A program made the translations under genes and the position numbers. A stretch of DNA of 64,000 bases, from contig MGAF01000026.1 of the NCBI GenBank assembly GCA_001789635.1, positions 5,055 to 69,054 on the forward strand, given 5' to 3'. This DNA is from Candidatus Roizmanbacteria bacterium RIFCSPLOWO2_01_FULL_35_13 (lineage in GTDB: Bacteria > Patescibacteriota > Microgenomatia > UBA1406 > GWC2-37-13). The notes below the pieces were generated by a model. It made no database searches, was not told the DNA's origin, and worked only from the letters and a program-made list of their open reading frames with translations. Positions 1 to 64,000 of the stretch are shown piece after piece (the first letter of the stretch is position 1; the number at the start of each line of letters is the position of its first letter).

Positions 1-2
1 TT

Positions 3-191
3 CAAGATAACACTGAGGTTTTTATGGAAGCAATAAACGAAGTTAGCGAGCCGTTTTACTACTATTGGGATAAGATTCAATATCGCAATATAATTCCAGG
101 AGACATAAATCCGAAGGAGTTCTGGTATATTGTCAAACAGGTCCGAAAATATTCTTCTAGAAAAACCAAAATAAAAGCTGAAAATGGATAA
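3..191 (+). CDS. Fic-family protein, N-terminal fragment (5' end outside window), ended by in-frame TAA at 189-191
   Basis: Frame 3 is open from the window edge (..PKEFWYIVKQVRKYSS..) to TAA 189-191. The same frame then reopens and runs without a stop into the Fic ORF. Confidence 0.45.
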   Translation, partial: QDNTEVFMEAINEVSEPFYYYWDKIQYRNIIPGDINPKEFWYIVKQVRKYSSRKTKIKAENG

Positions 192-386
192 TATTACTCT
201 TGGTTACACTTAAGTTATACGGAAGAATTTCTGCATAAGTTAGATACTCAATTAGTAACAAATGAATTAGTTACTCTCGGCAAAACCTCTTTTGATGCAG
301 AACAAAGAAAAAAGTTTTTAACGAAAAGTATTATAGAGGAAGCCATTGCATCCAGTCAATTAGAAGGAGCAGCGACAACAACAAGT

Positions 387-1289
387 ATGGCAAAAAAATT
401 ACTTGCAGAAAAAAGAACGCCTACAGATAGATCAGAAAGAATGATAGTTAATAACTATAAAACAATGCAGGCATTAAATTCAGAATACAAAGATAAAAAA
501 CTTTCGCATGAAGTTTTGTTTGATTTGCACCGTTTAATTACAAGAGATACCTTAGAACAAGATAAACAGGGAAGATATAGAAAAGATTCAGATGATATTA
601 CGATTAACGATAAATTGAAATTTATTTATTATATTCCTCCTAAAGAGGTCTTTGTAGCTCAAGAGATTAAAGAATTAATAAAGTTTGCTAATGATGCGGA
701 TGGTCGAGGTTTTACCCACCCAATTATTAAGGCCATATTTCTACATTTTTGGATAGGAATACTGCACCCTTTTTGTGATGGGAATGGGAGATTGGCAAGA
801 ACAATATTCTATTGGTATCTTTTGAAAAAAGGTTATGGAGTTATGCAATATTTACCTATATCTTTAGTTATTAAAGAAGCGCCAATACAATATGGTATGG
901 CCTATGTTTATAGTGAACAGGATGATTTTGACTTAACTTATTTTTATGATTTTCATATGAGAAAACTTATGCAGGCTTTAAGAAATTTTAAGGCTTATTT
1001 ACAAAGAAAAATTGAGGAGAATAAGAATATTCAAAATCTTTTCAGTGAGGATTATGCTTTAAATTCTAGACAGATTCAAGCACTACACTACTTATTAACC
1101 AAAGGAGAGGGATATTATATAAACCCTTCATCCTATGAAGCCCTGTGTGGAATTAGTCGAACCACAGCAATTTCGGATTTAAAAATGATTCAAAGACTAA
1201 ATTTAGTTATGAGAAAAAAAGTAGGGAAATACGTTCGTTATTATGGCTCTGCTTTATTAAAAGAATCTTTAAATAAAAATGCCAAATAA
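387..1289 (+). CDS. Fic/DOC family protein (AMPylase-type Fido domain); probably the distal part of a disrupted longer gene
   Basis: Canonical Fic motif HPFCDGNGRLAR (HxFx[D/E]GNGRxxR). The in-frame sequence upstream of the ATG (192-386) encodes EAIASSQLEGAATT, which is typical of Fic N-terminal regions. Confidence 0.85.
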   Translation: MAKKLLAEKRTPTDRSERMIVNNYKTMQALNSEYKDKKLSHEVLFDLHRLITRDTLEQDKQGRYRKDSDDITINDKLKFIYYIPPKEVFVAQEIKELIKFANDADGRGFTHPIIKAIFLHFWIGILHPFCDGNGRLARTIFYWYLLKKGYGVMQYLPISLVIKEAPIQYGMAYVYSEQDDFDLTYFYDFHMRKLMQALRNFKAYLQRKIEENKNIQNLFSEDYALNSRQIQALHYLLTKGEGYYINPSSYEALCGISRTTAISDLKMIQRLNLVMRKKVGKYVRYYGSALLKESLNKNAK

Positions 1290-1334
1290 GGCTAACTTTA
1301 AATGCGAAGTCCCGATTGTTTGTCGGGACGAAGT

Positions 1335-1362
1335 GTGGAGCACAGCGAATTATAATCTTGAG
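1335..1362 (+). repeat. 28-bp direct repeat GTGGAGCACAGCGAATTATAATCTTGAG (left copy)
   Basis: 27/28 identical to 2156-2183. The two copies bracket ORF 1489..1713, GIY-YIG gene 1 and a hairpin array. Confidence 0.8.
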
Positions 1363-1488
1363 CAAAGTCGAAAGACAAAGTTTATAACTTTTTTACATCG
1401 GTGATGTGTTAATCCCGCAAAGTCAGAATTACTTTTCTATACAAATGGCGCTTGTTAGAAGTACAAATCAATAATATAATATTTCCAA

Positions 1489-1713
1489 ATGGAAAATAGA
1501 ACTTTGCTTTGTAGGTGTAAAAAAATTATACCTATTGAAGGAGATGGTGCCGGAAATACGTTAGTTCATTATTTACGGGTTATTTACCATTTAAAAGGAC
1601 CTCCTCATAATTTTAAATATCCTGTTCATTTGTCAACCGGAGCAGACGGTAAATATGAAAGATTTGGAGACGATATTAAACCAGGTTTCGTAGTAAGTCT
1701 TGAAAGAAAATAA
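1489..1713 (+). CDS. hypothetical protein (74 aa)
   Basis: ORF only; no motif recognised. Confidence 0.3.
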   Translation: MENRTLLCRCKKIIPIEGDGAGNTLVHYLRVIYHLKGPPHNFKYPVHLSTGADGKYERFGDDIKPGFVVSLERK

Positions 1714-1761
1714 CTCTAAATTAGATTTAAATATTTTTTAAAGTTCTTTTTATAAATTCTT

Positions 1762-2019
1762 TTAATTGTTTTCTTCCAACCCGCTTTTCAAAAATACTTC
1801 TCTTGCTTTTGCATCTTCAATATTAATGAAGTATTCGTAGTGAATTAATTTAAAAGGAGTTCGGAATTTTGTTGAAGTAACTAATCCTTTTGCATGTTTG
1901 ATTAATCGTAATTTTAAGTCAGTTGTAAATCCTGTGTAGAAGTTGTGATCTTTTAATGAATATAGAGTGTAAACGTAATACCGTTCTTTTTTATTTTGTG
2001 AAGTATTATATTTCTGCAT
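1762..2019 (-). CDS. GIY-YIG nuclease family protein (small, UPF0213-like)
   Basis: YYVYTLYSLKDHNFYTGFTTDLKLRLIKH matches the GIY-(10-11 aa)-YIG pattern. ATG at 2019 is preferred over GTG at 2025. Confidence 0.8.
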   Translation of the reverse strand: MQKYNTSQNKKERYYVYTLYSLKDHNFYTGFTTDLKLRLIKHAKGLVTSTKFRTPFKLIHYEYFINIEDAKAREVFLKSGLEENN

Positions 2020-2022
2020 ATT

Positions 2023-2232
2023 CACCGAGTCTGACTCGGTGGCGACGTCTGACGTCGCAAGAAAAAAGAATATATGGAAAGTGCCAAGTCTAACTTGGTC
2101 ACCTTCGTCAAACTCGTCTTTGCCAAGAGTACTTGGCGCAGCCGAGTCTGACTCGGTGGAGCACAGCGAATTATAATCCTGAGAGAATGTAATTAGTCGA
2201 AGGACCAGGTCAGGTGCCAGACGGCATCTGAC
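2023..2232. repeat. Array of six short GC-rich hairpins, most centred on TCTGA/TCTAA
   Basis: CACCGAGT-CTG-ACTCGGTG (2023-2041), GCGACGT-CTG-ACGTCGC (2042-2058), an imperfect hairpin at 2081-2102, GCCAAG-AGTA-CTTGGC (2122-2137), CCGAGT-CTG-ACTCGG (2142-2156), GTCAG..CTGAC (2209-2232). Confidence 0.8.
2156..2183 (+). repeat. 28-bp direct repeat (right copy)
   Basis: GTGGAGCACAGCGAATTATAATCCTGAG, 27/28 identical to 1335-1362. Confidence 0.8.
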
Positions 2233-2271
2233 GAAGTTAATAAATTTATTTACTTATTTAGAAAAGTCATT

Positions 2272-2756
2272 CTATTTTAATTTCATTTCTAGTTCAAATA
2301 TATCTCTCAAGGGAATATCTTGGTTGCCAATAAGCGGTATTTGTGGTTTTATTTTTCTTACTTGTTCTATGATGTCAGGATAAATAGCGATAATTTTAAA
2401 TCCTCTTTTTTGGTAAAATTTTAGAGCATTAAGGTTATCATTGGTAGTTTCTAATAATAATCTTGAAATGTCTTTATCTTTAACATTTTGTTTCAATTTC
2501 TCTAAAAGTAATGTGCCTATTCCTTCATTTTGTTTTAAACTGTTGAAAGTGATTATTCTGCATTCGGTATTTTCAATAATGTAAGTCAAAAATCCTACAG
2601 TTTCACTTTTTTTTCCGCTATTAAACCAGGTAAATCAATTGGTTTATACTTCTTAAGTTGAGCGGTAACAATAAAATCAGAACACCATTCTTTTATGAGA
2701 AAGGTATTAATCCATTCAAAGTCATTATCTGATTTTGGTCTGATATTTATTCTCAT
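2272..2756 (-). pseudogene. GNAT N-acetyltransferase split by a frameshift in an A8 run
   Basis: An N-terminal piece (ATG 2756 to TAG 2595) encodes MRINIRPKSDNDFEWINTFLIKEW..LIAEKKVKL*. The C-terminal piece 2272..2589 carries the GNAT core (NEGIGTLLLEKL, QKRGFKI). One extra A in the run at about 2606-2613 would join them. Confidence 0.65.
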
Positions 2757-2799
2757 GAAGATAATCTTATCAAATTAATTAAATTAATCTTTTATTTCT

Positions 2800-2836
2800 C
2801 CCCACTTCGTTACAAAGAACTTCGTTTGGGACGAAA
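2800..2836 (+). repeat. CCCCACTTCG-N-CTTCGTT-N-GGGA element (left copy)
   Basis: Same architecture as 3139-3172. The two copies are direct repeats bracketing GIY-YIG gene 2. Confidence 0.65.
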
Positions 2837-3070
2837 TTAAATCAAGCGTTTATTTCGAAATGCAAAACCGGATGGAGTTTTCAGATATTTTTCAAAATGT
2901 AATGCTTTTAGTTTTGAGGTAAAAGATGCATAAAAAATTAGCTTTGGTTCTAGATTTTTGGTATGAATTATTTTATTTTTAATGTGATCATTAACTCTTT
3001 GTTTTAAATTATCTGAATATCCGATGTAATGTGTTTGGTTTTTTAGAAGGAGTATATAAACATAATGCAT
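2837..3070 (-). CDS. GIY-YIG nuclease family protein (77 aa)
   Basis: MHYVYILLLKNQTHYIGYSDNLKQRVNDH matches the GIY-YIG pattern. Confidence 0.8.
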   Translation of the reverse strand: MHYVYILLLKNQTHYIGYSDNLKQRVNDHIKNKIIHTKNLEPKLIFYASFTSKLKALHFEKYLKTPSGFAFRNKRLI

Positions 3071-3138
3071 GAAAATAAATTAAGAGTAATTTAAAAAGAA
3101 GTCAATGGATTATAAGCTACAAAGGAATTGGAATAAAG

Positions 3139-3172
3139 CCCCACTTCGCCCAAAAGGCTTCGTTAGGGATAC
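3139..3172 (+). repeat. CCCCACTTCG-N-CTTCGTT-N-GGGA element (right copy)
   Basis: CCCCACTTCGCCCAAAAGGCTTCGTTAGGGA. A further degenerate copy starts at 3242. Confidence 0.6.
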
Positions 3173-3365
3173 ACTTCGCGTGAAAAAAATATAGTTTGGT
3201 TAATTAATTAGTGGCCGTGCCACAATGTAGAAAATAAATTGTCCCACTTCGTTCCTTCGGAACTATGTTGAGGACACCACTTCTAGGTGGTAGTTGTAAG
3301 GTTGGATAATAATTATTGGTGCCGAGCACCTAACGTAGCTCTGTACCATTTGGTACAGAGCGAAG

Positions 3366-3789
3366 TGGTGGAGGTGCCGGGAATTGAACCCGGGTCCGGA
3401 AGGGCCATTTTAAAAATGTTTAGGTAGAGATAGATTATTTAAATTAAATTCAAATGACAAATAATCAAATGTCAAATGAACGACGATTGATGTTTTTTTG
3501 ACTAATTCGTCAATCGTAAACACGAATTTCGCCTCACCTTAATTGGTTTATCTCTTAATTAAGTTGAACTAAGGGAAACTTAATCAGAGGATCTCAAAGT
3601 TTAGCCTGCGTAAACGAAGGCCTGCTTTTGAGCATATTGGGCAGCAATTACGCCTTCCAATTGCTCTCTAGCGAACGCTCTAAGATCAGCAAAAATATCA
3701 TTCTTTGCTGTTGATTTTTCTGTTTAACGGACAGGTCCGCTCTACCGATTTTTAAAAGTGCATGCTTTCCGTCGATTCCTTTCACCCCC
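3366..3789 (-). ncRNA. ssrA: tmRNA (SsrA), about 424 nt
   Basis: The minus strand starts GGGGGTGAAAGGAATCGACGG and ends ..CCGGGTTCAATTCCCGGCACCTCCACCA. It has a 7-bp acceptor stem with G3-U70, a T-arm and a CCA end. smpB lies immediately upstream on the same strand. Confidence 0.9.
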
Positions 3790-3921
3790 TGTTAGAAACT
3801 GTTTGTGATTTCGACAAAGTCGAAAACACATTATAGTTTCTTACATCCGCCAGCAAACGCTCTTCGAGTCGCAGTTCAAATGAACTAAGGCGAGAAGTAA
3901 GTTGCGGCGGACACTCTATCG

Positions 3922-4371
3922 TTAACTTTTTAAATATTCCTTTGCTTCCCGTTCTTCGTCTAATGCAATATCTCTCTTTTTCTCCAGCTTCTTCTTTTCT
4001 AACCCTTTTCTTCCTTTAGCTAAGGCTATTTCCAGCTTGATTAAACTGTCCTTATTATAACATGAGACAGGCACGATTGTCAATCCGCCCGGACCTGCTA
4101 ATTTCGTCTTTAAGCGTATTATTTCCCTTTTATGAAGTAGTAATTTTCGCGTTCTTCTCGAATCATATCCCTGCGGACGGGCATACTCATAAACTGAGAT
4201 TTCGGCATTGATCAGATAAACTTCAGAACCCATAATTTTGGCGAAACTGTCCTCAAGTCTTATTCTTCCGGCTCTTACAGATTTTACCTCGGGTCCGGTT
4301 AAAGCAATTCCAACCTCATACTTTTCTACCTCCTGATAGTCTCTGCGGAATTTGCGATTATAGATTCTCAT
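3922..4371 (-). CDS. smpB: SsrA-binding protein SmpB
   Basis: Typical SmpB sequence (GIALTGPEVKSVRAG, RTRKLLLHKREI) with a basic C-terminal tail, next to the tmRNA. Confidence 0.9.
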   Translation of the reverse strand: MRIYNRKFRRDYQEVEKYEVGIALTGPEVKSVRAGRIRLEDSFAKIMGSEVYLINAEISVYEYARPQGYDSRRTRKLLLHKREIIRLKTKLAGPGGLTIVPVSCYNKDSLIKLEIALAKGRKGLEKKKLEKKRDIALDEEREAKEYLKS

Positions 4372-4460
4372 GCAAGAATTTTAGCAGATTTATTTAAGTT
4401 GATACTTAATCTATGATAGGATTGTCTCTGTCAATCTCTTTCACTGCGGGGGTGTTAAGG

Positions 4461-5369
4461 TTAATTTTTTAAGTCAAGAAAATCATCAATCACTTTCTTC
4501 ATTTTTTCAAATTGAATAAAGGGAGTTAGGTGGCCGGTTCCATGGAAGATATAAACTTTTGCCCCAGGATAATATTTTTTAAACATTCCATCATCTTGAG
4601 CTAGCGGGTCATCGCTGGTTTTTATTATCAGGATATTTTTACTCCATCCGGAAAAAACATTTCCATTCCAGGTTTTTTCCTCTCTTTCCATGTTTGTTCC
4701 CAATCTGTAAAATGAATTTAAATACTCTCTGTTTAAAAAATCCAGTCCAAAACGGTTAATAAATTCCATCCGTCTTTCTAAATTGATTTTTGGCGAATAT
4801 TTTTTCCATAAACTTGGTACATCCAAATCTCCAACCTGAGCTTTGCCCGCATTTTTTCTAACCAAAAAGCGAAGCAATGTCAGAGGAATTATCGGAAGAA
4901 AAAAATAAGCAATCTTTCCCGGTATTATTACTTTTTTAATTACTGTTTTTGACTTAGTAGATGCGGTGTGGACGAGTATCAATTTAATTACTCTTTTTTT
5001 GTTTACCCTGACGTAGTGTTGAGCAATAAATCCGCCCAAAGAAAGTCCATAGACTATTATTTTATTAACTTTCTCGATTTCCAGGATTTTATTAATAAAA
5101 GTAAAAAAAGTTTTTAGATCAGAAAATCCGGCAATACTTAAAGAAATTACTTTGTACTTTTTTTCATAGACATCAATCAAGTCGTAACTGGAATACATAT
5201 CCTGACCGCCTCCGGGGAAAATAATAAGTCCGGTTTCACTTTTCCCACATGATATATATTTACCAACAACATTATTGATTGTTAAACTTTTAACAGGATG
5301 TTTGTTAATAAACTCGTCGATAAAAGTCATAGACAAATTATACTCGCTGGATTTCAGATAACTCTTCAT
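4461..5369 (-). CDS. alpha/beta hydrolase
   Basis: Nucleophile elbow GLSLGG, and GHLTPF near the C-terminus. Confidence 0.7.
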   Translation of the reverse strand: MKSYLKSSEYNLSMTFIDEFINKHPVKSLTINNVVGKYISCGKSETGLIIFPGGGQDMYSSYDLIDVYEKKYKVISLSIAGFSDLKTFFTFINKILEIEKVNKIIVYGLSLGGFIAQHYVRVNKKRVIKLILVHTASTKSKTVIKKVIIPGKIAYFFLPIIPLTLLRFLVRKNAGKAQVGDLDVPSLWKKYSPKINLERRMEFINRFGLDFLNREYLNSFYRLGTNMEREEKTWNGNVFSGWSKNILIIKTSDDPLAQDDGMFKKYYPGAKVYIFHGTGHLTPFIQFEKMKKVIDDFLDLKN

Positions 5370-5419
5370 CCCAAAAGCAAAGTATTGATATAATTGGCCT
5401 ATTAAAACTTTTTACTAAA

Positions 5420-6346
5420 ATGCCGGAAAATTCACTTAAATTAGTTAGAAAAAGAAAAATTCTTGTTAAAGAATTCGCACCCACTGTCAATAATTTTCCC
5501 ATAATCGGTATTCAATCGCCCGAGACAAGATCCTTAAATGTGGGCTATATTGAAAAACAAGGACGTAGGTCGTCATTTATTCCCTGCCGGTTGAATTTAG
5601 GAGGCTTCTGTGAGACGATGGCAGAAGCAGCAACTATCCAGAGTTTGAATACTCCATTGATAAAGAAAATAATTACGCAATATAATCCGTCTGAAATATC
5701 AACCATTACGATTTTGCGGGAAGCGGCTGCCTGCCATCTCTCAACCGCACTCTATCAAGTCGGTGTTAATAACTATTATAGCGACTGTTTTATTGGCGCT
5801 ACCCACGTTAAAAAAGCCAATTTAATTACAGCCAGTTATCAATACGAGAATAAAGAAGGTTTGTGTAAGGGTGGTTTTTGGATTATCGCCGACAGTATTG
5901 CCGCCGGTCGCAATCTCACAGTCACTTTAAAGTCATTGTTGCCGAAGTATCAACCTAAAGAAATTTTATTCCTGGTTCCTATAGGTAACCGCTGGGGCAT
6001 CAATCGGCTCAGTCAACTCCTGAATAAGCATAAAATTAAAGCGACTTTTTTAGTCTGGGGTGCTTTATTCGGTCTTAATCCTGAAAATCGGTATGATGAA
6101 CCCTGGGGATTGCCTGATTGTGAACCGATTGATTATCGCGACCAGCAAACATTCATTAGTATCTACGGACCTGACTTGTGCGTCGGAGGAGATTTCGGAA
6201 ATGATTTTTATTGTGTGTACTTAGCTCTAGAATTATATAAAGAGCAACTGAAAAAATTGAAAATCAAACCTAAAATTCCTTCCCTAGAACAGGTACTAAA
6301 AATATATAAACCCGACGAACTAATCGTAAAATTACCTTTGAAATAA
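5420..6346 (+). CDS. divergent phosphoribosyltransferase-like protein (UPRTase-like motifs)
   Basis: ILREAAA, WIIADSIAAGRNL (PRPP-loop-like) and GGDFGNDFY resemble the UPRTase ILRAG, DPMLATGGS and GDAGDR motifs. Judged by eye only. Confidence 0.4.
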   Translation: MPENSLKLVRKRKILVKEFAPTVNNFPIIGIQSPETRSLNVGYIEKQGRRSSFIPCRLNLGGFCETMAEAATIQSLNTPLIKKIITQYNPSEISTITILREAAACHLSTALYQVGVNNYYSDCFIGATHVKKANLITASYQYENKEGLCKGGFWIIADSIAAGRNLTVTLKSLLPKYQPKEILFLVPIGNRWGINRLSQLLNKHKIKATFLVWGALFGLNPENRYDEPWGLPDCEPIDYRDQQTFISIYGPDLCVGGDFGNDFYCVYLALELYKEQLKKLKIKPKIPSLEQVLKIYKPDELIVKLPLK

Positions 6347-6822
6347 ATCTCACTTATTCATTTTTCTCTAAATGAGTTGTTGCTCCTGCTTAGGTTTTGC
6401 TATACTTCTAAAATGAATAATGGGTTTGTTTAACACGTCTTAACCGACGGAACAGACGGAGAAAAATGGTTGAAAAAAATTCTTTCAAAAGAACTTAGCT
6501 TTGATCCAAAACGAATTTATAAATGGTGTTTTTTTCAAACAGTTTTATCAGGTGTTTGGACAATTGACAGTTCAAAAGACATATCTCATGCCCTTAAGGT
6601 AGTCCGCGCCTTGAATAGATTGTAATTTAATTTATATCTAAAAAATCTTCTAGATTTATCTGACAATCTATATCATTCCGGAGGTAATACCATAATTTTT
6701 TTTCTCCGATAGTCTTAAAGCATGATTTTATGCAAATTAAATATTTGTTACTTGGAGTATAACCCGTAACGACTTAAAGGTGATATTTCTTTAATGATAA
6801 GAGATAATAATGTTTAAGCCCT

Positions 6823-7611
6823 ATGTGGCAATATATTAAATTTGTATTAGCAGCGGTTGGATTCATAAGCATTTGCATAATTATTTTTTTTCTACCTAAT
6901 TTATTCCTCGAGGCTAAATACTCAAATGTACAACCCACACCAATTCTCACTCAGGAAATTCTCATTCCAACAATGAGATTGAGAGGATATTGTAATAGAT
7001 CAACACCCTATAAACAAAAGGCAGAATTTGGAAGAGCTTTAGGTTTAATTATGCAAAGAACTTATAACAATGAACGCCCGTTTTTTATGTTCACCGAAGG
7101 TGGTTATAGGGATATAATTAACTGCACACAAGTTGTTTACTCTAATAGTAGAGAAAGCTTTGGGGCGGAAGGTTTCTTTGAATTCAATCCTCAAAAGGCT
7201 AATCATTCTTATTTACCAATTTATGTTGATCAAAATTACAAAGAGGCTGATGACATATTAACCGCTGTTCTTCTATCACATGAGATGATGCATGCGCTTC
7301 AATTCCTTGATAAACTGAACGGAGAACTTACACTTTCATGTTATGATCAAGAAGTAAGCGCCTATTTAACGCAAGCGTTTTTTATTCACTCCTTAAATAA
7401 AGAAGAAATTAATTCCCTAGAATCTAGGATTAATCAACAAGGAACTCATCCTCAACTTCAAATAATTAAAAATTTAGAGAATTTATTAATAGAGTCGTTG
7501 AATTATTGCGGATACCAAAATACGAATTGTTGGTTAGATCGATTTAAAGCTAATATATCAAATATGGTTTCCAGTAATCAATTTTATCAAGAACAATGTA
7601 AAGGGCGCTGA
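6823..7611 (+). CDS. membrane-anchored putative zinc metalloprotease
   Basis: N-terminal TM helix and an HExxH motif (SHEMMHALQ). Confidence 0.45.
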   Translation: MWQYIKFVLAAVGFISICIIIFFLPNLFLEAKYSNVQPTPILTQEILIPTMRLRGYCNRSTPYKQKAEFGRALGLIMQRTYNNERPFFMFTEGGYRDIINCTQVVYSNSRESFGAEGFFEFNPQKANHSYLPIYVDQNYKEADDILTAVLLSHEMMHALQFLDKLNGELTLSCYDQEVSAYLTQAFFIHSLNKEEINSLESRINQQGTHPQLQIIKNLENLLIESLNYCGYQNTNCWLDRFKANISNMVSSNQFYQEQCKGR

Positions 7612-7705
7612 AAAAACTTGTTTTTGGTTTAATACTTATTCATTAAATCTCAATCATTCGCTTGACTGTATTTAAATAAAGGATTATTATTGCGATGTTT
7701 TAACT

Positions 7706-7996
7706 ATGGAAAAAATATTTAAGATCTTAATTATCATATTAGTTTTGTTTAGTTTTCTTTTGTTTACAGAAAATGCTAATGCTTTTCGTATTAATATTCC
7801 TTTCTTACGAAAAGCTGTAAAGCCGTCATGTATTGCGCATAAAAAATGTAAACCAAAACAAACTTCGACTCCAACATCTACACCTACTCTAACTCCAACA
7901 AATACACCAATCCCTACACCTGCCATTATTGTTTTTGCCCAAAATCGACCAGCATCTTTTAATACCGATCCCTTTTCAATTCCTTTAGGTTATTGA
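7706..7996 (+). CDS. secreted protein fragment: signal peptide plus T/P-rich linker, ended by TGA at 7994-7996
   Basis: Signal-like MEKIFKILIIILVLFSFLLFTENANA, then TSTPTSTPTLTPTNTPIPTP. Same frame as 8057..8512. Confidence 0.55.
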   Translation: MEKIFKILIIILVLFSFLLFTENANAFRINIPFLRKAVKPSCIAHKKCKPKQTSTPTSTPTLTPTNTPIPTPAIIVFAQNRPASFNTDPFSIPLGY

Positions 7997-8056
7997 TCAA
8001 TAACCTTTAATGTTTTTTCTACAGACTTTATTATCAACTGGGCACCACAAGTAAGC

Positions 8057-8512
8057 ATGGATGGCGGAACCACTTATAAGGAACAACATAGATTTCGTTG
8101 TAGTGGAGGAACTTGTCCAGTTGTAACAATTCCAATCTTAAATAATTCATATATCTTTAGCACTGGAACTTCTGCTGGTAATATAACGGCAATTGGAACT
8201 CTTAATATTGAACCAGAAGCACAAGTTATAATATTAGGAAATAGTGTTGATCTCCCCTTTACTTCAAGTAGTTTTGACTCGACAGGTTTTACTTCAATTA
8301 CTGTTACAGTGGGACAAGGTAATCCTCAAAATCTAACTGGAATATCTTTACAAAGGTTTGAAAGCGGTTCATTTGTTGAAAAAGTCCATCTAAATTGCGA
8401 CGGAGGAGCAGAATGTCCTCTTCAAAGTATGAATTTAATAGGGGGAAATTATCAGGTGGTAGTAGAAGGATCAGGTTCAGATGCGTTAGTAGGTTCAATA
8501 TTGAGACCTTAA
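8057..8512 (+). CDS. beta-rich extracellular-type domain, probably the continuation of 7706..7996
   Basis: In frame with the upstream ORF, with no stop between 7997 and 8056 and no signal peptide of its own. Confidence 0.5.
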   Translation: MDGGTTYKEQHRFRCSGGTCPVVTIPILNNSYIFSTGTSAGNITAIGTLNIEPEAQVIILGNSVDLPFTSSSFDSTGFTSITVTVGQGNPQNLTGISLQRFESGSFVEKVHLNCDGGAECPLQSMNLIGGNYQVVVEGSGSDALVGSILRP

Positions 8513-8631
8513 TTTTTTCTTCGCAGATTACGATTGAGATTTTGGACTAATTTTTCTCCCCAAAGTTTCTTTTTAAACTTATTTTTCTTTTTAACGACTT
8601 TTTTAAGTATTCTCATTATTTAATTTTAAAA

Positions 8632-8850
8632 TTATTTCTGAATATTTACTTGAATTAACGATTTCGGGTCTTCTTTAATGCCTATAAATTCAAGCTTTTT
8701 TTGATATATATCTTTGCTTATTTTCCAGTAAGCTTTTGTAATCTCAACCATTTGGGGAGGTCTACCCTTGTAAGTACAAGTAGAATACGAGTCAATCCAA
8801 AGCTCTTCTAGTTGCATTAGTCTAATAAGATAGGCTGTAATTTGAATCAT
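8632..8850 (-). CDS. hypothetical protein (72 aa)
   Basis: ORF only. Confidence 0.3.
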   Translation of the reverse strand: MIQITAYLIRLMQLEELWIDSYSTCTYKGRPPQMVEITKAYWKISKDIYQKKLEFIGIKEDPKSLIQVNIQK

Positions 8851-8954
8851 ATAGTTGAGCTTGATTTGTTTGCTAATAGGTTCGAATAGCGTTCATGTCT
8901 GACAGTTTCATTTAAAAATTTGGCAAAAATATGATTTGTCTTGAAGTCATAAAA

Positions 8955-9003
8955 AAGTTATAAACTTCGTCCTTCGATTACTTCGACTTCGCTCGGTATA
9001 AAT
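8955..9003 (-). repeat. Copy of the AAGTTATAAACTT..TCGAAGGAC.. element family
   Basis: AAGTTATAAACTTCGTCCTTCGATTACTTCGACTTCGCTCGGTATAA aligns with the reverse complement of 1351-1392. Confidence 0.55.
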
Positions 9004-9006
9004 TTA

Positions 9007-9231
9007 CTAGAGAAGTTTTTGAAATTCTTTAGGAGTTAATTTAACGTCATTGAGTATTGAGCGCATTAAGCCTCTTCCAATATCTTTACCCTTGTGAAAA
9101 GGAACTACTGTGGTTCTACCGTCTGGATGTTTAAAGAAAATATGACTTCCTTCCTGGCGAATTTTATTAAAACCTAATTTGTTTAGAATTTTTATGAGCC
9201 GTTGAGGTTTGAGCATTGGTAGTCGGCTCAT
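9007..9231 (-). CDS. hicA: type II toxin HicA (mRNA interferase)
   Basis: KPQRLIKILNKLGFNKIRQEGSHIFFKHPDGRTTVVPFH is the classic HicA/YcfA pattern. Confidence 0.85.
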   Translation of the reverse strand: MSRLPMLKPQRLIKILNKLGFNKIRQEGSHIFFKHPDGRTTVVPFHKGKDIGRGLMRSILNDVKLTPKEFQKLL

Positions 9232-9237
9232 ATAAAA

Positions 9238-9501
9238 TTAAAAAGAAGGAATTAATATACTGCTTATACTAATCATTCGAGGAGATTTAGCAGATTCAAA
9301 ATCGATACTTTCTTTATAATCCTGGTCTTCTTCAGCTATCTTTAGACATAAAGTAACAGCTTCTTTTATATTTTTTTCAGCTTCTTCATAAGTTGATCCT
9401 TGTGAGTGACAGCCAGGAATAGATGGACAATCAGCAACATATATGCCATCCTCATCTTGAGTAATAACTACATTGAAATTGAGATATTTTTGGTTTTTCA
9501 T
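9238..9501 (-). CDS. hicB: type II antitoxin HicB
   Basis: VVITQDEDGIYVADCPSIPGCHSQGSTYEEA is a HicB N-terminal fold signature. ATG at 9501 is preferred. Confidence 0.8.
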   Translation of the reverse strand: MKNQKYLNFNVVITQDEDGIYVADCPSIPGCHSQGSTYEEAEKNIKEAVTLCLKIAEEDQDYKESIDFESAKSPRMISISSILIPSF

Positions 9502-9617
9502 ACCTACTATTTTACTATAAAGCAGTAAGAACTTAAAGATCAAAATAGAGGATGATATTTTTATTACTTCAGATTTTCGAGGGTGGTCAGGATGTCGTCG
9601 CCTTCAGGACACTCTCC

Positions 9618-10439
9618 CTAAATGGGTTTGAATACGAGTAAAACTGCTTCCCCTGTCCCAAAAAATTTATTAACAAACGAAAGAGTTCTAAAATACGACT
9701 TCTTCATTAACGGATAATCCTGTCTTCCGTCATCGGAAAAATATTTTTCAATAACTTTTAAATCTAAACGTTTAAAAAGACTTATTAAATATTTTGTATT
9801 AAAATGCCAGATGTGTTCATTGGGCATAAGTGGTTCCCAGTATTTCTGCCTAAGATAAAAAATAATGTTACTCGTATTTGGGACTCCTAGAATTAATATT
9901 CCACCCCTTTTGAGTATTTTTTTAGCTAAATTAATTTCTTCAACAGGATCTTCAATGTGTTCTAGGACATGATTGTAGATAATGCAGTCAAATTTTTTTT
10001 TATTTCTTCCTAAGAAATCCTGTAATGTTCCTGAAAAAATATCTTTTCCTAATTTATTTTTGGCTATGGAGAAAGCTTTTTTATTTGGCTCGATTCCTTT
10101 GATGTTAAATTCCTCTTTTTTAAGCAGAGTTAATAAAATACCCGAAGAACAGCCAACGTCTAAAATTGTACCGCTCTTTTTATGCTTTTTTATTAAATTA
10201 ACAATCGGTTTGAAAAGCCCTATAAATTTTTCCTGGGAATTATCATAAAATTCGGCCCGGCTTTGCTTTGGGTTAAATTTAACTCCTGATTCAGGAGGAA
10301 ATGTTTTTAATATTCCGCAATTCTCACACTTTCCAATAACTATTCCCTCAAACTCTTTGAAAACTGTTTCATTTTTATAGGAAATAAATTTCCTAAAGTA
10401 AGATTTTTTTCCGTTATCACATATACAGGAAGAAATCAT
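9618..10439 (-). CDS. class I SAM-dependent methyltransferase with an N-terminal Cys-rich region
   Basis: Motif I ILDVGCSSGILL, and CENCG upstream of it. Confidence 0.75.
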   Translation of the reverse strand: MISSCICDNGKKSYFRKFISYKNETVFKEFEGIVIGKCENCGILKTFPPESGVKFNPKQSRAEFYDNSQEKFIGLFKPIVNLIKKHKKSGTILDVGCSSGILLTLLKKEEFNIKGIEPNKKAFSIAKNKLGKDIFSGTLQDFLGRNKKKFDCIIYNHVLEHIEDPVEEINLAKKILKRGGILILGVPNTSNIIFYLRQKYWEPLMPNEHIWHFNTKYLISLFKRLDLKVIEKYFSDDGRQDYPLMKKSYFRTLSFVNKFFGTGEAVLLVFKPI

Positions 10440-11077
10440 AATTCATTTTTTAGTTTTTCTATATCATTGATTATTATGGTTCTGTTTTTTGAACTAACAA
10501 GCTTTTTATTTACCAGCTTTTTCCATTCGCGGCTGGTAGTCTCCCGTGATAATCCGGCCAGTGAAGCAATATCTTTATGGGTAAACATTTCCTGAATTAT
10601 TATCTTATTTTCTTTTTTTTCTCCAAAGTGTTTTGTCAAAAAGATAAGGATAGAGGCGAGTCTGGCAGAAGCCTTTGAGGTTGTGAGCTGTTCGATCCTT
10701 AATGTTAACTTATCCAGACCATTAAGCAGGCGATGAGTAAGATCAAATAAAACATCCGGATTTTTTTGCAGAAAATTAAGGATTTTTTCTTTTGGAGCAA
10801 CATAAAGTTCTATAGGAGTAAGCGCTTCATAATGGAATCTGTTAGGAATATCACTAATAATCCACATCATGGGAAAGTAGGAATTGTTCGCGAACAAATG
10901 GATTGTCGTTTCCACTCCCTGGGGAGAAATTGCATAAGTTTTGACATAACCGTTTTTTATGTAGTAGGCTCCTTGCGGATTTTGATTCGGATGAATGATA
11001 GCCTGGCCCTTTTTATGTTTATGCAGTTCAAAATTAGAAAAAAAAGCATGCACTTTATTTTTAATTTTTTCTTCCAT
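10436..11077 (-). CDS. Crp/Fnr family transcriptional regulator
   Basis: cNMP-binding-like N-terminal domain and a C-terminal HTH (DIASLAGLSRETTSREWKKL). Confidence 0.8.
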   Translation of the reverse strand: MEEKIKNKVHAFFSNFELHKHKKGQAIIHPNQNPQGAYYIKNGYVKTYAISPQGVETTIHLFANNSYFPMMWIISDIPNRFHYEALTPIELYVAPKEKILNFLQKNPDVLFDLTHRLLNGLDKLTLRIEQLTTSKASARLASILIFLTKHFGEKKENKIIIQEMFTHKDIASLAGLSRETTSREWKKLVNKKLVSSKNRTIIINDIEKLKNEL

Positions 11078-11099
11078 ACAAGTGTATTTTACTCCTTAC

Positions 11100-11115
11100 T
11101 GTGATTTTTATCACT
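11100..11115. promoter_or_regulatory. CRP/FNR-type palindrome TGTGA-TTTTTA-TCACT
   Basis: 16-bp inverted repeat 23 bp upstream of the Crp/Fnr gene ATG, in the divergent spacer with csoR. Nearly identical to 17149-17164. Confidence 0.55.
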
Positions 11116-11203
11116 GAAATATGATCATAAGCAATATATCCTATGGGGAGGGAAGGGATCTGAATAAATTTCTAAATCCTAATTACTAATTCCAAAAAAC
11201 AAA

Positions 11204-11464
11204 ATGACAACGTATAAAGGAAATTTACTTCACAGACTTAAAATAGCTAGGGGGCATTTTAATAAAGTCATAAATATGGTAGAGGAAGATGAGTACTGTC
11301 TTGATGTAACCCAGCAGACATATGCTATCCAAAATGCACTCAAAAAAATTGATGAAGTAATTCTTGAGCATCATCTAAAAACCTGTGTTAAGGATGCAAT
11401 TGTCAGCGATAAACAGGTCGACGAAAAAGTCGCTGAAATATTACAAGTTTTTAAAAGAAAGTAA
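11204..11464 (+). CDS. csoR: CsoR/RcnR-family metal-sensing repressor
   Basis: DUF156 pattern with the C-H-C ligand set (YCLDV..., EHHLKTC). Confidence 0.85.
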   Translation: MTTYKGNLLHRLKIARGHFNKVINMVEEDEYCLDVTQQTYAIQNALKKIDEVILEHHLKTCVKDAIVSDKQVDEKVAEILQVFKRK

Positions 11465-11466
11465 AA

Positions 11467-11970
11467 ATGTCAAAATCTTTTCTTTTCGGAATTATCATTT
11501 TTTCTCTGGTTGTTATCGGAGGTTCGTATTTTTTAATTGCCGGAAATAAACAAAAAAATTCCAGTACATTACCGGTTGTTTATAGTTTAAAAGACAAAGA
11601 AAAACCAAAAGCGGAAATTAAAGTATCAAGTAAAAATCTGGGAGATATGAAAGTATCTGAGCAAAAATCAGAAGATTTTATAGTTAAAAATGTTGGTAAT
11701 AAACCACTCACACTTTTTAATATTTCCTCAAGCTGTGGCTGCACGGTCGGTCAGATTATTATCGACGGCAAGACAAGTGAAGAGTTTGGCATGCACGCAC
11801 AAAGCGATAAAACCTTTGAGCTTGTACAGGGCAAAGAGGCTACAGTAAAGGTAACGTATCGACCCTATGTTATGCCAGTATCCGGCAAAGTTGACAGACA
11901 GGTTTTTATTGAAACCAACGATCCGGAAAACCCGAGAATAGAATTCAAAGTTACAGCTAATGTAAAGTAA
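11467..11970 (+). CDS. DUF1573 domain protein, membrane-anchored
   Basis: N-terminal TM helix and SSSCGCTV in a NxGxxPL..SCGCT context. Confidence 0.75.
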   Translation: MSKSFLFGIIIFSLVVIGGSYFLIAGNKQKNSSTLPVVYSLKDKEKPKAEIKVSSKNLGDMKVSEQKSEDFIVKNVGNKPLTLFNISSSCGCTVGQIIIDGKTSEEFGMHAQSDKTFELVQGKEATVKVTYRPYVMPVSGKVDRQVFIETNDPENPRIEFKVTANVK

Positions 11971-11971
11971 A

Positions 11972-12781
11972 ATGGAAAATAATTTATTGTTGGGATTTTC
12001 CTTAACCGCTTCTTTTTTAGCGGGATCTTTAGCATTATTTGCACCCTGTTGCATAACTTTTCTTTTTCCATCTTATTTGGGGACAATTTTCAAGGAACAA
12101 AGAAAGGTTATGTTTTATACAATTATTTTTGCCTTAGGATTATCTGTAATCTTAATTCCAATTGCTCTTGGATTCAGATTCTTCATGTATTTTTTTGACC
12201 AATATCATAAGGAAGTATATTATCTGGGAGCAATCGTGCTTATATTTATGGGAGTTATGACAGTAAAGCCTTTTTTTGCAATTCCTCAATTTTTTCATTT
12301 TAAACCCAATATCAACAAAAAAATAAATGTCGGATCGGTTTTTGGCTTAGGATTTATGTCCGGCCTGACTTCATCATGCTGCGCACCGGTGCTTTTTGCC
12401 GCTGTAACTCTCACTAGTCTTTCTCCCAATATGTTTCAGGCATTTCTTGTTTCCTTTGCCTATGTTTTGGGAATTGTCTTTCCGCTTTTTATTCTTTCGT
12501 TGATTTATCAAAAAACTACCCGATCAATAACAGGTGTAATGAGGCATAAAATTCATACCATATTTACATGGTTTGGGGCAGTAATATTTATTCTTTCCGG
12601 AGTCCTAATTGCGGTTTTTACTTATCTGGATAAAATCCAGATGTATCAGATGGAAGGATACAGTAAAAACATCCGTATGTTCATATTTCAATTCGGAAAG
12701 TATTTCCAAAATCCTATTATAGACGTCGGTGCATTCATATTAATAATTTTTATTTTTTATAAGTTAATAAAAAAGAGGTAA
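11972..12781 (+). CDS. CcdA/DsbD-like thiol-disulfide transporter
   Basis: Polytopic, with FAPCC and SSCCAPV Cys motifs in TM helices. Confidence 0.65.
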   Translation: MENNLLLGFSLTASFLAGSLALFAPCCITFLFPSYLGTIFKEQRKVMFYTIIFALGLSVILIPIALGFRFFMYFFDQYHKEVYYLGAIVLIFMGVMTVKPFFAIPQFFHFKPNINKKINVGSVFGLGFMSGLTSSCCAPVLFAAVTLTSLSPNMFQAFLVSFAYVLGIVFPLFILSLIYQKTTRSITGVMRHKIHTIFTWFGAVIFILSGVLIAVFTYLDKIQMYQMEGYSKNIRMFIFQFGKYFQNPIIDVGAFILIIFIFYKLIKKR

Positions 12782-12882
12782 AATTCCCTACGCTGACATT
12801 TGTCTTTCCTGATTTTGCCTGAGTGAATTGGAAGAAATTAAAGATCTCAATAACTTATAATTTATTACCGGGATTATTTTAT

Positions 12883-13239
12883 ATGGATAAAATACTTGTC
12901 GGACTGTTCAGTGTTGCCGGAATGTTTTTTACTTATTGGTTTTTTCTAATGAAAAAAGAGGATGTGATTTCTGTGACTGATTCTGTGGATATAACTGTTG
13001 AGGGAGGATATTCTCCAAACATTATTTCAATCTCGCTGGGTAAAACAATAAAGATTAATTTTTTCCGTAAAGATCCATCAAGCTGTTTGGAGGAGGTAGT
13101 TCTTGGTGATTTTAAAATCAGAAAATATTTGCCCTTAAATCAAAAAATAACTATTGAAGTTACTGCGAAGGAAAAAGGCGAATTTGCTTTTACCTGCGGC
13201 ATGGGAATGTTTCACGGAAAAATTGTGGTTAGTGATTAG
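12883..13239 (+). CDS. cupredoxin-like domain protein (membrane-anchored)
   Basis: TM helix plus a C-terminal FTCGMGMFHGKIVV motif. ATG at 12883 is preferred over GTG at 12823. Confidence 0.6.
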   Translation: MDKILVGLFSVAGMFFTYWFFLMKKEDVISVTDSVDITVEGGYSPNIISISLGKTIKINFFRKDPSSCLEEVVLGDFKIRKYLPLNQKITIEVTAKEKGEFAFTCGMGMFHGKIVVSD

Positions 13240-13243
13240 TAAT

Positions 13244-13640
13244 TAGTAGCTAGTGTTTAGTCGTTAAAAATATGAAATCCTATAAAGAGTTGATTGTCTG
13301 GCAAAAAGCAATAAGCTTAACTGAATTAATCTATAAAACTACTTGGAATTTTCCGAAGGCAGAGATTTACGGATTGACTTCTCAAATAAGAAGATGCTCT
13401 GTTGCTATTCCTTCAAATATTGCAGAAGGATTTCACCGAGGTCATAGAAATGAATATATACAGTTTCTTAGAATTGCATATAGTTCAGGTGCTGAACTGG
13501 AAACTCAACTTTTAATTGCTTTAAGGATTAATTATCTAAAACAAGAAGAATTCGAAAAATTAAATAATCTTCTGCAAGAAATTATGAAAATGTTAAATGT
13601 ACTAATTTTTAAATTGACTGATTCTAAACACTAACCACTA
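13244..13640 (+). mobile_element. Four-helix-bundle gene cassette bounded by 17-bp inverted repeats
   Basis: TAGTAGCTAGTGTTTAG (13244-13260) matches the reverse complement of 13624-13640 (TAGTGGTTAGTGTTTAG) at 15/17 positions. It fills the gap between the cupredoxin stop and the copA ATG. Confidence 0.5.
13272..13634 (+). CDS. four-helix-bundle protein (23S rRNA intervening-sequence protein family)
   Basis: [10 protein letters not shown]...[35 protein letters not shown] is the typical family pattern. Confidence 0.85.
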
Positions 13641-15922
13641 TGCCCTACAAACTAACTAAGCGATCTTTTGTTATTAAAGGAATGCATTGCGCAAGTTGTG
13701 TGCGTGTGACAGAACGGGCACTCAAAAAAACACCCGGCGTTACTGACGCCGTGGTTAATCTTGCTACGCAAAAAGCAATGGTCACTTATGATGAAGATAA
13801 CTGCACACAAGAACAGCTTGCAAATTCTATAGCAAAAACCGGTTACACATTAGAACTTGAACAAAAAGGTGAAACAGTGATTCAGGAAGAAAAGAAAAAA
13901 GAATTGCAAATTTTAAGAAATAAGGTAGTTATAAGTCTCGGACTTGGCTTTTTAATATTCTGGGGAAGTTTTCCGGTTCTCATGGAGACTGCACCGGCAA
14001 TTCTACGCAACTTCTTTGTGCAGTTATTATTAGCTACTCCTGTCCAATTCTGGGCAGGGCAGGAATTTTACCGCGCAACTATTCCGGCTCTAAAACACAG
14101 GACTGCAAATATGGATACATTGGTCGCGTTGGGTACAACGGTCGCTTATTTTTATTCGGCTTTTGTTACTTTTTTTCCGCAAGTCATAATGAATTTAGGT
14201 ATGGATCCTATGCCATATTTTGATGTCGCAGTTATTGTCATTGGTCTAATACTTCTCGGAAGATATTTTGAAGCAAAAGCCAAAGCCGGAACTTCGCAGG
14301 CAATTAAAAAGTTAATCGGACTTCAGGCAAAAACAGCAAGAGTCCTTCGGCAAGCTCCCTCCTTCGCTGGAGCTTCGAAGGGCAGGCAGGATAAATTAAT
14401 TGAAGTTGATATTCCAATTGATCAAGTGCAGATTGGAGATATTATCCGGGTCAGGCCGGGAGAAAAAATTCCGGTTGACGGAATTATTACCGTTGGTGAA
14501 TCAAGTATAGATGAATCAATGATTACGGGAGAATCTATTCCAATTGACAAAACAAAAGGCGATACGGTTGTCGGAGCCACGATGAATAAATCTGGAACTT
14601 TTACCTATAAGGCTACCAAGGTCGGAAATGAAACAATGCTGGCGCAGATTATAAAACTGGTTGAAGAAGCCCAGGGCAGCAAAGCTCCTATTCAAAGATT
14701 GGCTGACGTTGTATCGTCTTACTTTGTTCCTGTTGTTATTATGCTGGCGTTTTTGACATTTGGAGTCTGGTATATCTTTGGTCCGCAGCCTTCATTTTTA
14801 TTTGCGATGCTCAATACAGTCGCCGTTCTGATTATTGCCTGTCCCTGTGCAATGGGTCTGGCTACGCCTACGGCGATTATGGTTGGCACAGGAATCGGGG
14901 CAGAGCATGGTATTCTCATAAAAGATGCCGAATCTTTAGAAACTGCACATAAGATTAATACAATTATTTTTGACAAGACCGGAACACTGACGAAAGGAAA
15001 ACCAGAAGTAACAGATATTATATCTTTGAATAAAACAAACAAAGATGAAATATTAAAACTAGCCGCATCTATTGAAAAAGGTTCTGAACATTCTTTAGCT
15101 GAAGCTATTGTTAAAGAAGCAGAAAAGCAAAAGCTTGTCCTGAACAAAGTTGAAGGATTTAAAGCAATTGCCGGATATGGAGTTGAGGGACTACTCGAAA
15201 AAAACCAATTGTTTTTAGGTAACAGAAGATTAATGAATAAAGAAAATGTTTCTGTAGCCTCATATAATAGTGAAATAACCCGATTAGAAGGAGGAGGTAA
15301 AACCGTAATGATGCTTGCAATAAATAGAAAACTTGCGGGTCTAATCGCCGTCGCAGATACAGTTAAAGATTCTGCAAAAGAAGGGGTTGCTCAACTTCAA
15401 AAACTTGGGATAGAGGTCGTAATGATAACAGGAGATAATGAGAAAACAGCACAAGCAATTGCAAAACAAGTGGGAGTAAACCGTGTTTTGGCTGAAGTAT
15501 TACCCGACCAAAAAGAACTAGAGATAAGAAAAATACAAAAAGAAGGAAAAAAAGTAGCAATGGTAGGAGATGGTATCAATGATGCTCCAGCCTTAACTGC
15601 TGCAGATGTTGGTATAGCGATGGGTACGGGTACTGACGTTGCAATAGAAGCGGCAGATATAACGCTTATCAATAAAGATCTGAAAAGTGTTGCTTCTGCG
15701 ATTGAACTTTCCAAAAAAACCATGCGGACTATAAAGTTAAATCTGATCTGGGCATTCGGTTATAATATTATTTTGATTCCTGTTGCTATGGGTATTCTTT
15801 ACCCGTTCTTTGGTATTTTATTGAATCCGATTCTGGCCTCAGTAGCTATGGCAACATCAAGCATTTCGGTTGTCTCAAATTCGTTATTGCCTAAGAGATT
15901 TAAAATAAATTATGACAATTAA
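13640..15922 (+). CDS. copA: copper-translocating P1B-type ATPase
   Basis: N-terminal HMA domain (GMHCASC), CPC motif ([11 protein letters not shown]), [15 protein letters not shown]. Confidence 0.95.
14344..14390 (+). repeat. GC-rich palindromic element inserted in frame in copA (encodes [13 protein letters not shown])
   Basis: CCTTCG-GCA-AGCTCC-[loop]-GGAGCT-T-CGAAGG. Homologous copies lie at 21771-21808 and 21061-21094. Confidence 0.7.
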
Positions 15923-16934
15923 TTTTTGGACAATTTTTCTAACAGGACTTTTTACGGGCGGATTAACATGCCTTGCGGTGCAAGGAGGTCTGCTTGCGGC
16001 AACCATCGCACAACAGGAAGAAGAAAAGTTAAAGGAAAAAACAAAGCTGACAGGAAATGCCTTGCCAGTGACTGCATTTCTAGTAGCAAAACTTATTGCC
16101 TATACCGGATTAGGATTTTTTCTTGGCTGGTTTGGTTCTTTTTTTCAAATATCATTGGCTTTTCAGGTTTTAATGCAGTTTGCAGTCGTTGTTTTTATGA
16201 TCGGAACGGCTTTGAATCTCTTAAATATCCATCCGATATTCCGGTATTTTGTCATACAACCCCCTAAATTTTTAACCCGTCTTATAAGAAGACAATCTAA
16301 AAATAAAAATTTATTTGCGCCAATTCTATTGGGAGCATTTACGGTTTTTATTCCCTGCGGAACTACACAGGCTATGATGGTTCTCGCTATAGGATCAGGC
16401 AGTCCTGCATTGGGAGCCGCAATTCTTTTTGCATTTGTTATCGGTACATCGCCGCTTTTTTTTACACTCGGATATTTTGCAATGAAGTTGGGTGATTCGC
16501 TTCAGCAAAAGTTTATGAAATTAGCGGCCTATTCATTGATCCTTCTTGCTATTTTTAATTTAAACGGCGCAATTGCGCTTACCGGAAGCAGTTTTACTTT
16601 TGAAAATATCGGAAGTAATTTTTGGTGTTATTTGACTTCCTGCAAAGGAAACACTTTGGGAGCTGCAGTTACAGAAGCTGTAATTGAGTTTAACGCGGGG
16701 TATTATAATCCCAGTTTGATTACGGTTAAGACAAATTCAGAAGTCAAACTTAATTTGGTGAATAAAGACGGAAGCAGCTGTATGCAGTCTTTTGTTATAC
16801 CATCTCTGGGCATTCTAAGAATGGTTCAATACGGAACTTCGGATATTGTAGAGTTTACTGCTCCTAAAGAGGTTGGAAGGCTGACTTTTATGTGTGGGAT
16901 GGGAATGTATAGAGGAGTAATTAACGTTATTTAA
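15912..16934 (+). CDS. DsbD_2/TauE-like membrane domain fused to a C-terminal cupredoxin-like domain
   Basis: [13 protein letters not shown] and FIPCGTTQA in TM helices. C-terminal [14 protein letters not shown] parallels ORF 12883..13239. Overlaps the copA stop by 11 bp. Confidence 0.6.
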
Positions 16935-16939
16935 TTTTT

Positions 16940-17149
16940 ATGGTCAAAAAAGTTTTTAAAATTCAAGGTATGCACTGTACAGCCTGCGCTATGGACATTG
17001 ATGGTGAGTTGGAAGATACAGAAGGAATCAAAGAGTCGAATACCAATTATGCCAAGCAGTTGTCTGAAATTATTTTTGATCCCGGCAAAGTGTCGGAAGA
17101 AAAAATAAGAGATATTATCAAAGGACTTGGTTATAATGCTACTTATTAA
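16940..17149 (+). CDS. copZ: heavy-metal-associated domain copper chaperone
   Basis: GMHCTACAMDI (MxCxxC) in a 69-aa protein. Confidence 0.85.
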   Translation: MVKKVFKIQGMHCTACAMDIDGELEDTEGIKESNTNYAKQLSEIIFDPGKVSEEKIRDIIKGLGYNATY

Positions 17150-17164
17150 GTGATTCTTATCACT
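17149..17164. promoter_or_regulatory. CRP/FNR-type palindrome AGTGA-TTCTTA-TCACT
   Basis: Perfect 5-6-5 inverted repeat about 34 bp upstream of the VKOR ATG. GTGATTNTTATCACTGA is shared with 11101-11117. Confidence 0.55.
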
Positions 17165-17197
17165 GAGTAAACTATCAGAATGTAATAAAATTTATTC

Positions 17198-17617
17198 ATG
17201 TCTAAGGAAAAAATATTTTATTACGTCAAAATTTTAGCAATAATAGGCTTATTACTCTCAACATACCTTCTCTGGCAGCAATTTTTTCACCCGGCATTCC
17301 AACCCTGTAATATAAATAGTTGGATAAACTGTGACGCGGTAATTTCTGGACCTGTGGCAAAAACCTTAGGAATTCCGACACCACTGTACGGATTTATCGG
17401 GTATATTATTATTTTTTTTGCAGCATTATTCCGTAAAACAAAATTAATGTTGGGGATGGCTGGTTTTGGTTTGATTTTTTGTCTGTGGATTGCCTATCAG
17501 GAACTTTTCCTACTTAGGGTAATTTGCCCGGTTTGTATATCCTGCCAGATAGTTATGATTTCTATTTTTATACTTTCGCTAAAAGTAAGGAAAATTCCTA
17601 CGGATAACAGATTGTAA
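17198..17617 (+). CDS. vitamin K epoxide reductase (VKOR) family protein
   Basis: Four hydrophobic helices, a loop Cys pair (CNINSWINC) and an active-site CxxC (CPVC). Confidence 0.75.
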   Translation: MSKEKIFYYVKILAIIGLLLSTYLLWQQFFHPAFQPCNINSWINCDAVISGPVAKTLGIPTPLYGFIGYIIIFFAALFRKTKLMLGMAGFGLIFCLWIAYQELFLLRVICPVCISCQIVMISIFILSLKVRKIPTDNRL

Positions 17618-17636
17618 ACTCTGATAAAATAAATTG

Positions 17637-18104
17637 ATGAATAAACTTAGAGTTGGTTGGTTTTCTTTTTCCTGCTGTGAAGACTCTACTATAATTTTTA
17701 CCGAGCTCCTAAATAATCACTATTTGGAATGGAAAAAGAAACTTGAGTTTGTGCACGCGAAAGTCTTAAAAAGGAGTCCTGACATTATTCCGGATATGGA
17801 TATTGCATTTGTCGAGGGAGCCATTACCTCGGATTCGCAGGAAAAAAAACTCAGAAATATCAGGGAAAAAGCAAAAATAATTGTGGCGATTGGAGCCTGT
17901 GCCGTAATCGGCTCTCCCTCAAACCAGAGAAATTTTTTTAATGAAAAACAATCGGAAGAAATAAAATCTATTCTAGAAAATTTCAAATATAAAGATAAAG
18001 TTTTTAAGGTATCGGATATTGTTAAAGTGGATGAAGTCGTTCCCGGCTGTCCGATGAATGAAGAAATATTTTTAAGAATTGTTAATAAATATCTGAACCA
18101 ATAG
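17637..18104 (+). CDS. [NiFe]-hydrogenase small subunit-like protein (NuoB/HoxY-type, short)
   Basis: FSFSCCEDS, GACAVIGSP and VPGCP Cys motifs, and it pairs with the adjacent large subunit. No twin-arginine signal. Confidence 0.6.
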   Translation: MNKLRVGWFSFSCCEDSTIIFTELLNNHYLEWKKKLEFVHAKVLKRSPDIIPDMDIAFVEGAITSDSQEKKLRNIREKAKIIVAIGACAVIGSPSNQRNFFNEKQSEEIKSILENFKYKDKVFKVSDIVKVDEVVPGCPMNEEIFLRIVNKYLNQ

Positions 18105-18109
18105 TTTTA

Positions 18110-18178
18110 GTCATTCTGGGGAGCGAAGCGACTCCAGAATCGTAGTTTAAACAACGATTCCGGACAAGCCGGAATGAC
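18110..18178 (+). repeat. GTCATTC..GAATGAC miniature inverted-repeat element (full copy)
   Basis: Terminal inverted repeat GTCATTCTGG/CCGGAATGAC. Internal hairpins TTCTGGGGAG..CTCCAGAA and ATTCCGG-ACAAG-CCGGAAT. Confidence 0.75.
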
Positions 18179-18188
18179 GTGAATAATA

Positions 18189-19499
18189 ATGCACGATATA
18201 AATGACAGTTTTGATATAAATCTGGACGAAGTTTCCAAAGTGGAGGGGGCTGCTTCTCTTGAAATAAAAGTAAGAAACAGAAAAATCGAGGATCTGAAAT
18301 TTTATATCTCCGAATGGAAGCGTTTCTATACCCAGGCGATTCAGGGAAAACCGGTAGTTGCAGCACCTCAGTTGGTAGCCAGAATTTGCGGAACCTGTTC
18401 CAATGCTCATCTTCTGTGTTCTATAAAAGCTATAGAAAATGCTTTTGGAATAATTCCGTCTCCTCAAACAATGCTTTTAAGAAAATTACTTTATTATGGT
18501 TTGATTATCAGGGACCACGGATTGCACCTTTATATTTTTTCTATGCCGGATCTGTTCGGTAAAAATTCCATACTTGATTTTGATGAAAACATTCCTGCGG
18601 AAAAAGAGCTTCTGGAAGAAACATTTTCGGTGAAAGAAGTGGGCAATCTGCTTTCGATTGTTGTTGGCGGCAGATCGGTTCATGCTCCAATGCCAACTAT
18701 CGGTGGATTTCTAAAATTACCTAAACTTGATGATCTTAAAAATCTTGTTCCAAAACTAAACGAAATCAGACCGAAAATTCTAAAATTGATAAAAATATTT
18801 GCCGAAGCCCCTTTGAATTTAAAAACTTCAGCAAAACTGAATTTCAGCAGTCTTGTTTCGCCGGACTTTTCTTTTCTTGAGGGAAAACTGAAAAATTCAA
18901 TAGGAGAGACGATGCTAACTAACGAACTGTCTAGCTATCTGGAAACAGTAATCATACCTTATTCGCATGCCCGCGGTTTTAAACTTCAGGGAAATCTGAT
19001 GATGGTGGGAGCTTTAGCAAGACTGAATTTGGCTAAGGATAATCTTCATTCTAAAACTAAACTGGACTCAGCCAAATATCTAAGTTTTTTTCCGTCAACC
19101 GATTTATTTCACAATAATTTAGCACAAGCAATAGAAATGCTTCATTCGGTTGATTCTTCAATTGATTTAATCCAGAGTCTGAGCATTATAAATGATGAAA
19201 AACCTCAAAAATTAATTCCCAAAAAATCAGTCGGTGTTGGAACAATTGAAGCTCCAAGAGGGACACTTTTTCATAAATACGAAATTGATGAACACGGAAC
19301 AATTAAAAAAGCCGAGATTATAGTCCCGACCGGTCAAAATCATGTACTTATGGAGAGAGGAATTTTTGAACAGACTAAAAAACTATTATTGGAAAAAGCG
19401 GATAAAGAAAAAATTATCTTTGAAGCAGAAAGACTGATCCGCGCTTTTGATCCCTGCATGTCCTGCGCCTCACACTTTTTGAAAGTTAAGTGGAAATAA
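18189..19499 (+). CDS. [NiFe]-hydrogenase large subunit
   Basis: N-terminal RICGTCSNAH (RxCGxCxxxH) and C-terminal DPCMSCASH (DPCxxCxxH), followed by a 7-aa tail. Confidence 0.85.
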   Translation: MHDINDSFDINLDEVSKVEGAASLEIKVRNRKIEDLKFYISEWKRFYTQAIQGKPVVAAPQLVARICGTCSNAHLLCSIKAIENAFGIIPSPQTMLLRKLLYYGLIIRDHGLHLYIFSMPDLFGKNSILDFDENIPAEKELLEETFSVKEVGNLLSIVVGGRSVHAPMPTIGGFLKLPKLDDLKNLVPKLNEIRPKILKLIKIFAEAPLNLKTSAKLNFSSLVSPDFSFLEGKLKNSIGETMLTNELSSYLETVIIPYSHARGFKLQGNLMMVGALARLNLAKDNLHSKTKLDSAKYLSFFPSTDLFHNNLAQAIEMLHSVDSSIDLIQSLSIINDEKPQKLIPKKSVGVGTIEAPRGTLFHKYEIDEHGTIKKAEIIVPTGQNHVLMERGIFEQTKKLLLEKADKEKIIFEAERLIRAFDPCMSCASHFLKVKWK

Positions 19500-19872
19500 C
19501 GTTCCTAATAAGCGTAGTTAAATGTATCATCTTTGTACGATCGAGCAAAGATGGTATGCCTATAATTTTTACTGAATTAATTCTTTTTAACTTTTTCAAT
19601 AATAAAAGATGCATCCCGAGATCGTAATCATGGGGTGAGTTGGGAGATTTTTGAATATTTTGCAGATCATTTAGGCCGAACATTTTCGGTTTTTTTATTC
19701 CTTTAATCGTATCAATAATTACCAAATCTTTTTCATTTTCCGGAGGAAAATTTTCATTCGGGTCTACGATTTCAAACTCTATTTTCGGGAAAGTTTTTTT
19801 AAGTTCAGGAAGGATTTTTACGGGTAAATTGTCTGCTTTAACTAACGGATTGCCAAACACATAAATTTTCAT
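19486..19872 (-). CDS. hydrogenase maturation endopeptidase (HycI/HoxW-like)
   Basis: MKIYVFGNPLVKADNLP (GNxL..D pattern), the right size, and adjacent to the large subunit. Convergent 14-bp overlap with it. Confidence 0.6.
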   Translation of the reverse strand: MKIYVFGNPLVKADNLPVKILPELKKTFPKIEFEIVDPNENFPPENEKDLVIIDTIKGIKKPKMFGLNDLQNIQKSPNSPHDYDLGMHLLLLKKLKRINSVKIIGIPSLLDRTKMIHLTTLIRNVIST

Positions 19873-19882
19873 ATTTTTTCCT

Positions 19883-19942
19883 GTCATTCCCACGAAAGTG
19901 GGAATCCAGATTAAATAGATTCCGCATCAAGTGCGGAATGAC
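19883..19942 (+). repeat. GTCATTCC..GGAATGAC miniature inverted-repeat element (full copy)
   Basis: ATTCCCAC-GAAA-GTGGGAAT and ATTCCGCA-TCAAG-TGCGGAAT hairpins between the terminal inverted repeats. Confidence 0.75.
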
Positions 19943-19947
19943 ATTGA

Positions 19948-20727
19948 TCAACTATTAAAGAATTCTATTGCTTTTTTTGTATAAAAATCTAAATTTTTCA
20001 CCTGAATTAGAGTTAAAACATCACATACAAAACCCCAGTGAAAGCTGACCCAGTCGCCAACCTTCAATACCGGTAAGAAAGACTTTCCTTTGTAATCGAT
20101 TTTTAATTCTTTTATGTCTGGTCTACTCATTATTAATTGATAGTTGTTAATAGTTAATTGTTTCGCTTTGACTAAAATATTTTTGATTTTTGATCTGTTT
20201 TTTTGATTTTTAATATTTGATATTTGATATTCTCCAAGATTAATGATTTGTCCAAAACCTATTCGGCAACTATCCATAGTTTCTAAAGTATGGTTTACGA
20301 CCATAATTCCAGTTCTTTTGAAGATATTAAAAACATGAAAAGCATGGTGTGGATAAAACTTACTCGACAATATTTTTGATTTTACTTTTTGAAATTTTAT
20401 ATCTCCCATTTTTTTCTCCAGGTTAAGTTCTTCCTGCAGCAGATATGAGTAGTTTTTATTTGAAATATTGTCTAAAAGGGAATTTCCGATCCAGTAGGCT
20501 TCCACGACTTTTTCATTAAACGGATCAGGAATTTTATTTTCTGTTGAAATAAGTTTTAGGTATGAATATAAAGTCTCAAACTGCGACAGTATTATTTTTA
20601 CTTCTTTATCGGCAACTTTTTCTTTCAAGTGATCTATCAAACTAGCGTTTTCCTCCGGTCCGCAGTAGCCGAAAAAATTGGGAGCCGAAGAATATTTTAC
20701 GCAAAGCAGTAGTCCTTTTGGGTCCAT
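19948..20727 (-). CDS. conserved hypothetical protein with a HypC-like C-terminal motif
   Basis: C-terminal VGDWVSFHWGFVCDVL resembles HypC/HupF GDYVLVHVGFAI. Family not identified. Confidence 0.4.
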   Translation of the reverse strand: MDPKGLLLCVKYSSAPNFFGYCGPEENASLIDHLKEKVADKEVKIILSQFETLYSYLKLISTENKIPDPFNEKVVEAYWIGNSLLDNISNKNYSYLLQEELNLEKKMGDIKFQKVKSKILSSKFYPHHAFHVFNIFKRTGIMVVNHTLETMDSCRIGFGQIINLGEYQISNIKNQKNRSKIKNILVKAKQLTINNYQLIMSRPDIKELKIDYKGKSFLPVLKVGDWVSFHWGFVCDVLTLIQVKNLDFYTKKAIEFFNS

Positions 20728-20756
20728 TTTAATTTTTGAGCCTTATAGCCAGCCGA

Positions 20757-20785
20757 TTATCAACCGCTGCGGTTGAAAAAAAGGT
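20757..20785 (-). repeat. CCAACCTTTTTTTCAACCGCAGCGGTTGA repeat (copy 1)
   Basis: The reverse complement matches 32216-32244. Contains the hairpin CAACCGC-N-GCGGTTG. Confidence 0.7.
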
Positions 20786-20797
20786 TGGCAAAACAAC

Positions 20798-21733
20798 CTA
20801 TTTTGATTGCAAAAAATGTAATTTTTTAACAAGGGAAGGGACGAGAATTATCAATAGGGCTAGGCTAATTAATAGAGAAGTATTTATATCTTTCGGAAGA
20901 ATTCTTACTCCTGCAAATGAACCATTTAAAATGTTTCCAACAACAACCGCAAAAGTAAGAATTAATGAAACTAAACTGGCAGGCGCGTATTTAAGCGCTT
21001 TGTACCAGGTGAAGACGTAAAAGAAAAGAATTGTGCCGCCAATAAATACAATTGTTAATTGCTTGCCCGCCGAAGCTTCAGCGGAGGCGGGTTGATTAAA
21101 AATATTCAATAATAAAGGGCCTTTTCCAGTTAAAATAGTCGTTAACATTAATAAACTTCCGCCGATTCCCATCCGGAATAATCCAACTAATTCCGACGAA
21201 ACATTTTTTAAAACTTTTTTTGCCAAAATATTTTCCCCACTCCAAAGTAATGTGGCAGCTAAGACCATGATTTCGCCTCGACCCAAGGAAAGACTCAATT
21301 TTCCCAGGAAAAAATTGGCGATAATGATTAAGGTAAAACTAATAAGGTAAGTAATATTTAATTTTTCCTTGAGAAATATTACGGCCAAAATTGTTACCCA
21401 AATAAATAAAGATTTTTGAATTAAATTAGCGCTAATCGCTGGAATAAATTGCAATCCGGTGAAAAATAGATAGAAAGGTAAAGCTCCTCCGATTAAACCA
21501 ATTAAAGAAAGTAAAACAAACTGTTTTTTTGATAACTTTTTTAATTCATGCAATTTACCTGAAAATAAAAACAGAAGCAAAAACAAAATTCCTACATAAA
21601 AATTACGTGATGAAGTCAGGACTAAGGGAGAAATTTGCGATACAGAAATTTTTGAATAAAAAATTGCAATACCTGAAATTAGTGAGGCTAGGAATGCTAA
21701 TAAAACTCCTTTTGTAACATTGTTTTTTTGCAT
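20798..21733 (-). CDS. EamA/DMT family transporter
   Basis: About 10 hydrophobic helices in two EamA-like halves. ATG at 21733 is preferred. Confidence 0.7.
   Translation of the reverse strand: MQKNNVTKGVLLAFLASLISGIAIFYSKISVSQISPLVLTSSRNFYVGILFLLLFLFSGKLHELKKLSKKQFVLLSLIGLIGGALPFYLFFTGLQFIPAISANLIQKSLFIWVTILAVIFLKEKLNITYLISFTLIIIANFFLGKLSLSLGRGEIMVLAATLLWSGENILAKKVLKNVSSELVGLFRMGIGGSLLMLTTILTGKGPLLLNIFNQPASAEASAGKQLTIVFIGGTILFFYVFTWYKALKYAPASLVSLILTFAVVVGNILNGSFAGVRILPKDINTSLLISLALLIILVPSLVKKLHFLQSK
21061..21094 (-). repeat. GC-rich palindromic element inserted in frame in the EamA gene (encodes QPASAEASAGKQ)
   Basis: The coding-strand CCGCCTCCGCTGAAGCTTCGGCGGGCAAGC matches the copA element at 24/30 positions, in the same reading frame. 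Confidence 0.65.
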
Positions 21734-21753
21734 ATTTGAAAAAGTAGATTCTG

Positions 21754-21874
21754 TCACTCGTGATCCCTTCTCTCCCACCTTCGCTAAAGCTTCGGACGGG
21801 CACGCCTGCTTGCGCTTCCTTGCCCCTCAAAGTCTGAAAGACGAAGTGGGGTCGGAGAGTCACCTCACTCGTGA
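21754..21874 (+). repeat. About 100-bp GC-rich element flanked by the 10-bp direct repeat TCACTCGTGA
   Basis: TCACTCGTGA occurs at 21754-21763 and 21865-21874. The interior contains CTCCCACCTTCGCTAAAGCTTCGGACGGGCA (the copA-element family) and CGAAGTGGGG. Confidence 0.55.
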
Positions 21875-21906
21875 CACCTACTTTTGTTTTTTTATTAAAT
21901 ACCTAA

Positions 21907-22083
21907 CTAAAAAGTAACTTGTTTTGGTTCAATTTTTTGAATTATTAGGTTTCCGTAAACTATTACTAAATCATCGACTTTTATTTTACCGGCGTTTTTA
22001 TCATAAACGGCTTTAATCCCATTTTCAAGAAAGGCTTTTTTACCTTCGATTTTTTTTACCTTAAGGGGCCTTAAATAACACAT
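21907..22083 (-). CDS. HypC/HupF-like hydrogenase assembly chaperone (58 aa; below the ORF-track cutoff)
   Basis: Hand translation gives MCYLRPLKVKKIEGKKAFLENGIKAVYDKNAGKIKVDDLVIVYGNLIIQKIEPKQVTF. It has the Met-Cys start and the HypC layout. Confidence 0.5.
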   Translation of the reverse strand: MCYLRPLKVKKIEGKKAFLENGIKAVYDKNAGKIKVDDLVIVYGNLIIQKIEPKQVTF

Positions 22084-22092
22084 AATACAATT

Positions 22093-23484
22093 TTATTCTT
22101 TAATCAATTCAACTGCAACGACCATATTTGGAGGCATTATTATTGATCTTTGCAGAGTTCCTCCGGGTATTTTTATGTTTTTAACCGGAATTATTCTGCC
22201 GTCGATATAGACAGTGTTCATAGTATATGTTCCGGCTGAAAGATTGTTAAAAGTAATCGGAACCGCTTCGGTATTTTTATTATTCTGGTCATAATTTACC
22301 AGAATTATATTGATTACATTTTCATAAGTACTCGCAAGTCCTTTGACAAAAGTTCCTTCTCCCTCAATCATAATTTCATCTCCCTGCAATTGGTTAAGAA
22401 ATTTTAAGGCGGCGTAGCGGGGTTTTTCTTTGCCATCATATGAAAGGATTCCCCAGCGGGGAGTAGGACCGTCTTTAATTTCAAAAAGAAATGCAAGTTC
22501 GACATTCTGTCTGAAAAAATTTCTTATTGATGCGATAGTATGAGCTGCTCCAATATTGCTGTCGGCAATCGGATTGGGATCAGAGTCATATCCCCATTCG
22601 CTTAATATTTTTGGTAAGTTGCGGTAAGGTTCATATTGTGCATCTGTAAGCCAAAAATCCAGCTGCTGAATCCGGTAGGCAATACTCTGCGTGTCTTTTG
22701 AGTAGTGATGCCAGGAAATAAAATCAATCCGCAGATTATTTTCTTTTATAAAGTCCAATAATCTGGTTATCCAGTTACGATAGAGAGACGTAGTTGCGGG
22801 ACCGCCGATTAAAAATTTATTAACGTTTGCGGCTTTTTGCGCTCCCAATGATGAATAAAAATAAAGAGTTTTATAATCATTTTGTGTCCATTTCCCAAAA
22901 GTCTCAAGATCGGGTTCGTTCCAGACTTCATAATATATATCCGTTAACCAGGGACCTGATATCTGACCACAAAGTCTGGTTATAGTGCCGCTATATCTCT
23001 CAACTGTTTTTTGAACAAGAAAAGACCACTCTTCCCAATTATTGGGTTTGGATACCAAAGATCCGTCTGATGATAATGCCGGCGGCATATAACCTAAAGA
23101 AAAAAAGGGCTTGGCTCCGGTGTGAAAAATATCACAGACTGTTTCATCCAGCTTTTGCCAATTTAATTGTATGGCTCCTTTGTTATCTCGGTTAACAACA
23201 TTATAGTAGTCGTAGATATGGTCAAGCCTGATATAGCGGGGATACAAAGCTGCTGTCTGAGGAATGACATTAGCAAGCATTCTGATTCCGATTTCTTCGC
23301 CGCCTTGTGCAAGGGCTTTCCATTTATCCGGAATAGGGCCTATGATTTTTTTGACATCAATTTCGATATTGGCTTTGACCGGAAAAGCCAGACTCAAATA
23401 CGTGCTGTTTAGAAGAAAATAAATAGGCAGAAAAATAATAATAAGAATTACAATTCCGATAATAACCGCATATCTAATGCTCAT
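22093..23484 (-). CDS. membrane-anchored clan GH-A glycoside hydrolase (GH5/GH39-like)
   Basis: N-terminal TM helix, YYEVWNEPD (acid/base NEP motif), SEWGY (candidate nucleophile). Confidence 0.5.
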   Translation of the reverse strand: MSIRYAVIIGIVILIIIFLPIYFLLNSTYLSLAFPVKANIEIDVKKIIGPIPDKWKALAQGGEEIGIRMLANVIPQTAALYPRYIRLDHIYDYYNVVNRDNKGAIQLNWQKLDETVCDIFHTGAKPFFSLGYMPPALSSDGSLVSKPNNWEEWSFLVQKTVERYSGTITRLCGQISGPWLTDIYYEVWNEPDLETFGKWTQNDYKTLYFYSSLGAQKAANVNKFLIGGPATTSLYRNWITRLLDFIKENNLRIDFISWHHYSKDTQSIAYRIQQLDFWLTDAQYEPYRNLPKILSEWGYDSDPNPIADSNIGAAHTIASIRNFFRQNVELAFLFEIKDGPTPRWGILSYDGKEKPRYAALKFLNQLQGDEIMIEGEGTFVKGLASTYENVINIILVNYDQNNKNTEAVPITFNNLSAGTYTMNTVYIDGRIIPVKNIKIPGGTLQRSIIMPPNMVVAVELIKE

Positions 23485-23501
23485 AGTATAATTATTACAT
23501 A

Positions 23502-25211
23502 ATGTTGGCACTTTTATTCTTTGCATTTATTTCGGGATTAGTTACAATTCTTGCTCCCTGCATCTGGCCGCTTTTACCGATTGTTCTTTCGTCGACGACC
23601 GCTGGGGGAAAATCCAAGCCATTAGGAATTACTTTGGGAATAGTTACGAGTTTTGCTTTTTTCACTCTAACCATTTCCTATATCGTTAAAATAATTCCTT
23701 TTGACCCGAATATTTTGCGGTTGTTTGCAGTTTTAGTCATTGGATTTTTAGGATTGACCCTTATCGTTCCTAAATTAACCCAAATTATTGAGGGGTGGGT
23801 AAGTAGATTTAGTGCCAGGCACTATCCAGTACCTGGTTATACCAAAATAAAAGATCAAGGTTTTCGTGGTGGATTAATAACGGGTTTAGCTCTTGGAGTA
23901 GTTTGGTCTCCTTGTGCCGGGCCGATCCTGGCAACTATTGCAACTCTTGCGGCAACCCAGTCAGTAAATCTGGGAATTATTTTAGTCACATTAGTTTACG
24001 TAATTGGCGTAGGAATTCCTTTATTTGCTTTTGCAACTCTTGGTTCTGAATTTTTTTCCAAGAGTCGGGTGCTTTCACCTTATACCGGGCAAATTCAAAA
24101 AGTTTTTGGCGTGATTATGATTTTGACGGCACTAGCAATTTTTACAAACTATGATAAAACCATTCAGGTAAAGCTTTTAGATCTTTTTCCGTCTTATTCA
24201 AATTTTTTGTTTAAGTTAGAAAGTAATCAATCGGTTAAGCAACAACTGAATATTTTAAAAGGTAAGAAAGAAATGCCCAAAGAGGCTCCGATGAATAAAA
24301 GTATAATCATGATTACGCCTTCATCATCCCTGCCAAATCTCGGTCCGGCGCCGGAGTTTACCGGTATTTATAAGTGGCTAAATGTAGATAAGCCTTTAAC
24401 AATTAAGGGACTCAAGGGAAAGGTTGTCTTGATCGACTTTTGGACTTATACCTGCATTAACTGTATTCGGACTTTGCCTTTTGTTACCAGCTGGTATGAA
24501 AAATATAAAGATAAAGGGTTTGCAGTGATCGGAGTGCATACTCCGGAATTTGAATTCGAAAAAAATACAAAAAATGTACTAGGCGCAATAAAGCAATATA
24601 AAATTAATTACCCGGTCGCACAGGATAACGACTATAAAACCTGGAATGCCTATGACAATCACTATTGGCCGGCAAAATATCTGATTGATACTAATGGGAA
24701 TATCCGTTATACCCATTTTGGTGAAGGAGATTATGAAGAGACGGAGATGCATATAAAAACACTTTTAAAAGAAGCGGGAGAACAAGTGGATGAAGCAACA
24801 ATCAAACTTGAAGATCAGTCACCAAGAATGCGTATGACTCCGGAGACATATCTTGGATCCGCGAGGAGAGAGGTAGGCACTTTTAATTTGCAGGGAAAGT
24901 GGGATGTGCAGGATGAGTATTCATCTTCTTCAAAAGGATCGGTTTTGGAAATCAATTTTTTTGCGGATAAGGTATTTTTAGTTATTACTCCAAAAAACAT
25001 AAACGATAGAGTAAAAGTAGTTGTTGACGGAGAGGTTGTTAATGTCCAAAACGCGGGAGAAGATATAAAAGACGGATATGTCCTATTTAAAGAAGATCAC
25101 CCAAACAATCTATACAATCTGATAGATCTAAAGGGAAATCCAAGTGATCATTTGCTTCGGTTGGAGTTTGAAACAGAAGGAACAAAAATTTTTGCCTTTA
25201 CTTTTGGTTAG
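23502..25211 (+). CDS. DipZ-like protein: CcdA/DsbD membrane domain fused to a thioredoxin-like domain
   Basis: TILAPCIWP and WSPCAGP in TM helices; redoxin motif WTYTCINCIRTLP. Confidence 0.75.
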   Translation: MLALLFFAFISGLVTILAPCIWPLLPIVLSSTTAGGKSKPLGITLGIVTSFAFFTLTISYIVKIIPFDPNILRLFAVLVIGFLGLTLIVPKLTQIIEGWVSRFSARHYPVPGYTKIKDQGFRGGLITGLALGVVWSPCAGPILATIATLAATQSVNLGIILVTLVYVIGVGIPLFAFATLGSEFFSKSRVLSPYTGQIQKVFGVIMILTALAIFTNYDKTIQVKLLDLFPSYSNFLFKLESNQSVKQQLNILKGKKEMPKEAPMNKSIIMITPSSSLPNLGPAPEFTGIYKWLNVDKPLTIKGLKGKVVLIDFWTYTCINCIRTLPFVTSWYEKYKDKGFAVIGVHTPEFEFEKNTKNVLGAIKQYKINYPVAQDNDYKTWNAYDNHYWPAKYLIDTNGNIRYTHFGEGDYEETEMHIKTLLKEAGEQVDEATIKLEDQSPRMRMTPETYLGSARREVGTFNLQGKWDVQDEYSSSSKGSVLEINFFADKVFLVITPKNINDRVKVVVDGEVVNVQNAGEDIKDGYVLFKEDHPNNLYNLIDLKGNPSDHLLRLEFETEGTKIFAFTFG

Positions 25212-25812
25212 TTGTATTTCTTAGTTTTCTAACTTCCTTATATAGATTTATTAAAGTTTTATTTTTTAATTTTCTATCGTTGAAGTTAAAGAATTCTTGT
25301 AATTCATTATTACGTTTATTATATTGATGTTCGTAAATTACAGCTTGAAAAGCCATTTCCATATAATCGATTTGTCTAATTAATTGTGATTCAGGAGTTA
25401 CCCCTTCTTCATATTCTTTCCAAAGAGCAATGTAATTTTTTCCGTTAGGAATTTTGGAAAATATTTCAGTTACGGCCTTATATTCCCATTCGTGCTTAGT
25501 TTCTTTTGATATATGGTCATGCGGGGTTACATCTCCAATATATATCTCACCAAGTTCATGAATTAAAACCATTTTTAAAAGTTTTATCATGTCAAGAGAT
25601 TCAAAATAACTATCTACAATAATTAGTGCGAGTATTGACGTTCCAAAAAGATGGTCGGCTACACTTTCACATTTATTCTCAGGAATTCCTTTTAATAACC
25701 AGCCTTGTCTGAAGAGTTGCTTCAGATGATTCAGTTCAAAATAAAATTCAATAATAGGGTTGACTTTTTTTCCTTGAAGAAGAAGCGCGGGGTTTCTGTT
25801 TTTTGTTTTCAT
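25198..25812 (-). CDS. HD-superfamily phosphohydrolase (YfbR-like; HD replaced by HE)
   Basis: ESVADHLFG ... LIHELGEIYIGD parallels the YfbR H...HD...D motifs. Confidence 0.55.
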   Translation of the reverse strand: MKTKNRNPALLLQGKKVNPIIEFYFELNHLKQLFRQGWLLKGIPENKCESVADHLFGTSILALIIVDSYFESLDMIKLLKMVLIHELGEIYIGDVTPHDHISKETKHEWEYKAVTEIFSKIPNGKNYIALWKEYEEGVTPESQLIRQIDYMEMAFQAVIYEHQYNKRNNELQEFFNFNDRKLKNKTLINLYKEVRKLRNTTNQK

Positions 25813-25828
25813 ACGTTACAATTGTATC

Positions 25829-26725
25829 ATGAGATACCCCAAAATATTAGAGTTAGGAGCCACACCGATTTTAGATATTTTTAAATACGATGTAATCGTG
25901 GAGGAAAAAGTCGACGGATCGCTTTTCCGTTTTGGAAAAACAAAAAAAGGAGAGTTTTTCATGGGCAGCAAATCTGTGGATATCTATGAGGATAACATTC
26001 CAAAAATGTTTGAGAAAGCCTGCAATTACGCCTTAAAGATAAAAGATAAAATTACTAATGGTTTTGTTTTTTTTTGTGAATATCTGGAAAAACCAAAACA
26101 TAATGTTTTAGTCTACGGAAGAATTCCTAAAAATAACCTGATGCTTTTTGAAGTGTGGGACGGGGAAAAATTTTTGTTTGAAATAAAAGAAAAATGGGCT
26201 AAGAAATTTAATATAGAGACGAGTTCAGTTTTATTTAAAGGCAAAATAAAATCAGTTGAAGATATAAATCATCTCTTGGAAAAAGAAAGTCTTTTGGGAA
26301 AAGAAAAAGTCGAAGGTCTGATTGCAAAAAACTATCGCGATTTTTATCTTCTGGGCGGCAAAGCCGAGCCGATGTTTGGGAAATATGTCAGAGAACAATT
26401 TAAAGAGCGCCACGCTACAGAATGGAAAATTAAGACAACAAAAGGAAAACTGGAATCCTATATTGAAAGCTTTAGGAATGAAAACCGCTGGATGAAGGCA
26501 ATCTTTCATTTACGCGATCAGGAAAAATTAGAGTTTGAACCCCGTGATATTGGAAAATTACTTAAAGAAGTTGAAGGAGATATTAAAGAAGAAGAAAAAG
26601 AAAAAATTAAAGAATATTTGTACAGAAATTATATCGATCAGATTATCCGTACAGCTACCAAAGGCTTTCCGGAATTTTATAAGAAGTGGCTATTGGAGAG
26701 AGGATTAAAAGTTAAAAGATCTTAA
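25829..26725 (+). CDS. ATP-dependent RNA/DNA ligase-like nucleotidyltransferase
   Basis: Motif I EEKVDGSLF (KxDG), FCEYL, EGLIAKN. Confidence 0.6.
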   Translation: MRYPKILELGATPILDIFKYDVIVEEKVDGSLFRFGKTKKGEFFMGSKSVDIYEDNIPKMFEKACNYALKIKDKITNGFVFFCEYLEKPKHNVLVYGRIPKNNLMLFEVWDGEKFLFEIKEKWAKKFNIETSSVLFKGKIKSVEDINHLLEKESLLGKEKVEGLIAKNYRDFYLLGGKAEPMFGKYVREQFKERHATEWKIKTTKGKLESYIESFRNENRWMKAIFHLRDQEKLEFEPRDIGKLLKEVEGDIKEEEKEKIKEYLYRNYIDQIIRTATKGFPEFYKKWLLERGLKVKRS

Positions 26726-27145
26726 AAATTCGTCAGGAGTCAGTGACTCTAGTTCTTTAAATTGTTTAAATCCTTTATCGTAAGTTATGAGAGTGTTAAT
26801 TTTATAACGTAAGGAAGAAGCAATATGAATAAAATCCCTACTTTCAACTTGTTTAAGATGTGCATACTTTTTTAATAAGACTAAATACAAATTAATTGTT
26901 TCTTTATCAACTGGAAGCAACAATTGAATAAGCTCCAGGAGAGTATTTGCGGTTTTTAAACCAGTAGTAATTTTCTTAGTTTTTTTAGAAAGATGAATAA
27001 TTTCTTGGATAGTTTCCGTACTAGTTGCTAAATCAATGTTTTTTTTTAAAGAATACTCTAAAAGATTATTGCATTTTGAGAAAAATGGAGAATTGGCTTG
27101 GCTTGAATAGACGAAGATATTCGTATCCAAATAAATCGTATTCAT
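26705..27145 (-). CDS. vapC: PIN-domain toxin
   Basis: IYLDTNIFVY N-terminal PIN motif, and ITYD near the C-terminus. Confidence 0.75.
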   Translation of the reverse strand: MNTIYLDTNIFVYSSQANSPFFSKCNNLLEYSLKKNIDLATSTETIQEIIHLSKKTKKITTGLKTANTLLELIQLLLPVDKETINLYLVLLKKYAHLKQVESRDFIHIASSLRYKINTLITYDKGFKQFKELESLTPDEFLRSFNF

Positions 27146-27405
27146 AATAGATGACTTTCGTATCTGGATTCAAAGATCCTTTTCATTTTTTTTATAGACA
27201 TACTTGGTAGTCCGATTTGGCTTAATTCCTTTAGAGCCTTCAGTTTTCGTTTAATATCATTTTTGTCATTCACATTTTCTAACTTAACCTTCATTAATTT
27301 TCCGCTCTTTTTAAGAAATACCTCTTTTCCTTGCTCCGCTCGTTTTATAAACTCAAAAAAATTTTGTCTTGCTTGAGTTGGTGTAAATACAGTTTGATCT
27401 TGCAT
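27142..27405 (-). CDS. Phd/YefM-like antitoxin
   Basis: TPTQARQNFFEFIKRAEQGKEV. 4-bp overlap with the PIN gene. Confidence 0.6.
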   Translation of the reverse strand: MQDQTVFTPTQARQNFFEFIKRAEQGKEVFLKKSGKLMKVKLENVNDKNDIKRKLKALKELSQIGLPSMSIKKMKRIFESRYESHLL

Positions 27406-27462
27406 ATGTACATAGTGTACAGCTGCTGATTTTATTTGTCAACTGGTAAAATTATACTTATT

Positions 27463-28098
27463 ATGAAGCCTCTAATTATTTTTTTCGACTGTGATGGAGT
27501 TTTAGTTACCGATCCTCTTTGGCCAAAATTACATCGGGCGGTCGGGCTTCCTATAGATTTGGATAAAAAATGGTATGGAGAATTTTATGCAGGCCAAATC
27601 AGCAATGAACAGTGGGTGAAAAATCTCACTGATTTTTACAGAAAACAGAGGCTTAATAAAAAATTATTTGAGAAAACACTTAGTGACATTAAAATTAATC
27701 CGGAGGCTTATGAAATTATTAAGTACTTAAAAAGTAAAAAGATTAAAACCGCGATTATCTCAAGCGGAATTGACTATTACATTGAAAAAGTAGCCCGTGT
27801 ACTAAATTTTGACTATTGGAGGGCAAACGCTACCTTTCATTTTAATAAAAAAGGCTTATTTACTAAGATAGATTATCTAACTGATGACCCAACAGCCAAA
27901 GTTGTTCAGGTAAAAGAAATTTGTTCACTACTTAAAGTAAAATCTACAGAAACAATTTTTGTCGGGGACTCAGATAATGATCTCGCAGCTTTTAAGCTAA
28001 CAAAACACGGAGTCTTATATAGAGGAAAAAACAAAGATCACGAAAAACTTGCCTGGAAAACAATAGAGAATCTGGCGGAATTAAGAAAAATGTTTTAA
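27463..28098 (+). CDS. HAD-superfamily hydrolase (SerB-like)
   Basis: FFDCDGVL (DxDxV) and GDSDNDL. Confidence 0.7.
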   Translation: MKPLIIFFDCDGVLVTDPLWPKLHRAVGLPIDLDKKWYGEFYAGQISNEQWVKNLTDFYRKQRLNKKLFEKTLSDIKINPEAYEIIKYLKSKKIKTAIISSGIDYYIEKVARVLNFDYWRANATFHFNKKGLFTKIDYLTDDPTAKVVQVKEICSLLKVKSTETIFVGDSDNDLAAFKLTKHGVLYRGKNKDHEKLAWKTIENLAELRKMF

Positions 28099-28179
28099 TC
28101 GTTTTTAATATTGACATCTATGGAAAAAGTAGTAAACTTTAAATAAAGTTATACTTATTATTAAAAGTTAGAAAAGAAT

Positions 28180-28479
28180 ATGCTTTTACCACAAATAGTT
28201 GATGTTTCGGAAAAAGGTCAAATTTTGATACCTGTAGCAATAAGAAAAGCTTTGGGAATTCGGCCAAAAGGCAAAGTCTTTCTGTATCCAAAAGTTGAAG
28301 AAAAAAAAATGTTGTTGGAACCGCTTGAGGGAAACGATATTATTGAGTCAACTTTCGGAATGTTAGCTAAGGATAAATCCAGAGGAAAGTCGATGACGCA
28401 AAAGTTGCTTGAGGAAAGACGTCGAGACCTTGCGGGGGAAGAAACGACATTTATTCACCGGGATAAAAAGAAAAAATGA
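28180..28479 (+). CDS. AbrB/MazE/SpoVT-type antitoxin
   Basis: SEKGQILIPVAIRKALGI. 4-bp overlap with the PIN gene. Confidence 0.7.
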   Translation: MLLPQIVDVSEKGQILIPVAIRKALGIRPKGKVFLYPKVEEKKMLLEPLEGNDIIESTFGMLAKDKSRGKSMTQKLLEERRRDLAGEETTFIHRDKKKK

Positions 28480-28880
28480 AAAGCAAAATAGTATTGGACA
28501 GTTATGCAATTTTGGCCTATTTGGAAAACGAATCCGGCGGAGTCTTGGTAAAGAAAATTCTTAATAACGTAAAAAAAGTAAATTCGATTTTATTTTTATC
28601 CTTTATAAATCTGGCCGAAATATATTATTCAGTAATCCGCGATCATGGAATAAATACTGCAAAAACCACCTTGAGTACAATAAGAAAAATGCCAATAAAA
28701 ATCGTTTCAGCTACCGATGACCTAGTTCTAAGAGCGGCCGAGGTAAAAGGATTCTATTCTATCGCTTTAGGTGATTGTTTTGCGGTTGCTTTAGCTCTCC
28801 AGGAGAAAGCGACGATTTTAACCGGTGACCCTGAATTTAAAAAAGTAGCGAAGTTGGTAAAGTTGAAATGGTTGATTTAA
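28476..28880 (+). CDS. vapC: PIN-domain toxin
   Basis: VLDSYAILAYL..., GDCFAVALA and LTGDPEF are PIN acidic-residue contexts. Confidence 0.7.
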   Translation: MKSKIVLDSYAILAYLENESGGVLVKKILNNVKKVNSILFLSFINLAEIYYSVIRDHGINTAKTTLSTIRKMPIKIVSATDDLVLRAAEVKGFYSIALGDCFAVALALQEKATILTGDPEFKKVAKLVKLKWLI

Positions 28881-28994
28881 AGACAAAAGTGATAAATTTT
28901 TAAATTCAAATTTAAAATAAGACAAAGTTTTTCAATAAGAATGAATTTTTTTACTTTTATCAAAAAATAGCGATTTTTGTTAGAAATGGTCATT

Positions 28995-29969
28995 ATGAAA
29001 ATTTCTATAAAAGAACTTGAAAAATTTATTAAAAAAGCACTCTTAAGAAAATACGATGAAAAAGAAACAGATTTAATTACTAAAGTTGTGATGTTTGGTG
29101 AACTTTCAGGTAAAACTTCACATGGAATTGTTCGTTTAGAAGGTATTCTTGCAGAAAAACCTAAGGGAAAACCAAAATTAATTTCAAAAACAAAAGTTTC
29201 TTCAATTATTGTGGGAAATGGGAATCCGGGAATGTTGATTGGATCGCTTGCGATGGATGAAATAATACGATTAGCAGAAGAAAACAGCGTAGGTTTTGTT
29301 GGTGCAAGAGGTACTTTTTCTTCATCTGGATCACTCTCGTATTATTTGGAAAAAATAGCTAAGGCAAATCTTATAGCAATCATAATGGCTCAGTCTCCAG
29401 AGTCAACACCACCATTGGGAGGAATACAGCCTCTTTTTGGAACAAATCCCATTGCTTTCGGGTTCCCCTCTAAAAATAATCCCTTTATTTTCGATATGGG
29501 TACATCCGCAATTAGTTATGGCGCATTATTAAAAGCAAAAGCTCTCGGGCAAAATATTCCGAAAGATTCTGCAATAGATAAGGATGGTAATATGACCACT
29601 GATCCAAATAAAGCGATTGATGGTGCAACTCTACCTTTTGTTAATTCATATAAGGGTGCAGGACTCGCAATGATAGTAGAGATATTAGCAGGACTATGGC
29701 CTAACGCTTGGTTTACCATTCATAATAAAACTGCCGGTTGGGGGAATATTTTTATTGCAATGTCTCCAACCTTATTAATGGATGAACATGAATTTAAAGA
29801 AAAATTAAGCTTAATGATCGAAACAGTAAGAAATTCAAAAACTAAAGACGGAAATAAAGTAAGAATTTCAGGAGAAAAAACTATTATTACAAGAGATAAA
29901 AACTTAAAAAGAGGTTACGTAGAAATAGAAGAAGTTTTAATTAATAAATTAAGAAAGTTCATAAATTAA
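28995..29969 (+). CDS. Ldh_2 family (malate/L-lactate/sulfolactate-type) dehydrogenase
   Basis: GKTSHGIVRL and the overall family layout. Confidence 0.65.
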   Translation: MKISIKELEKFIKKALLRKYDEKETDLITKVVMFGELSGKTSHGIVRLEGILAEKPKGKPKLISKTKVSSIIVGNGNPGMLIGSLAMDEIIRLAEENSVGFVGARGTFSSSGSLSYYLEKIAKANLIAIIMAQSPESTPPLGGIQPLFGTNPIAFGFPSKNNPFIFDMGTSAISYGALLKAKALGQNIPKDSAIDKDGNMTTDPNKAIDGATLPFVNSYKGAGLAMIVEILAGLWPNAWFTIHNKTAGWGNIFIAMSPTLLMDEHEFKEKLSLMIETVRNSKTKDGNKVRISGEKTIITRDKNLKRGYVEIEEVLINKLRKFIN

Positions 29970-29974
29970 TTTAG

Positions 29975-30916
29975 ATGAAAATTACTATTTTCAACCCGCA
30001 ATCAGATTTTTCAAAGAGTCAGCAAAAACAACTCAGTTCATTAGGAGAAGTTGTCTATACTAAAAATCGCGAAGAGTTATCATTAGATAAACTTTTAAAA
30101 ATGGCGGGGGGGGCAATCATAGGAGTTGACCCAGATCCATTAGGCGGTTTTGAAAAAGCTAAAGAAAAATTAACTAAAGTTATGGAGTCTCTCCCCAGTC
30201 TTAAAGGTATTTGTCTTTCTACGACATCTTTTGGTTGGGTGGATTTAGATTACTGCAAAAAAAGAAAAATTACCGTAAGTAATATTCCGGGCTATTCTAG
30301 AGAATCGGTCGCAGAACACGCAATTACAATATTACTCGGACTGGCAAAAAGAATTTTTGTATCAGATAGAAGAACTCAAAAAGGTAAATTCATTTTGGAT
30401 AAAGGGTTTGAACTGAAGGGAAAAACTCTAGGCATTATAGGCTTGGGAAATATTGGAAGTAGAGCTGCCGAGCTAGGAAATGGAATTGGCATGAAAGTAA
30501 TTGCTTATAACCGTTCTCCAAAGAAAATGAAAAATGTAAAAATGGTAAATATGGATTTTTTACTAAAAGAAGCAGATGCAATTTCTCTACACACTACTCA
30601 TGAAGAAAGTAATAACCATATGATTGGTAAAAAAGAGCTTATGAAGATGAAGAAGGGTGTGATTGTAGTGAATACGGTAGATAGAGAATTAGTTGACGAG
30701 ACAGCAATGGCACAAGCGTTAAAATCAGGAAAGGTTGATTCTTATGGATATGAAGGAGAAGATTTAGTAAATACTCCACTAGCTAAATTGGAAAATGCAA
30801 TCGGGTTAAAAGGGTTCGCATGGTATACCAAGGAAGCTCTTGAGAATCTATATAAAATTTGGGTAGCTAATCTAATAGCTCTATCTAAAAATAAACCTCA
30901 AAATCGTGTAGTTTAA
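29975..30916 (+). CDS. D-isomer-specific 2-hydroxyacid dehydrogenase
   Basis: Rossmann motif GIIGLGNIGSRAA. Confidence 0.8.
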   Translation: MKITIFNPQSDFSKSQQKQLSSLGEVVYTKNREELSLDKLLKMAGGAIIGVDPDPLGGFEKAKEKLTKVMESLPSLKGICLSTTSFGWVDLDYCKKRKITVSNIPGYSRESVAEHAITILLGLAKRIFVSDRRTQKGKFILDKGFELKGKTLGIIGLGNIGSRAAELGNGIGMKVIAYNRSPKKMKNVKMVNMDFLLKEADAISLHTTHEESNNHMIGKKELMKMKKGVIVVNTVDRELVDETAMAQALKSGKVDSYGYEGEDLVNTPLAKLENAIGLKGFAWYTKEALENLYKIWVANLIALSKNKPQNRVV

Positions 30917-30941
30917 ATTATTTCTTTCTTTTTCTTCTAAT

Positions 30942-31340
30942 TTATTCATCTAATTTTTTTGAGTGTTTTTTTAACCACGAAGATATTTTTTCCAGATTCC
31001 ATTTTTTATTTTCAATGCTTAGTGCTGTTGAAACCAAATTGTCTTGTGTTGTTGAAAAAGAGTAACCGTTCAGTTCGAGGAATACCAGTGCTGAAGCAAT
31101 AGCGTTTCTTTTATTTCCATCGACAAAAGGATGGTTGAGGAGTAATGAATGGATGAGGGAAGCGGCTTTATCAAATATTGAAGGGTAAAGATCTACTCCT
31201 CCAAAAGTTGTTTGTGGTCGAAGTATAGCTGATTCAAGTAATGCAAAGTCACGAATTCCATGACTACCTCCATATTTGTCTATTTGATCTTCATGAATTA
31301 ATAATATTTGTTCGAGTGTCAGATAAATTATTGTTCTCAC
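30942..31340 (-). CDS. doc: Doc (death-on-curing) toxin, Fic fold
   Basis: HPFVDGNKRNA motif. Confidence 0.85.
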   Translation of the reverse strand: MRTIIYLTLEQILLIHEDQIDKYGGSHGIRDFALLESAILRPQTTFGGVDLYPSIFDKAASLIHSLLLNHPFVDGNKRNAIASALVFLELNGYSFSTTQDNLVSTALSIENKKWNLEKISSWLKKHSKKLDE

Positions 31341-31342
31341 AT

Positions 31343-31591
31343 TTATTTAGTCCTGGCAAGAGCTTTAAAAGCGGGTTCGTACTTTTTATTTATTTTTTCA
31401 ACCACTCTAAGAAAATCAGGAGTTATCGAAGATGCAGATTTTTTACCATTTTTACTTAGAGTAATAGTATTACCGTTCGGATCTTTTTGTACAAAAACTT
31501 TATTTCCAGGTTTTAAGCCAGTATCAGTCATTATTTTTTTGGGAATAATAACTCCGTAAGAATTGCCGATTTGTATGATGGTTTGTTCCAT
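31343..31591 (-). CDS. AbrB/MazE-type antitoxin partner of Doc
   Basis: IQIGNSYGVIIPKKIM, 2 bp upstream of doc. Confidence 0.7.
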   Translation of the reverse strand: MEQTIIQIGNSYGVIIPKKIMTDTGLKPGNKVFVQKDPNGNTITLSKNGKKSASSITPDFLRVVEKINKKYEPAFKALARTK

Positions 31592-31638
31592 AGTTATAAC
31601 TTATGTTATAACGCCAAAGAATAAAAGTCAAATGAATT

Positions 31639-32172
31639 TTAGATGAGTTTTTCTTCGAGCAGAACTTTAACCCAGGGAGCCATTTTAATTTCCAATTTCC
31701 AATTTCTAATTTCTAATAGATTAACTAATCTATAACCGTAGGCGAAGTCGTAGTTGGGAGTGGGGAGATTTTTCAGAGTTCCTTCATAGATATAGTCGAT
31801 TTCGTGATCATAAAAGACACTCTGAGGATCTTTGGCTTTGTAGTAAATCTGACCGATTTTTTTGGGAACTGCAGTTAAACCTGATTTTTCCAGATTCCAC
31901 TCTCTTTTTAATGTTTTGTAAATTGCTGTTAAATCATCTTCTAAGGTGTCGTTAATAAATATCTGATGTGACGAAAAAGAAAGGTCAAAGTAACCGTCAA
32001 AGACCGGATGCCTGCGGTGTTGGATAACAATTTTATCCTGAAAATAAAGAATCATGGTGAAGGCTCGGTGCAAAACTGCTTTTTTGTGAGCCTCCCACTT
32101 TTCCACTTTTCCGATTATTTTATCATTTTTATCAACTTGAGCAATAAATTGTTTTTCTTTGTAATAATCCAT
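31639..32172 (-). CDS. Nudix-fold protein, isopentenyl-diphosphate isomerase-like
   Basis: HKKAVLHRAFTMILYF...SFSSH resembles the type 1 IDI N-terminal pattern. Confidence 0.45.
   Translation of the reverse strand: MDYYKEKQFIAQVDKNDKIIGKVEKWEAHKKAVLHRAFTMILYFQDKIVIQHRRHPVFDGYFDLSFSSHQIFINDTLEDDLTAIYKTLKREWNLEKSGLTAVPKKIGQIYYKAKDPQSVFYDHEIDYIYEGTLKNLPTPNYDFAYGYRLVNLLEIRNWKLEIKMAPWVKVLLEEKLI
31686..31716. repeat. Tandem heptamer array AATTTCC AATTTCC AATTTCT AATTTCT inside a CDS
   Basis: Read directly from the sequence. Encodes ..EIRNWKLEIK.. near the C-terminus of ORF 31639..32172. Confidence 0.8.
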
Positions 32173-32215
32173 TGAGATATTATAACAGATTAACTATTTA
32201 AGTTGTTATACCAAC

Positions 32216-32244
32216 CTTTTTTTCAACCGCAGCGGTTGAAATTT
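32216..32244 (+). repeat. CCAACCTTTTTTTCAACCGCAGCGGTTGA repeat (copy 2)
   Basis: Identical to the reverse complement of 20757-20785. Confidence 0.7.
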
Positions 32245-32261
32245 AAGTTGTGGTAAGGCTT

Positions 32262-33089
32262 TTAAGTGTGGAGCTTTTGGGACTTTTTTCTCAAAAATAA
32301 TAAATAGATTATTAGTATGTAAATACCCATGATTGCTAATTTTATGAAACTAAATTGCTGCTCAAGGCCAAAGATATTTTTGACAAAATGGCCTATAAAC
32401 GATGACTTTTCGGGTAAAAAAGTTAACTTCATAGGGAGAATATTTGCAAGATTAATATCAAAGTACACTTCGAACAATTCTGTAAATCCATTTTTTACAA
32501 AAGAAGCGCCTAAAATTACAATTAGATATTCGGTTATTTTAAAAACTTTACTGATCGGGAATTTTAAATAAGCGAGAAACGTTAAAACTCCAAGAACTGA
32601 TGAAAGTGCAAATCCTACAAATAGTCCTGCAAGATTTTCCATAAATTTGGAAAAAAGAGAGGTGGTAGCAGTGAACAGGGCAATCTCAAAGCCTTCCCTG
32701 ATAATAAAAAAAACAATAGTCAGGAATAAAGATATATCAAAGATATTTTTCTGCAATTTTTGGTGTGCGTCAATGATTGTCTTCGATCGTTTTAAGACAA
32801 AAAAATTATGTAAAGAAAAGATTACATAGGCGATGAAAAATCCGGAAAATATCATGAGGTATCCTTCGAGCAGGTCGGCATTTTTTTCGGTAAGGATTTC
32901 CCTGGCTTTATCTCCAAGCAGAAAAGTTGTGATCGGTAGCATGAAGGATATAGCTATTCCAATAATACTGGCCAGGACAATTTCTTTTTCTCTATGTATT
33001 TTTAGTTTTCTGGATATGCCAAGAAAAACGCCAATGATGAGAAAAACCTCAAGGAATTCACGCAGTGAAATCACCAAAGTTGTCAACAT
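32262..33089 (-). CDS. FTR1-family iron permease
   Basis: Two RExxE-type motifs (LREFLEV, IREGFEI) in TM helices. Confidence 0.75.
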   Translation of the reverse strand: MLTTLVISLREFLEVFLIIGVFLGISRKLKIHREKEIVLASIIGIAISFMLPITTFLLGDKAREILTEKNADLLEGYLMIFSGFFIAYVIFSLHNFFVLKRSKTIIDAHQKLQKNIFDISLFLTIVFFIIREGFEIALFTATTSLFSKFMENLAGLFVGFALSSVLGVLTFLAYLKFPISKVFKITEYLIVILGASFVKNGFTELFEVYFDINLANILPMKLTFLPEKSSFIGHFVKNIFGLEQQFSFIKLAIMGIYILIIYLLFLRKKSQKLHT

Positions 33090-33125
33090 AAGATTGTATA
33101 ATAAACAACAATTAGGAATTAGTGC

Positions 33126-33180
33126 TATTGTTCGAGCTTGTCGAGAACAAATTCTTCTCGACTAATCGCTCGAAGAATAA
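33126..33180 (+). repeat. TATTGTTCGAG..CTCGAAGAATAA miniature inverted-repeat element (copy 1)
   Basis: Terminal inverted repeat TTATTGTTCGAG/CTCGAAGAATAA and internal hairpin GTCGAGAA..TTCTCGAC. Confidence 0.7.
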
Positions 33181-33205
33181 TGTTCTTTTATTATAATAAT
33201 ACCTT

Positions 33206-34324
33206 ATGTATGATCCTCGAGTCAAGAAAGTAAGGGAGACATTAGCGGAAAAAAATATTGATTCTTTATTGGTTTCAAATTTCTACAATATTTTTTACCT
33301 GACAGGATTCAAAACTCTTACTACCGATGAGAGGGAAGCTTTTATTTTGATAACAAAGAATAGTGTCTACCTTTTTTCTGATGAACGATATATTTCAAAG
33401 AATTTCCCTGCCTCGCCGGCAGGCAGGCAATTACCAATTTCTAATTTCCAATGTAGATTAATCGAACCGGGGAAGGGATTGATTTTTCATCTGCAGGAAA
33501 TCATTAAGAGTGAACAGATAAAAACTCTGGGATTTGAAGCAGAAGATTTAAAATATTCAGAGTATCAAAAAATAAAGGAATTTTTGGGAAATGTTAATCT
33601 AACTTCAACAGACAGATTAATCATAACCATCCGTGAAATAAAAGATCAACAAGAAATAGATTTGGTTGAAAAAGCTTGTGAGATTGGAGATCAGTGTCTA
33701 TCGGACATAATCAAAATTATTAAATTTGGTGTTTCGGAAAAAGAAATTGCGTTCAAGATGGAGATGTGGATTAAAGAGAAAGGTTATGATATCTCGTTTG
33801 ATCCGATTGTGGCGATCGATGCCAACTCTGCAGTTGCTCATTACAATACCAAAACCGGAGAGGGAAAAATTAAGAACGGTTCGGTTATACTTTTGGATTT
33901 CGGGGTTAAGTATAAAGACTATCTTTCCGATATGACGCGGATGGTTTTTTTTGGAAAGTCAAACAATGAAGTAGAAAACGCATATCAAGTTTTATTGAAT
34001 GCACAGGAAAAAACAGTTGAAAAAGTCGCAGATTTTGATTTTTTAAAAGATATTGATAATTTTTGCCGAAAACAGATAACTGACAGCCGATTACCAAATT
34101 ATCCTCACTCTACCGGTCACGGGGTAGGACTTGAAATACACGAATATCCAAAAGTTTCTTTTAACTCTCCTGACCGAAAGATTATAGGACAGGTTATAAC
34201 TATTGAACCCGGAGTTTATTTTCCCGGTAAATTCGGAATGAGAGTGGAGGATATGGTAGTAATCGACAAAGACTTAAAACCAAAAATCCTGACAAAATTC
34301 CCAAAGACTTTATTGATTATTTAA
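33206..34324 (+). CDS. Xaa-Pro aminopeptidase (M24B)
   Basis: HSTGHGVGLEIHEYP, and VEDMVVI near the C-terminus. Confidence 0.85.
   Translation: MYDPRVKKVRETLAEKNIDSLLVSNFYNIFYLTGFKTLTTDEREAFILITKNSVYLFSDERYISKNFPASPAGRQLPISNFQCRLIEPGKGLIFHLQEIIKSEQIKTLGFEAEDLKYSEYQKIKEFLGNVNLTSTDRLIITIREIKDQQEIDLVEKACEIGDQCLSDIIKIIKFGVSEKEIAFKMEMWIKEKGYDISFDPIVAIDANSAVAHYNTKTGEGKIKNGSVILLDFGVKYKDYLSDMTRMVFFGKSNNEVENAYQVLLNAQEKTVEKVADFDFLKDIDNFCRKQITDSRLPNYPHSTGHGVGLEIHEYPKVSFNSPDRKIIGQVITIEPGVYFPGKFGMRVEDMVVIDKDLKPKILTKFPKTLLII
33406..33453 (+). repeat. In-frame composite insertion in the M24 peptidase gene: GC-rich palindrome plus heptamer array (encodes PASPAGRQLPISNFQ)
   Basis: CTGCC-TCGCC-GGCAG, then AATTTCT AATTTCC. 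The GGCAGGCAATTA end matches the EamA copy (GGCAAGCAATTA). Confidence 0.6.
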
Positions 34325-34343
34325 CCCACCTTACGTAGAGTTT

Positions 34344-34415
34344 TATTGTTCGAGCGTAGCGATTAGCGAAGTCGAGAACTTCTCGATTCGGCTTTCAGCC
34401 TCACTCGAAGAATAA
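34344..34415 (+). repeat. TATTGTTCGAG..CTCGAAGAATAA miniature inverted-repeat element (copy 2)
   Basis: Same termini and the GTCGAGAA core as 33126-33180, in direct orientation on the other side of the peptidase gene. Confidence 0.7.
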
Positions 34416-34430
34416 AGTGTGCAATATGAG

Positions 34431-34814
34431 TTATTTAAGATGAGATTTTGTCTTTGAAAGGAGTTTTTCAACATATTCGATGAATTCTTTAGCTTTTTTA
34501 TAGATTTTTTGAGCAAGTTCTTCTTTATAAGTGTGGACTGTAAGATTCCTGTCTTTAAGAAATTCAAACCAAACAGAAGGATCATCAATTAATCCCAGTT
34601 TTGCAGCTTCGCGGATTATAGTTTTTACCCCATAAACAGCTATGTCATTTTCGCGCTCAATTGACTGCATTACTTTCCAACATAGTTCAAAAGTAAACTC
34701 AAAGCGTTGGATGGTCGCATCCTGATTAATAATGGTAGATGGGAGATTGGAGGCCTCTTTCAATCGTTTAAAAGCTTTCTCCAAATCTTCATATTGGGTT
34801 TGTAGTTTTGTCAT
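34431..34814 (-). CDS. HEPN-type nucleotidyltransferase substrate-binding protein (HI0074 family)
   Basis: Typical helical protein (RFEFTFELCWK), paired with the MNT gene upstream. Confidence 0.7.
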   Translation of the reverse strand: MTKLQTQYEDLEKAFKRLKEASNLPSTIINQDATIQRFEFTFELCWKVMQSIERENDIAVYGVKTIIREAAKLGLIDDPSVWFEFLKDRNLTVHTYKEELAQKIYKKAKEFIEYVEKLLSKTKSHLK

Positions 34815-34815
34815 A

Positions 34816-35109
34816 TCAGTTCAAGTAAATTACTTTTTGTTTAGCAACTTTTTTAAATTTATCTGACACATCGGAAAAATCTACTACGTCTACAGTGTAG
34901 GGTATGTCGGATTCTTCGAAAAGTTCTTTTATCTCTTCGATCGTTGAGCCTCGAATTTTTCTTTTTGTTTCAATACCAATATCTATATCGCTGAACTTCA
35001 TAGCTTTGTCCGAAGCTCTTGACCCAAAGATAAACACCTTGTCTCTTTTAGGATCGAGAAAGCGGAAGACGATTTTATTTATTTGCCCAATAATATTTTT
35101 ATTTAACAT
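34816..35109 (-). CDS. minimal nucleotidyltransferase (MNT) partner
   Basis: GSRASDKAMKFSDIDIG (GS..D.D motif). Confidence 0.8.
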   Translation of the reverse strand: MLNKNIIGQINKIVFRFLDPKRDKVFIFGSRASDKAMKFSDIDIGIETKRKIRGSTIEEIKELFEESDIPYTVDVVDFSDVSDKFKKVAKQKVIYLN

Positions 35110-35156
35110 GTAATAATTGTAACATATTAGAAGTTTATAAAGTATAATTTGTCTAT

Positions 35157-35435
35157 ATGAAGCCTTATTTTATTTGGGATTATGATCTGACAGAAAAAGA
35201 CGTAAAAAAAATTCTGAAAGACGGTAACGAGTTTAGCCGAATCTGGTTGATATCAAGGATATTGGAAAGTGCCAAATATGAAGACGTCTGGAAATATGTC
35301 AAACTTGATGAAGTTTTACAAATTTTCCCAAGACTTAAATTGAAAAAACCGATAAAAAACGCCTGGCTGAATGCCTTTAAAGCTTGGGGAGTTAATAACA
35401 ATATAAATGACAATTATCACACCATCACAAAGTAA
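35157..35435 (+). CDS. hypothetical protein, likely partner of the downstream AbiEii-like gene
   Basis: 29-bp overlap with the next ORF. No motif recognised. Confidence 0.4.
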   Translation: MKPYFIWDYDLTEKDVKKILKDGNEFSRIWLISRILESAKYEDVWKYVKLDEVLQIFPRLKLKKPIKNAWLNAFKAWGVNNNINDNYHTITK

Positions 35436-36063
35436 ATTTTTAGAGAGTTTTTTTTCTACCCATTTAAAAAAAGATTTTTTTTTAACAGGTGGAACCGCTT
35501 TAGCCGAATTTTATTTTCATCACCGTAAAAGTGAAGATATAGACCTTTTTACTATAAATCAAGATATTAGTTTTGACGGCGTAAACGCTGAAATTCTCAA
35601 TATTATAAATAGTTATAAGGCTCATATAGAGCATCAGGTTTTTGGTCCTACCTTTCTTCAATATATTTTGAAAATTGGAAATGATTCTCTGAAGATTGAT
35701 ATGGTTAAAGATACTCCGCCGCATTTTGGGGAAGTAAGAGTTTTAGAGAGTTTACGGATTGATTCGCTAGAAAACATTGCTGTCGGAAAACTGTTAGCGC
35801 TATTTGGACGAGCCGACACTAAAGATTTTATAGATATATATTTTCTTTTAGAGATTGAGAAAAAATTTACTCTGACTGAGCTTTTCAAGATGGCAAAAAA
35901 GAAAGATTCTGGCTTAGATGAGTTTTATCTGGCAGAAATGATGACAAAAGCGACTGATATAAAACTTTTCCCAAAAATTCTCAGACCTTTTGATAAAAAA
36001 AAGCTGGTCAAATTTTACCTCGATCTTTCCGACAAACTCTTCAAAAAAATAAAACCTGTATGA
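35407..36063 (+). CDS. nucleotidyltransferase AbiEii/AbiGii toxin family (DUF1814-like)
   Basis: FFLTGGTALAEFYFHHRKSEDIDLF. Confidence 0.7.
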   Translation: MTIITPSQSKFLESFFSTHLKKDFFLTGGTALAEFYFHHRKSEDIDLFTINQDISFDGVNAEILNIINSYKAHIEHQVFGPTFLQYILKIGNDSLKIDMVKDTPPHFGEVRVLESLRIDSLENIAVGKLLALFGRADTKDFIDIYFLLEIEKKFTLTELFKMAKKKDSGLDEFYLAEMMTKATDIKLFPKILRPFDKKKLVKFYLDLSDKLFKKIKPV

Positions 36064-36135
36064 GAGTGAAAAATATAAATGTATATCGTGTTATCAGTAG
36101 GTACGGCCAAAATTTCCCAAGTCATAACTGATAAT

Positions 36136-36816
36136 CTAACTTTTTCTCTTCAGGAAAAATTTAATAGCTAATGTCGTTGTAATATGAATTACTAATGATA
36201 ATAATAAATAAAAATTAATCTGTGTTAAAAATGCAACAACCGATTGTCTTAAATTGTCATTCCGGAAAACAATATCAATTTTTATATCAAATACATATAT
36301 TATGCCGCCAATTAATATGAGGACAGGTGGAATGTAAATAAGATCAATAAGATCCTGCTTTGACGAAAACATGGTAGAGGAAATTACAAAGATTAAATAA
36401 ACAATTAATATGTTTAGAAATACATTTTGATTGGGAAATAATTTCCAACCAAAAAGAGCAAGAAAAAATAAGAGACCAACAAATAAAGGCGCTAAACCGA
36501 CTAATACTCCTCTGAGAAAATCTTTCTTCTCATATAATACATGGCCTAATTTCAGATGATTGTCTTTCCACTCCGGAAATACTTTTATATCCCTTACTCT
36601 TAAAAATAAAATAATCGCTGCAAAAAAATGTGCCAGTTCATGTATGGTGGTGCCGGGAAAAAAGATAAAAGAAATTATACTGAATACTGTTTTATCATTT
36701 TTAAAAAATCTTCTGAGAAAAAAGAATAGTTGATTAATAGTGTTTCTGGAAATAAAAAAAAGCGTTATTAGAAGTAAGATTAAAACCCCGAATTGTAATG
36801 GTAGATAACTTAGCAT
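36136..36816 (-). CDS. polytopic membrane protein with HExxH (putative metalloprotease)
   Basis: GTTIHELAHFF within a hydrophobic context. Confidence 0.4.
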   Translation of the reverse strand: MLSYLPLQFGVLILLLITLFFISRNTINQLFFFLRRFFKNDKTVFSIISFIFFPGTTIHELAHFFAAIILFLRVRDIKVFPEWKDNHLKLGHVLYEKKDFLRGVLVGLAPLFVGLLFFLALFGWKLFPNQNVFLNILIVYLIFVISSTMFSSKQDLIDLIYIPPVLILIGGIIYVFDIKIDIVFRNDNLRQSVVAFLTQINFYLLLSLVIHITTTLAIKFFLKRKS

Positions 36817-36983
36817 TATTTGAATTATAGTATATATTCCTGTAGTCTTTTTATACCACTATGCTTGTTATAAGTCTATAAAATCAATGACGGCTTCGTT
36901 GGGTATTTACCTACATTGATGATCTGACGGGTATAATGCCTCGAAGCTATCATTCTATTTGATTGATAGTGAAGTGGCATTGT

Positions 36984-37361
36984 ATGGATACGAATGTAAA
37001 AACCGACGACTCCAGTAATGCGGAAGAGTTCAGAAAGATGATAGAAGTGGAGGTTCTTAAAATTATTAAGGATCTGGCTGAAAATGGATTGACTCCTAAA
37101 GAAAGAATTCAGGAAATAGCCGAATCGACTCTTAATTTAATAAAACCAGGAATGAATATAGAGGAGCTGTATGGGAGTGCGGTAAAGTTGGATGATCGCC
37201 ATTCCGAACTGGCTCCGGTAGTGTTTAAAATCATGAAAGAATATGAGGAGAAGTTTGAAAAAAAAGCCTTGGTGCATGTAAGCCAACTGGTTAAGGAAGG
37301 TAATTTTGACAAAGCTCAGGATATGGTCAAAAAAGTTTTACTATTTAAGTCGTTAAGTTAA
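36984..37361 (+). CDS. hypothetical helical protein, first gene of the giant-protein operon
   Basis: ORF with ATG at 36984; its stop lies 1 nt before the next start codon. Confidence 0.5.
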   Translation: MDTNVKTDDSSNAEEFRKMIEVEVLKIIKDLAENGLTPKERIQEIAESTLNLIKPGMNIEELYGSAVKLDDRHSELAPVVFKIMKEYEEKFEKKALVHVSQLVKEGNFDKAQDMVKKVLLFKSLS

Positions 37362-37362
37362 T

Positions 37363-38256
37363 ATGACAGCAATCGTAAATCCCGAACCGGCCGTAGCATT
37401 ACAAACTACTCCCGAGGCGCGTCCTGCGGGTCGTTTCACTCCATTGAAGGAAAGATTACAGGGATTATTTTTTCGACAAGATAAACAGAAAGTTATAACT
37501 ACGGCAGAAGCGGGAATTAAAAATGGCAGAGATGAGTCAAGAAGAGCTTTACTTTTAATCAGAGATTTTATTCAGGGAGTAAGAATAAAGGAAAATATAA
37601 GTAGTGTGGTGGCAATGATGGATAGTAAATTGCGGGTATACGAGTCAAGCAATGATCCTAAAGACAAAGTATTGGGTTTGTCTTTGAAAAAAGCAATAAG
37701 ACAGTGGCAGATCGCACAGCTTAATTCACTCGTCAAACAAAAACAAAATGCAATCGATAAGGGTGACCTTATCCCATCACAAAAGGCAGAACTTGAGTCG
37801 GAGATGTCCGATCTGCAAAAACAGATTAACGGCAGTAAAGAATCTGAATCCGGAGAAGCAAAAGGAGGAATTGTTCAGGAAATAAAAGTACTGGATGAAA
37901 CTAAAGCTAAAATTGGAACAGATATTCCCGATCCATTCACAGAGCTCGCTAACTTATTGGAAGTTCCGGCCGAGATGATGGCGGAAAATCCCCTCGATAC
38001 CGTGGTTAGAGTGATGCAGCTTAGGTCAAAGGATGTTAAAGACGAAAGACAGTTTGCCGATTATTTAAAGAAAAAAGGAACACCCAAAGATGTTATAGCC
38101 GCTTACCAGAATGCTCTGCGGGTATTGAAAGGAGAGCCGACCAAGGCTGAAAAATCCAAAAAAATAATCTTAGTCGGCAGCGGCTTGGCCGCTTTGTTTA
38201 GTTTTATACTGTTGTGGAAAGGGGCAACCGGTGAAAAAAATCAAGCGTATGCTTGA
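37363..38256 (+). CDS. hypothetical tail-anchored protein
   Basis: Long helical/charged region and a single C-terminal hydrophobic helix, IILVGSGLAALFSFILLW. Confidence 0.55.
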   Translation: MTAIVNPEPAVALQTTPEARPAGRFTPLKERLQGLFFRQDKQKVITTAEAGIKNGRDESRRALLLIRDFIQGVRIKENISSVVAMMDSKLRVYESSNDPKDKVLGLSLKKAIRQWQIAQLNSLVKQKQNAIDKGDLIPSQKAELESEMSDLQKQINGSKESESGEAKGGIVQEIKVLDETKAKIGTDIPDPFTELANLLEVPAEMMAENPLDTVVRVMQLRSKDVKDERQFADYLKKKGTPKDVIAAYQNALRVLKGEPTKAEKSKKIILVGSGLAALFSFILLWKGATGEKNQAYA

Positions 38257-38372
38257 TTTTTATTTTTAGTTCGATGATAATGAATTAAGTTTCGTTTATG
38301 CCTTGTAGCCCGATTAAGTTCGGAGTGTAGTGGTATTAATTCGAGTTATTTATTGTTATATGAAAAAATAAA

Positions 38373-41300
38373 ATGGGTGAACCTAACTTTAACCAGTCTG
38401 GAGAAATTACCCAACCTAATTTAGGCAAACCGGAAAACAAATTCTGGATAAATTCAAAAGGTGAAAAGATAATTGCAGAAAAAGGCAAGGTACCTACATT
38501 AGTGGATGTTTTTAATCACCGCTATCAACAGTATGAGCAGAAAATGAAAAAGTTGTATGAAAAAGCAGAACTTGCTAAGCAAAATCCAAATGATCCTGAA
38601 AAACAATTAACTCAAAGGGAATTTCTTCAGCTTTTTAAATTTGAAAATACAAAAGCCGGTAAAAGAGAAGTTCTGGATAAAAATAAAAAGATAATCTCTC
38701 TCCCTTTAATTGATCCTAATAGTCCGGATCCGAGCAACCCTTTAAAAATTGAGTCTCAAGAAGGCCCGGCAGCGGATGGGTTAATAGATTTTCTTAAAAC
38801 TGAAATAACACCCACTCAAAAAGATATACAAAAAGTAATCGAAGATCTTACATTTCTTGATCAAAATACCGAAGATTTTAATAAATTACACGCTGATAAA
38901 GTCAAAGACCCTAAATTCTATAAAGCAAGATTAGATTTTGAGGCTCATGCTATTTCAGAATTTCGAGCACGTATGGGTTTGTCACCCGATAAAAATCTTG
39001 ATTGGGAGTTGGCAGAAAGAATCTTAAGTGAAAGAAAAGAATTGACATTTAAAGTCGAAAGAAATGAGCCTCAAAAAGTAGAAGTTATCCAAGCAAAAGA
39101 GATCCCAAAGGTAGAGAAATTAACCAAGTCTGATGTCCGAAAAGTATTCCAGGAATCTTTTGCAGAATACAGCAAATCGATGGAGAGGTTACTTAAGGAA
39201 CCTGATCCTGGTAGGTTAACGGCTGATGAAAGAAAAAGGATTGAAGATTATCAGGAAACTAAAAAAGCATGGGAGGATCTGCAAAATAACAAAAGAAAAG
39301 AAATTACCTGGAAAGACAAAAGAGGGATTGATCATAAAACTACCCAAAACATTCCCATAGGCGGAATGATAGAAAATTTAAGGGACGAGATAGTTAATCT
39401 TCAACTTAAAGTAAATGAAATAGGCAGTAAGGATGGTAAAGAACTGGATAGGCTTAAAAAACAAATAAAGAAACATGAAAAGAATTTGTCGATTCTTGAA
39501 GAGAGCAGTATTCCTGCAAGCAGAGTTAAGGGATCTGAAAAATATACTGTCACAAATCCGAATGACCCACAGGAGCATCTGAATATTTTGCTGAAAAATC
39601 AGAGAGCTTTAAAAGGTAAAAAAGTATTAATCCTGTCGGAAGAAGATACAGCGGTAAAAACCGCAGAAAAAAGATCTGCAGCTTCAAAAAGAGTTAAACC
39701 TGCCCCATCCGGTCAAGGAGTTGGTCTTCCGGCACCAATAACATCGGATGCAGCAAGACAACAGTTAGAAGATATTTCCGGGAAACCACCTTCAACAACT
39801 GAATCAAGTGAAGACTTACCTCCAACAGTTGAAACCGGTAAACCCGCTCCGATGCCAGAGGTACCTGAGTTAAAAACGCTGGCAAAAAAAATCAGAGTGT
39901 CGTTTGTAGCGGATGATGTTACATCAGAACAGAATGTAGCCCAGGTTGCACAGCATCTCCGAGCAGGGGATAAACCGACTTTTACAGGAAAAGATAAATG
40001 GCTGATGCCATTGCTTCATCCTGTGACTTATATTAAAAACGCCATACAAAATACGTATCTTGATAACTCTTTTGATCACCGGGAAACTCTATTCGTCATG
40101 CAGATGACGCAAGTTGGGCGAAAGCTTGCAGGGCTTGACGCAAGCGTATCACTTAATCTCAAAAAGGAAGTTGTCCAGGAAGCTAAAAATAAAGGGAAAG
40201 AAATAGTTAAAAAAGCAACAGGTTGGCAAGGGTTTAAGTTTGGAGTAAGGAATTTCTTTGCATCGTTCCTTGCGCCTGTTCAAACAGCCGAGATGCAACA
40301 GGCTTTGCAATGGTTTGATCAAAATGGAAAACAAATGATTGAACAATCTAAACAGATAAGCATAGCAAGTCAGACTTCTTTAGCCGACAGATTTTCACTC
40401 GAGGGAAAAGACGAAAATATCATTTCAGAAAAATTGGGAGAGAAAAGATACAGCTTGAATACTTTGATTATCGATCCGACTTTGCAACAAACTATTCAAG
40501 GGCAACTGAAAGATTTTGTTAAAGTATACGCAACAACTAATCTGAGTGATGAGGATTTTATAAAAAAAGTTAACCTCTATTATCATTCGGATATCCTTAA
40601 AAAAATTCCACCGGAAAAGGTAAAGGAAATTGACGGTTTACAAATTTCGCAAAATCTGCTTCGGGTTGCACAGGAGATGAAGCGTGAACCGGATGTCGGA
40701 CGAGATGAAAAGAAAACTTTGTATCAAAGATACCAGGATGAAAAAGCCTGGGATGATTTGGAATTGGATATTGTTGTTGGTAAAGGTAGAGCAGAGGCAG
40801 TTAGAGGGGATATTGAACTTTCAAGATCGGAAAGAAATTTGTTGAGATTGATTCAAAAGCGGGATTATCGGACTGATCCGAATGTTAAAGCAGGTGCAAT
40901 CTATGATGAGACTGCGATTAATTCCCAACTAGGTTACACGGCATTATATACGGCTTCATTTTTAACAGGATATGGTATTGGAGCCGCTAAATTCGGCAGA
41001 GGTACGATTCTAAAATTTTTTCATTTTAATCCGCTTATAACAGGAATTGCAGCAACCGGACTAACGGCAGCAGCCAGGGAAGGCGCAATTGGATCGTACA
41101 AGGGAAAGTTGTATGGATTGGGAGGAAGGACAGCCAAGGAATATGAGCAGATATCGAGAGAAACTGCACAGGGAAGAGAGGCAATAGCAGGTGCAAATCG
41201 CCGTAAAGAGTTTGAATCGGCATTGATGCAGCAAAAATCGGCAACAGAGTTGACTGAGGCTATTAATAGTTTTGTAAATAAGGAAGGAGAGTTGAACGAG

Positions 41301-44300
41301 CAGGATCGGAAAAGTTTGGTTATGGCAATAGCCCATGTCAAAGCAAGAATGAAATTGACCGACACGTCTTCAATCAAGGAAAAGGGATTGTTAAAAGTCA
41401 GAATGACGCAAAATCTGATCGGTTATACCGAAGATAAAAGAACCGAGGAGTTTACGCAGTTAACTTCTTCTATTTTACAAGGATTAAACAGGCTAGGAGA
41501 TTCTCCCGAAGCGTTGGATCTTGATCGAGCGCAGTCATTGATGGAAGCCCAATTAACAGTTGGAAGCGCCAGACAAAAAGTGGAGATGGAAGTAGCACAG
41601 AGATTGAAGATTAACTCTGCTGAAGCGCATGAACTGACGGATAAATACCTTGAAACATTAAATCTGCACATAGGTGAAGATGAAAAAAATGTCTCGATGA
41701 ACAGAGCGGCAAATAATTTAGCAAAATTATCCTGGAAACGATTTGGCACTTCTCTTGCAACCACTGCGATTGCCGCACCGATTCTTGGTCTTGAAGCAAA
41801 ATTATTGTATGAAGGAGCTGCAAATGTTTTTGGTACAGGTGTGGACATAGGTCAGACTATAGTAACCGGAGAACCGGCAGGAATTATTAAAGATGTAACT
41901 ACCTGGAAACAGGATTGGGATAATGTGATGGATGGCGAGATACCGATGAAGATCGATTCTACAACAGGTCAAGTTGTTTCGGATTTGTCACCACTTGAAG
42001 CGACTTTAATAAAAGTCGAAAATTATTTTGAGCCTCCGATTTTAGAAAAAGGGCATGACGTGAATATTGACGGTGTTACCGTAAGATTGCCAGAGCATTG
42101 GGAATATCGGCCGGTTGATCTGGTGGGTAATGACGGAGTTTCTGACCATGATGTAATCGTTGATCTGCGGGAAAGAGAGGTAATAGTGGATCTGACAGGT
42201 CTGACAGTTTACGCAAAGGATACGGATGGTGATGGAGTACAAGAGCTTGTTGCCTATGATAAAAGTGGACAGACAGTTACTGATTTTTTTGAGAGTCATG
42301 GAGTGAATGTCAAAGTCGGACCGGTTGTAACTCAGACTGATATTGGCACAAGAGAGATGGGAGAAACCAAAGAGTCAGTCCATGTAGTTGAACAAACTGA
42401 AACGATTGCAGCATTCGGACCCGAAGGAATTTTCACCAATCATAGTACTGAAATCGGTGGTGGAGGATCTTTGGGTAGAGAATGGGTAAGTACTTTAAAG
42501 GATTATAAAAATCCATTATATATGTGGAAAGATGCAGAAGGTAATCCGGTTGTTGACTTTACCGGCATGGCAGGCAGCGAATATAAAAATACCGGGGTTG
42601 ATATAAATCATCCGGTTGGTGTTGATAACTTTTTAGGAAAATTACAGGAAAGAACCGGGGAAGCTGTCGGTCCCGGTGAACATTTTGGAGTTGTATTTTC
42701 AACCGCCAATGCTCATGAAGGAATCGCAGTTGTAGACGGTGATAATAATGGTCTTATTGAATTAAAGGAAGGATCTGCAGATTATTCGATGAAGTGGGAT
42801 GGTGCACACTATGTTAAAACCCAGTTAGACCTGGAAGATCTGGGGAAATCACTAGCTGCAAATGACGAATGGAATAATCTTCCTCCCGGGAGAGTATATT
42901 TGGAAAATAAAGAATTGGTTAATATGGATGGGTTAAGTCAGGTAAATTTGCTGGCGCCGGGACAATCGGGATATGGAACGATTGAGGTAGCAAAGTTTGG
43001 AGACAATATGACAGAAGATTTTAACGGAGTTCATCCTACTCTTAAGGTATATTCAACGGTTCGGGGAACAGGATCACTACATGATGTTGTTGAAACTGAG
43101 CAAGTTGAAGTCAGGGACGATGATGATGCTGGCGAAAGAATACCGGTTGAAGTCGAAAAGAAAACCACAACATTTATCTTAGAACCCAGTAATAAAGATG
43201 AGACTGGTGAAGGTAGTCTTGATCTTGATTTAAGAAAGATAGGAAAAGAAATCAGTGAAGGAGTCGGTGAATGGGTTGATCGGAATGAAGGCGCAATTCC
43301 CTTGATTCCAATTGTTTCAAGACAGAATATCGAGCAGAGTATTGGCGCTGCTGTGGCTGTAGCGCGAAGTGCTACAGCGGAACAACCGCCAGCAGGCGGA
43401 ATTGATACGGAAAAAGATAAAAAAGAAAAAGCTAGATGGTTGGCTGCACAAAGGGAATTGGAACAAGATCTTCAAAAAGTAAAAGAAGATCCTACAAAGA
43501 AAGCGGATTTTAAAGATAAATGGGGTGTTTCAAGCACAGATGCTGAAGAAGATAAAAAAAGAACTACTGACGCTTATTATGTAATCAGCCATTTTGGCAA
43601 AGATGTAAAAGACAAATATGAAGCTGAAGCATTAAAAGAGGAATCAATCGAGGATCAAGCATTTATGCAAAGCATGGCCCAAATACTCGATCAAAATAAG
43701 ACTGAAATGGCAAATGTTGCCCAAAAAATTGAAACTGAGAATTTAGACGACTCAACTCCCGAAGGGAGAACTGAAATTGCAGAGATTGTCGAAACGGAAT
43801 CAGGTAAGAAAATCAAGAAAGAAAACTTTATACATTATCTTGAAATTCAAAATAAAATAAAACAAAAAGCCATCGAAAGAAGAGCGGCCGAGGAAAAACA
43901 GATGACAGAGCAGGTTAAAAAATGGGAAACTGAACCGGTCGAATCCGCAGAGTCTTCAGTAAAGCCTCCGCAAGAAGATGAAGAAAAAAAGTCAGATGAA
44001 GTTTTGAAAAAAGAGTATTTTGATCGTAAAAATAAAGCCTTAAGTGATTTAGCAGACGTTAAGAATAATACGATGGGTATAAAAGAATTTGAAGATAAGT
44101 GGGGTATTCAGGGGCAATTTGAAATTTTATCCAAGGCAAATGATGATCCTCGATCATTTGTTAAAAGCATATTTATAGCAAGAGAACTAAAAAGACGGTT
44201 CGGTCGCGATCAACAGGATTTAGTCGAGAGTCAAATAGTTGAACAATTACCCAATGAAAGAAAAAATGCATATATAAAAGTAGAAGAATTATTTAATAAT

Positions 44301-45857
44301 AATCAAAATACTTTTAATTCGGCTATTACCAAATATAAAGAAGAAGTCCGGAAAAGAGGAGAATCTTTAACTTCAATTGAACGTGAGTTGATTTATACAA
44401 AAACATTTCTAGAATTTTTTAAGGATGAATTATCTGAGCAGGAAATTTTGGAACATGATAGAGTTTCAGGTTTGATAATGGAAGCTAATGTAAAAAAGCA
44501 AGTAGAGATAATGAGCGAGTTGAATGGAAAAATTGATCAGTGGGAAGCTGAATCCGCAGAATCTTCAGTGACTCCGCCAAAAGTAGATAAAGAGAAATTA
44601 AAAGAAAAAATTAGAATAGTCAATCGTGATGTGTTTGAAAAAGCAGGAAAAAGGAGTAAAGAAGAGATGACTAAATTAGTTGACGAAGTTTCTAAGGCCC
44701 ATTATGAAATGCTTGTCCAGGGTAAGGGAAAAATAGGAAACACAATTGATGAAACAGAGAAAAAAGGTTATGAAAAAATAGTTTGTGAAGGATTTGTGAC
44801 ATATATTCCAAAAGGCGCAGGAGAGTTAGTTGTTGTTGGTGATTTGCATGGTGATTTTGCAGCTTTCGAAAAAATAATAAATAAAAATCAATTTGTAGAG
44901 AATATGGAGTCTGACTCTCCTTCAAAGGTAATTGTTTTTGAAGGTGATTATCTTGATCGCGGTGAAAAAGACGTACAACTAATGGAGGCTTTACTTGAGC
45001 TTAAGAAAAGATATCCAAATAATGTGGTTTTAATGAAAGCAGATCATGAAGTACGAAAAGGAGTAGTTAGCGATCAAACATATTTTGATAAGACAAAAAA
45101 ACAATACGGTGACGAAACGGTTTTTGATGAGTTGAATAATAAAATATTTAGTATTTTGCCTAGGGCCGTATTCTGTGGTAATGGGGTAGTTATGGCACAT
45201 GGTGGTCCTTTATATTACGATTTAGATTTAAGACAAATGGCGAGTCTTAGAGATAGTGGAGGAAATAATGTGGCTACTTCTGCTTTTGATGAGGTGATGA
45301 CCTGGGCAGATCCTCAACCAATGACAGATGCTGAAATTGATTTAATTCAAAAAGAAAGCCTCAAATATATAGAAGAGTTGGATAAGGCAATTCCTTTGGC
45401 ACAAGCTGCATCTGATAAAACTATAGATTTCCGCGGTCAAAAATGGGATCTAGATCACCTAGAAAGAATTAAGAAAAGAATTGAAACTGCCCCCAAAAAT
45501 GGATTTTGGTTTAATCCGAGAAGAGTTAATGTAAAAGGAAGAAAAGCAGATGTAATTGATGCGGCCTTGAATAATACAGTTATATATTCAGAACAAGGAT
45601 TAGAATATTTTTTAAATAAAGTTGGAGGTAAAGTATTAATTAGAGGTCATCAAGTAACAGAAAAAGTTAACGGTGGAAATCCTTTCTCAAAAAATATTTT
45701 GTGGACGATCCATTCAACAGGGGAAGGGAGCCCAGACAGTGCATATACAAGTCAGGATATGAGTGAGGAACTAAACCCAAGTTATGCAGTTTTTGACAGG
45801 AATGCAGATGTTGCTCTAATTGATCCGGCAAAGAATATAGTTCCAGTCTGGAATTGA
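38373..45857 (+). CDS. giant multidomain protein (2,494 aa) with a C-terminal PPP-family metallophosphatase domain
   Basis: Uninterrupted 7.5-kb ORF. C-terminal motifs GDLHG, GDYLDRG, ADHE (GNHE position), AHGG and RGH. Central hydrophobic hairpin. Confidence 0.85.
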   Translation: MGEPNFNQSGEITQPNLGKPENKFWINSKGEKIIAEKGKVPTLVDVFNHRYQQYEQKMKKLYEKAELAKQNPNDPEKQLTQREFLQLFKFENTKAGKREVLDKNKKIISLPLIDPNSPDPSNPLKIESQEGPAADGLIDFLKTEITPTQKDIQKVIEDLTFLDQNTEDFNKLHADKVKDPKFYKARLDFEAHAISEFRARMGLSPDKNLDWELAERILSERKELTFKVERNEPQKVEVIQAKEIPKVEKLTKSDVRKVFQESFAEYSKSMERLLKEPDPGRLTADERKRIEDYQETKKAWEDLQNNKRKEITWKDKRGIDHKTTQNIPIGGMIENLRDEIVNLQLKVNEIGSKDGKELDRLKKQIKKHEKNLSILEESSIPASRVKGSEKYTVTNPNDPQEHLNILLKNQRALKGKKVLILSEEDTAVKTAEKRSAASKRVKPAPSGQGVGLPAPITSDAARQQLEDISGKPPSTTESSEDLPPTVETGKPAPMPEVPELKTLAKKIRVSFVADDVTSEQNVAQVAQHLRAGDKPTFTGKDKWLMPLLHPVTYIKNAIQNTYLDNSFDHRETLFVMQMTQVGRKLAGLDASVSLNLKKEVVQEAKNKGKEIVKKATGWQGFKFGVRNFFASFLAPVQTAEMQQALQWFDQNGKQMIEQSKQISIASQTSLADRFSLEGKDENIISEKLGEKRYSLNTLIIDPTLQQTIQGQLKDFVKVYATTNLSDEDFIKKVNLYYHSDILKKIPPEKVKEIDGLQISQNLLRVAQEMKREPDVGRDEKKTLYQRYQDEKAWDDLELDIVVGKGRAEAVRGDIELSRSERNLLRLIQKRDYRTDPNVKAGAIYDETAINSQLGYTALYTASFLTGYGIGAAKFGRGTILKFFHFNPLITGIAATGLTAAAREGAIGSYKGKLYGLGGRTAKEYEQISRETAQGREAIAGANRRKEFESALMQQKSATELTEAINSFVNKEGELNEQDRKSLVMAIAHVKARMKLTDTSSIKEKGLLKVRMTQNLIGYTEDKRTEEFTQLTSSILQGLNRLGDSPEALDLDRAQSLMEAQLTVGSARQKVEMEVAQRLKINSAEAHELTDKYLETLNLHIGEDEKNVSMNRAANNLAKLSWKRFGTSLATTAIAAPILGLEAKLLYEGAANVFGTGVDIGQTIVTGEPAGIIKDVTTWKQDWDNVMDGEIPMKIDSTTGQVVSDLSPLEATLIKVENYFEPPILEKGHDVNIDGVTVRLPEHWEYRPVDLVGNDGVSDHDVIVDLREREVIVDLTGLTVYAKDTDGDGVQELVAYDKSGQTVTDFFESHGVNVKVGPVVTQTDIGTREMGETKESVHVVEQTETIAAFGPEGIFTNHSTEIGGGGSLGREWVSTLKDYKNPLYMWKDAEGNPVVDFTGMAGSEYKNTGVDINHPVGVDNFLGKLQERTGEAVGPGEHFGVVFSTANAHEGIAVVDGDNNGLIELKEGSADYSMKWDGAHYVKTQLDLEDLGKSLAANDEWNNLPPGRVYLENKELVNMDGLSQVNLLAPGQSGYGTIEVAKFGDNMTEDFNGVHPTLKVYSTVRGTGSLHDVVETEQVEVRDDDDAGERIPVEVEKKTTTFILEPSNKDETGEGSLDLDLRKIGKEISEGVGEWVDRNEGAIPLIPIVSRQNIEQSIGAAVAVARSATAEQPPAGGIDTEKDKKEKARWLAAQRELEQDLQKVKEDPTKKADFKDKWGVSSTDAEEDKKRTTDAYYVISHFGKDVKDKYEAEALKEESIEDQAFMQSMAQILDQNKTEMANVAQKIETENLDDSTPEGRTEIAEIVETESGKKIKKENFIHYLEIQNKIKQKAIERRAAEEKQMTEQVKKWETEPVESAESSVKPPQEDEEKKSDEVLKKEYFDRKNKALSDLADVKNNTMGIKEFEDKWGIQGQFEILSKANDDPRSFVKSIFIARELKRRFGRDQQDLVESQIVEQLPNERKNAYIKVEELFNNNQNTFNSAITKYKEEVRKRGESLTSIERELIYTKTFLEFFKDELSEQEILEHDRVSGLIMEANVKKQVEIMSELNGKIDQWEAESAESSVTPPKVDKEKLKEKIRIVNRDVFEKAGKRSKEEMTKLVDEVSKAHYEMLVQGKGKIGNTIDETEKKGYEKIVCEGFVTYIPKGAGELVVVGDLHGDFAAFEKIINKNQFVENMESDSPSKVIVFEGDYLDRGEKDVQLMEALLELKKRYPNNVVLMKADHEVRKGVVSDQTYFDKTKKQYGDETVFDELNNKIFSILPRAVFCGNGVVMAHGGPLYYDLDLRQMASLRDSGGNNVATSAFDEVMTWADPQPMTDAEIDLIQKESLKYIEELDKAIPLAQAASDKTIDFRGQKWDLDHLERIKKRIETAPKNGFWFNPRRVNVKGRKADVIDAALNNTVIYSEQGLEYFLNKVGGKVLIRGHQVTEKVNGGNPFSKNILWTIHSTGEGSPDSAYTSQDMSEELNPSYAVFDRNADVALIDPAKNIVPVWN

Positions 45858-45888
45858 CTTTAGTTAAAAATTTAATTATTCTATCAAT

Positions 45889-46401
45889 ATGGCAGATCAG
45901 AATCAAAATACACAACAGCCAAATCAGCAACCGAACCAATTGACAACCCAGCCGAGTGAGAGGGCGATCAAGGACCAGATTGCCTTGATAAGACACATTG
46001 ATGATCTAATCAAACTGAGGAATGATCCGCATGTTACACCGGAAAAGCTGCCGGCAGTCAAGACTCTGCTTCTCAAGGAGATTAACGAATGGATCAACAG
46101 GCATCTGATTACCAAGCTGGATGATCAAGGTCAGATCGAACTGGAAAAACTGTTGAATAGTAATGAGTCGGACGAAGAACTGGATAAATTTTTCAGCCAG
46201 AAAATTCCCAATCTCCAATCAGAAATTGCCTCGGTATTATTCAACTTCAGAACCGCATATCTATATCCGGTAAGAGAAAGAATAGCAGCAGAGGCTAAAG
46301 CAAAAACTGCTCAAAATCAAACAACCCAAAATAATGAAAGTTCTCAAAATGATTTTTCTGACGTAGGACCGCCTGCTCCTATTGTCAATAAGTCTAATTA
46401 A
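45889..46401 (+). CDS. hypothetical small helical protein with Q/N-rich ends
   Basis: ORF 31 bp after the giant gene. The core ..ELEKLLNSNESDEELDKFFSQKIPNLQSEI.. resembles small helical proteins I recall from CPR genomes; family unverified. Confidence 0.5.
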   Translation: MADQNQNTQQPNQQPNQLTTQPSERAIKDQIALIRHIDDLIKLRNDPHVTPEKLPAVKTLLLKEINEWINRHLITKLDDQGQIELEKLLNSNESDEELDKFFSQKIPNLQSEIASVLFNFRTAYLYPVRERIAAEAKAKTAQNQTTQNNESSQNDFSDVGPPAPIVNKSN

Positions 46402-46406
46402 GGGAT

Positions 46407-48401
46407 TTATTGTATTGTGACATCCAGTGTTTTATCTTTACTATTTATACTTAGATCCAGGTTTTTCAAGACTCTCCTACCTTTTATTTGTTTCTGTAAA
46501 TATAAACGAAGTTCTTCCTTTATTTTATATTTCCTTAAATTGTCTGCAACAAGACTTTGAAAGTTATCTGGTTGAACCGAAATACCAGAGGGCACTATAT
46601 CCTTATTATCATCAGAGTTTTTAAACTCAATATCTATACCGATATTTATAGGCATCAACAAAAATTTACCTTCAGCTCCGATTTTACCTTTTACTGTTCC
46701 CTTGCCTGAGTTACCAGATTGGTCTATCGCAAAATTTGTTTTTTTTATATCATCGGTAATTTGTGGATTAAATTTTTTAGCAGCGGGGTTTTTGGATTTT
46801 ACTGAATCTAATATTGCCTTAGGTAATAAATCAAGAAGCCCTGCTTCAGTTATTGAAATATTTTGGATTTCATCTGGTTGACCTTTATCTAAAATACCCA
46901 AAATTTCTTTTAAACTATTTATTTTTACTATTTTTGGTTTTTCAGCTAATGGTGTAGTTTCTAATTGCGTGGGTTTAGAAGTTGGTTGTTCGATTTTGGC
47001 AAATTGATCTGTACTATTAGTAGATACAGTTTTAAATGTTCCAGCCGGAACTTCATCTACTTCACTTTCGTCAACCACTTTTTGAAAATGCTCTTCACTT
47101 AAATAAAATTTATCGCCTTCTTTATCATAGTACAACCCCTGTTCAATAAGAAATTCTGGAGTAAGCTCAGGTTCATTATGATACGCATTATATTTTTTAC
47201 TAATTTCCGCAAGAGTATAACTAGGTATCCAATGGGCCTTTTGTTTTTTGAATTTATCAGCAAATAGATCTGATTGTTTTTGAATACTTTGTGTAGACGT
47301 TTCAGGCGTTATTGGTAATGAAAATTTAATGACTGGGAATCCATCATAGTTTGGAATTAATTCACCATGTTCTTCTGCTATTTTTTTATTTTCATCAGAC
47401 AAAGAGTTGTAATCAATAATAATATATCCGGTATGACCGATATCTTTAGCATTTGCTGAGGTAGATAATGTCCTTATATTTAAATCCCAAAAACGTTCAG
47501 CTGCAAAAACGAGTAGAGGCTCAACTAATTCCCTGATTTGTGACCGTTTTGTAATCATTAAATTTCTAGATTTTTCTATAGCTTTAATTTCTCCAAATGG
47601 AACATCTTTAAGTTCTTGTTTTATATTTTCAGGAATAGATTCTAATTCCAGATTGTCTTTTTTAGTAGTTTGAATTTCTTGAGCTTTTTTAAATAGTTTT
47701 TCTAGATGTGGTTTGTGGATATCTTGAACTGTATTAATTTCTTTATTAGCTTCTGTAACATATTTTTTTGGATCACCTTTGAAATTTATCCAGTGAGTTA
47801 TATATTTTTGGATTATTTCATCGCCTTCTTCACCGAAGAATTTGCGGCTGAAAAGTCTGATGCCATCGATGTCCCGGTTATATGCTTCAAAGTCGAAGTT
47901 GCCGCTGGAAGCATAACGTTCGATAATGTCATCGGCAAATACTTCATATTTTGTACCCTGGTTTACAACATCAAAATATTTTTTATAGTATGTTATTACT
48001 TGTTCAGTTGTAAAATCAGATGCTTCATCTAAACCCAAAAAATTTTGAATCTGTTTTTTTAGGGGTTTGATCCTATTAAATCTTTCAGAAGCGTCGCTTG
48101 CCCATTCTGTTACGGCCGTAGTAAGATGTTCGCTCGCTACACCATTTTTTTTACGTCTTTCGTCATCAGATACTTCATTTAAGATTTTTAAATTATATTT
48201 TTTGCGGTCAGTTTGAATATCCTGTTCTGTAATAGCCGCCACATCTTTTTTATTAGGATCTAAAATAGGGTGGAATTTATCGAAGTTACTTACCGTCAGA
48301 AGAATACGTGATCCAAGAGAATCGTATGAAGGTTGATAGAGTATTTCTTTAGCTTTTGGCTGAGCCGCCGGATTCTTTATTGTTACTGGTACTTCTTCCA
48401 T
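46407..48401 (-). CDS. hypothetical protein (664 aa), convergent on the operon end
   Basis: Long ORF; no motif, signal peptide or TM segment recognised. Confidence 0.6.
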   Translation of the reverse strand: MEEVPVTIKNPAAQPKAKEILYQPSYDSLGSRILLTVSNFDKFHPILDPNKKDVAAITEQDIQTDRKKYNLKILNEVSDDERRKKNGVASEHLTTAVTEWASDASERFNRIKPLKKQIQNFLGLDEASDFTTEQVITYYKKYFDVVNQGTKYEVFADDIIERYASSGNFDFEAYNRDIDGIRLFSRKFFGEEGDEIIQKYITHWINFKGDPKKYVTEANKEINTVQDIHKPHLEKLFKKAQEIQTTKKDNLELESIPENIKQELKDVPFGEIKAIEKSRNLMITKRSQIRELVEPLLVFAAERFWDLNIRTLSTSANAKDIGHTGYIIIDYNSLSDENKKIAEEHGELIPNYDGFPVIKFSLPITPETSTQSIQKQSDLFADKFKKQKAHWIPSYTLAEISKKYNAYHNEPELTPEFLIEQGLYYDKEGDKFYLSEEHFQKVVDESEVDEVPAGTFKTVSTNSTDQFAKIEQPTSKPTQLETTPLAEKPKIVKINSLKEILGILDKGQPDEIQNISITEAGLLDLLPKAILDSVKSKNPAAKKFNPQITDDIKKTNFAIDQSGNSGKGTVKGKIGAEGKFLLMPINIGIDIEFKNSDDNKDIVPSGISVQPDNFQSLVADNLRKYKIKEELRLYLQKQIKGRRVLKNLDLSINSKDKTLDVTIQ

Positions 48402-48572
48402 TAGGTTTTATTATTATCTTCTGATTTAGCTTTGTCAACCTTGGTTGATGGGATAGGTTGATTTTCTTCAGATTTTTTTCCTCCGGCACCGGTTCCGACC
48501 GATAAATCAAACTAATCCTGAATTTTTAGTTACTCTTGACATTTCGGTGGCTTTTATTTACCATTTCAGTAA

Positions 48573-49178
48573 ATGGACAAAATTATGCAATATCTGAAAT
48601 GGGATAAATTTAGGGATACCTTGCTGGATAAAGAAATACTTTATTTTAGTCTTTATGATTTAGAAACCTTATTCAAGGCGCACTCAAAAAGCCTTAGTAG
48701 ATTTATTTCGCGCAAAGCACAGGAGGGCAAGCTAACCCGGCTTAAAAAAAATTTATACTGCCTTTCGGAGAAGATACCCGGTGACTTCACTCTAGCCAAT
48801 ATTGTTTATCAACCATCCTATGTATCTTTGGAGTCGGCCCTTTCCCATTATTCGATTATTCCAGAATCTGTCTACGCCATTACCTCGATCACAACAAAAC
48901 CTACAAGGGAGTTTGGCATTACCGGAAGGAGTTTTTACTATCAGACTATTAAAAAGTCGGCTTTTTTAGGTTATGAGCCAACGGTTATCTTTAATGAGAC
49001 GGTTTTATTGGCCACAAAAGAAAAAGCTTTAGCTGATTATCTGTATTTTGTTAGCAGAGGGACAAAAAGTCCCAATGATAGAACAGATTGGAGAAGAGTT
49101 GATATAAACAAAGTCAAATCATATTTAAGAAAAGATTTTAATCTTGCAGAGTTAAAAATTCAAAAACTGATTCCGTGA
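48573..49178 (+). CDS. AbiEi-type antitoxin/transcriptional regulator
   Basis: N-terminal wHTH-like region (LSRFISRKAQEGKLTRLKKNLY). 4-bp overlap with the AbiEii gene. Confidence 0.65.
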   Translation: MDKIMQYLKWDKFRDTLLDKEILYFSLYDLETLFKAHSKSLSRFISRKAQEGKLTRLKKNLYCLSEKIPGDFTLANIVYQPSYVSLESALSHYSIIPESVYAITSITTKPTREFGITGRSFYYQTIKKSAFLGYEPTVIFNETVLLATKEKALADYLYFVSRGTKSPNDRTDWRRVDINKVKSYLRKDFNLAELKIQKLIP

Positions 49179-49879
49179 TTGATCGCGAGTTCATCAGAAG
49201 GTTAAGCGTAAAGTGGCAGACTTCGGAAACCAATGTTGCCAGAGAATATCTCCAGCATAATTTTTTAAGAATTTTTTACCAGCAAAAAAAGTCGCATCAA
49301 ATATTTTTTAAAGGCGGGACTGCTTTGCGATTGGTGTTTGATTCGCCTCGATTTTCCGAGGATCTTGATTTTAGTTCACTTGTGACATCGGTCAAAACAA
49401 TTGAGGATCTTCTAGGAGAAACGTTGCTTCAACTAAGTTATCAGCAGATAAGTTTAGATATGACAGAAGCAAAATCGACATCAGGCGGTTATCTATTTTA
49501 TGCAAAGACGATACTCTTTGATAAAGAAATAAATCTTAAACTTAATTTTGTCATAAAAAAAAGCGCAGCTAATCAAACGGAAACGGTTAAATCAATTTTC
49601 ATGTCGCCCTACAGTCTGGTTGTGTTAAGGACACGAGAGCTAATAAGCGAAAAGGTTGAGGCTTTTTTGACCAGACATAAGGTCCGGGATTATTTTGATC
49701 TTTATTATGTTCTGCGGGCGAATCTTGAACGTAACGTAATATTGGCACGACGCGTAGAGATTATCAAAGTTATAAATTCTTCAAAACTTAACTTGGGTGA
49801 ACTAAAAGTTTTTTTACCCCGAACTTTTCTGCTGCTGCTTAAAGATCTAAAAAATAGCTTGTTGCGAGAACTACGGTGA
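49175..49879 (+). CDS. AbiEii/AbiGii nucleotidyltransferase toxin
   Basis: FFKGGTALRLVFDSPRFSEDLDFS. Confidence 0.75.
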   Translation: MIDREFIRRLSVKWQTSETNVAREYLQHNFLRIFYQQKKSHQIFFKGGTALRLVFDSPRFSEDLDFSSLVTSVKTIEDLLGETLLQLSYQQISLDMTEAKSTSGGYLFYAKTILFDKEINLKLNFVIKKSAANQTETVKSIFMSPYSLVVLRTRELISEKVEAFLTRHKVRDYFDLYYVLRANLERNVILARRVEIIKVINSSKLNLGELKVFLPRTFLLLLKDLKNSLLRELR

Positions 49880-49892
49880 AGCCTGTTATTGG

Positions 49893-52800
49893 CTATTTTT
49901 TATTTTCATCCGGTTTTTTTGCTTCAGATTCTTCTCCGGCTGGATTTTGAGCATTTTCCCTAGTTGGTTTGCTTTCGGCAGATTTTTCTTCCGGTTCTTT
50001 TATTTCCATTTCTTCTTTCATCTCCATAACTTTTTCCTGTTCTTCGGCTTTGGGCTTATCAACATCGATAAATTCTTCCTCTTTCTTTTCTTCGACTTCT
50101 TCTTTTATTTCCTGTTCTTTTGTCTGAAGCTCTTCGACTTCTTTGGCGGCTTCGAGTTTGGCTTTCAGATAGACCATTAATTGTTCACCCTTCAAATTAT
50201 TAATTAAGAATATGGGTAGAATATAACCGATATCATCCAATCCCTGTTGTTTTATTTCAGGAGAATCCGAAACTAGTTTATTAAGAACATTAGTAATAAA
50301 GACAACATCCTGGCCGACCCATTGATCCCTGGATTTGATGATATCGGAAACAGGCACCTCGCCTCTGACATACTGGTCTTTCCACATTTTTTTAACCTGT
50401 TCATACTCATCAAGCGAGACAGAGGCCGGAACGGAAATCATAGATTCGACGTGTTTTTCCGGCTCAGTCACCATCGGTATCTGGTTATTGACGATTTTTT
50501 GCAGATCTTTTTCTTTAATATTTTCTTTTTGCAGAATCTGTCTCACGGTATCTTTGGAAGTCTTGAGGTTATTGACTGCAGTATTGATAACCCTGGTAAC
50601 TTTTTCTTTCTCAATACCTGTTTGAGTTGAGATATTATTGATTGAAGTCGACATTGGCTGGTTGATATTTTCCGTAAAGACGTTGAGAATTTTAGTTACC
50701 TGGCCAGCCTGCAGATTAGTCTGTTGTTCCAGTTGTTTGATAAACGTGCGATCGCTTGAGATGCTTGATAATAAAGTTTTCATTACTATTGTTGTTTTTT
50801 CAACCGGAAGTCCTGACTGAGATGCAATCATATTAACTACAGTTTCTTTTTCCCCAGTGGATGTAGAAGGTATGGCAGATAGTGTTGTTTGTATAACTTC
50901 CCTGACCTTTTCTTTCGTAACTCCAGTTTGGGTTGAGATATTGTTTATAGATGTCTCAAGTGGCTGATTGAGATTTTGAGTGTAGGTATTCAGAATATTG
51001 CTAATCTGGCTTATAGGAAGATTAGTTTGTTTCTCAATTTGTTTGACAAAGGTCTGGCTCTTTGAAACGCTGTTGATCATTGACTGAGTAATTGGAGCTT
51101 CTCTAGTTAATGATGTGGCAACAGTTGAGAGGATTTTTTCAACCCGTTCTACCGTAACCTGTTCTTTAACAGCAATATTATTAACAAGTTGCGACTGTCT
51201 TAGGTTGTTAACTGCGGTATTTATTACTTCTCTGACCTTTTCTTTCTCAACTTTAGTTTGAGAAGCAATATTGTTTACAGAAGTTGTTATAGGTTGGTTG
51301 ATGTTTTGAGTAAAGCTGTTAAGAATTGTTTTTACCTGGCTTGCCGGCAGATTAGTCTGTTTTTCCAGCTCTTTGACAAATGTATTATCAGTGGAAGCGT
51401 TTGATAACAGGGTTTTTGTTATAGAATTTACCTTTTCTACCGGGATTCCTGTCTGAGTTGAAATTGAAGTTGTAACTGTTTCTTTTTCATGATCAGTAAC
51501 TGCCGTAGAAATTGAGGAGAGGATTTTTTCAACATTTTGCGTTGTAACCTGTTCTTTTGTAGCAATTTTGTCAACCAGCTGGGATTGGCGAACGACATTA
51601 GTTGTGTTTTGAATAATACTTGAGACTTTTTCTTTGGTAACACCTGTTTGATTGGCTACATTTTGCAGTATGTTAGATACCGGCTGGGACATATTCTGAC
51701 TGAAAGAATTGAGCACTGACTGTACTTTTGTCTGAGGAGTCTGGGTAATCTGGGAGATTGATTGTGTCATATTATTATTGTTGGACACAGACTGCATAAA
51801 GGAAGAAGTCACTGACTGGACTTTTTCGGTCGGAATATTTACTTTGACCGATACAAGATGGGTTACCGGAACAGATTGAGTTGTTGTCTTTAGCATCTCT
51901 TCCCGTCTCTGCAGCTGTTCGACTTTTGAAGTGGAAATGGAAGAAAGAACCTGTTTGGCGGTTTTATCCTCTTTAACTGCCCGGCTGAACAGTTCGGATC
52001 TGATATTCATATATTTTTGCCGTTCGGTCGGGGTCTCGGCCTTCATCGGATTCTGCAGGAAATTAATATTTTTAGTTATGGTTTCGTTATTCTGTTTATT
52101 AGTCTCGAATCTGGCTATATCAGTAAGTTTGGACGCTGAGAATTGCATTGAGCGTGTAATATCTTCGGTCCTGGTTCTTTTGATTTCTTCGGTTGTTTCA
52201 AGTTTTGTTACAGTCCGCATCCGGTCGTCTCTGGGAATCTGCATGGCTGTTCCTGTAGACAAACCTGAAGGAGCAGGGATAGGAACCGGTCCCGGGCCAA
52301 ACGGAGTCGATCCACCCCGCATTTGGTCGTACATCGATAACAAAATATTTTTGGTTGCATAGATTCCGTCACAGCAGTAATCCCTGAAGATTCTTAGCAG
52401 CCACCACGGGAATATTGTAACCGCCCAAAGCATGACTAGTGCAATTATGTATTCGGCATAAGTATCCGTGTAGTTAGATGAGTTTAAAAGATCCAATTTT
52501 TGTGCAGGGCCTCCATAAAGAATATTAATAGTAGTGGGATAGACAAAGCCTTCTATCTTGTTGGCGCGGGAAAAATCAAAATTATAGGGAATATGAGATG
52601 GAGAGCCCCAAATTGCAGCGAGTCCCCCCAGGAATAGTCCAAAAAGAGGACCGTAAAAAACCCACTGGAAAAAGACTCCGATCCAGATCCATCCGGCATT
52701 CCTGATAAAAACAAAAGGCATGAGCAGGGCCAAAAATGGTGAAACAAAAAGCAGCAGCCAGAGAACCACTTTTCTTAAAATAAACATGATGCCGACCATA

Positions 52801-53522
52801 TAATAGGTCATATTGGTGAAGTGGACCATAAATTTGGAGGTTTTAACTGAATCCAAAAGTTCGATATTCAGATTGCTGCAGCCTTTAAAAGTTTTATAAG
52901 CGGTTTCGCTGTCCAGAATTACGCTGCCTCCCTGAGAAGATAAAAAGAAAATATTAAAAAGATTTTTCACTCCGAGTCTTTCAATAAAAAACAACATCAT
53001 CGTGTCCGAGAGTTGTATTACCAGTAAGACTATACTTGCAGAAAATGTGACATATAAAAGAAGAAGACCGATTTTTAAAATAAGAGGCCAGACTTCAATT
53101 TTAAGATTAAAATTTGACCGTTGGCCGATAATAATTCCCAAACCAAAAATTGCAACAATTAAGATAAGAAAAAAGTAAACTATATTTCTGGCAAACGACC
53201 AGACAGATAAGATAACCGGATGATTATCAATAGACCGGTGGGTAAGAGTCCAGTATAAAAACTGCCGTGATCTTTCTCCGGCTTTTCCTAATGCTGTAAC
53301 ATCCGGATCGCTGACCCACAGATTCTGCGATTTATTTCTCTCCCAGTCTGCAAAACTGGCTGCGCAGGTATAGTTAATTCCGGTAATTAACGGGCACCAA
53401 GCCCCTAAACAGGGTTCATAGGCAGGAGTAGGAGTTGCTGGTATAGCTTGTGCCGATACAGGCCGTATCAGCGGAATAATAAGAAAAAAGAGGAAAATAA
53501 AAAGTAAAAGAATTTTTTTCAT
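49893..53522 (-). CDS. large polytopic membrane protein (1,209 aa) with a signal peptide, about 8 TM helices and a long repeat-rich tail
   Basis: Signal MKKILLLFIFLFFLIIPLIRPVSAQA, Trp-rich TM block, repeats, and a K/E-rich C-terminus. Confidence 0.8.
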   Translation of the reverse strand: MKKILLLFIFLFFLIIPLIRPVSAQAIPATPTPAYEPCLGAWCPLITGINYTCAASFADWERNKSQNLWVSDPDVTALGKAGERSRQFLYWTLTHRSIDNHPVILSVWSFARNIVYFFLILIVAIFGLGIIIGQRSNFNLKIEVWPLILKIGLLLLYVTFSASIVLLVIQLSDTMMLFFIERLGVKNLFNIFFLSSQGGSVILDSETAYKTFKGCSNLNIELLDSVKTSKFMVHFTNMTYYMVGIMFILRKVVLWLLLFVSPFLALLMPFVFIRNAGWIWIGVFFQWVFYGPLFGLFLGGLAAIWGSPSHIPYNFDFSRANKIEGFVYPTTINILYGGPAQKLDLLNSSNYTDTYAEYIIALVMLWAVTIFPWWLLRIFRDYCCDGIYATKNILLSMYDQMRGGSTPFGPGPVPIPAPSGLSTGTAMQIPRDDRMRTVTKLETTEEIKRTRTEDITRSMQFSASKLTDIARFETNKQNNETITKNINFLQNPMKAETPTERQKYMNIRSELFSRAVKEDKTAKQVLSSISTSKVEQLQRREEMLKTTTQSVPVTHLVSVKVNIPTEKVQSVTSSFMQSVSNNNNMTQSISQITQTPQTKVQSVLNSFSQNMSQPVSNILQNVANQTGVTKEKVSSIIQNTTNVVRQSQLVDKIATKEQVTTQNVEKILSSISTAVTDHEKETVTTSISTQTGIPVEKVNSITKTLLSNASTDNTFVKELEKQTNLPASQVKTILNSFTQNINQPITTSVNNIASQTKVEKEKVREVINTAVNNLRQSQLVNNIAVKEQVTVERVEKILSTVATSLTREAPITQSMINSVSKSQTFVKQIEKQTNLPISQISNILNTYTQNLNQPLETSINNISTQTGVTKEKVREVIQTTLSAIPSTSTGEKETVVNMIASQSGLPVEKTTIVMKTLLSSISSDRTFIKQLEQQTNLQAGQVTKILNVFTENINQPMSTSINNISTQTGIEKEKVTRVINTAVNNLKTSKDTVRQILQKENIKEKDLQKIVNNQIPMVTEPEKHVESMISVPASVSLDEYEQVKKMWKDQYVRGEVPVSDIIKSRDQWVGQDVVFITNVLNKLVSDSPEIKQQGLDDIGYILPIFLINNLKGEQLMVYLKAKLEAAKEVEELQTKEQEIKEEVEEKKEEEFIDVDKPKAEEQEKVMEMKEEMEIKEPEEKSAESKPTRENAQNPAGEESEAKKPDENKK
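50480..51900 (-). repeat. Nested coding repeats: about 14 copies of a ~27-aa unit organised in ~105-110-aa super-repeats
   Basis: The AGATTAGTYTGTT cores recur at about 50715, 51023 and 51350. Peptide units follow Q-T-G/N-x-x-x-E/Q-K/Q-V-x-x-[IV]-[IL]-N. Confidence 0.8.
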
Positions 53523-53575
53523 TTTAACAGGTCATTGACAAGATTCAAAAGTTAGATTAGTATAATATTAATTGT

Positions 53576-55375
53576 ATGATAAAGAAATTATTTTTAACAA
53601 TATTTGTATTTTTATTCTTCTTATTTATTTCTAACAAAAATGCTGGTACGGTTCAAGCGCAAGCAAATACAGCGTCTTCAGCTCAATTATGGCGATGTCT
53701 GCAGGCCAGTACGGTTAATGAACAAACACCCAGACCTCCAAAGACAGTTGACTTAAATTTAACCGGCAAAGGTTTTCCTTCATTTCAGGATACTTATATT
53801 GTTTTATGTATTCCGCCACCAAAAAATTCAGGACGAACCAGTTATAAATGCAGTACAGGAAGTCCCGAAAGCGATAAGTTTATATTTGGTTCTGATTTAA
53901 CCCTATCTTTGAGTCCGGTTGCGCTTGAGATCCCGCCGGGTTCTTCACCACCATTACCGATTCAAGCCGCCGGAGATACGATTCAAACTATTGTACGTAT
54001 GTTAATTCCTCAAGGTCACGTCAGTTACGCTTATTTTGGCGTAACAGTAAGTGAACCTAAGGTAATTCCGGGTCAGGGCAGTACGATTCAATATGGAACT
54101 TTTGAGTTCCAGCAGGATCCGAAAGTGCAGGGTTGTGTCAGTATCAGATGGGATCCGTTCGGACGTGTATTTGACAGTCAAAGCCTGGAGCCGATCTCAA
54201 ATGTTACGGTAACATTATTGGATAAAAACAAAATATTTGCCGATATGCCTGGACTTTCAAATCCTGAAATTACCGAAGCTGACGGAATATATAATTTCTT
54301 CGTCGATATAAAAGGCAAAGATCCGGAAACATTTTACGTATCTCCCTTCAAATCGACTCATACTTTTACCGCTACCCCAAACTTAAATCCGAATTATAAC
54401 AAAGCTTATTATGACATTTACAAGCCGGGTGATCCGATTGTCGAAGCACCGGGTGTGCCCGAACATCGGGATATTCCTTTGGATCCGGGAACAAATCCGC
54501 CTTTCAGGTCAGATCCGGTCAGTATGACTGCTGCCGCAGTAAGACTAGGCAGATATATCCGGTACGAGGGGACTGTTTCACACCCTCTTTCCATAGTGAC
54601 ATTGATAGGAAAAAATAGCCAGACTGAAGTTGCAAGGACAATAGCCGACAGGGAAGGCTTTTGGACAATTTTAGTTCCTCATGACAGTGTTCCTCAAAAC
54701 GAATCTCTTAAAATGCAGATTATCAAAGTTGACATAGCCAATTTTTCCGGTTTTTCACAAGACTCATCCGAAAAATTATTTAACCGTATAGTCAGGGGAT
54801 TTTTATCTGTTATAAGTAGAAAAGTCTCGGCGCAACCTGTAAGTACAGATAGCGATGATGAATTTAAACCTATTCTTTCTTATGTTGAAGGATTTGCCAG
54901 AGATAAGAATGGAAATATAATTCCCAATGCAACCGTGAATGTAAAACTTGAGATGTCCGATGGTCTGTATTACCAAACGACAGCCGATGAGAACGGTTTT
55001 TTTACGGTCCCCCCTGATAGATTGCCGATTTTTAACTATTACATTGAGTTTGTTTCTCCGAGTTCGGCTGTAGCCGAAAAAATATCTACGGTAGAGTTTG
55101 TTAATGATAATGAAGAATATCTGACGGAAAATAAAGTCAATCTGATGGCCGCAACTAAAAATGGGGAATCACTACTTCCTCCTTTGCCTCCCGCTGAAGA
55201 AACTCAGCCTGATTCCAGTCCGGTTCCCGAAACAAATACTCCAGGATCATTTTTCGCAGGGAGGAGTGTTAATTTGATCCTGACAGTTATCGCACTTATT
55301 GTACTTCTTGGTGTTACAGGCGGAGTACTGATGTATATTAAAAAGAAAAAGTCTGAATCAGACGACCTTCTCTGA
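53576..55375 (+). CDS. secreted, C-terminally anchored surface protein with CarboxypepD_reg-like beta-sandwich modules
   Basis: Signal peptide ..NAGTVQAQA. GRVFDSQSLEPISNVTVTLLD and GFARDKNGNIIPNATVNVKL..DENGFFTV. Pro-rich stalk, TM helix and KKKK tail. Confidence 0.7.
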   Translation: MIKKLFLTIFVFLFFLFISNKNAGTVQAQANTASSAQLWRCLQASTVNEQTPRPPKTVDLNLTGKGFPSFQDTYIVLCIPPPKNSGRTSYKCSTGSPESDKFIFGSDLTLSLSPVALEIPPGSSPPLPIQAAGDTIQTIVRMLIPQGHVSYAYFGVTVSEPKVIPGQGSTIQYGTFEFQQDPKVQGCVSIRWDPFGRVFDSQSLEPISNVTVTLLDKNKIFADMPGLSNPEITEADGIYNFFVDIKGKDPETFYVSPFKSTHTFTATPNLNPNYNKAYYDIYKPGDPIVEAPGVPEHRDIPLDPGTNPPFRSDPVSMTAAAVRLGRYIRYEGTVSHPLSIVTLIGKNSQTEVARTIADREGFWTILVPHDSVPQNESLKMQIIKVDIANFSGFSQDSSEKLFNRIVRGFLSVISRKVSAQPVSTDSDDEFKPILSYVEGFARDKNGNIIPNATVNVKLEMSDGLYYQTTADENGFFTVPPDRLPIFNYYIEFVSPSSAVAEKISTVEFVNDNEEYLTENKVNLMAATKNGESLLPPLPPAEETQPDSSPVPETNTPGSFFAGRSVNLILTVIALIVLLGVTGGVLMYIKKKKSESDDLL

Positions 55376-55605
55376 TGATTAGATTCTACGAACATCATAA
55401 AAGATCTTTAGTCAAAACACTTAGTTTTCGCATTCTGGTTATGTTTTTCGATTTTTTTATTATAGTAATAATTACCAAGCGTTATGACATAGCCTTAGGA
55501 GTTTTACTTTTTTCCAATTTTTCGAGCACCGTTTTGTATTTTTTCCACGAAAGAATCTGGAACAATATTAATTGGGGTAAACAAAATCAGATCAATACCC
55601 GGTAA
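55375..55605 (+). CDS. DUF2061-type small membrane protein
   Basis: KRSLVKTLSFRI...YFFHERIWNNINWG. TGATG overlap with the upstream gene. Confidence 0.65.
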   Translation: MIRFYEHHKRSLVKTLSFRILVMFFDFFIIVIITKRYDIALGVLLFSNFSSTVLYFFHERIWNNINWGKQNQINTR

Positions 55606-56326
55606 ATTTTTCTTTCCTAATTTTTAGAACGTCTATTCCCAAAGTTTTTAAAATATTATCCACAGCATCTACCATCAAAGGCGGACCAGCAATGTAAAAG
55701 ATTGACGATTTATAGCCTGGTATATTATTTATTATGAAATTTTTATTAATTCTGCCGGTTTTTCCTGGCCAGGGTAACTTTGAATTTTCCGGCTGAGTTA
55801 TAGTTTCAATAAATCTAAACCAGGATTTTTTAGAAGCGATTTCTTTTAATTCAGCCTGAAATACAATATCTTCCACAACACTTGATGAAACCAAAAGCGT
55901 AATTGGAATTTTGAGGTTTGAATCTGCGGTATAACGGACCATACAGCGAAAGGGAGTAATGCCAATACCTCCGGCAAGCAAAACATGAGGAATTGTTTCT
56001 TCGGGATTTAATATAAAAGATCCGTATGGCAAACTCATCTGAACTTTTGAATTTACTTTAAGATTCAACAAAGTTTGTTTAAAGTCGCTGTCACGGATCC
56101 GTACCGTAATCATGAGAAATTGCTTTTCCGATGGAGAAGAAGCAATTGAGAAAAATCTTCCGTTACCCCTGTCTGAGGATTGGGGTATACTCAGAAATAA
56201 TCGCAAAAACTGTCCTGGGTAAAAATCCAAGTCTCTGGGTCTTTCAAAATAAAAAGAATAGGTGTTAAGTGCGACATGTTCCTTTTTTAAAAGTTTTGTC
56301 TCAATTTTTCGAGCAATTATTGCCAT
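55592..56326 (-). CDS. FNR-like FAD/NAD(P)-binding oxidoreductase
   Basis: RFFSIASSP (RxYS-type FAD motif) and LLAGGIGITPF. Confidence 0.65.
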   Translation of the reverse strand: MAIIARKIETKLLKKEHVALNTYSFYFERPRDLDFYPGQFLRLFLSIPQSSDRGNGRFFSIASSPSEKQFLMITVRIRDSDFKQTLLNLKVNSKVQMSLPYGSFILNPEETIPHVLLAGGIGITPFRCMVRYTADSNLKIPITLLVSSSVVEDIVFQAELKEIASKKSWFRFIETITQPENSKLPWPGKTGRINKNFIINNIPGYKSSIFYIAGPPLMVDAVDNILKTLGIDVLKIRKEKFTGY

Positions 56327-56360
56327 GGTATAAATGTATATTATATAATTTTATCTGGAT

Positions 56361-57149
56361 ATGCTCCGCCTGTTTAAAACCCCAAAGATGCTGTTAGTTC
56401 TCACATTGCTTATAATTTCTGCAACCATATTTCTTAGACAACCATCCGTAGAGTTATTCATCCGTTTTGTTTTGACTCTTTTTATTGCCGTAGTCAGCGA
56501 TATACTTTTGGTCAGATTCAGAAAGATAGAATCTTTTTTTCCATCTGCCGCCATAGTCTCCGGGATAATTATTTTTTTACTATTACCTCCTGATGCATCC
56601 ATCTTAGAGCTATTCATAACGGTCCTCATTGCATTATCAGCGAAACAGTTTATCAGGATCAATAAAAAACATATATTCAATCCGGCGGTTTTTGGTTTAT
56701 TTGTAGGCGGATTGATATTTAATCATATTGTTTCCTGGTGGGGAGTTGCATGGCAACAACTGAAATTGAATAATATTCCGGCAATTATAAATTTTGCGAT
56801 TCTTCTATTACCATTTTATGTGTCTGCGATAAAGATGAGACGCTTAAAAATAATAGCCTCTTTTTTGTTAATATATAATTTATATAATTACTTTTTTGCC
56901 GGAGTTTTGACTATTTTTGACCCGACTGTTATATTTTTTTCTTTTGTGATGTTGCCTGAGCCCATGACAACTCCCAGTAATCATAAATCACAAATTATTT
57001 TTGGAATTTTTGTAGCTCTGTTTGCCATATTAGTATCATATCAATCTTTCATTTTTATACCCGACTCCTTAATCTTAGCTCTTTTGGTTGGTAACACAGT
57101 TTTTTTTAAATGGAGAAAGAATGAAGTTGTTTTGAAAGCAGGTAAATAG
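56361..57149 (+). CDS. RnfD/NqrB-family-like membrane protein
   Basis: PSAAIVSGIIIFLLLPP ... HIFNPAVFG ... PEPMTTP. Confidence 0.5.
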   Translation: MLRLFKTPKMLLVLTLLIISATIFLRQPSVELFIRFVLTLFIAVVSDILLVRFRKIESFFPSAAIVSGIIIFLLLPPDASILELFITVLIALSAKQFIRINKKHIFNPAVFGLFVGGLIFNHIVSWWGVAWQQLKLNNIPAIINFAILLLPFYVSAIKMRRLKIIASFLLIYNLYNYFFAGVLTIFDPTVIFFSFVMLPEPMTTPSNHKSQIIFGIFVALFAILVSYQSFIFIPDSLILALLVGNTVFFKWRKNEVVLKAGK

Positions 57150-57193
57150 GTATAATTGAATATGCAAAATAATGAAAGGCGGGTGATTAATTT

Positions 57194-57676
57194 ATGAATA
57201 ATAAAGCGCTTTTATTTTTAATAGGAGTTTTACTTCTGGGTGGTGTATTTGTTTTGGCGAAAAATCAGAATAAGACTGCTCCTGCAGTACAAAATCAGGA
57301 AGACGCACTTGAGGCAGGAGATGAAGGAGTTAATGAAGAGCAGTTGGAAGATGGAATCGAAGGGGTAGAAAATGATGGTGGGACAGTAGAGGAAGGCGAT
57401 GAGGCAGAAAGCGTTAAAGTTTCGGTAACAGACGCAGGTTTTGAACCGCAAACAGTTAATGTAAAAGTTGGATCTAAGGTTGTTTGGACTAATAATACTC
57501 AGGCAACTGCCGATGTCAGTTCAGCGCAGCATCCAACCCATCTGGTTTACCCGCCGCTTAATTTAGGAAATTTTGAACCCGAAGAAAAAGTAAGATTGGT
57601 TTTTGAAGAAGCCGGAACCTATAAATATCATGATCATTTGAATCCGAGCATGTTTGGTACAGTGGTGGTGGAGTAA
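57194..57676 (+). CDS. membrane-anchored cupredoxin-fold protein
   Basis: TM helix, acidic linker, and C-terminal GTYKYHDHLNPSMFGTVVV. Confidence 0.45.
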   Translation: MNNKALLFLIGVLLLGGVFVLAKNQNKTAPAVQNQEDALEAGDEGVNEEQLEDGIEGVENDGGTVEEGDEAESVKVSVTDAGFEPQTVNVKVGSKVVWTNNTQATADVSSAQHPTHLVYPPLNLGNFEPEEKVRLVFEEAGTYKYHDHLNPSMFGTVVVE

Positions 57677-57693
57677 AGTTGGTAATTTTGTAT

Positions 57694-57818
57694 AGATTCT
57701 AACCCGCCTATTCTCAGCATTCGCCTTTCCCGCCTGCAACGCTATGCGTAGCATTGCGGGCAGGTCAGTTCTATTCGAACACGGCTTATGCTTCGAATTT
57801 AGGCGGGTATAAGAATCT
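57694..57818 (+). repeat. 125-bp GC-rich element with 17-19-bp terminal inverted repeats
   Basis: AGATTCTAACCCGCCTA matches the reverse complement of 57800-57818 (AGATTCTTATACCCGCCTA). Internal hairpin ATTCGAA..TTCGAAT. Confidence 0.65.
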
Positions 57819-57864
57819 GTAAAATTCACTTTTAATAAGTTAAAAGTTCATTACAGATTCTAAT

Positions 57865-58047
57865 ATGTGTTATAACTGTGGGTGCGGAGTGCCGGATGAC
57901 GACATGGGTAAAGGAAAAATATCAGAAGGAGGCGCATCTTTAACCGAGGATGATTTTAAATTGCTTGCTGAGAAGTGGAGTATGAGCGAAGAAGAAGCTA
58001 AGCAAAATGTATTAGACCTATTAAAAAAGGTACTCGCTAAAAATTAA
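57865..58047 (+). CDS. small Cys-rich protein (60 aa), candidate metal-binding partner of the downstream transporter
   Basis: N-terminus MCYNCGCGVPDD. Lies 6 bp upstream of the NiCoT-like gene. Confidence 0.45.
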   Translation: MCYNCGCGVPDDDMGKGKISEGGASLTEDDFKLLAEKWSMSEEEAKQNVLDLLKKVLAKN

Positions 58048-58053
58048 ATCACG

Positions 58054-58776
58054 ATGTCGATAAACTTTTCTCAATTGTCAGTATTTTTTTTAGCTCTACT
58101 ACTTGGGCTTCGACACGGTATAGATTGGGATCATATTGCTGCAATTACCGATGTAACAGGCACGTCTGATCATCGACACGAAGCCTTATTTTCGGGTTTT
58201 CTCTACATAATTGGGCATGCGTTTGTCGTAATTATTCTAGGTTTAGCGGCAATTGCTGTTGGTGTTAATCTCCCGGACTGGGTTGATCCGATAATGGAAA
58301 AATTCGTAGGAATCACTTTAGTTTTGGTTGGTGTATGGCTTTTAATTTCGATTTTAAGATACGGAAAAAATTTCAAGCTGAAAAGCAGGTGGATCTTAGT
58401 TCTGGATTTTGTAAATAAAATATCGCTTTTTTTGCATAATAAAATTCCCCATAAGCACGAGCACCAGGAACTCCAGCAGGTAGAGGGTAAAAATGTCTGG
58501 AAAGCTGCTTTTACAATTGGCATGATTCACGGGGTAGGGGCTGAAACTCCTACACAAGTTTTACTTTTTGTAACCGCAGCAGGAGTTGGCCATGGAATTG
58601 GTGGAATTTTATTATTGTTTACGTTTGTGTTTGGGTTGGCATTATCAAATACGGCGATTTCCCTATTTTCAATATTCGGTTTTGCCAAAGCCAAGAAAAA
58701 TTCTAATATTTATGTAGGACTAGGATTAATAACGGCTTGTTTTAGTCTATTTGTTGGGTTATCATACTTTTTATGA
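58054..58776 (+). CDS. NicO/NiCoT-family nickel/cobalt transporter-like protein
   Basis: RHGIDWDHI has the same spacing as the NiCoT HAxDADHI motif. Polytopic, with a His-rich loop (HNKIPHKHEHQE). Confidence 0.55.
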   Translation: MSINFSQLSVFFLALLLGLRHGIDWDHIAAITDVTGTSDHRHEALFSGFLYIIGHAFVVIILGLAAIAVGVNLPDWVDPIMEKFVGITLVLVGVWLLISILRYGKNFKLKSRWILVLDFVNKISLFLHNKIPHKHEHQELQQVEGKNVWKAAFTIGMIHGVGAETPTQVLLFVTAAGVGHGIGGILLLFTFVFGLALSNTAISLFSIFGFAKAKKNSNIYVGLGLITACFSLFVGLSYFL

Positions 58777-59705
58777 AAAATAATTTACAGTTAGTTAATT
58801 TTCAAACTCCGGACAGTCTCACTTTACCCGGACTTTTGTATGAACCTGAAAAAAAGACAGATAAAGTTTTAATCTATCTGCACGGCAATGGAAGCGCATC
58901 GATATTTTATAGTCCAGAAACAATGAAATTATGCGGCGAGTATTTGAATAAAATTGGAGTAGCTTTTTTTCCGTTTAATAACAGGGGTGCCCACTGGATT
59001 AAAAAATTAAAGAAAAAAGTCGGAGATAAAGAAGAAGGAATTCCATACGGAATGACTTATGAACTGATTAATGAATGCATATATGATATTGATGGAGCTG
59101 TGGATTTCCTAAGAGATATAGGTTATAAGACATTTTATTTAGCCGGTGTTTCAACGGGTGCTAATAAAATCGTTGTTTACAATTATTATAAATCCCAGGC
59201 AAAAGAAAAAAACCTTATCTCAAAATATATCTTAATCAGCGGAGGAGATGATGTCTCGGTTTACCTTAATTTTTATTTTAAAAGTGATAAAAAGATTTTT
59301 GCTGAAATGCTTAATAAATGCAAAGAAGAGATTCAAAAAGGACAAGGCAGAAGTTTTGTACCGCAAAATATTATTGCTGACCCGCTTATTTCTTACCAGT
59401 CTCTTTACGATACGATAAATCCTGACGGTAATTATAATATTTTTCCCTTTGACGACTATCTACACAATTTGAGACTTGGCAATAAACGACTGTTTAAAGA
59501 ATTCAAAACGCTAGAAAAACAAACGTTAATGATTTACGGTGGCAGCGACGAATACAGTCCGGCTCTGGTTTCAGACTGTGTGAATGTCTTAAAAAAAGAA
59601 TGCAGCCACCCCGGCCTTTTTACCTTTAAAATAATCAACGGCGCCGATCACGGATTTACCGGAAAAGAAAAGGAACTCGTAGAAATTATTTCAAAATGGT
59701 TGTAA
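58773..59705 (+). CDS. alpha/beta hydrolase
   Basis: YLHGNGSAS, AGVSTGA (GxSxG), GADHGF. Confidence 0.65.
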   Translation: MKNNLQLVNFQTPDSLTLPGLLYEPEKKTDKVLIYLHGNGSASIFYSPETMKLCGEYLNKIGVAFFPFNNRGAHWIKKLKKKVGDKEEGIPYGMTYELINECIYDIDGAVDFLRDIGYKTFYLAGVSTGANKIVVYNYYKSQAKEKNLISKYILISGGDDVSVYLNFYFKSDKKIFAEMLNKCKEEIQKGQGRSFVPQNIIADPLISYQSLYDTINPDGNYNIFPFDDYLHNLRLGNKRLFKEFKTLEKQTLMIYGGSDEYSPALVSDCVNVLKKECSHPGLFTFKIINGADHGFTGKEKELVEIISKWL

Positions 59706-59730
59706 TTCTGTAGCATTAGTTTATTCACTC

Positions 59731-60306
59731 TTATTTTATGTAGTGTTTAAGAAGATCAATAAATTTATCGTAATAGCGGTAATAAATATAAGCGTCCAAA
59801 AAAAGCAGTCCGGGAAAAATCATTGATTTTTCCATAAAGCTCGCAGTTCTTATCCTTAAAAATCTTAATGGAGGAAATCCGAATTTAAACGGTATCGGAA
59901 AAAGCCAGGGGACTCCTTCCTGAGTTAATGTGTCCATAATCAGATGAGTAATATATCCGATCATAAACGCTGACCAGACAATATTCATATCGACTAACAG
60001 AATCTGGCCGATTTTGGCAAATATAAATTTGGAAAGCCAGGCGAAAAATAAAATACCAATAATTGAGTGTGAGATGTTGCGGTGACCGCCTAGGAAAGGA
60101 TAAAAGATCCGGCCGATTACTGACCCGGCCGGCAATTTTCTCCAGAGATCGGCGGTGGGTTGATCAATATCCGGTGTCAGACCTCCGACAATTCCGACTA
60201 ATAAAGCCGTAATTCCCGTCGCTAAGGTAATGGTTTGTGGAGGTTGAGTCGCCACTACATAGCTGATTGCGGTGAATGTTGCCAGATCATGTGTTCGCCC
60301 CATCAT
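59731..60306 (-). CDS. YdjM/DUF457-like membrane-bound metal-dependent hydrolase
   Basis: MMGRTHDLATF start and His-rich TM protein. Confidence 0.5.
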   Translation of the reverse strand: MMGRTHDLATFTAISYVVATQPPQTITLATGITALLVGIVGGLTPDIDQPTADLWRKLPAGSVIGRIFYPFLGGHRNISHSIIGILFFAWLSKFIFAKIGQILLVDMNIVWSAFMIGYITHLIMDTLTQEGVPWLFPIPFKFGFPPLRFLRIRTASFMEKSMIFPGLLFLDAYIYYRYYDKFIDLLKHYIK

Positions 60307-60339
60307 AGACTATTATTGTAGCAAAAGTATTTTTCTTAT

Positions 60340-60366
60340 GTCATTCCCATGAAAATGGGAATCCAG
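60340..60366 (+). repeat. Solo half-copy of the GTCATTCC element
   Basis: GTCATTCCCAT-GAAA-ATGGGAATCCAG parallels 19883-19908. Confidence 0.7.
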
Positions 60367-60390
60367 TATATTTATCAAAGTATTCGTATT

Positions 60391-61764
60391 TTAATCTGAG
60401 GCGATTACTTTTATTTGGCAAAGTTCACGAAAGCCGATTGCACCGTGTTCTCTTCCCATACCTGAATCTTTATACCCCCCAAATGGAGTACAAGTGAGCC
60501 AGTGATTCCCAGAATTTATGTCAATTGTTCCAGCTTCAATTCTGCTTGCTACGCGACTGGCTCTTTTTTTATTACTTGTATAAATTTGTGTTCCCAATCC
60601 ATAATTTGTATCATTAGCTAGATTTACTGCTTCTTCTTCAGATTCAAACGGAACGATTATCAGCATGGGACCAAAAACTTCCTCATTCCAAACCCGCATA
60701 TTTTTTTTAATGTTTGTTAATATTGTCGGTAAATAATAAGCTCCTTTCAGATTTTTTGGACGCTTACCTCCAGTGACAATTTTCGCTCCTTTTTTTATTG
60801 CATCTTCGACCTGAGATTCAAGTAATTCAAGTTGTCTTTTAGCCACCAATGAACCCTTTTGGGTTTTTTCATTTTCGGGATCTCCCACAATTCTTGTTTC
60901 CGCTAATTCTTTTAGTTTATTTACGGTTTTGTCAAACAGCGACTTATGAACAAGAAGTCTTTTTAAGGCGTCACAGGTCTGTCCGCAATTTCCGAAACGC
61001 TTTGCATACAGCCTGTCAATAATTTCATTTATGTTTGCATCCTCAAAAACAACTGCCGGATTTGAACCGCCCATCTCCAGAATTGCCTTTATATATTTTT
61101 CTCCTGCTTTTTTGTAAAGAAATTTTCCGACTTTTGAGCTACCGGTAAACCAGATAAGATCTACATTTTGATCCACCAGTTGTTCACCGATTTTTCCATC
61201 GCCATAGACTTCTGAAAAAACTCCTTTTGGTAGCTTTGCTTTTCTAACTATTTTTTCACATAATTTACCGGTTAAAGGGCATTCTTCAGAATGTTTTAAA
61301 ATTACCGTGTTGCCTGCTATTAGGTTAGGAATTATTCCCCACATAAAATTTCCCCAAGGAAAATTCCAAGGAACAATTACTGCCGCGACGCCAAGAGGTT
61401 CGCAAACGACTTTATGGAACTGTTTACTATCTTTGTAGGTTGTTTCATCAGCTAAATATTTTTCCCCGTTTTCAAGAAACCATCTGAAATATTCTTCGTC
61501 CCAATTAAGATCTTCTAAGACATTATGAACAGGTGTCCCTATCTCTTTTGAAGTAAGCTCTGCAATTTCTTTTTTTCTATTATTGAATTCCTGATATATT
61601 GGTTGTAGCATTTGAATTCTTTTCTTCACTCCAAGTTCTTTCCATGCAAGTTTTGCATCATTAGCTTCTTTAACTTTTTTCTTTATTTTTTGCAATGTAG
61701 AAACATTGACAGATCCGACTACTTCATAATTTTTTGCTGGGTTAGTCGAAACAAGTTTTTTCAT
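60391..61764 (-). CDS. NAD(P)-dependent aldehyde dehydrogenase
   Basis: EMGGSNP and FGNCGQTCDA (catalytic Cys context). Confidence 0.85.
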   Translation of the reverse strand: MKKLVSTNPAKNYEVVGSVNVSTLQKIKKKVKEANDAKLAWKELGVKKRIQMLQPIYQEFNNRKKEIAELTSKEIGTPVHNVLEDLNWDEEYFRWFLENGEKYLADETTYKDSKQFHKVVCEPLGVAAVIVPWNFPWGNFMWGIIPNLIAGNTVILKHSEECPLTGKLCEKIVRKAKLPKGVFSEVYGDGKIGEQLVDQNVDLIWFTGSSKVGKFLYKKAGEKYIKAILEMGGSNPAVVFEDANINEIIDRLYAKRFGNCGQTCDALKRLLVHKSLFDKTVNKLKELAETRIVGDPENEKTQKGSLVAKRQLELLESQVEDAIKKGAKIVTGGKRPKNLKGAYYLPTILTNIKKNMRVWNEEVFGPMLIIVPFESEEEAVNLANDTNYGLGTQIYTSNKKRASRVASRIEAGTIDINSGNHWLTCTPFGGYKDSGMGREHGAIGFRELCQIKVIASD

Positions 61765-62339
61765 ACTAAAATACTTTCTATGTCTGACAATATTTTATCA
61801 AATTTAGCATAACCACTTCTTTTATTAAAATGTCCGGCTCCAGAAATGAAAGTTAGTTGGATTCCGAGCCTTTTTGCTATTTCTTTGCCATTATCTAAAC
61901 AGGTATAGGGATCGTTATCTGAATGGTATACGAAAAAATGCTGCGCATTTGATTTAATCTTTTTCCAATCGAATCCATAACCATGTGCAAATTTGAAACC
62001 AGATTCATAAAAAGTATAAGGTTTTATTCCAACTGAGCCGGAAACTATAAATGCCGCGAATACCGGCTTATCTAATTTTTCCAAGATGCGAAGTAAAAAC
62101 AGTCCTCCACGGCTGTGGCCAATAAAAACGGTATTTTCGTCAACAAGTTTTTTATGCTTATCCAATATTTTTAAACGTGCTTCCAGAGAATCGTTTTGCT
62201 GATTTGGGAATTGTGGAACAATTACGCTATTTCCTTTTATTTCAAGTTCTTGTTTTAGCCAAGGAAACCAATTTCCGAGAGGATTTCCGTCCGTACCATG
62301 AAGAATAAAAAAAGTTCTTTTCATGATCGAATTATACAT
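61761..62339 (-). CDS. YdeN/RBBP9-type serine hydrolase
   Basis: FILHGTDGNPLGNWFPWLK, GHSRGG, SDNDPY, GHF. Confidence 0.65.
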   Translation of the reverse strand: MYNSIMKRTFFILHGTDGNPLGNWFPWLKQELEIKGNSVIVPQFPNQQNDSLEARLKILDKHKKLVDENTVFIGHSRGGLFLLRILEKLDKPVFAAFIVSGSVGIKPYTFYESGFKFAHGYGFDWKKIKSNAQHFFVYHSDNDPYTCLDNGKEIAKRLGIQLTFISGAGHFNKRSGYAKFDKILSDIESILV

Positions 62340-63885
62340 CAGTACCTACTGCTTCCGCAATATTTTTAAATCCGTCCTTCTGCAATTTGTCAATTAATCC
62401 AAGATTAATTTGGGGAATTAATTGAGGGCCTTGATAGATCATACCCGTAATTAACTGAATTAATGAAGCGCCAAGCCTGATTTTAGTATAGGCATCTTCA
62501 GCTGAGAAAATTCCGCCACAGCCGATGATGACTAATTTTTTACCGAAGTTTTTATAAGCCAATTTAATTAATTCGTTGGAGCGGTTAAAAGTCGGTTTAC
62601 CGCTGAAATAGCCTACTTTCCATATTTTGACCTCTTCTTTTACTAACGTCGGATCGTTTTTGTTTTTCTGCAGATTGCCGATTATGACACCGGTTAATTT
62701 ATATTCTGAAATTACCTTTAGAATATTTAGTGTTTGATTATTGGATAATTCGATCGGCATTTTGATGAAGATAGGCTTTTTTATTCTTAATTTTTGCACC
62801 GCCGATAAAAGTTGAGAAAGATTACGAAGTGGATAAAAACTGATTTCACCACCATGAATAATATTTGGGCAACTAATATTTAGTTCATAATAACTATTAT
62901 TGACCTTAGATCTCTCGAATTTTTTAAAGGCCGTGACAATATCTTCAATACTTTTATCCAAAGTTGATAATTTTATGGAGTTTGTTCTCCCTATACTAAT
63001 TCCGATCAGGATATCAAACCCTTCGACACCGCTCAGGGCAAGTCTTTTAATAATTGAATCGGCGCCTGGATTCTTAAATCCTTTATTTACCATTAGTGAT
63101 TTTGACATTGGAAGACGACCCAGTCTTGGTTTGGGATTGCCTTCATAAGGCATATTAGTTATCGTTCCAATTGTTTGAAAACCAAAACCTAATGCAGAAG
63201 AAATTAAGGGGAGCTTTGCTTCGTAATCAAATCCGGCTGCCAACCCGACAGGTAATTCGAAAGTTAAACCGGCGATTTTTTGCTGCAAACTTTTGTCTTT
63301 ATAGCGCGTAATTCTATTGACTAAATATTTTACCGGAGTGAGCTTCCCCAATAATTCGCCGTTGTCCAACATCCTTTCGTGAATAAATTCCGGATCTATT
63401 AGAAAAAATATTTTTCGCAAGAAATTTTGATAAGAAAAACCAAAAAAATAAAACAAAATCTCTCTTTTTTCTTTTCGCATGAAAATCATGACTAAGCTAA
63501 AAATAATAAAGCTGATAATCGCTGAAAAAGTGCAATAAAGACAAAGACTTTTAATAATAATTAACTGAAGATACATGAAGTAGATGGAAGCAAAGACTCC
63601 TATGGTTGACTGCAAGATAACTAAATAACTAAATATTTTACTTTTCGTTTTTAAAGAGATTAAACTGATAAAAAATAATATTAAGTAATGGATTAATCCA
63701 ATCAAGGCCAAAGGAATTCCAAAAAAATACGAGTAGTGACTGCCTAATACTTTTCTGCAGTCAATAAAAACATTGGTTGAGCAGGGCGGAATTGTTTTCG
63801 CGTAATGTTCATACGTCAGGTATCCGGAATCAATTATTCCTAATAAAGCGAGAAATAAAATTAAAAATAATATTTTTTGTTTCAT
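62332..63885 (-). CDS. pyrD: VKOR domain fused to dihydroorotate dehydrogenase
   Basis: The N-terminal ~140 aa have 4 TM helices, a loop Cys pair (CSTNVFIDC) and CLYC. The C-terminal part has LAAGFDYEAK, GNPKPRLGRL, ELNISCPN and GCGGIFSAEDAY. Confidence 0.8.
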   Translation of the reverse strand: MKQKILFLILFLALLGIIDSGYLTYEHYAKTIPPCSTNVFIDCRKVLGSHYSYFFGIPLALIGLIHYLILFFISLISLKTKSKIFSYLVILQSTIGVFASIYFMYLQLIIIKSLCLYCTFSAIISFIIFSLVMIFMRKEKREILFYFFGFSYQNFLRKIFFLIDPEFIHERMLDNGELLGKLTPVKYLVNRITRYKDKSLQQKIAGLTFELPVGLAAGFDYEAKLPLISSALGFGFQTIGTITNMPYEGNPKPRLGRLPMSKSLMVNKGFKNPGADSIIKRLALSGVEGFDILIGISIGRTNSIKLSTLDKSIEDIVTAFKKFERSKVNNSYYELNISCPNIIHGGEISFYPLRNLSQLLSAVQKLRIKKPIFIKMPIELSNNQTLNILKVISEYKLTGVIIGNLQKNKNDPTLVKEEVKIWKVGYFSGKPTFNRSNELIKLAYKNFGKKLVIIGCGGIFSAEDAYTKIRLGASLIQLITGMIYQGPQLIPQINLGLIDKLQKDGFKNIAEAVGTDV

Positions 63886-63905
63886 TTTTGTATTATTATA
63901 TCAAC

Positions 63906-64000
63906 ATGTATGAACAATATTTAATCGTCTACTGTCTGGCGGCTTTTATAATCGACTCTAAAAATAGAATACTTATCGTGAAGAAATCTTCTAGTGAGCA
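63906..64000 (+). CDS. partial ORF (Nudix-like N-terminus?), runs off the window
   Basis: MYEQYLIVYCLAAFIIDSKNRILIVKKSSSE..; only 31 codons are visible. Confidence 0.3.
   Translation, partial: MYEQYLIVYCLAAFIIDSKNRILIVKKSSSE

Follow-up and report, generated by a model that had tools for sequence, protein, structure and literature searches.

We have found that a 30-nt segment within the copA gene of a Candidatus Roizmanbacteria contig is probably a copy of a short, non-autonomous, GC-rich mobile hairpin repeat that has been kept where it can be translated. It lies at 14358–14387 of the window, by which we mean the whole stretch of 64,000 nucleotides that was analysed; the source is an uncultivated, ultra-small member of the CPR, and the contig has a GC content of 35%. 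The repeat, here called family 1, has defined boundaries and a stem that covaries. Orthologous sites may carry or lack a copy; some copies lie in frame within genes, where the form with a length divisible by three is enriched, and some are nested within other hairpins; the copy in CopA occupies a surface loop. A preliminary description of this DNA had interpreted the segment as a palindromic element inserted in frame, analogous to those of Rickettsia, and that interpretation largely holds.

The insert in copA

The product of copA is 100% identical to a CopA of Candidatus Roizmanbacteria, with HMA, E1-E2_ATPase and Hydrolase as its precomputed Pfam domains. The gene and the components of its insert are as follows:

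13640–15922, forward strand: copA, copper-exporting P1B-type ATPase, an open reading frame of 760 aa that hosts the insert
14345–14357, forward strand: CTTCGGCAAGCTC, which codes for LRQA and forms the 5′ half of an older small insertion (from comparison with the relatives L006, L004 and L007)
14358–14387, forward strand: 30-nt family-1 hairpin element, CCTCCTTCGCTGGAGCTTCGAAGGGCAGGC, encoding (P)SFAGASKGR; exactly the surplus DNA relative to L004 and L006
14388–14398, forward strand: AGGATAAATTA, which codes for QDKL and forms the 3′ half of that insertion (from comparison with relatives)

The sequence at 14344–14390 is as first described, and lies in frame within the 760-aa reading frame. 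It had been noted as GC-rich within an AT-rich gene, and the GC content is indeed 63% in the 30-nt interval 14359–14388 (offset by 1 nt from the insert), compared with 39% for the gene and 35% for the window.

Alignment with the CopA of A. fulgidus (PDB 3J09; E = 9e-196) leaves a gap of 14 residues exactly at the insert site. Most homologues of 75–82% identity likewise lack the 14 extra residues; the modal length of the closest homologues is 740 aa (62 of 120), and those of this length that are listed read AKTARVxR-DGK-EID at the site. The orthologue alignment therefore bears out the suggestion that these residues have been inserted; the insertion is in frame and specific to the lineage. The element is unchanged in three other assemblies of this strain (one from ENA and two from JGI), which rules out an assembly artefact.

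The extra residues are located at the tip of the first β-hairpin of the actuator domain, the domain to which they had been assigned. Mapping the insertion point onto an AlphaFold2 model of CopA places it in a surface loop, where residues 239–252 have pLDDT <50 and no secondary structure, and are flanked by strands 232–238 and 253–259. The loop tolerates changes in length, with several homologues carrying other inserts there; inserts of some such kind are present in about one quarter of close homologues.

The insert comprises two layers. At the position of the 30-nt unit both L004 and L006 read GCTC|AGGAT, i.e., the unit is absent. Its boundary is ambiguous by 1 nt, the alternative 14357–14386 reading CCCTCC...CAGG, and its ends are those of the family as derived from 100 other copies. 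Where the canonical L007 reads GTAAGAGGCGGAAAA (VRGGK), L006 and L004 have CTTCGACAAGCTCAGGATAAATTA (LRQAQDKL). This older layer is a 12-nt remnant common to some relatives, within which the 30-nt unit is nested, and its loop motif TTCGRCAAGCTCA recurs in intergenic hairpins of other genomes. A neighbour-joining tree of CopA was star-like (79–82% identity to everything), and gave no order for the two insertions.

The 47-nt hairpin at 14344–14390 had originally been taken as the element. It does form in the minimum-free-energy fold (−22.9 kcal/mol), but the mobile unit is the 30-nt segment; the 5′ arm comes from the older remnant, and the long hairpin is a composite of both layers. Compared with composition-matched shuffled sequences the copA hairpin gave z = −1.5, with 17 of 200 shuffles folding equally well. 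For all the hairpin copies of the window z was only −1.3 to −2.1, and thus hairpin stability is by itself no evidence.

Family 1 in the window and in other genomes

The consensus of family 1 is a sequence of 31 nt, CCCKCCTTCGCTAAAGCTTCGGMNGGGCAAG, beginning CCC[T/G]CC. It comprises a GC stem of 6 bp, divided into 4 + 2 bp by a bulge, followed by a loop of 14 nt that is conserved and a short tail. In a sequence logo the flanks are random up to sharp boundaries, and positions outside those fixed by the search pattern are 94–99% conserved. The stem covaries, such that T at position −1 pairs with A, and G with C (Fisher p = 1e-4 to 1e-6).

Scanning species-representative genomes revealed at least 119 loci, compared with about 4 random hits estimated for a genome of uniform composition, and a metagenome scan gave at least 120 loci of a 30-nt variant. 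Most of the loci are in CPR genomes, further phyla being represented too, and a near-identical 31-mer is found in distant phyla. The copies are mostly singletons: about 0.9 Mb of flanking DNA contained only 10 extra copies, and such loci with several copies as were noted have them in direct tandem. A role as a DNA-uptake sequence was set aside, the copies being discrete insertions at low density. They recur between tRNA genes and in the spacer of an rRNA operon; at least six genomes have a copy at the 5′ end of leuS, and lepA is nearby in seven loci. Among the leuS copies are some where the N-terminus of LeuRS is duplicated. There are also lineage-specific subvariants, such as those with gammaproteobacterial composite flanks.

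Rfam 15 at the gathering threshold gave no family match in the window or in 18 loci. At E ≤ 10 the intergenic copy of the window had only chance-level matches (best E = 0.068), and the consensus copy had none. The repeat is widespread and apparently undescribed. The initial impression that it was new to this kind of genome stands to the extent that a literature search found no description for CPR genomes, but the family extends beyond them to several phyla.

The core CCTYCGCTNNAGCTTCG occurs exactly three times in the window (14361, forward; 21071, reverse; 21778, forward), whereas the shuffled window gave a mean of 0.10 matches even with two mismatches allowed. Together with the genomic loci this supports membership of a repeat family. 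The copies outside copA, and the gene that hosts one of them, are:

20798–21733, reverse strand: EamA/DMT transporter gene, 311 aa (PF00892)
21062–21091, reverse strand: family-1 copy of 30 nt, CCCGCCTCCGCTGAAGCTTCGGCGGGCAAG, in frame in the EamA/DMT gene, encoding PASAEASAGK
21774–21804, forward strand: intergenic family-1 copy of 31 nt, CCCACCTTCGCTAAAGCTTCGGACGGGCACG, upstream of EamA (pattern match and fold)

The density in the window is about one copy per 20 kb, and the copies diverge from one another by about 20%, giving no sign of recent activity here. The EamA copy was correctly described as being in the same reading phase as that of CopA and identical to it at 24 of 30 positions. It is missing in most of the orthologues listed, including P0121 and P0122 (82% identity), and is found in P0123–125. 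The EamA gene is split in the ENA assembly; instability of the element was rejected as the cause, the split being due to an indel of 11 nt that lies some 100 nt from it. The intergenic copy that had been placed near 21771–21808 also exists, and sits within a longer imperfect hairpin (approximately 21765–21858). In the orthologous locus L131 the upstream gene overlaps the start of EamA, and so the spacer that would contain this copy is absent.

In one pair of orthologues the EamA copy is strongly conserved. It is identical to that of the L130 orthologue at 29 of 30 nt, compared with 70% for the remainder of the gene; synonymous codons elsewhere in the gene are only 42% identical (P about 3e-4). 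Of all 10-codon windows in the gene, the one formed by this copy is conserved best between the orthologues, all third positions included. For the copies in PepP of L129 and L132 the excess is weak (28/30 identical, against a background of 78%). The near-constant sequence across phyla, taken with the conservation of the EamA copy, argues for constraint or function at the nucleotide level over a purely selfish insert undergoing decay.

Family-1 copies lie in open reading frames in 24 of 102 cases, and some 13–24% are in frame in conserved genes; Pfam identifies the hosts as CopA, DnaG, PNPase, LeuRS, GyrA, an N6-methylase, TopA and a UvrD-type helicase-nuclease. Each of the three intragenic copies inspected as DNA is 30 nt in length. 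By a stricter criterion, long open frames hold 37% of the 30-nt copies (17/46) and 13% of those of 31 nt (p = 0.003), a comparison that draws on two different collections. The 30-nt copies within reading frames use several of the open frames, and both orientations equally. Intergenic copies are oriented 24 versus 15 with respect to the flanking genes, which is not significant (p = 0.2). Orientation bias was consequently discarded as evidence of a role at the RNA level, since it does not reach significance in intergenic copies and is lacking in the 30-nt copies in reading frames. Across family 1, in-frame colonisation of conserved genes is a general feature.

Mobility and alternative explanations

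The flanks of the insertions were compared at three sites, reading GCTC|...|AGGA for copA, CAA|...|CAA for EamA and AGT|...|CAA for the family-1 copy in PepP of L129. They revealed no consistent target-site duplication, the PepP copy being judged from its own flanks alone, and the logo of the family has no terminal inverted repeats. Family-1 copies were repeatedly found nested in the loops of pre-existing hairpins. A mobilising gene was not found in the vicinity of the copies: the 1179 open reading frames around 119 copies cluster only into housekeeping families, comprising LeuRS (the largest, with 12 loci), LepA, MurJ, EF-P and YchF. Scans of IMG/VR and of the PLSDB plasmids gave no family-1 matches, and GenBank phages a single weak match at chance level (E = 0.3).

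These properties suggest how the insert in CopA may have arisen. The element disperses as a discrete, sharp-ended unit that repeatedly lands in the loops of existing hairpins, and the copA copy probably landed within the small insertion, older than itself, that occupies the tip of the β-hairpin. At 30 nt this copy has a length divisible by three, is free of stop codons and is predicted to encode a small hydrophilic surface loop; given these properties it is likely to be transcribed and translated, and tolerated by selection. The same filter on length and stop codons could account for the copies in EamA, in PepP of other CPR bacteria, and in DnaG, GyrA, TopA, PNPase and LeuRS. Mobilisation might be provided in trans by an enzyme that recognises single-stranded hairpins, for which an HUH/Y1-type transposase or a nuclease-plus-repair route could be candidates. 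A broader proposal can be put forward tentatively, i.e., that the 31-nt hairpin represents an undescribed class of ultra-small module, both mobile and functional, which spreads across bacterial phyla, and possibly DPANN archaea, via hairpin loops. It would be subject to nucleotide-level selection even within genes, for instance by serving as the site that a conserved protein recognises, and with its sister families would systematically remodel the surface loops of the CPR core proteome.

The hairpin could instead be chiefly a functional cis-element, that is a binding or processing site in DNA or RNA with a conserved loop and a conserved factor, the copies of which are maintained by selection. 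Those within genes would then be by-products, or would act in the mRNA through pausing, stability or processing. We consider this doubtful as the main explanation, though it is compatible with mobility. It would account for the near-identity across CPR classes and other phyla, the covarying stem and invariant loop, the exceptional conservation of the EamA copy down to its third positions, and the recurrence at tRNA spacers, the rRNA operon spacer, the 5′ end of leuS and the vicinity of lepA. Yet close relatives differ in the presence of copies at orthologous sites, and the excess conservation of the L129 and L132 PepP pair is slight. The orientation of intergenic copies is not significantly biased, the equal orientation of the 30-nt copies in reading frames argues against a role in RNA, and there is no match to an Rfam family. 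In another view the copies are templated insertions, such as retro-copies or repair patches, whose template is a conserved small hairpin of RNA or DNA encoded by a master gene; the selection that explains conservation across phyla would then act on that gene. The sharp and constant ends, the lack of a consistent target-site duplication or of terminal inverted repeats, and the same 31-mer in distant phyla are in keeping with this, and reverse transcriptases, including those of diversity-generating retroelements, are abundant in CPR genomes. However, no master locus or longer conserved context is evident around the 119 copies, there is no poly-A or other signature of retro-insertion, and the lineage-specific subvariants with gammaproteobacterial composite flanks resemble local amplification. 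We therefore regard this origin as unlikely.

Two further explanations are specific to the protein. Removal of the insert after transcription, by translational bypassing as for mitochondrial byp elements or by excision of RNA or protein, would leave CopA without the peptide. There is a precedent in the mitochondria of Magnusiomyces, where GC-rich hairpins in coding regions are bypassed (PMC8811140). Against this, the intragenic copies examined have lengths divisible by three and are free of stops, and the 30-nt variant is enriched in reading frames, a constraint that would be needless were the segment skipped; moreover the disordered surface loop of the AlphaFold2 model can take the insert. 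Such removal thus seems very improbable. Ordinary expansion of the loop by slippage or indel, or an error of assembly, with no repeat element involved, is scarcely credible. The site does tolerate length variation, with other inserts in several homologues, and the hairpin is no more stable than shuffled sequence, but the insert fits a family that has sharp boundaries and hundreds of copies, and is identical in four independent assemblies.

Known repeats and a second palindrome family

The mobile hairpin of family 1 can be compared with several established repeats. Rickettsia palindromic elements are of approximately 100–150 bp, encode tens of residues and are restricted to Rickettsia; they lie in frame in conserved genes, as surface segments compatible with folding (PMC10969869). 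Both they and family 1 are non-autonomous palindromes with no known transposase, found in frame in unrelated conserved genes, at structurally tolerant sites for family 1, and also between genes. Family 1 differs in its described size and host, being 30–31 nt in length, encoding 10 residues and occurring in AT-rich CPR genomes and across phyla. The analogy drawn originally is therefore apt for functional behaviour, whereas homology, or membership of the Rickettsia family, is contradicted by size and host.

Like family 1, the GC clusters of yeast mitochondria are short palindromes of high GC content within an AT-rich genome; they lie mostly between genes, and have made in-frame insertions in the coding gene var1. 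They undergo loop changes, and merge and shuffle into new clusters (PMC8811140), which the nesting of family 1 in hairpin loops resembles. However, GC clusters are organellar, with AG/TAG terminal repeats that are read as target-site duplications, while family 1 is on bacterial chromosomal contigs, lacks such terminal repeats and a consistent duplication, and is unrelated in sequence. The RHE and double-hairpin elements of sponge and fungal mitochondria are short hairpins that have invaded repeatedly, occasionally in rRNA or protein genes at sites of variable length (PMC2800124); these too are organellar, belong to other sequence families and are rare in protein genes.

MITEs are non-autonomous, and occasionally form in-frame fusions with host reading frames (PMC10969869). 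They measure 50–500 bp and carry both terminal inverted repeats and target-site duplications that derive from a parent insertion sequence, while family 1 is a single 31-nt hairpin that lacks terminal inverted repeats and a fixed-length duplication at copA, EamA and PepP (L129).

REP sequences are extragenic, start with a tetranucleotide of the GTAG type, form inverted doublets (REPINs), flank the gene of a RAYT (REP-associated tyrosine) transposase and fall into species-specific families. They share with family 1 the form of an imperfect GC-rich palindrome of 20–40 nt with a conserved sequence and a covarying stem, in many dispersed copies. Unlike them, family 1 has 13–37% of its copies within reading frames (24/102 in the collection above), begins with CCC in place of the GTAG-type tetranucleotide, lacks the inverted doublets, consists mostly of singletons and crosses phyla. 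As to a RAYT gene, the local flanks contained no recurrent non-housekeeping neighbour among the 1179 reading frames beside 119 copies.

The proteins of CPR bacteria (Patescibacteria) have a reputation for unusual insertions and for aligning poorly, and part of this oddity is systematic, with several families of short GC-rich hairpin repeats entering surface loops in frame in CopA, PepP, EamA, DnaG, GyrA, TopA, PNPase and LeuRS. This has consequences for gene calling, alignment, phylogenomics and structure prediction in these lineages, and constitutes a second bacterial case of repeat-driven evolution of protein loops, far more widespread than the Rickettsia palindromic elements. The near-constancy of the 31 nt across phyla, and an EamA copy that resists synonymous decay, raise the question of the machinery that recognises the sequence.

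A further palindrome is present in the window:

33407–33427, forward strand: CCTGCCTCGCCGGCAGGCAGG, a 21-nt palindrome of another family, which lies in frame within the M24/PepP gene (33206–34324) and encodes PASPAGR

This segment had been regarded as a truncated copy of the same element. It is present, and the nearest orthologues, P0241 among them, lack it, but its assignment to family 1 is rejected; it belongs to a separate family of palindromes of 20–21 nt, members of which are also found in CopA of L127 and between genes. The site is a hypervariable loop, and at the loop where the PepP of the window has its own insert the PepP of other CPR bacteria contains the family-1 peptide PSFAKAS[EG]GKQ. 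The sister families named are PAGRQ, GTCATTC...GAATC and LRQAQDKL.

Anatomy of the copA insert

The segment at 14344–14390 has the sequence CCTTCGGCAAGCTCCCTCCTTCGCTGGAGCTTCGAAGGGCAGGCAG, in agreement with the preliminary description, and falls within a single open reading frame.

13640–15922, + strand, copA ORF of 760 aa, with the element in frame

The product matches, at 100% identity, the copper-translocating P-type ATPase of a Candidatus Roizmanbacteria genome bin. The segment had been described as a GC-rich, in-frame stretch in an AT-rich gene, and this is borne out by a GC content of 63% in 14359–14388 (30 nt, shifted by 1 nt relative to the insert), compared with 39% for copA and 35% for the whole window. 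At least four assemblies of the strain exist (NCBI, ENA and two JGI samples). An assembly artefact was ruled out, because three further contigs of the strain match the window at 99.9–100% identity across the element.

The structure of the insert emerges on alignment with relatives, where L-numbers denote loci of other genomes or assemblies.

Codons at the copA site (slashes mark the limits of the 30-nt unit)
L007, canonical relative: GTG GTA AGA GGC GGA AAA GAA
L006 and L004, relatives: GTC CTT CGA CAA GCT CAG GAT AAA TTA, encoding LRQAQDKL, +12 nt
Window: GTC CTT CGG CAA GCT C / CC TCC TTC GCT GGA GCT TCG AAG GGC AGG C / AG GAT AAA TTA

Relative to L006/L004, the window has one additional unit of exactly 30 nt at 14358–14387, with a 1-nt ambiguity at the boundary (alternatively 14357–14386, CCCTCC...CAGG). 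The ends of this difference are those of the repeat family, defined independently from a sequence logo, and we conclude therefore that a discrete unit entered or left the site. The order of the two insertion events is not proved by the CopA tree, which is star-like.

The hairpin originally proposed is indeed the minimum-free-energy fold of 14344–14390, but its stability is little above that of shuffled sequences (z = −1.5; 17/200 shuffles were equally stable) and it pairs two separate layers. Since its arms correspond to the remnant of the older, smaller insertion (CCTTCGGCAAGCTCC) and the 3′ part of the newer unit, the 12-bp hairpin is a composite. The long hairpin is thus not the element, which is a unit of 30 nt; the 5′ arm comes from the old remnant.

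Among the 120 closest CopA homologues (73–82% identity), the commonest length is 740 aa (62/120), compared with 760 aa in the window, and the 740-aa proteins in the alignment read AKTARVxR-[DG][GK]K-E[IV]D[IL]PI, i.e., without the insert. CopA of Archaeoglobus fulgidus (PDB 3J09) has a 14-residue gap precisely at this point (RDGK--EIAVP), and an unrelated lineage therefore lacks homologous residues. CopA normally passes from AKTARV straight to a short segment, as had been stated, and the additional residues are an insertion. In an AlphaFold2 model of CopA (mean pLDDT 69), residues 239–252 have pLDDT <50 and no secondary structure, and are flanked by strands 232–238 and 253–259; the model places the insert at the tip of the first β-hairpin of the actuator domain.

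The copper genes around copA also vary. Between the cupredoxin gene and copA of the window lies a four-helix-bundle gene (13272–13634; PF05635 23S_rRNA_IVP, bAvd-like), which looks like a cassette inserted in the copper operon. In L004 and L006 copA follows the cupredoxin gene directly, and in L128 and L007 another gene intervenes (peptide deformylase; an ORF without Pfam match). The copper-resistance cluster of L007 (1–4459; CsoR-like repressor, cupredoxin, CopA and others) adjoins type IV secretion/conjugation genes (TraG-like, TrbL, TrbC/pilin). Taken with the star-like shape of the CopA tree, which spans Roizman-, Davies- and Levybacteria, these neighbors suggest that the copper island moves horizontally among Microgenomates.

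The family-1 repeat

The element was said to recur, with an intergenic copy, and this proved correct. CCTYCGCTNNAGCTTCG is found exactly three times in the window, in copA, in EamA (minus strand) and in intergenic DNA at 21778, whereas shuffled sequence gives 0.10 matches even allowing two mismatches. We call this family-1. An exact-pattern scan of species-representative genomes returned at least 119 loci, where about four would be expected at random (an estimate for a genome of uniform composition). Genome and metagenome counts are lower bounds. By the titles of the deposited records, 45 of the 80 matches listed belong to CPR (Patescibacteria), a rough proportion that depends on the taxon labels of those records. 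The CPR lineages are Parcu-, Paceibacteria, Saccharibacteria, Woese-, Ames-, Levy-, Gottesman-, Roizman-, Peri-, Berkel- and Doudnabacteria; other matches include Gammaproteobacteria, Elusimicrobia, Bdellovibrionales, Bacteroidota, Acidobacteria, Planctomycetota and one Nanoarchaeia bin. Some non-CPR copies lie on long contigs, such as a 223-kb Lewinellaceae contig carrying its 16S operon. Short non-CPR contigs could be mis-binned, and a few matches in high-GC genomes without the flanking CCC may be due to chance.

In a logo of 100 copies the flanks are random right up to sharp boundaries, which delimit a 31-nt unit, CCC[T/G]CCT[T/C]CGCTAAAGCTTCGG[A/C]NGGGCA[A]G. Positions left free by the search pattern are 94–99% conserved. 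The base before CC covaries with that before GGG (Fisher p 1e-4 to 1e-6), T occurring with A in 38/67 copies, and G with C in 34/40, counting pairings with G in a shifted register. On the basis of this covariation we assign a 6-bp stem (4 + 2 bp with a 1-nt bulge) and an invariant 14-nt loop, TTCGCTAAAGCTTC. No Rfam family matches the element, and a literature search found no paper containing its sequence. In L017, L042, L087, L107 and L113, several of them labeled Gammaproteobacteria, the 31-mer lies within a longer conserved repeat, cgaaattcgaatatcgaaattcgaaa-[element]-ggcaaattatttaaaat..ttgcttgccac, a composite that appears to have been amplified locally.

Copies within genes

Among the listed genome matches (genomes ≤55% GC), 24 of 102 copies lie within ORFs of at least 100 aa, as judged from open frames rather than gene prediction. 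Hosts identified by Pfam are CopA (at a second, independent site), DnaG primase, PNPase, LeuRS, GyrA, N6 DNA methylase, topoisomerase I, a UvrD-type helicase-nuclease and a DUF2207 membrane protein. The commonest frame of the element, PS[FS]A[KE]AS[ED]G[QK], is also that of the copA and EamA copies in the window. All three intragenic copies seen at the DNA level (copA, EamA and PepP, the M24 peptidase, of L129) are 30 nt long, one G short of the consensus; empty sites are seen for the first two. Of the listed metagenome matches to the 30-nt variant, 17/46 lie where the frame stays open for 60 codons or more on each side, compared with 10/76 for the 31-nt variant in the genome set (Fisher p = 0.003), the two samples coming from different collections. 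The 30-nt copies in ORFs use five frames and both orientations (8 sense, 9 antisense). The excess of 30-nt copies and the mixture of frames are predicted by insertion at the DNA level followed by a filter at translation, and argue against bypass or splicing.

The EamA copy, PASAEASAGK, is in frame and in the same phase as that of copA, as first described. Nearly all EamA orthologues listed lack it, among them two at 82% identity, but P0123-125 carry it; P0127 has PVSPAGGY, another insert, at this site. Between the window and L130, EamA is 74% identical in amino acids and 70% in nucleotides, and codons for identical residues match at 42%, whereas the element is identical at 29/30 nt, including all ten third positions. 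No other 10-codon window of the gene is as conserved in this comparison (P about 3e-4), which is the strong one of two pairs in which conservation was seen at the nucleotide level, the other being weak. Away from the element, the gene is split into ORFs of 116 and 208 aa in the ENA assembly of this strain by a deletion of 11 nt, with mismatches close by (window ~21189–21210, L001 13345–13355); this may represent a population variant or pseudogene, or else a difference between assemblies.

The M24 segment had been taken for a truncated copy, a reading that we abandon because its 21 nt, CCTGCCTCGCCGGCAGGCAGG (PASPAGR), represent another palindrome family, found also in CopA of L127, at the hairpin that bears the insert in the window, and in intergenic copies elsewhere. 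The loop is hypervariable across PepP orthologues, and true family-1 copies occupy it in other CPR bacteria (PSFAKAS[EG]GKQ; CCCTCCTTTGCCAAGGCTTCGGAGGGCAAG in L129).

In at least six genomes (L025, L036, L047, L055, L063, L093) the element lies in the first 8–13 codons of leuS, flanked on both sides by the LeuRS N-terminus MxxY[DN]HKKIExKW in a 25–39-nt duplication from the ATG that resembles a target-site duplication. The upstream copy is in frame, out of frame, or overlaps the real start codon with its end. Such a duplication was not seen at the copA, EamA or PepP sites; it might reflect staggered-cut integration or rescue of an essential gene.

Probable mobility and other hairpin repeats

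Nesting of hairpins is seen in five settings: family-1 within the old copA remnant of the window; in L132 PepP, where another 30-nt hairpin lies inside the family-1 copy just 5′ of the 3′ stem arm; family-1 inside GTCATTCCCGC...GCGGGAATGAC hairpins on three contigs of one bin; in the window's intergenic copy, within a longer hairpin; and at the old copA remnant of L128, which holds a 66-nt composite. Because nesting recurs in this way, hairpin loops look like preferred insertion targets. A review of the yeast mitochondrial GC clusters likewise mentions loop-region changes and cluster merging (PMC8811140). By our own count, about one in four of the 120 CopA homologues have repeat-like peptides at six or more loop sites (e.g., VILNLFQDP..., VIARSKATKQS, VILSKRSEAEDL, RHSERSEES, LRPAQG), which are GC-rich hairpins at the DNA level, such as GTCATTCCGAGCGAAGCGAGGAATC in L006 CopA and the L128 composite.

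We consider that the element is probably a non-autonomous mobile hairpin, inserted as a unit and kept in genes where it can be translated. It would insert without consistent target-site duplication, often into hairpin loops, and genic copies would survive, and presumably be translated, only if 3n long, free of stops and on the protein surface. The architecture suggests mobilization by an enzyme recognizing single-stranded hairpins; no recurrent neighboring gene was found around family-1 copies, and no copy in the viral or plasmid collections searched. The main rival, or complement, to mobility is that the hairpin is a functional cis-element, which we think rather unlikely. A sequence constant across phyla, the conservation of the EamA copy and recurrent positions between tRNA genes, at leuS and at lepA would be natural for such an element; the lack of orientation bias, the presence/absence polymorphism and the weak excess conservation in the second orthologous pair would not. 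A model in which a conserved master RNA templates the copies is possible but unsupported. Loop expansion alone is disfavored, as are translational bypass and assembly artefact.

In-frame colonization of conserved genes is established for Rickettsia palindromic elements (PMC10969869), and for that behavior the analogy drawn earlier holds; the present element is not a member of that group, being shorter and in another host. In architecture it is closest to REP sequences and the yeast mitochondrial GC clusters (PMC8811140). The latter are organellar, unlike our element, and MITEs have terminal inverted repeats and target-site duplications, both of which it lacks. REPs are extragenic, start with GTAG, form doublets and are linked to a RAYT transposase. 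Family-1, in contrast, is not confined to extragenic DNA and has neither GTAG start nor doublets, and no RAYT link was seen around its copies. The behavior is already established in other systems; the apparent novelty lies in the family itself, its very small size, its spread across phyla and the extent to which core proteins of CPR bacteria carry in-frame insertions.

The window holds a second hairpin family, GTCATTC-[variable palindrome]-GAATC, in five copies:

18110–18141, + strand, and 18156–18178, − strand, inverted pair, intergenic
19883–19907, + strand, and 19918–19942, − strand, inverted pair, intergenic
60340–60363, + strand, fifth copy

Four of the five thus form two closely spaced, REPIN-like inverted pairs. 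The family is found in frame in L006 CopA (RHSERSEES) and in other CopA and PepP homologues.

At ~2020–2240 there is a cluster of GC-rich hairpins with GUCUGAC-type loops (e.g., CACCGAGTCTGACTCGGTGG, GCGACGTCTGACGTCGC), in a ~2-kb stretch between 1289 and the tmRNA gene (3366–3789) that has a single short ORF (2272–2589, 105 aa). Rfam gave nothing for the cluster even at E ≤ 1; it may be an unannotated structured RNA or a further repeat cluster. A 62-nt inverted repeat pair (20739–20800 and 32199–32260, 79% complementary), with the hairpin TCAACCGCTGCGGTTGA amid A/T runs, looks like a dispersed, terminator-like repeat; one copy closely follows the DUF6390 gene at its 3′ end and overlaps the 3′ end of EamA, and the other closely precedes the 3′ end of the ORF at 32262. 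Finally, a ~220-nt direct repeat occurs three times in 50566–51421 (61–72% identical, spacing 306 and 330 nt), and probably encodes a repeat-domain protein.

Follow-up and report, generated by a model that had tools for sequence, protein, structure and literature searches.

A hyd2-type hydrogenase that probably shares a Crp-type promoter with the preceding VKOR gene in a Roizmanbacteria-like bacterium

Group 3b sulfhydrogenases, such as SHI of P. furiosus (structure 9nez) and the T. kodakarensis enzyme (5yxy), are alpha-beta-gamma-delta tetramers in which the delta subunit, of about 260 aa, carries proximal, medial and distal clusters. A related type, hyd2, was described in CPR bacteria by Jaffe et al. 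(BMC Biol 2020; PMC7304191): its small subunit averages 164 aa, no beta or gamma gene is proximal to it, a hypC-like family is found nearby, and PF07992 and FeS families occur near a subset. As for VKOR, the closest described systems are the oxidative-folding pairs VKOR/MdbA of Actinomyces oris and VKOR/DsbA of M. tuberculosis, and CPR bacteria commonly have VKOR along with MdbA-like oxidoreductases (PMC6744442). We analysed a 64-kb stretch of DNA (the window) in which a VKOR gene directly precedes the two genes of a hydrogenase. Its nearest genomes are Roizmanbacteria, and its source is a Roizmanbacteria-like CPR bacterium. The comparison base consisted of about 160 related loci, with 80 species-level hyd2 loci (84 examined) and 45 informative VKOR-orthologue loci, the latter from metagenomes, with a VKOR 60-78% identical and at least 1.5 kb of downstream DNA.

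The large subunit, HydL (436 aa; 18189-19499, + strand), matches PF00374 at E=6e-30 (105 bits for a cutoff of 25.8) and carries both motifs of [NiFe]-hydrogenase large subunits, RxCGxCxxxH and DPCxxCxxH. L1 reads RICGTCSNAH (residues 65-74; 18381-18410, +) and L2 reads DPCMSCASH (residues 421-429; 19449-19475, +), behind which comes a conserved C-terminal tail of 7 residues; both Ni-Fe motifs and all four cysteines are invariant in 32 diverse homologues. NCBIfam sulfhydrogenase alpha models match HydL at 5e-72 and 2e-63, short of the equivalog cutoffs (243 versus 700 bits). The closest solved structures are those of group 3b, 5yxy (8e-60) and 9nez (1e-58), with which the protein aligns end to end (~1e-58 to 1e-60). 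Among the best 120 homologues (61-100% identical), those named by source are almost all from Roizmanbacteria or Patescibacteria.

In contrast with HydL, the small subunit HydS (155 aa; 17637-18104, +; PF01058, E=6e-19) departs from its group 3b counterpart. It aligns to the N-terminal ~150 residues alone of the 261-aa P. furiosus delta subunit; therefore, only the proximal-cluster region is present, and the ~110-residue C-terminal part bearing the medial and distal clusters is lacking. The candidate cluster ligands are C13, C14 (or D16), C88 and C138, with four conserved Cys positions in total, and an invariant C13-C14-E15-D16 (CCED) stands in for the usual CxxC. No twin-arginine (Tat) motif is present in the N-terminus, MNKLRVGWFSF. 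In related loci, HydS measures about 156-175 aa. Small subunits with a proximal cluster only are found in NuoB/NuoD of complex I, in group 4 hydrogenases and in HoxY of group 3d; unlike NuoB/NuoD and group 4, hyd2 has no membrane subunits, and the similarity of HydS to NuoB is marginal (E ~1e-4).

The beta (FeS) and gamma (FAD/NAD(P)) genes of the group 3b tetramer are not next to hydSL, nor were any seen next to it in the related loci examined. Judged on sequence, the hydrogenase, whose electron partner the original prediction had found not obvious, is no unexplained oddity but a further example of the already described CPR-specific, group-3b-related hyd2 type (PMC7304191). The CPR host, a large subunit nearest to group 3b, a small subunit of ~160 aa, a hypC-like gene nearby and the lack of adjacent beta and gamma genes are common to both, with no essential difference, and membership in the hyd2 clade is suggested by an architecture shared by all close homologues. 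The published description of hyd2 makes no mention of a VKOR or Crp-box context, of the CCED motif or of DUF6390 (PMC7304191). The region 17637-19499 would thus encode a heterodimer related to group 3b, cytoplasmic like it, with a proximal Fe-S cluster only.

The VKOR gene (17198-17617, +) encodes a protein of 139 aa with four predicted TM segments, which matches PF07884 (Pfam) at E=6.5e-25 (88.3 bits for a cutoff of 27.5). The loop pair C37/C45 and the active-site CxxC (C110-P-V-C113) are intact, and these four cysteines are invariant in 33 orthologues; homologues (671 at E<=1e-8) are mostly from Microgenomates. Its sequence predicts a DsbB-like oxidase of the standard kind, which would depend on quinone and act on extracytoplasmic proteins of the DsbA/MdbA type, and it shares with the VKORs of A. 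oris and M. tuberculosis the stand-alone 4-TM form, the loop Cys pair and the CxxC. It differs from these oxidative-folding pairs in its surroundings, as a homologue search found no DsbA/MdbA-like gene within the 64-kb window; DsbA-VKOR pairs are present in other loci (L035, L046, L072 and L077). The original prediction was accurate on all three genes: the 155-aa small subunit with its ATG at 17637 and one cluster but lacking a Tat signal, the large subunit of 436 aa with both motifs intact, and the 4-TM VKOR at 17198-17617.

Between the last base of the VKOR stop codon (17617) and the hydS ATG (17637) lie 19 nt, and 84 nt separate hydS from hydL. On the + strand, no terminator-like site was found in either gap; the first strong hairpin, with a 14-bp stem, lies 24 nt past the hydL stop codon (19523-19558, +) and is the likely end of the unit. 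The hydS-hydL spacer (18105-18188, +) contains GC-rich nested hairpins that do not form a T-tailed + strand terminator (RNA fold of 18095-18200: -29.6 kcal/mol, z = -3.9). This spacer is absent in L003, where hydS and hydL overlap, other hairpin elements replace it in L001 and L004, and a repeat search found no further copy in the window. Rfam gave no match in 16900-19600 at E<=1, and tmRNA alone in the whole window. The co-transcription proposed initially is plausible, given the 19-nt gap and the lack of a terminator, and vkor, hydS and hydL may form one transcription unit; hydS could also have a promoter of its own within the 3'-terminal part of vkor.

The analysis confirmed the CRP-type box that had been noted upstream of VKOR, which is conserved and has a putative cognate Crp-family gene in its vicinity. 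This box, GTGATTCTTATCAC (17150-17163), precedes the VKOR ATG by 48 nt, a position that would fit class II activation. Another, cTGTGATTTTTATCACTGA (11101-11114), lies in the divergent crp/csoR promoter region, and an equivalent box is present between crp and csoR in L001. GTGA-N6-TCAC occurs four times in the window for 0.4 expected, and 0/100 shuffles reached four. The remaining two sites, at 23122 and 27616, fall inside ORFs. The regulator gene (10436-11077, -) encodes a 213-aa Crp/Fnr-family transcription factor (PF00027 and PF13545), whose best NCBIfam matches, NtcA and CRP, are both below cutoff; because its translation contains no Cys, it is not an Fe-S protein like FNR. As for CRP/FNR-family proteins with TGTGA-N6-TCACA sites, the predicted sites are palindromes at the regulator's own and at target promoters, and the combination of an enriched, promoter-conserved palindrome with a crp-family gene points to a CRP-type operator.

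The + strand genes of 11204-17149 form a copper/envelope-thiol cluster, assigned with Pfam: CsoR-like (11204-11464), DUF1573 (11467-11970), CcdA-like (11972-12781), cupredoxin (12823-13239), 23S-IVP protein (13272-13634), CopA (13640-15922), DsbD_2-cupredoxin (15912-16934) and CopZ/HMA (16940-17149). CopA contains CPC, YN and MxxSS motifs, which we take to be those of P1B-1 ATPases. The VKOR box is kept at about -48 in at least six independent loci, with positions of -46 to -49 in L001/L086/L087, L085, L093, L096 and L126, including an 85%-identical relative in which the upstream gene is different. In L093, L096 and L126 it precedes VKOR, and the 6 kb downstream contain no hydrogenase. The same box is found 67 nt upstream of hydS, beside a divergent crp gene, in L035 (Gottesmanbacteria), and L043 has a box with one mismatch, TGTAATGTATCTCACA, between its crp gene and vkor-hydS. 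A box near the DsbD-Trx gene is present in L001 and absent at the equivalent place in the window.

We then compared neighbourhoods. In 3/80 hyd2 species loci (L007, L043 and L044), hydS has VKOR immediately before it, and no VKOR lies within 10 kb in 71/80. hydSL is present in 2/45 VKOR-orthologue loci, both from the L001 species, and absent from 43/45; Crp is found in 14/45, CsoR in 8/45 and CopA in 9/45. The sister species (L001/L007) keeps the vkor-hydSL adjacency, with a gap of 19-20 nt across the two species, and L043 and L044 show it with a different VKOR subfamily, so that gaps of 8 nt and 19 nt to hydS occur in two lineages with different VKOR subfamilies. The conservation in relatives that the original prediction had proposed as a check is thus partial: the adjacency is not unique to this genome, but it is a rare, lineage-specific arrangement whichever gene is taken as reference. 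Far more consistent neighbours are, for VKOR, Crp, the CsoR-CopA-CopZ copper/thiol cluster or DsbA, and, for hyd2, the DUF6390/EamA/HypC-like operon and, in a subset, a ferredoxin and an FNR-like reductase. In six species, VKOR lies immediately beside the hyd2 cluster, with three or more arrangements (in L046 it is divergent from the HypC-like gene), where a rough estimate for a 1-3-copy gene flanking hyd2 by chance is well under one case in 80; the association may therefore be partly functional, and not merely regulatory.

The best reading of these observations, to which we give a probability of about 0.62, is that an envelope thiol/copper-stress gene and hyd2 share Crp-type regulation and are not coupled by electron exchange. 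Genes of this VKOR subfamily are normally accompanied by a Crp-family regulator, a box ~48 nt upstream and a CsoR-CopA-CopZ/CcdA cluster, and a rearrangement in this species and its sister would have set hydSL 19-20 nt downstream of VKOR. Since hydSL is placed so close to VKOR, the hydrogenase is most likely read from VKOR's Crp-dependent promoter, with possible read-through from the copper operon. The link between VKOR and hyd2 would then be a common regulation, presumably by a redox or stress signal.

A hyd2 mobile within CPR bacteria might also have landed in a flexible metal/thiol island as a neutral neighbour of VKOR, VKOR and hydSL being expressed independently and the box serving VKOR only; we consider this unlikely. 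It would agree with the intra-CPR transfer of hyd2 inferred by Jaffe et al. (PMC7304191), with the presence of the box upstream of VKOR orthologues that have no hydSL, and with the GC-rich hairpin elements inserted in the hydS-hydL spacer and several coding regions. In addition, the ccdA-vkor segment is swapped between the window (cupredoxin-IVP-CopA-DsbD_2-CopZ) and its 85% relative (DUF5676, in L001), which indicates a high gene flux at this site. However, a neutral juxtaposition does not account for the 19-20-nt terminator-free gap kept in two species, for the independent crp-box-hydS of L035 and crp-box-vkor-hydS of L043, or for VKOR flanking hyd2 more often than expected by chance.

No FeS/flavin diaphorase subunit or cytochrome b adjoins hydSL, as first noted, and for beta and gamma the absence extends to the whole 64-kb window, which also gave no hit for a ferredoxin motif or for homologues of the ferredoxin and FNR-like partners known from other loci. 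An FNR-like/RnfD-like/cupredoxin trio (55592-57676) was considered as a hidden diaphorase and rejected, being unlinked to hyd2 in 84/84 hyd2-centred loci; the FNR-like gene (55592-56326), 36 kb away, shows weak similarity to HydG (5e-14; 52 versus 650 bits). Among the 84 loci, 12 contain a single-cluster ferredoxin (PF13370) and 18 a Pyr_redox_2+Reductase_C FAD/NAD(P) reductase, mostly directly upstream of hydS. In L072 and L077, both genes immediately precede hydS (gaps of ~0-1 nt, 0 to -1). The opposite flank of the cluster, upstream of the EamA/HypC-like genes, is occupied in these two loci by a canonical DsbA-VKOR pair; therefore, VKOR is not an alternative electron partner there. By analogy with these lineages, the hyd2 heterodimer would exchange electrons with a soluble ferredoxin, which in this genome would be encoded outside the window, and fermentative reductant would be mainly disposed of as H2 via hyd2.

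The electron coupling between VKOR and the hydrogenase, put forward as speculation in the original prediction, is not borne out, given the rare adjacency in both directions, the other, consistent neighbours and the organization of L072 and L077. In its broadest form, which we hold to be improbable, VKOR, class-2 DHODH and the minimal hyd2 would constitute one redox network around a small scavenged quinone pool in a CPR cell devoid of a respiratory chain. VKOR and DHODH would feed or draw on this pool and the lone tandem-Cys cluster of hyd2 would react with quinone/quinol or directly with the flavoenzyme, so that H2/H+ would be a terminal sink or source for extracytoplasmic thiol-disulfide chemistry and for pyrimidine synthesis. 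The host is probably without quinone synthesis and respiratory chain, and no quinol oxidase or cytochrome was seen in the 64-kb window. The hint comes from three pairwise gene links: VKOR and DHODH are fused in the window, which contains a VKOR joined to a quinone-dependent DHODH, and adjacent in L133, where VKOR is directly upstream of the DHODH gene; VKOR and hydSL are adjacent, with the 8-nt and 19-nt gaps in two lineages; and a DHODH gene lies between hydS and hydL in L080, with gaps of 1 and 4 nt. The invariant tandem cysteines of HydS (CCED) are also reminiscent of NuoB and of the tandem-Cys ligation by which complex I holds N2, its quinone-reducing cluster. Actinomyces needs menaquinone and the electron transport chain to reoxidize its VKOR (PMC5478893). 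No paper connecting VKOR to hydrogenases, or to DHODH in bacteria, turned up in a literature search.

Several observations argue against a quinone link. First, VKOR is missing within 10 kb of hyd2 in 71/80 loci, and hyd2 is missing from 43/45 VKOR-orthologue loci, and the DHODH gene inside a hyd2 operon is a single locus. Second, in L072 and L077, the ferredoxin and reductase genes are translationally coupled to hydS and VKOR is with its normal DsbA partner. Third, topology and energetics speak against it: the VKOR active site faces outward, whereas the cytoplasmic hyd2 has neither membrane subunit nor Tat signal, and electrons would have to climb steeply from quinol (~-74 mV for menaquinone) to H+ (-414 mV), energetics that the original prediction had itself conceded to be unfavourable unless H2 is kept very low. 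If the quinone link were true, it would bear on what hyd2 does and on how VKOR and quinone-dependent DHODH are reoxidized in organisms without an electron transport chain.

The genes convergent with hydL bear on the nature of the enzyme. In most of the 84 loci, HydS-HydL is followed by a convergent small ORF, DUF6390, EamA and sometimes HypC. In the window, these are a conserved ~130-aa ORF (19486-19893, -; in 61/84 loci), a 259-aa DUF6390 protein (19948-20727, -; PF19927, 8e-49; 65/84), an EamA/DMT-family membrane transporter (20798-21778, -; PF00892, 3e-31; 59/84) and a 58-aa HypC-like protein starting MCYLRP (21907-22083, -; PF01455, E=9.7e-4, below the curated cutoff; 33/84), and the operon may be the conserved accessory or maturation set of hyd2. 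An AF2 model of DUF6390 (pLDDT 69) predicts an N-terminal helical domain, its conserved first 33 residues modelled at low confidence, and a C-terminal HypC-like barrel; with Foldseek it matched HypC (2z1c, 3vyt) with a probability of 0.98-0.99 and weak E-values, over the C-terminal barrel only. No paper on DUF6390 was found in a literature search. Some of its members carry the JGI label 'hydrogenase maturation factor'.

The small ORF was considered as a HybD/HycI-type maturation endopeptidase from its position and a GN..D..D..H pattern. This assignment was rejected: no match was found in Pfam, NCBIfam or PDB, including with a 14-sequence profile, alignment with an approximate HycI sequence (hhalign) gave a probability of 0.2, and the single-sequence AF2 model was poor (pLDDT 46); position alone suggests such a role.

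We give least credence to hyd2 keeping only the hydrogenase fold and not metabolizing H2, as a sensor or as a reductase acting on sulfur or disulfide compounds: its function is called uncertain by Jaffe et al. (PMC7304191), sulfhydrogenase activity is a property of group 3b relatives (PMC7304191, PMC10811913), hyd2 co-localizes here with thiol-redox genes, and hypD, hypE and hypF were not found in the window or in most hyd2 loci, but the Ni-Fe motifs and their four cysteines are invariant, HypC-like and DUF6390 genes are conserved alongside, and a NicO-like nickel transporter gene between hydS and hydL in L060 and HypE and HypF motifs adjoining hyd2 in L039 speak for a genuine Ni-Fe enzyme.

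In conclusion, this is probably an ordinary locus, in which a further member of the published hyd2 hydrogenases shares a promoter with a VKOR gene. The comparison gives firmer support to a ferredoxin and a ferredoxin reductase as the partner of hyd2 in some lineages, and adds a conserved CCED cluster motif in its small subunit. Shared regulation of VKOR and hyd2 would also define a candidate Crp-family regulon of Microgenomates, in which H2 metabolism is joined to genes for envelope thiol/copper stress.

The VKOR gene (17198-17617, + strand; PF07884, E=6.5e-25) is followed after 19 nt by hydS (17637-18104, +), whose product has a NuoB-like hydrogenase small-subunit fold (PF01058, E=6e-19), and after a further 84 nt by the large-subunit gene hydL (18189-19499, +; PF00374, E=6e-30). 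Both cysteine pairs were kept in VKOR, the Ni-Fe motifs of HydL were intact (RICGTCSNAH and DPCMSCASH), and a twin-arginine leader was absent from HydS. The reading frames, Pfam matches and spacing bear out the original prediction of a VKOR gene 19 nt before a small-subunit and then a large-subunit gene, and its claim of intact Ni-Fe motifs and no Tat signal also held. No + strand terminator-like site was found in the VKOR-hydS or hydS-hydL gap, and a 14-bp hairpin lies 3' of hydL; vkor-hydS-hydL is likely to be an operon. The window is AT-rich (about 35% GC), and short GC-rich palindromic elements are conspicuous in it. One is the hydS-hydL spacer (18105-18188), which is structured (z = -3.9); two lie in frame in genes, at 14344-14390 in the copA coding region, where it encodes a 12-residue stretch of CopA, and at 21059-21096 in eamA, giving PASAEASAGKQ in EamA; further elements are at 2025-2168, 21786-21829 and 33399-33436.

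Among solved structures, HydL was closest to the group 3b enzymes from Thermococcus and Pyrococcus, with E-values of about 1e-58 to 1e-60, and its best NCBIfam matches were sulfhydrogenase alpha ShyA (5e-72) and HydA (2e-63), both under the equivalog cutoffs. Its best 120 database homologues were 61-100% identical, the source-named ones among them being almost all from Roizmanbacteria, Microgenomates or Patescibacteria. HydS aligned to the first ~150 residues only of the 261-aa delta subunit, without the portion bearing the medial and distal clusters. A sister clade of group 3b that is specific to CPR bacteria has already been described under the name hyd2 (Jaffe et al., BMC Biol 2020, PMC7304191): its small subunits are consistently truncated (mean 164 aa), beta and gamma subunits are not proximal, a hypC-like family is close by, a subset of loci has PF07992 flavoproteins and an FeS family nearby, and its function is given as 'uncertain'. 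Because the traits of our enzyme match this description, the 'minimal two-subunit hydrogenase' is, judged by sequence, of an already known kind. Among 75 distinct HydS sequences, C13, E15, D16, C88 and C138 were invariant or nearly so; at position 14, 67 had Cys and 6 had Ser. Residues 13-16 (17673-17684) thus read CCED where the proximal-cluster site usually has CxxC, a replacement of which we found no mention in PMC7304191; its cluster ligands may be tandem cysteines, as in NuoB, or Asp.

Scanning species-representative genomes gave 307 relatives, from which 80 hyd2 loci with 10-kb flanks were retained, some of them cut by contig ends. In nearly all loci, hydS-hydL is followed by a convergent operon. 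Counted over 84 loci (the 80 plus L001-L004, two of which duplicate scan loci while two belong to the species of L007), this operon contained DUF6390 in 65, a ~130-aa ORF in 61, an EamA transporter in 59 and a HypC-like gene in 33. Family assignment of the ~130-aa ORF was attempted and none was reached. The C-terminal barrel of DUF6390 (19948-20727, - strand) resembles HypC, with the motif GDWVSFHWGF; the AF2 model (pLDDT 69) matched 2z1c and 3vyt with Foldseek probability 0.98-0.99 but weak E-values, and DUF6390 may, on this model, be a hyd2-specific maturation chaperone. Its N-terminus is highly conserved, Cys-containing (C8, C21-G-P) and poorly modelled by AF2. A Pyr_redox_2+Reductase_C flavoprotein was present in 18/84 loci, mostly Parcubacteria-type, and a single-cluster ferredoxin in 12/84; their genes usually come immediately before hydS, and in L072 and L077 the spacing is 0 to -1 nt. 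The most consistent candidate electron path would run from NAD(P)H through the flavoprotein and ferredoxin to HydS.

The association with VKOR was examined from both sides. VKOR was directly 5' of hydS in three of the 80 scan loci (L007, L043, L044), at the opposite end of the hyd2 cluster in three (L046, L072, L077), elsewhere inside 10 kb in three (L035, L037, L066), and absent within 10 kb in the remaining 71. In L043, L044 and L046 the VKOR is of another subfamily than the window's: identity is about 29%, and the active site reads CTWC and not CPVC. The canonical partner of VKOR, a DsbA-type thioredoxin-fold protein, accompanies it in L035, L046, L072 and L077. From the VKOR side, metagenome contigs were scanned against an orthologue alignment, giving 80 loci, in 45 of which the sequence continues for 1.5 kb or more past the 3' end of VKOR. 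hydSL was beside VKOR in only 2/45, both from the species of L001, an 85%-identical relative; the adjacency is not unique to the window, but it is rare. A Crp-family gene was near VKOR in 14/45, in many cases as the adjacent 5' gene with the same orientation, and CsoR-CopA-DsbD_2/cupredoxin-CopZ adjoined it, in either order, in 8-9 of 45. In the window, VKOR ends a cluster of CsoR, DUF1573, CcdA-like, cupredoxin, CopA, DsbD_2-cupredoxin and CopZ genes; in the 85%-identical relative, DUF5676 replaces the CopA segment and box-VKOR-hydSL is unchanged.

Directly past the copZ stop, 48 nt before the VKOR ATG, lies box 2 (GTGATTCTTATCAC, 17150-17163), a likely CRP-type site. The window has four matches to the pattern GTGA-N6-TCAC, where 0.4 would be expected, in keeping with the CRP-type box of the original prediction. 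The pattern was kept before VKOR in other loci, at -46 to -49 from its start in L085, L086/L087, L093, L096 and L126. Because L093, L096 and L126 carry the box without a hydrogenase in the 6 kb downstream, it is, as far as sequence tells, a feature of the VKOR promoter. A further copy is in the crp/csoR divergent region of the window (11101) and of L001, where a box also precedes a Trx-DsbD pair; in the Gottesmanbacteria locus L035 a box lies 67 nt upstream of hydS beside a divergent crp gene, and L043 has a one-mismatch box between crp and vkor-hydS. The window's regulator has zero cysteines and resembles NtcA and CRP. Together, box distribution and regulator point to a putative Crp-family regulon of envelope thiol-redox and copper genes, plus hyd2 in some lineages. 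A class I methyltransferase gene (9618-10439, - strand; Methyltransf_23), with weak UbiE/COQ5 similarity (E=0.006), has a 4-nt overlap with the crp stop and is kept with crp in L001, L086 and L087. That it modifies a scavenged quinone is pure speculation.

We favour, with a probability of about 0.62, a model in which VKOR and hyd2 share a signal and no electrons. The Crp-family regulator would act through box 2 on a vkor-hydS-hydL transcript; VKOR would use quinone as oxidant to oxidize extracytoplasmic DsbA/MdbA-type proteins, and cytoplasmic hyd2 would exchange electrons with soluble ferredoxin. Neutral juxtaposition in a gene-flux hotspot is an unlikely account of the locus.

True quinone-level coupling of VKOR and hyd2, the electron link originally put forward as speculation, is not supported and is improbable. 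It would agree with the presence of VKOR at hyd2 flanks more often than our own chance expectation, with the tandem cysteines of HydS, and with several links to quinone-dependent dihydroorotate dehydrogenase (DHODH). The second VKOR of the window (62332-63885, - strand; 517 aa) is an N-terminal domain with four catalytic Cys fused to a class-2 quinone-dependent DHODH (NF003652, 285 bits versus a cutoff of 267). Clustered at 50% identity, near-full-length fusions fall into about eight to ten groups. A named member, from candidate division WWE3, is annotated as DHODH only, and we found no paper describing the fusion. In L133 (1147-2297) the gene of an orthologue that shares 65% identity with the stand-alone VKOR is directly followed by a DHODH gene in another frame. 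In L080 (8391-11290) a class-2 DHODH gene, whose 371-aa product shares 50% identity with the DHODH domain of the window, separates hydS from hydL, leaving gaps of 1 and 4 nt; ferredoxin and FNR-like genes lie upstream of it. However, VKOR-hyd2 adjacency is rare from either side, L072 and L077 have ferredoxin and FNR genes before hydS plus a canonical DsbA-VKOR pair, hyd2 is cytoplasmic whereas the VKOR active site faces outward, and electrons passing from quinol to H+ would have to climb about 340 mV. That hyd2 is not a hydrogenase is very improbable, its status as a genuine Ni-Fe enzyme being supported at the gene level because L060 has, between its hydS and hydL genes, a gene (3397-4086) for a NicO-like membrane protein of nickel transporter type with a loop rich in His, and HypE and HypF signatures adjoin hyd2 in L039.

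A NicO-family gene is also present in the window itself (58054-58776), some 38 kb away from hydL. A trio of genes within 55592-57676 encodes a 244-aa FNR-like flavoprotein (FAD_binding_6+NAD_binding_1), divergent from the other two, a 262-aa RnfD/NqrB-like membrane protein and a 160-aa cupredoxin-like protein, and could form a minimal redox module in the membrane; the flavoprotein and RnfD/NqrB-like genes are side by side in L144 too, and the trio had no link to hyd2 in other loci. The window also carries a giant ORF of 2494 aa that includes a Metallophos domain (38373-45857, +), a 1209-aa ORF (49893-53522, -) with about 300-nt internal repeats at 50566-51421, a tmRNA/SmpB pair (3366-4371) and many toxin-antitoxin or defence-type genes (two PIN, two Fic, two AbiEii and a HepT-like). 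These side observations may deserve separate study, above all the VKOR-DHODH fusion, which prompts one to ask how a cell that has no respiratory chain keeps two quinone-reducing activities in balance.

Follow-up and report, generated by a model that had tools for sequence, protein, structure and literature searches.

In polymorphic toxin systems, as framed by Zhang and Aravind, variable enzymatic ends are exchanged between delivery scaffolds. Single-chain translocating toxins, such as the large clostridial toxins, diphtheria toxin with its T domain and proteins with colicin-type pore domains, are characterized by a central hydrophobic helical hairpin. Dedicated effector chaperones are often small, acidic and helical. 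To our knowledge, irreversible lyase chemistry occurs in effectors and in lanthipeptide synthesis, and not in homeostatic signalling. HopA1-family proteins are pSer/pThr lyases (PMC9486802). Concerning the Patescibacteria (CPR), their type IV secretion system (T4SS) is chromosomal and relaxase-less, has no identified substrates, and is essential in Southlakia, the one species tested (PMC12102498, PMC11665869). According to a 2026 preprint, host Actinobacteria sense Saccharibacteria through a Ser/Thr kinase whose phosphorylation target is an FHA protein (PMC13622651).

The locus described here lies in a 64,000-nucleotide stretch of DNA from Candidatus Roizmanbacteria (the window). Its central gene (38373..45857, +) encodes a giant protein of 2,494 residues, deposited as the hypothetical protein OGK40762.1, and its neighbours are designated A, B, D, E and M. 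A word-indexed homologue search returned a single match with the whole giant as the query and none with a 10-sequence alignment of the core, where low-complexity words swamped the candidates. An exhaustive profile search identified 76 relatives, with E<1e-30 for 50, and nearly all of them are 1,400 to 4,143 residues long (loci of relatives are given L numbers and individual giants P numbers). Every giant contains a core of about 1,150 residues, corresponding to residues 503-1665 of the window giant, whose position along the chain varies among the relatives. The core runs from a Pro-rich linker through a basic, entirely helical domain containing a Gly-rich hydrophobic hairpin, and then a long, weakly hydrophobic helix, to an acidic beta-rich domain. 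The chain ends on either side of it, N- and C-terminal, are exchangeable. Pairwise core identity among family members is 24-37%, as expected of interface proteins, and the named members, mostly CPR (Patescibacteria), come from a narrow range of lineages. An earlier note on this DNA had read the giant as a mosaic; the protein is not idiosyncratic in this sense, but consists of a family-wide core with variable ends. The locus is the Roizmanbacteria copy of a conserved gene neighbourhood built around giant modular proteins, and both the family and the neighbourhood are previously undescribed. The view that no described system has this composition was borne out, as Pfam, NCBIfam, PADLOC and PHROGs recognized the phosphatase alone among the locus genes and assigned no family to A, B, D, E or M. 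The core of the window giant matched no Pfam family and, in sequence and profile searches, no PDB entry; its AF2 model gave no match below E 0.05 when compared by Foldseek with the PDB and the viral folds of BFVD. Sequence and profile searches of the PDB with the N-terminus and core of the giant, with E, and with the A, B and E N-domain families found nothing beyond a compositional match to TolA. A scan of genome contigs with the alignment A1 led back only to the P0001 locus.

We also considered whether the giant could be a chimeric assembly. The identical 2,494-residue protein is present on six contigs from NCBI, JGI, ENA and Logan assemblies, the fusion of core and PPP-type phosphatase also occurs in two relatives, and scans for DNA repeats and tandem repeats in the window found none. 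Misassembly is therefore unlikely.

The primary structure of the giant was examined from the N- to the C-terminus. Residues 1-440 (38373..39692, +) form a variable, K/E-rich region with one weak family match and otherwise no homologue, and a profile of the N-module common to at least 24 other giants did not detect the first 500 residues. A Pro/Ser/Thr-rich linker follows (residues 441-502; 39693..39878, +). The 401-500 tile contains 12 Pro, and the family consensus likewise has a Pro-rich stretch ahead of the core. What had been taken for some 850 residues of K/E-rich helical sequence with such a linker is thus about 440 variable residues, the linker itself, and then the start of the conserved core; of that description, the linker stands. 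The basic helical core domain (residues 503-1135; 39879..41777, +) was modelled by AF2 with a pLDDT of about 90 over most of its length, and 93% of 42 giants have a net positive charge in this region. An alignment of 28 members located within it a Gly/Ala-rich hydrophobic helical hairpin (residues 838-912; 40884..41108, +), whose position and glycine pattern (YGG..aaG ... vGG..g....a.lKEtG) are kept; its hydrophobicity is moderate and the AF2 model has low confidence there. A third, weakly hydrophobic segment (KRG...AP...) lies in a long helix (residues 1109-1165; 41697..41867, +; model helix 607-663), and many giants have Lys or Arg in the middle of this segment. The hairpin and third segment reported previously are thus present at conserved positions, but they are only weakly hydrophobic. 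Their KD19 values are 1.2-1.3 in the window giant and 1.2-2.1 across the family. The best value in the window giant, 1.34 in the third segment, is below the usual transmembrane threshold of about 1.6, whereas values of 1.6-2.1 occur in relatives at these two positions (up to 2.09 in the third segment). The proposal that the giant is membrane-tethered still depends on these weakly hydrophobic, partly charged segments.

The core ends with an acidic beta-rich domain (residues 1166-1665; 41868..43367, +) with a net charge of -51 and a pI of 4.4. This region is net negative in all of the 42 giants (100%), and the family consensus runs through it to its terminal motif (P.P..R.NIE.S; PIP.R.NIE.S in the consensus). 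Beta strands are predicted by AF2, with a pLDDT of 75-85 over model residues 726-820. An acidic, beta-looking stretch had been noted before, and residues 1201-1700 are indeed acidic with predicted beta structure. The accompanying DTDGDG motif is at residue 1283 (42219..42236, +); about half of the 28 aligned members have D.NGDG...(D/E)L at this site, which we take to resemble the calcium loops of FG-GAP or dockerin domains. Beyond the core, the variable region contains two tandem acidic helical modules of about 200 residues (residues 1666-2075; 43368..44597, +). Self-alignment supported the duplication perceived earlier (19% identity, E 2e-5), and both copies end in ...WE.E..SAESSV.PP. The same module occurs in two copies at the C-terminus of the giant P0011.

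The C-terminal head of the window giant (residues 2076-2494; 44598..45857, +) is a candidate pSer/pThr phosphatase of the PPP type with conserved metal-ligand motifs, in agreement with the earlier description. Metallophos (PF00149) matched residues 2153-2284 with an E-value of 1.2e-13 (52.4 bits against a cut-off of 21.5), and the motifs GDLHG (2156), GDYLDRG (2191), AHGG (2275) and RGHQ (2424) are in place. The GNH[ED] motif, which supplies an Asn metal ligand and the catalytic His, is not; the giant has ADHE at residue 2223, an N-to-D variant of GNHE with Ala for Gly and Asp for Asn, while His and Glu are kept. The domain also contains an insert of about 45 residues. KADHE and all other metal-ligand motifs are conserved in the relatives from L003 (59% identity) and P0051. 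ADHE is kept in all three PPP-bearing members and is a clade-specific variant, not decay. The closest solved relatives of the head are the eukaryote-type phosphatases BSU1, PP2A, PP5 and PP1 (E about 1e-10), and PHROGs recognized only a NinI-like phosphatase in the giant.

Across the family, about a third of the giants carry a predicted pSer/pThr 'eraser' domain of the PP2C, PPP/FBPase_2 or HopA1-like lyase type. In 44 giants, Pfam detected PP2C_2 in six, SpoIIE, Metallophos, FBPase_2 and HopA1 in two each, and GT9 in one. PP2C domains are N-terminal to the core and PPP/FBPase_2-type metallophosphatases are C-terminal to it. The HopA1-family domains, found in the two giants and in one E paralogue, are weak matches (E 1e-5 to 2e-7; 23.8 bits against a cut-off of 22.7). 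Iterated profiles of the PP2C-like, PPP and HopA1-like regions added nothing to the Pfam counts, and with Pfam on the 44 giants and 11 E proteins, two thirds of the giants and most of the E proteins had no recognizable payload. Trafficking domains of the LXG, RHS, TPS or PT-TG type gave no Pfam match on the giant, the 44 relatives or the 11 E proteins; a profile of the B family scored weakly against an LXG structure (E 0.09).

The gene directly downstream of the giant, D (45889..46401, +), encodes a small acidic helical protein of 170 residues. A D homolog lies directly 3' of the giant in every related locus holding both genes, and it belongs to the same family whether the C-terminal end of the giant is PPP, PP2C-type or unrecognized. 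Judged by this gene order, D is an apparent obligate partner of the giant. The AF2 model of D consists of five helices (pLDDT 65) and gave no Foldseek match in the PDB below E 0.05; one D homolog scored weakly against DUF5663. Upstream, A (36984..37361, +; 125 residues, or 132 from an upstream TTG at 36963) is, like D, small, acidic and helical, and is translationally coupled to B (37363..38256, +; 297 residues), a basic coiled-coil protein. B has one strong hydrophobic segment (residues 268-286, KD19 2.04), so the C-terminal tail anchor previously recognized as its only such segment was confirmed. No family and no PDB match was found for A or B. Homologs of A are 59-66% identical in L012, L015 and L017 and 22% identical in L013, and are directly followed by a B homolog in three of these four loci. 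B homologs are present in L012, L015, L017 and L011; in L011, B is directly upstream of the giant as in the window.

These genes are four adjacent ORFs on the + strand separated by 1, 116 and 31 nucleotides, as had been reported, and, also as reported, none has an N-terminal hydrophobic stretch that could serve as a signal peptide. The claim of a four-gene operon fared less well. A terminator-like hairpin with a T-run (38236..38261, +) lies at the end of B, with a promoter-like site 3' of the hairpin (38253-38281, +), and the locus is therefore probably two transcription units. The hairpin is consistent with the finding that the A-B pair is separable from the giant, being located apart from it in L012, L015 and L017. 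The expected synteny of the four genes accordingly holds for D in every locus with both genes; the A-B pair recurs in four to five loci, but can be detached.

The first description left out two associated genes. One encodes E (46407..48401, -), a 664-residue protein that is convergent with D, the two stop codons being 5 nucleotides apart. E consists of a common N-domain of about 250 residues and a variable C-terminal part, and is a member of an unreported polymorphic family. Genes of this family adjoin most giant loci, and the N-domain is found in one to three ORFs per locus (L001, L003, L006, L009, L011, L015-L019, L022, L023 and L025). The variable C-terminal ends are exchanged between carriers, with pieces from E proteins recurring on the C-termini of giants; that of the L001 E protein matches those of P0013, P0010 and P0046. 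An E N-domain profile matched no part of the giants. The other gene, M (36136..36816, -), encodes a 226-residue polytopic membrane protein with at least six hydrophobic segments and an HExxH motif (HELAH). M is an occasional member of the neighbourhood without a Pfam or NCBIfam family; its homologs adjoin an E gene in L011 (E 3e-38) and L025 (E 1e-30).

Locus L025 provides a link to type IV secretion. Its gene order is CHAP, VirB4-like, TraC-like, PrgI, a kinase protein, the giant, D, E, M and four T4SS_pilin genes, and the divergently encoded kinase protein is a Ser/Thr kinase fused to the N-module of the giants. L013 has a pilin-like ORF. Among about ten loci with long (10-kb) flanks, T4SS genes lie near these two only, and the 64-kb window has no T4SS gene.

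Taking these results together, our best explanation, tentative, unproven and somewhat short of probable, is that an episymbiont uses the giant system as a modular, host-directed effector platform. The core would act as a delivery, membrane-insertion or docking module, D as the dedicated partner or chaperone of the giant, and the E proteins as further cargo recognized through their common N-domain. Export would most likely proceed via the relaxase-less Patescibacterial T4SS, and the phosphatase head may remove Ser/Thr phosphorylation from host-cell proteins. The earlier note had already suggested host interaction, and that reading gains support from the swapped enzymatic ends, the multiple polymorphic paralogues per locus and the set of genes inside the L025 T4SS cluster, although it is still conjecture. 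C-terminal payloads common to two carriers, lyases of the irreversible HopA1 type, the constant presence of D with the giant on the same contig and the recurrence of A, B and M point in the same direction. Kinase-FHA detection of epibionts (PMC13622651) would provide a motive for eraser effectors. The specific version in which the system injects PP2C, PPP and HopA1-like erasers together with the N-module Ser/Thr kinase, and so silences kinase-FHA threat sensing in the host, we consider unlikely. Several observations weigh against the effector platform as a whole. Signal peptides are absent and the bulk of the tail-anchored B is cytoplasmic, which fits assembly on the cytoplasmic face equally well; T4SS genes occur at only the two loci mentioned; and eraser domains at opposite ends in different members are awkward if a single end leaves the cell. 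Moreover, two thirds of the giants and most E proteins are without a recognizable payload, the HopA1 matches are weak, immunity-like genes varying together with the payloads are absent, and the hydrophobic segments are weak and in part charged. Synteny of several loci with housekeeping genes (pth, glycosyltransferases, PBPs) suggests that the function is a cellular one and stably inherited.

The main rival is an endogenous phospho-signalling scaffold. The giant may lie on the cytoplasmic face of the membrane of the cell that makes it, to which the hairpin and the basic helical core would hold it, and position Ser/Thr phosphatases, or in a paralogous protein a kinase, that regulate envelope synthesis, division, pili or T4SS of this same cell, with D, E, A, B and M as subunits or adaptors. 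The lack of signal peptides and immunity genes, the tail anchor of B and the net positive charge of the helical core, as expected on anionic lipid, agree with such a scaffold, and the N-module-fused kinase of L025 raises the possibility that writer and eraser form one circuit. The loci beside giant PBPs (L013, L016) or pth/glycosyltransferase (L012, L017) recall the pstP-rodA-pbpA-pknB arrangement of Gram-positive bacteria. We nevertheless regard this as somewhat unlikely, because interchangeable erasers at different ends, irreversible HopA1-like lyases, several polymorphic E paralogues per locus and core identities this low would not be typical of a housekeeping regulator, the strongly acidic beta domain with its calcium-loop-like motif looks extracytoplasmic, the 64-kb window contains no kinase or FHA gene, and the named members represent few lineages. 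Alternatively, the giant could be an envelope-spanning surface or attachment protein, anchored by the hairpin and third segment and displaying the acidic, putatively calcium-binding beta domain and the C-terminal part as an adhesin or a structural accessory of a T4SS or pilus, with the enzymatic heads secondary. The D.NGDG calcium-loop-like motif of the beta domain speaks for this reading, giant fast-evolving CPR proteins are commonly read as adhesins (PMC11665869), and dockerin/cohesin and pilin genes are near several loci. This seems quite improbable for a protein that lacks a signal peptide, adhesin-type repeats and Pfam adhesin, Ig or cadherin domains, whose conserved part is mostly a basic helical domain and whose cytoplasm-type PP2C and PPP enzymes would have no obvious role on the surface.

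Two further explanations start from the surroundings of the locus. The AbiEii-like gene (35407..36063, E 9e-17) and the AbiEi/AbiEii pair (48573..49178, E 1e-36, and 49175..49879, E 2e-25) flagged on either side of it were verified, HepT/MNT genes also flank it, and PIN/PhD pairs are near L015 and L025; a defence or toxin-antitoxin-linked module would account for this context. However, no related locus examined has AbiE flanks, toxin-antitoxin genes are simply common in these genomes, and PADLOC returned no hit on the giant or on A, B, D, E and M. The accessory neighbourhood is thus incidental, nothing supports the suggested defence module, and this explanation is close to refuted. The modular architecture of the giants also resembles that of polyvalent proteins, and small HTH_17/MerR (excisionase-like) genes near six loci and a resolvase in L001 would suit cargo that travels with the DNA of a mobile element or phage. 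We judge this very improbable, as a tblastn search with the core gave no match among 50,697 phage records and 72,556 plasmid records, a scan of IMG/VR viral contigs for the D protein was empty, BFVD gave no fold match, the window has no flanking repeats, and the chromosomal pth/glycosyltransferase context is conserved in L012 and L017.

With its conserved core, fixed partners, eraser heads and, in one genome, embedding in a T4SS cluster, the giant family offers concrete, testable candidates for two questions, how CPR/Patescibacteria episymbionts manipulate their hosts and what their T4SS exports. Even if the system is cell-autonomous, its core, N-module, D, E N-domain and A/B amount to about five new protein families, and it represents an unusual way of building phosphatases. 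The locus takes up more than 1% of a genome that we estimate, for bacteria of this kind, at about 1 Mb.

Among the described systems, polymorphic toxins and effectors have in common with the giants the variable ends on a conserved carrier, here C-terminal pieces on the giant core and on the E N-domain, and several diverged paralogues per locus. Unlike them, the giant family has no LXG, RHS, PT-TG, MuF or filamentous haemagglutinin trafficking domain and no co-varying immunity gene, the downstream D being of the same family whatever the C-terminal end. Its payloads are found at both N- and C-terminal ends and, where recognizable, are phospho-erasers, not nucleases, deaminases or ADP-ribosyltransferases. 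Single-chain translocating toxins are similar in combining, in one giant chain, a catalytic head and a helical domain with a Gly-rich hairpin of moderate hydrophobicity buried inside it; in the modelled giant, the buried hairpin suggests a soluble-to-membrane switch. The giant differs from these toxins in having no sequence or fold similarity to them, no autoprotease or receptor-binding repeats, heads at either end and obligate partner genes. OspF/SpvC/HopAI1 and the HopA1-family effectors (PMC9486802) follow the logic proposed here, removing phosphate from signalling proteins of another organism, and HopA1 is found on two giants and one E protein, but those effectors are small T3SS substrates acting on eukaryotic MAPKs, whereas the carriers in the present family are giant and are presumed to target a bacterial or archaeal host.

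The MPF-FATA-like T4SS of Patescibacteria (PMC12102498) is approached in L025, where the giant, D, E and M lie between VirB4-like, TraC-like, PrgI and CHAP genes and a VirB2-like pilin array. No protein examined here is known to be part of a T4SS, and the adjacency is limited to one or two loci other than the window. Finally, bacterial eukaryote-like phosphatases (lambda-PP/PrpA of the PPP type and PstP/PrpC of the PP2C type) resemble the giant in the Metallophos match, the PPP motifs and the eukaryote-type PPPs as best PDB matches. In contrast to these enzymes, the phosphatase domain makes up about 17% of a 2,494-residue protein, has the clade-conserved ADHE in place of GNHE and the insert of about 45 residues, and is an exchangeable head whose place is taken by PP2C or HopA1-like domains in paralogous giants.

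Four open reading frames on the forward strand, separated by gaps of 1, 116 and 31 nt, were confirmed as the earlier note had described them: A125 (36984..37361), B297 (37363..38256), the giant of 2,494 aa (38373..45857) and D170 (45889..46401), A, B and D also serving as names for the respective families. None of the four products has an N-terminal hydrophobic segment, and the proposed tail anchor of B297 is its single strong hydrophobic segment, located at the C-terminus (aa 268-286, KD19 2.04). The window contains a tmRNA and is a segment of bacterial chromosome. The giant is recorded in the database as hypothetical protein OGK40762.1 (Candidatus Roizmanbacteria), and the identical 2,494-aa protein is found on six contigs from four assembly sources. 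Taking into account this agreement among independent assemblies and the absence of DNA repeats from the locus, a chimeric assembly of the giant ORF is very unlikely.

A word-indexed homologue search with the giant returned one relative, P0001, with 25% identity over aa 512-1317. An exhaustive search of 1.84 billion cluster representatives with a two-sequence profile of this region yielded 76 proteins, of which 50 had E<1e-30. Almost all have lengths in the range of 1,400-4,143 aa, and the core match lies at varying distances from the N-terminus. In multiple alignments, conservation runs on through the beta-rich region up to the motif P.P..R.NIE.S, and the core was thus assigned to aa 503-1665 of the window giant. 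Its helical part is net positive in 93% of 42 giants and its beta domain net negative in 100% of them. Two weakly hydrophobic positions are conserved across the giants, one in the hairpin and the other in a later helix that often includes Lys or Arg. Of the features reported previously, the acidic region of beta-like appearance, the DTDGDG motif and the pair of tandem helical modules are all real; at the DTDGDG site, about half of the aligned members carry a calcium-loop-like D.NGDG...(D/E)L. In an AlphaFold2 model of the core, with an alignment of 28 family members as input, the helical part (~630 aa) was confident (pLDDT about 90), the Gly-rich hairpin was of low confidence and the beta region was patchy. 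Foldseek detected no fold similar to this model in PDB (best E 0.4) or BFVD (best E 0.06), and profile searches of PDB sequences with the core gave no match. The giants are therefore a family with a conserved core whose fold was not detected in these collections.

The ends of the giants, on the other hand, are swappable. The first 500 aa, the tandem modules and the PPP head of the window giant are scarcely represented, if at all, in other family members; the helical module recurs in P0011. We scanned 44 giants with Pfam and found PP2C_2 in six, SpoIIE, Metallophos, FBPase_2 and HopA1 in two each, and PP2C, Glyco_transf_9 and EF-hand in one each, the remaining giants giving no match. PP2C-like domains lie N-terminal and PPP domains C-terminal to the core. 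HopA1-family proteins have been shown to possess pSer/pThr lyase activity (PMC9486802). As members of this family are lyases, the three recognizable enzyme types of the giants share one chemistry, the removal of Ser/Thr phosphate, and the ends are enriched in enzymes that erase pSer/pThr.

The C-terminal PPP phosphatase claimed for the window giant was borne out by a Metallophos match at aa 2153-2284 (E 1.2e-13), the sole Pfam family on this protein, and by the PPP motifs, in which GNHE is replaced by ADHE. Among sequences of known structure, the nearest are PPPs of eukaryotic type (BSU1, PP2A, PP5 and PP1). The same head is present on P0051 and on the giant of locus L003, and ADHE is kept in all three PPP-bearing members (35-59% identity). 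The conservation of this variant, together with the intact remaining metal-ligand motifs, argues for a functional enzyme.

At least 24 giants have in common an N-module of ~430 aa, directly before the Pro-rich linker, which was not detected in the window giant. In the related locus L025, the N-module is fused to a Ser/Thr kinase domain in a separate 1,355-aa protein (5819-9886, -) divergent from the giant, which places a phospho-writer on the erasers' own carrier module. A fusion of the N-module with a Ser/Thr kinase was also noted for P0074. Second giants that do not carry the core, divergent from the core-bearing giant, are encoded in L015 (2140-9513, -; 2,457 aa) and L024 (2901-9869, -; 2,322 aa); the PP2C-like domain of the former is the same as in P0009, P0001 and P0040.

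Gene neighbourhoods were surveyed on the contigs of ten family members and at six further metagenomic loci found via the D protein. In every locus holding both genes, a D homologue lies directly 3' of the giant, so the 170-aa gene is syntenic and D is a fixed partner. The modelled D structure consists of five helices and had no fold match. Recurrent partners are E, A/B and M. The E family, represented in the window by E664 (46407..48401, -), a gene that the earlier note did not include, and defined by a ~250-aa N-domain, occurs in most loci in one to three copies, placed next to D or 5' of the giant. The C-terminal parts of its members differ; one carries HopA1, and parts of another are also found at the C-terminal ends of giants P0013, P0010 and P0046, so that giants and E proteins have payload pieces in common. 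D and E mostly converge, their stop codons being separated by 0-19 nt, as in five related loci (L001, L003, L009, L015 and L016) and in the window, where D (+) and E (-) stop 5 nt apart (46401/46407). Consequently, either the two transcripts overlap or a single bidirectional terminator has to serve both, and the two genes may be coupled by antisense transcription. M226 (36136..36816, -) is an HExxH membrane protein that recurs in L011 and L025; its HELAH sequence lies within a hydrophobic segment and recalls intramembrane metalloproteases. None of A, B, D, E and M had a match in Pfam, NCBIfam, PADLOC, PHROGs or PDB.

A and B form a tightly coupled, well-conserved pair, with 59-66% identity between loci for A. 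The pair occurs close to the giant in the window and in L012, L015 and L017; in L011, the gene directly preceding the giant is B, and in L013, A lies downstream of D. Synteny of the whole quartet, proposed earlier as a check, holds in part; a large divergent gene stands between A/B and the giant in L012, L015 and L017. Since the window itself has, between B and the giant, a hairpin resembling a terminator and a site resembling a promoter, A/B and giant/D probably belong to one neighbourhood but to different transcription units, not to the single four-gene operon that had been proposed.

The AbiEii, AbiEi/AbiEii and HepT/MNT genes flanking the locus in the window are all real, but AbiE/TA flanks are conserved at none of the related loci examined, several of which adjoin pth, glycosyltransferase or PBP genes instead; the TA-rich surroundings in the window are incidental to the locus. 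TA-type genes are plentiful in the window and unrelated to the giant locus. They include the HepT/MNT toxin-antitoxin pair (34431-35109, -), the AbiEii gene with nothing but a 92-aa ORF, possibly a truncated AbiEi, ahead of it (together 35157-36063, +), and a Fic/DOC protein (387-1289, +). Directly after the AbiE pair lies a 1,209-aa protein (49893-53522, -) with weak repeated HU/Bac_DNA_binding-like stretches. A 517-aa fusion of VKOR (aa 8-132) and dihydroorotate dehydrogenase (aa 200-501) is encoded at 62332-63885 (-), an unusual redox pairing given the organism's reduced metabolism. Several related loci (L011, L012, L016 and L017) have genes with dockerin and cohesin domains and an S8 peptidase no more than 10 kb from the giant; this proximity may be a coincidence, as genes of these kinds may just be widespread in such genomes.

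The family members with a name are two Roizmanbacteria, a bacterium of the 'Parcubacteria group' and two MAGs that carry the labels Gammaproteobacteria and Weeksellaceae. The contigs with P0001 (L001/L010) and P0043 (L024), from the 'uncultured Gammaproteobacteria' and 'Weeksellaceae' MAGs, are probably mis-binned, since in G+C and in the genes on them (giant, D, E, HTH_17) they resemble CPR loci. The HTH_17/MerR-type, excisionase-like gene (72-85 aa) occurs in L003, L006, L011, L012, L017 and L024, at most a few kb downstream of the giant, and is absent from the window.

One locus, L025, lies inside a type IV secretion system (T4SS) cluster. Its genes encode, in order, a CHAP hydrolase, a VirB4-like ATPase, TraC-like and PrgI proteins, the N-module kinase, the giant P0031 (24% identity with the core of the window giant across 843 aa, E 5e-43), D, E, M and four T4SS_pilin proteins. 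A pilin-like ORF is also present at the flank edge of L013; the 64-kb window and the remaining flanks contained no T4SS homologues. Patescibacterial T4SSs are chromosomal and MPF-FATA-like, lack a relaxase, include many VirB2 arrays in Microgenomatia and are essential in Southlakia, with a function described as 'completely unknown' (PMC12102498, PMC11665869). The literature on these systems does not mention phosphatases, kinases or large proteins. It was recently shown that hosts sense Saccharibacteria via a Ser/Thr kinase; this kinase phosphorylates an FHA protein and induces Esx-mediated defence (PMC13622651). The giants and their partners are concrete candidates both as CPR T4SS cargo and as proteins interfering with kinase signalling in the host.

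From the genomes of these uncultivated organisms, we tentatively infer, at somewhat below an even chance, that the giant and its partners are a host-directed effector platform. The core would be the delivery or docking part, D a chaperone and the E proteins co-cargo, and the PPP head would dephosphorylate host proteins. The main rival, which we regard as somewhat less likely, places the giant at the cytoplasmic side of the membrane, as an endogenous scaffold that regulates Ser/Thr phosphorylation within the cell itself. The absence of signal peptides, the tail anchor of B, the basic core, the neighbouring PBP genes and the adjacent kinase paralogue would suit such a scaffold, but polymorphism, heads of the lyase type and an acidic domain with a calcium-loop-like motif would not. 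Readings as an adhesin, a defence system or a mobile element are weaker; no trace of the core or D was seen in phage, plasmid or IMG/VR collections.

Members of the family are already public, annotated as hypothetical proteins, and we found no paper describing the giant family, its neighbourhood or DUF5663, a family weakly matched by one D homologue. Trafficking domains and immunity genes of the kind seen in polymorphic toxin systems were looked for here and did not appear, which sets the giant family apart, although like polymorphic toxins and secreted effectors the giants are modular carriers with exchangeable enzymatic ends.
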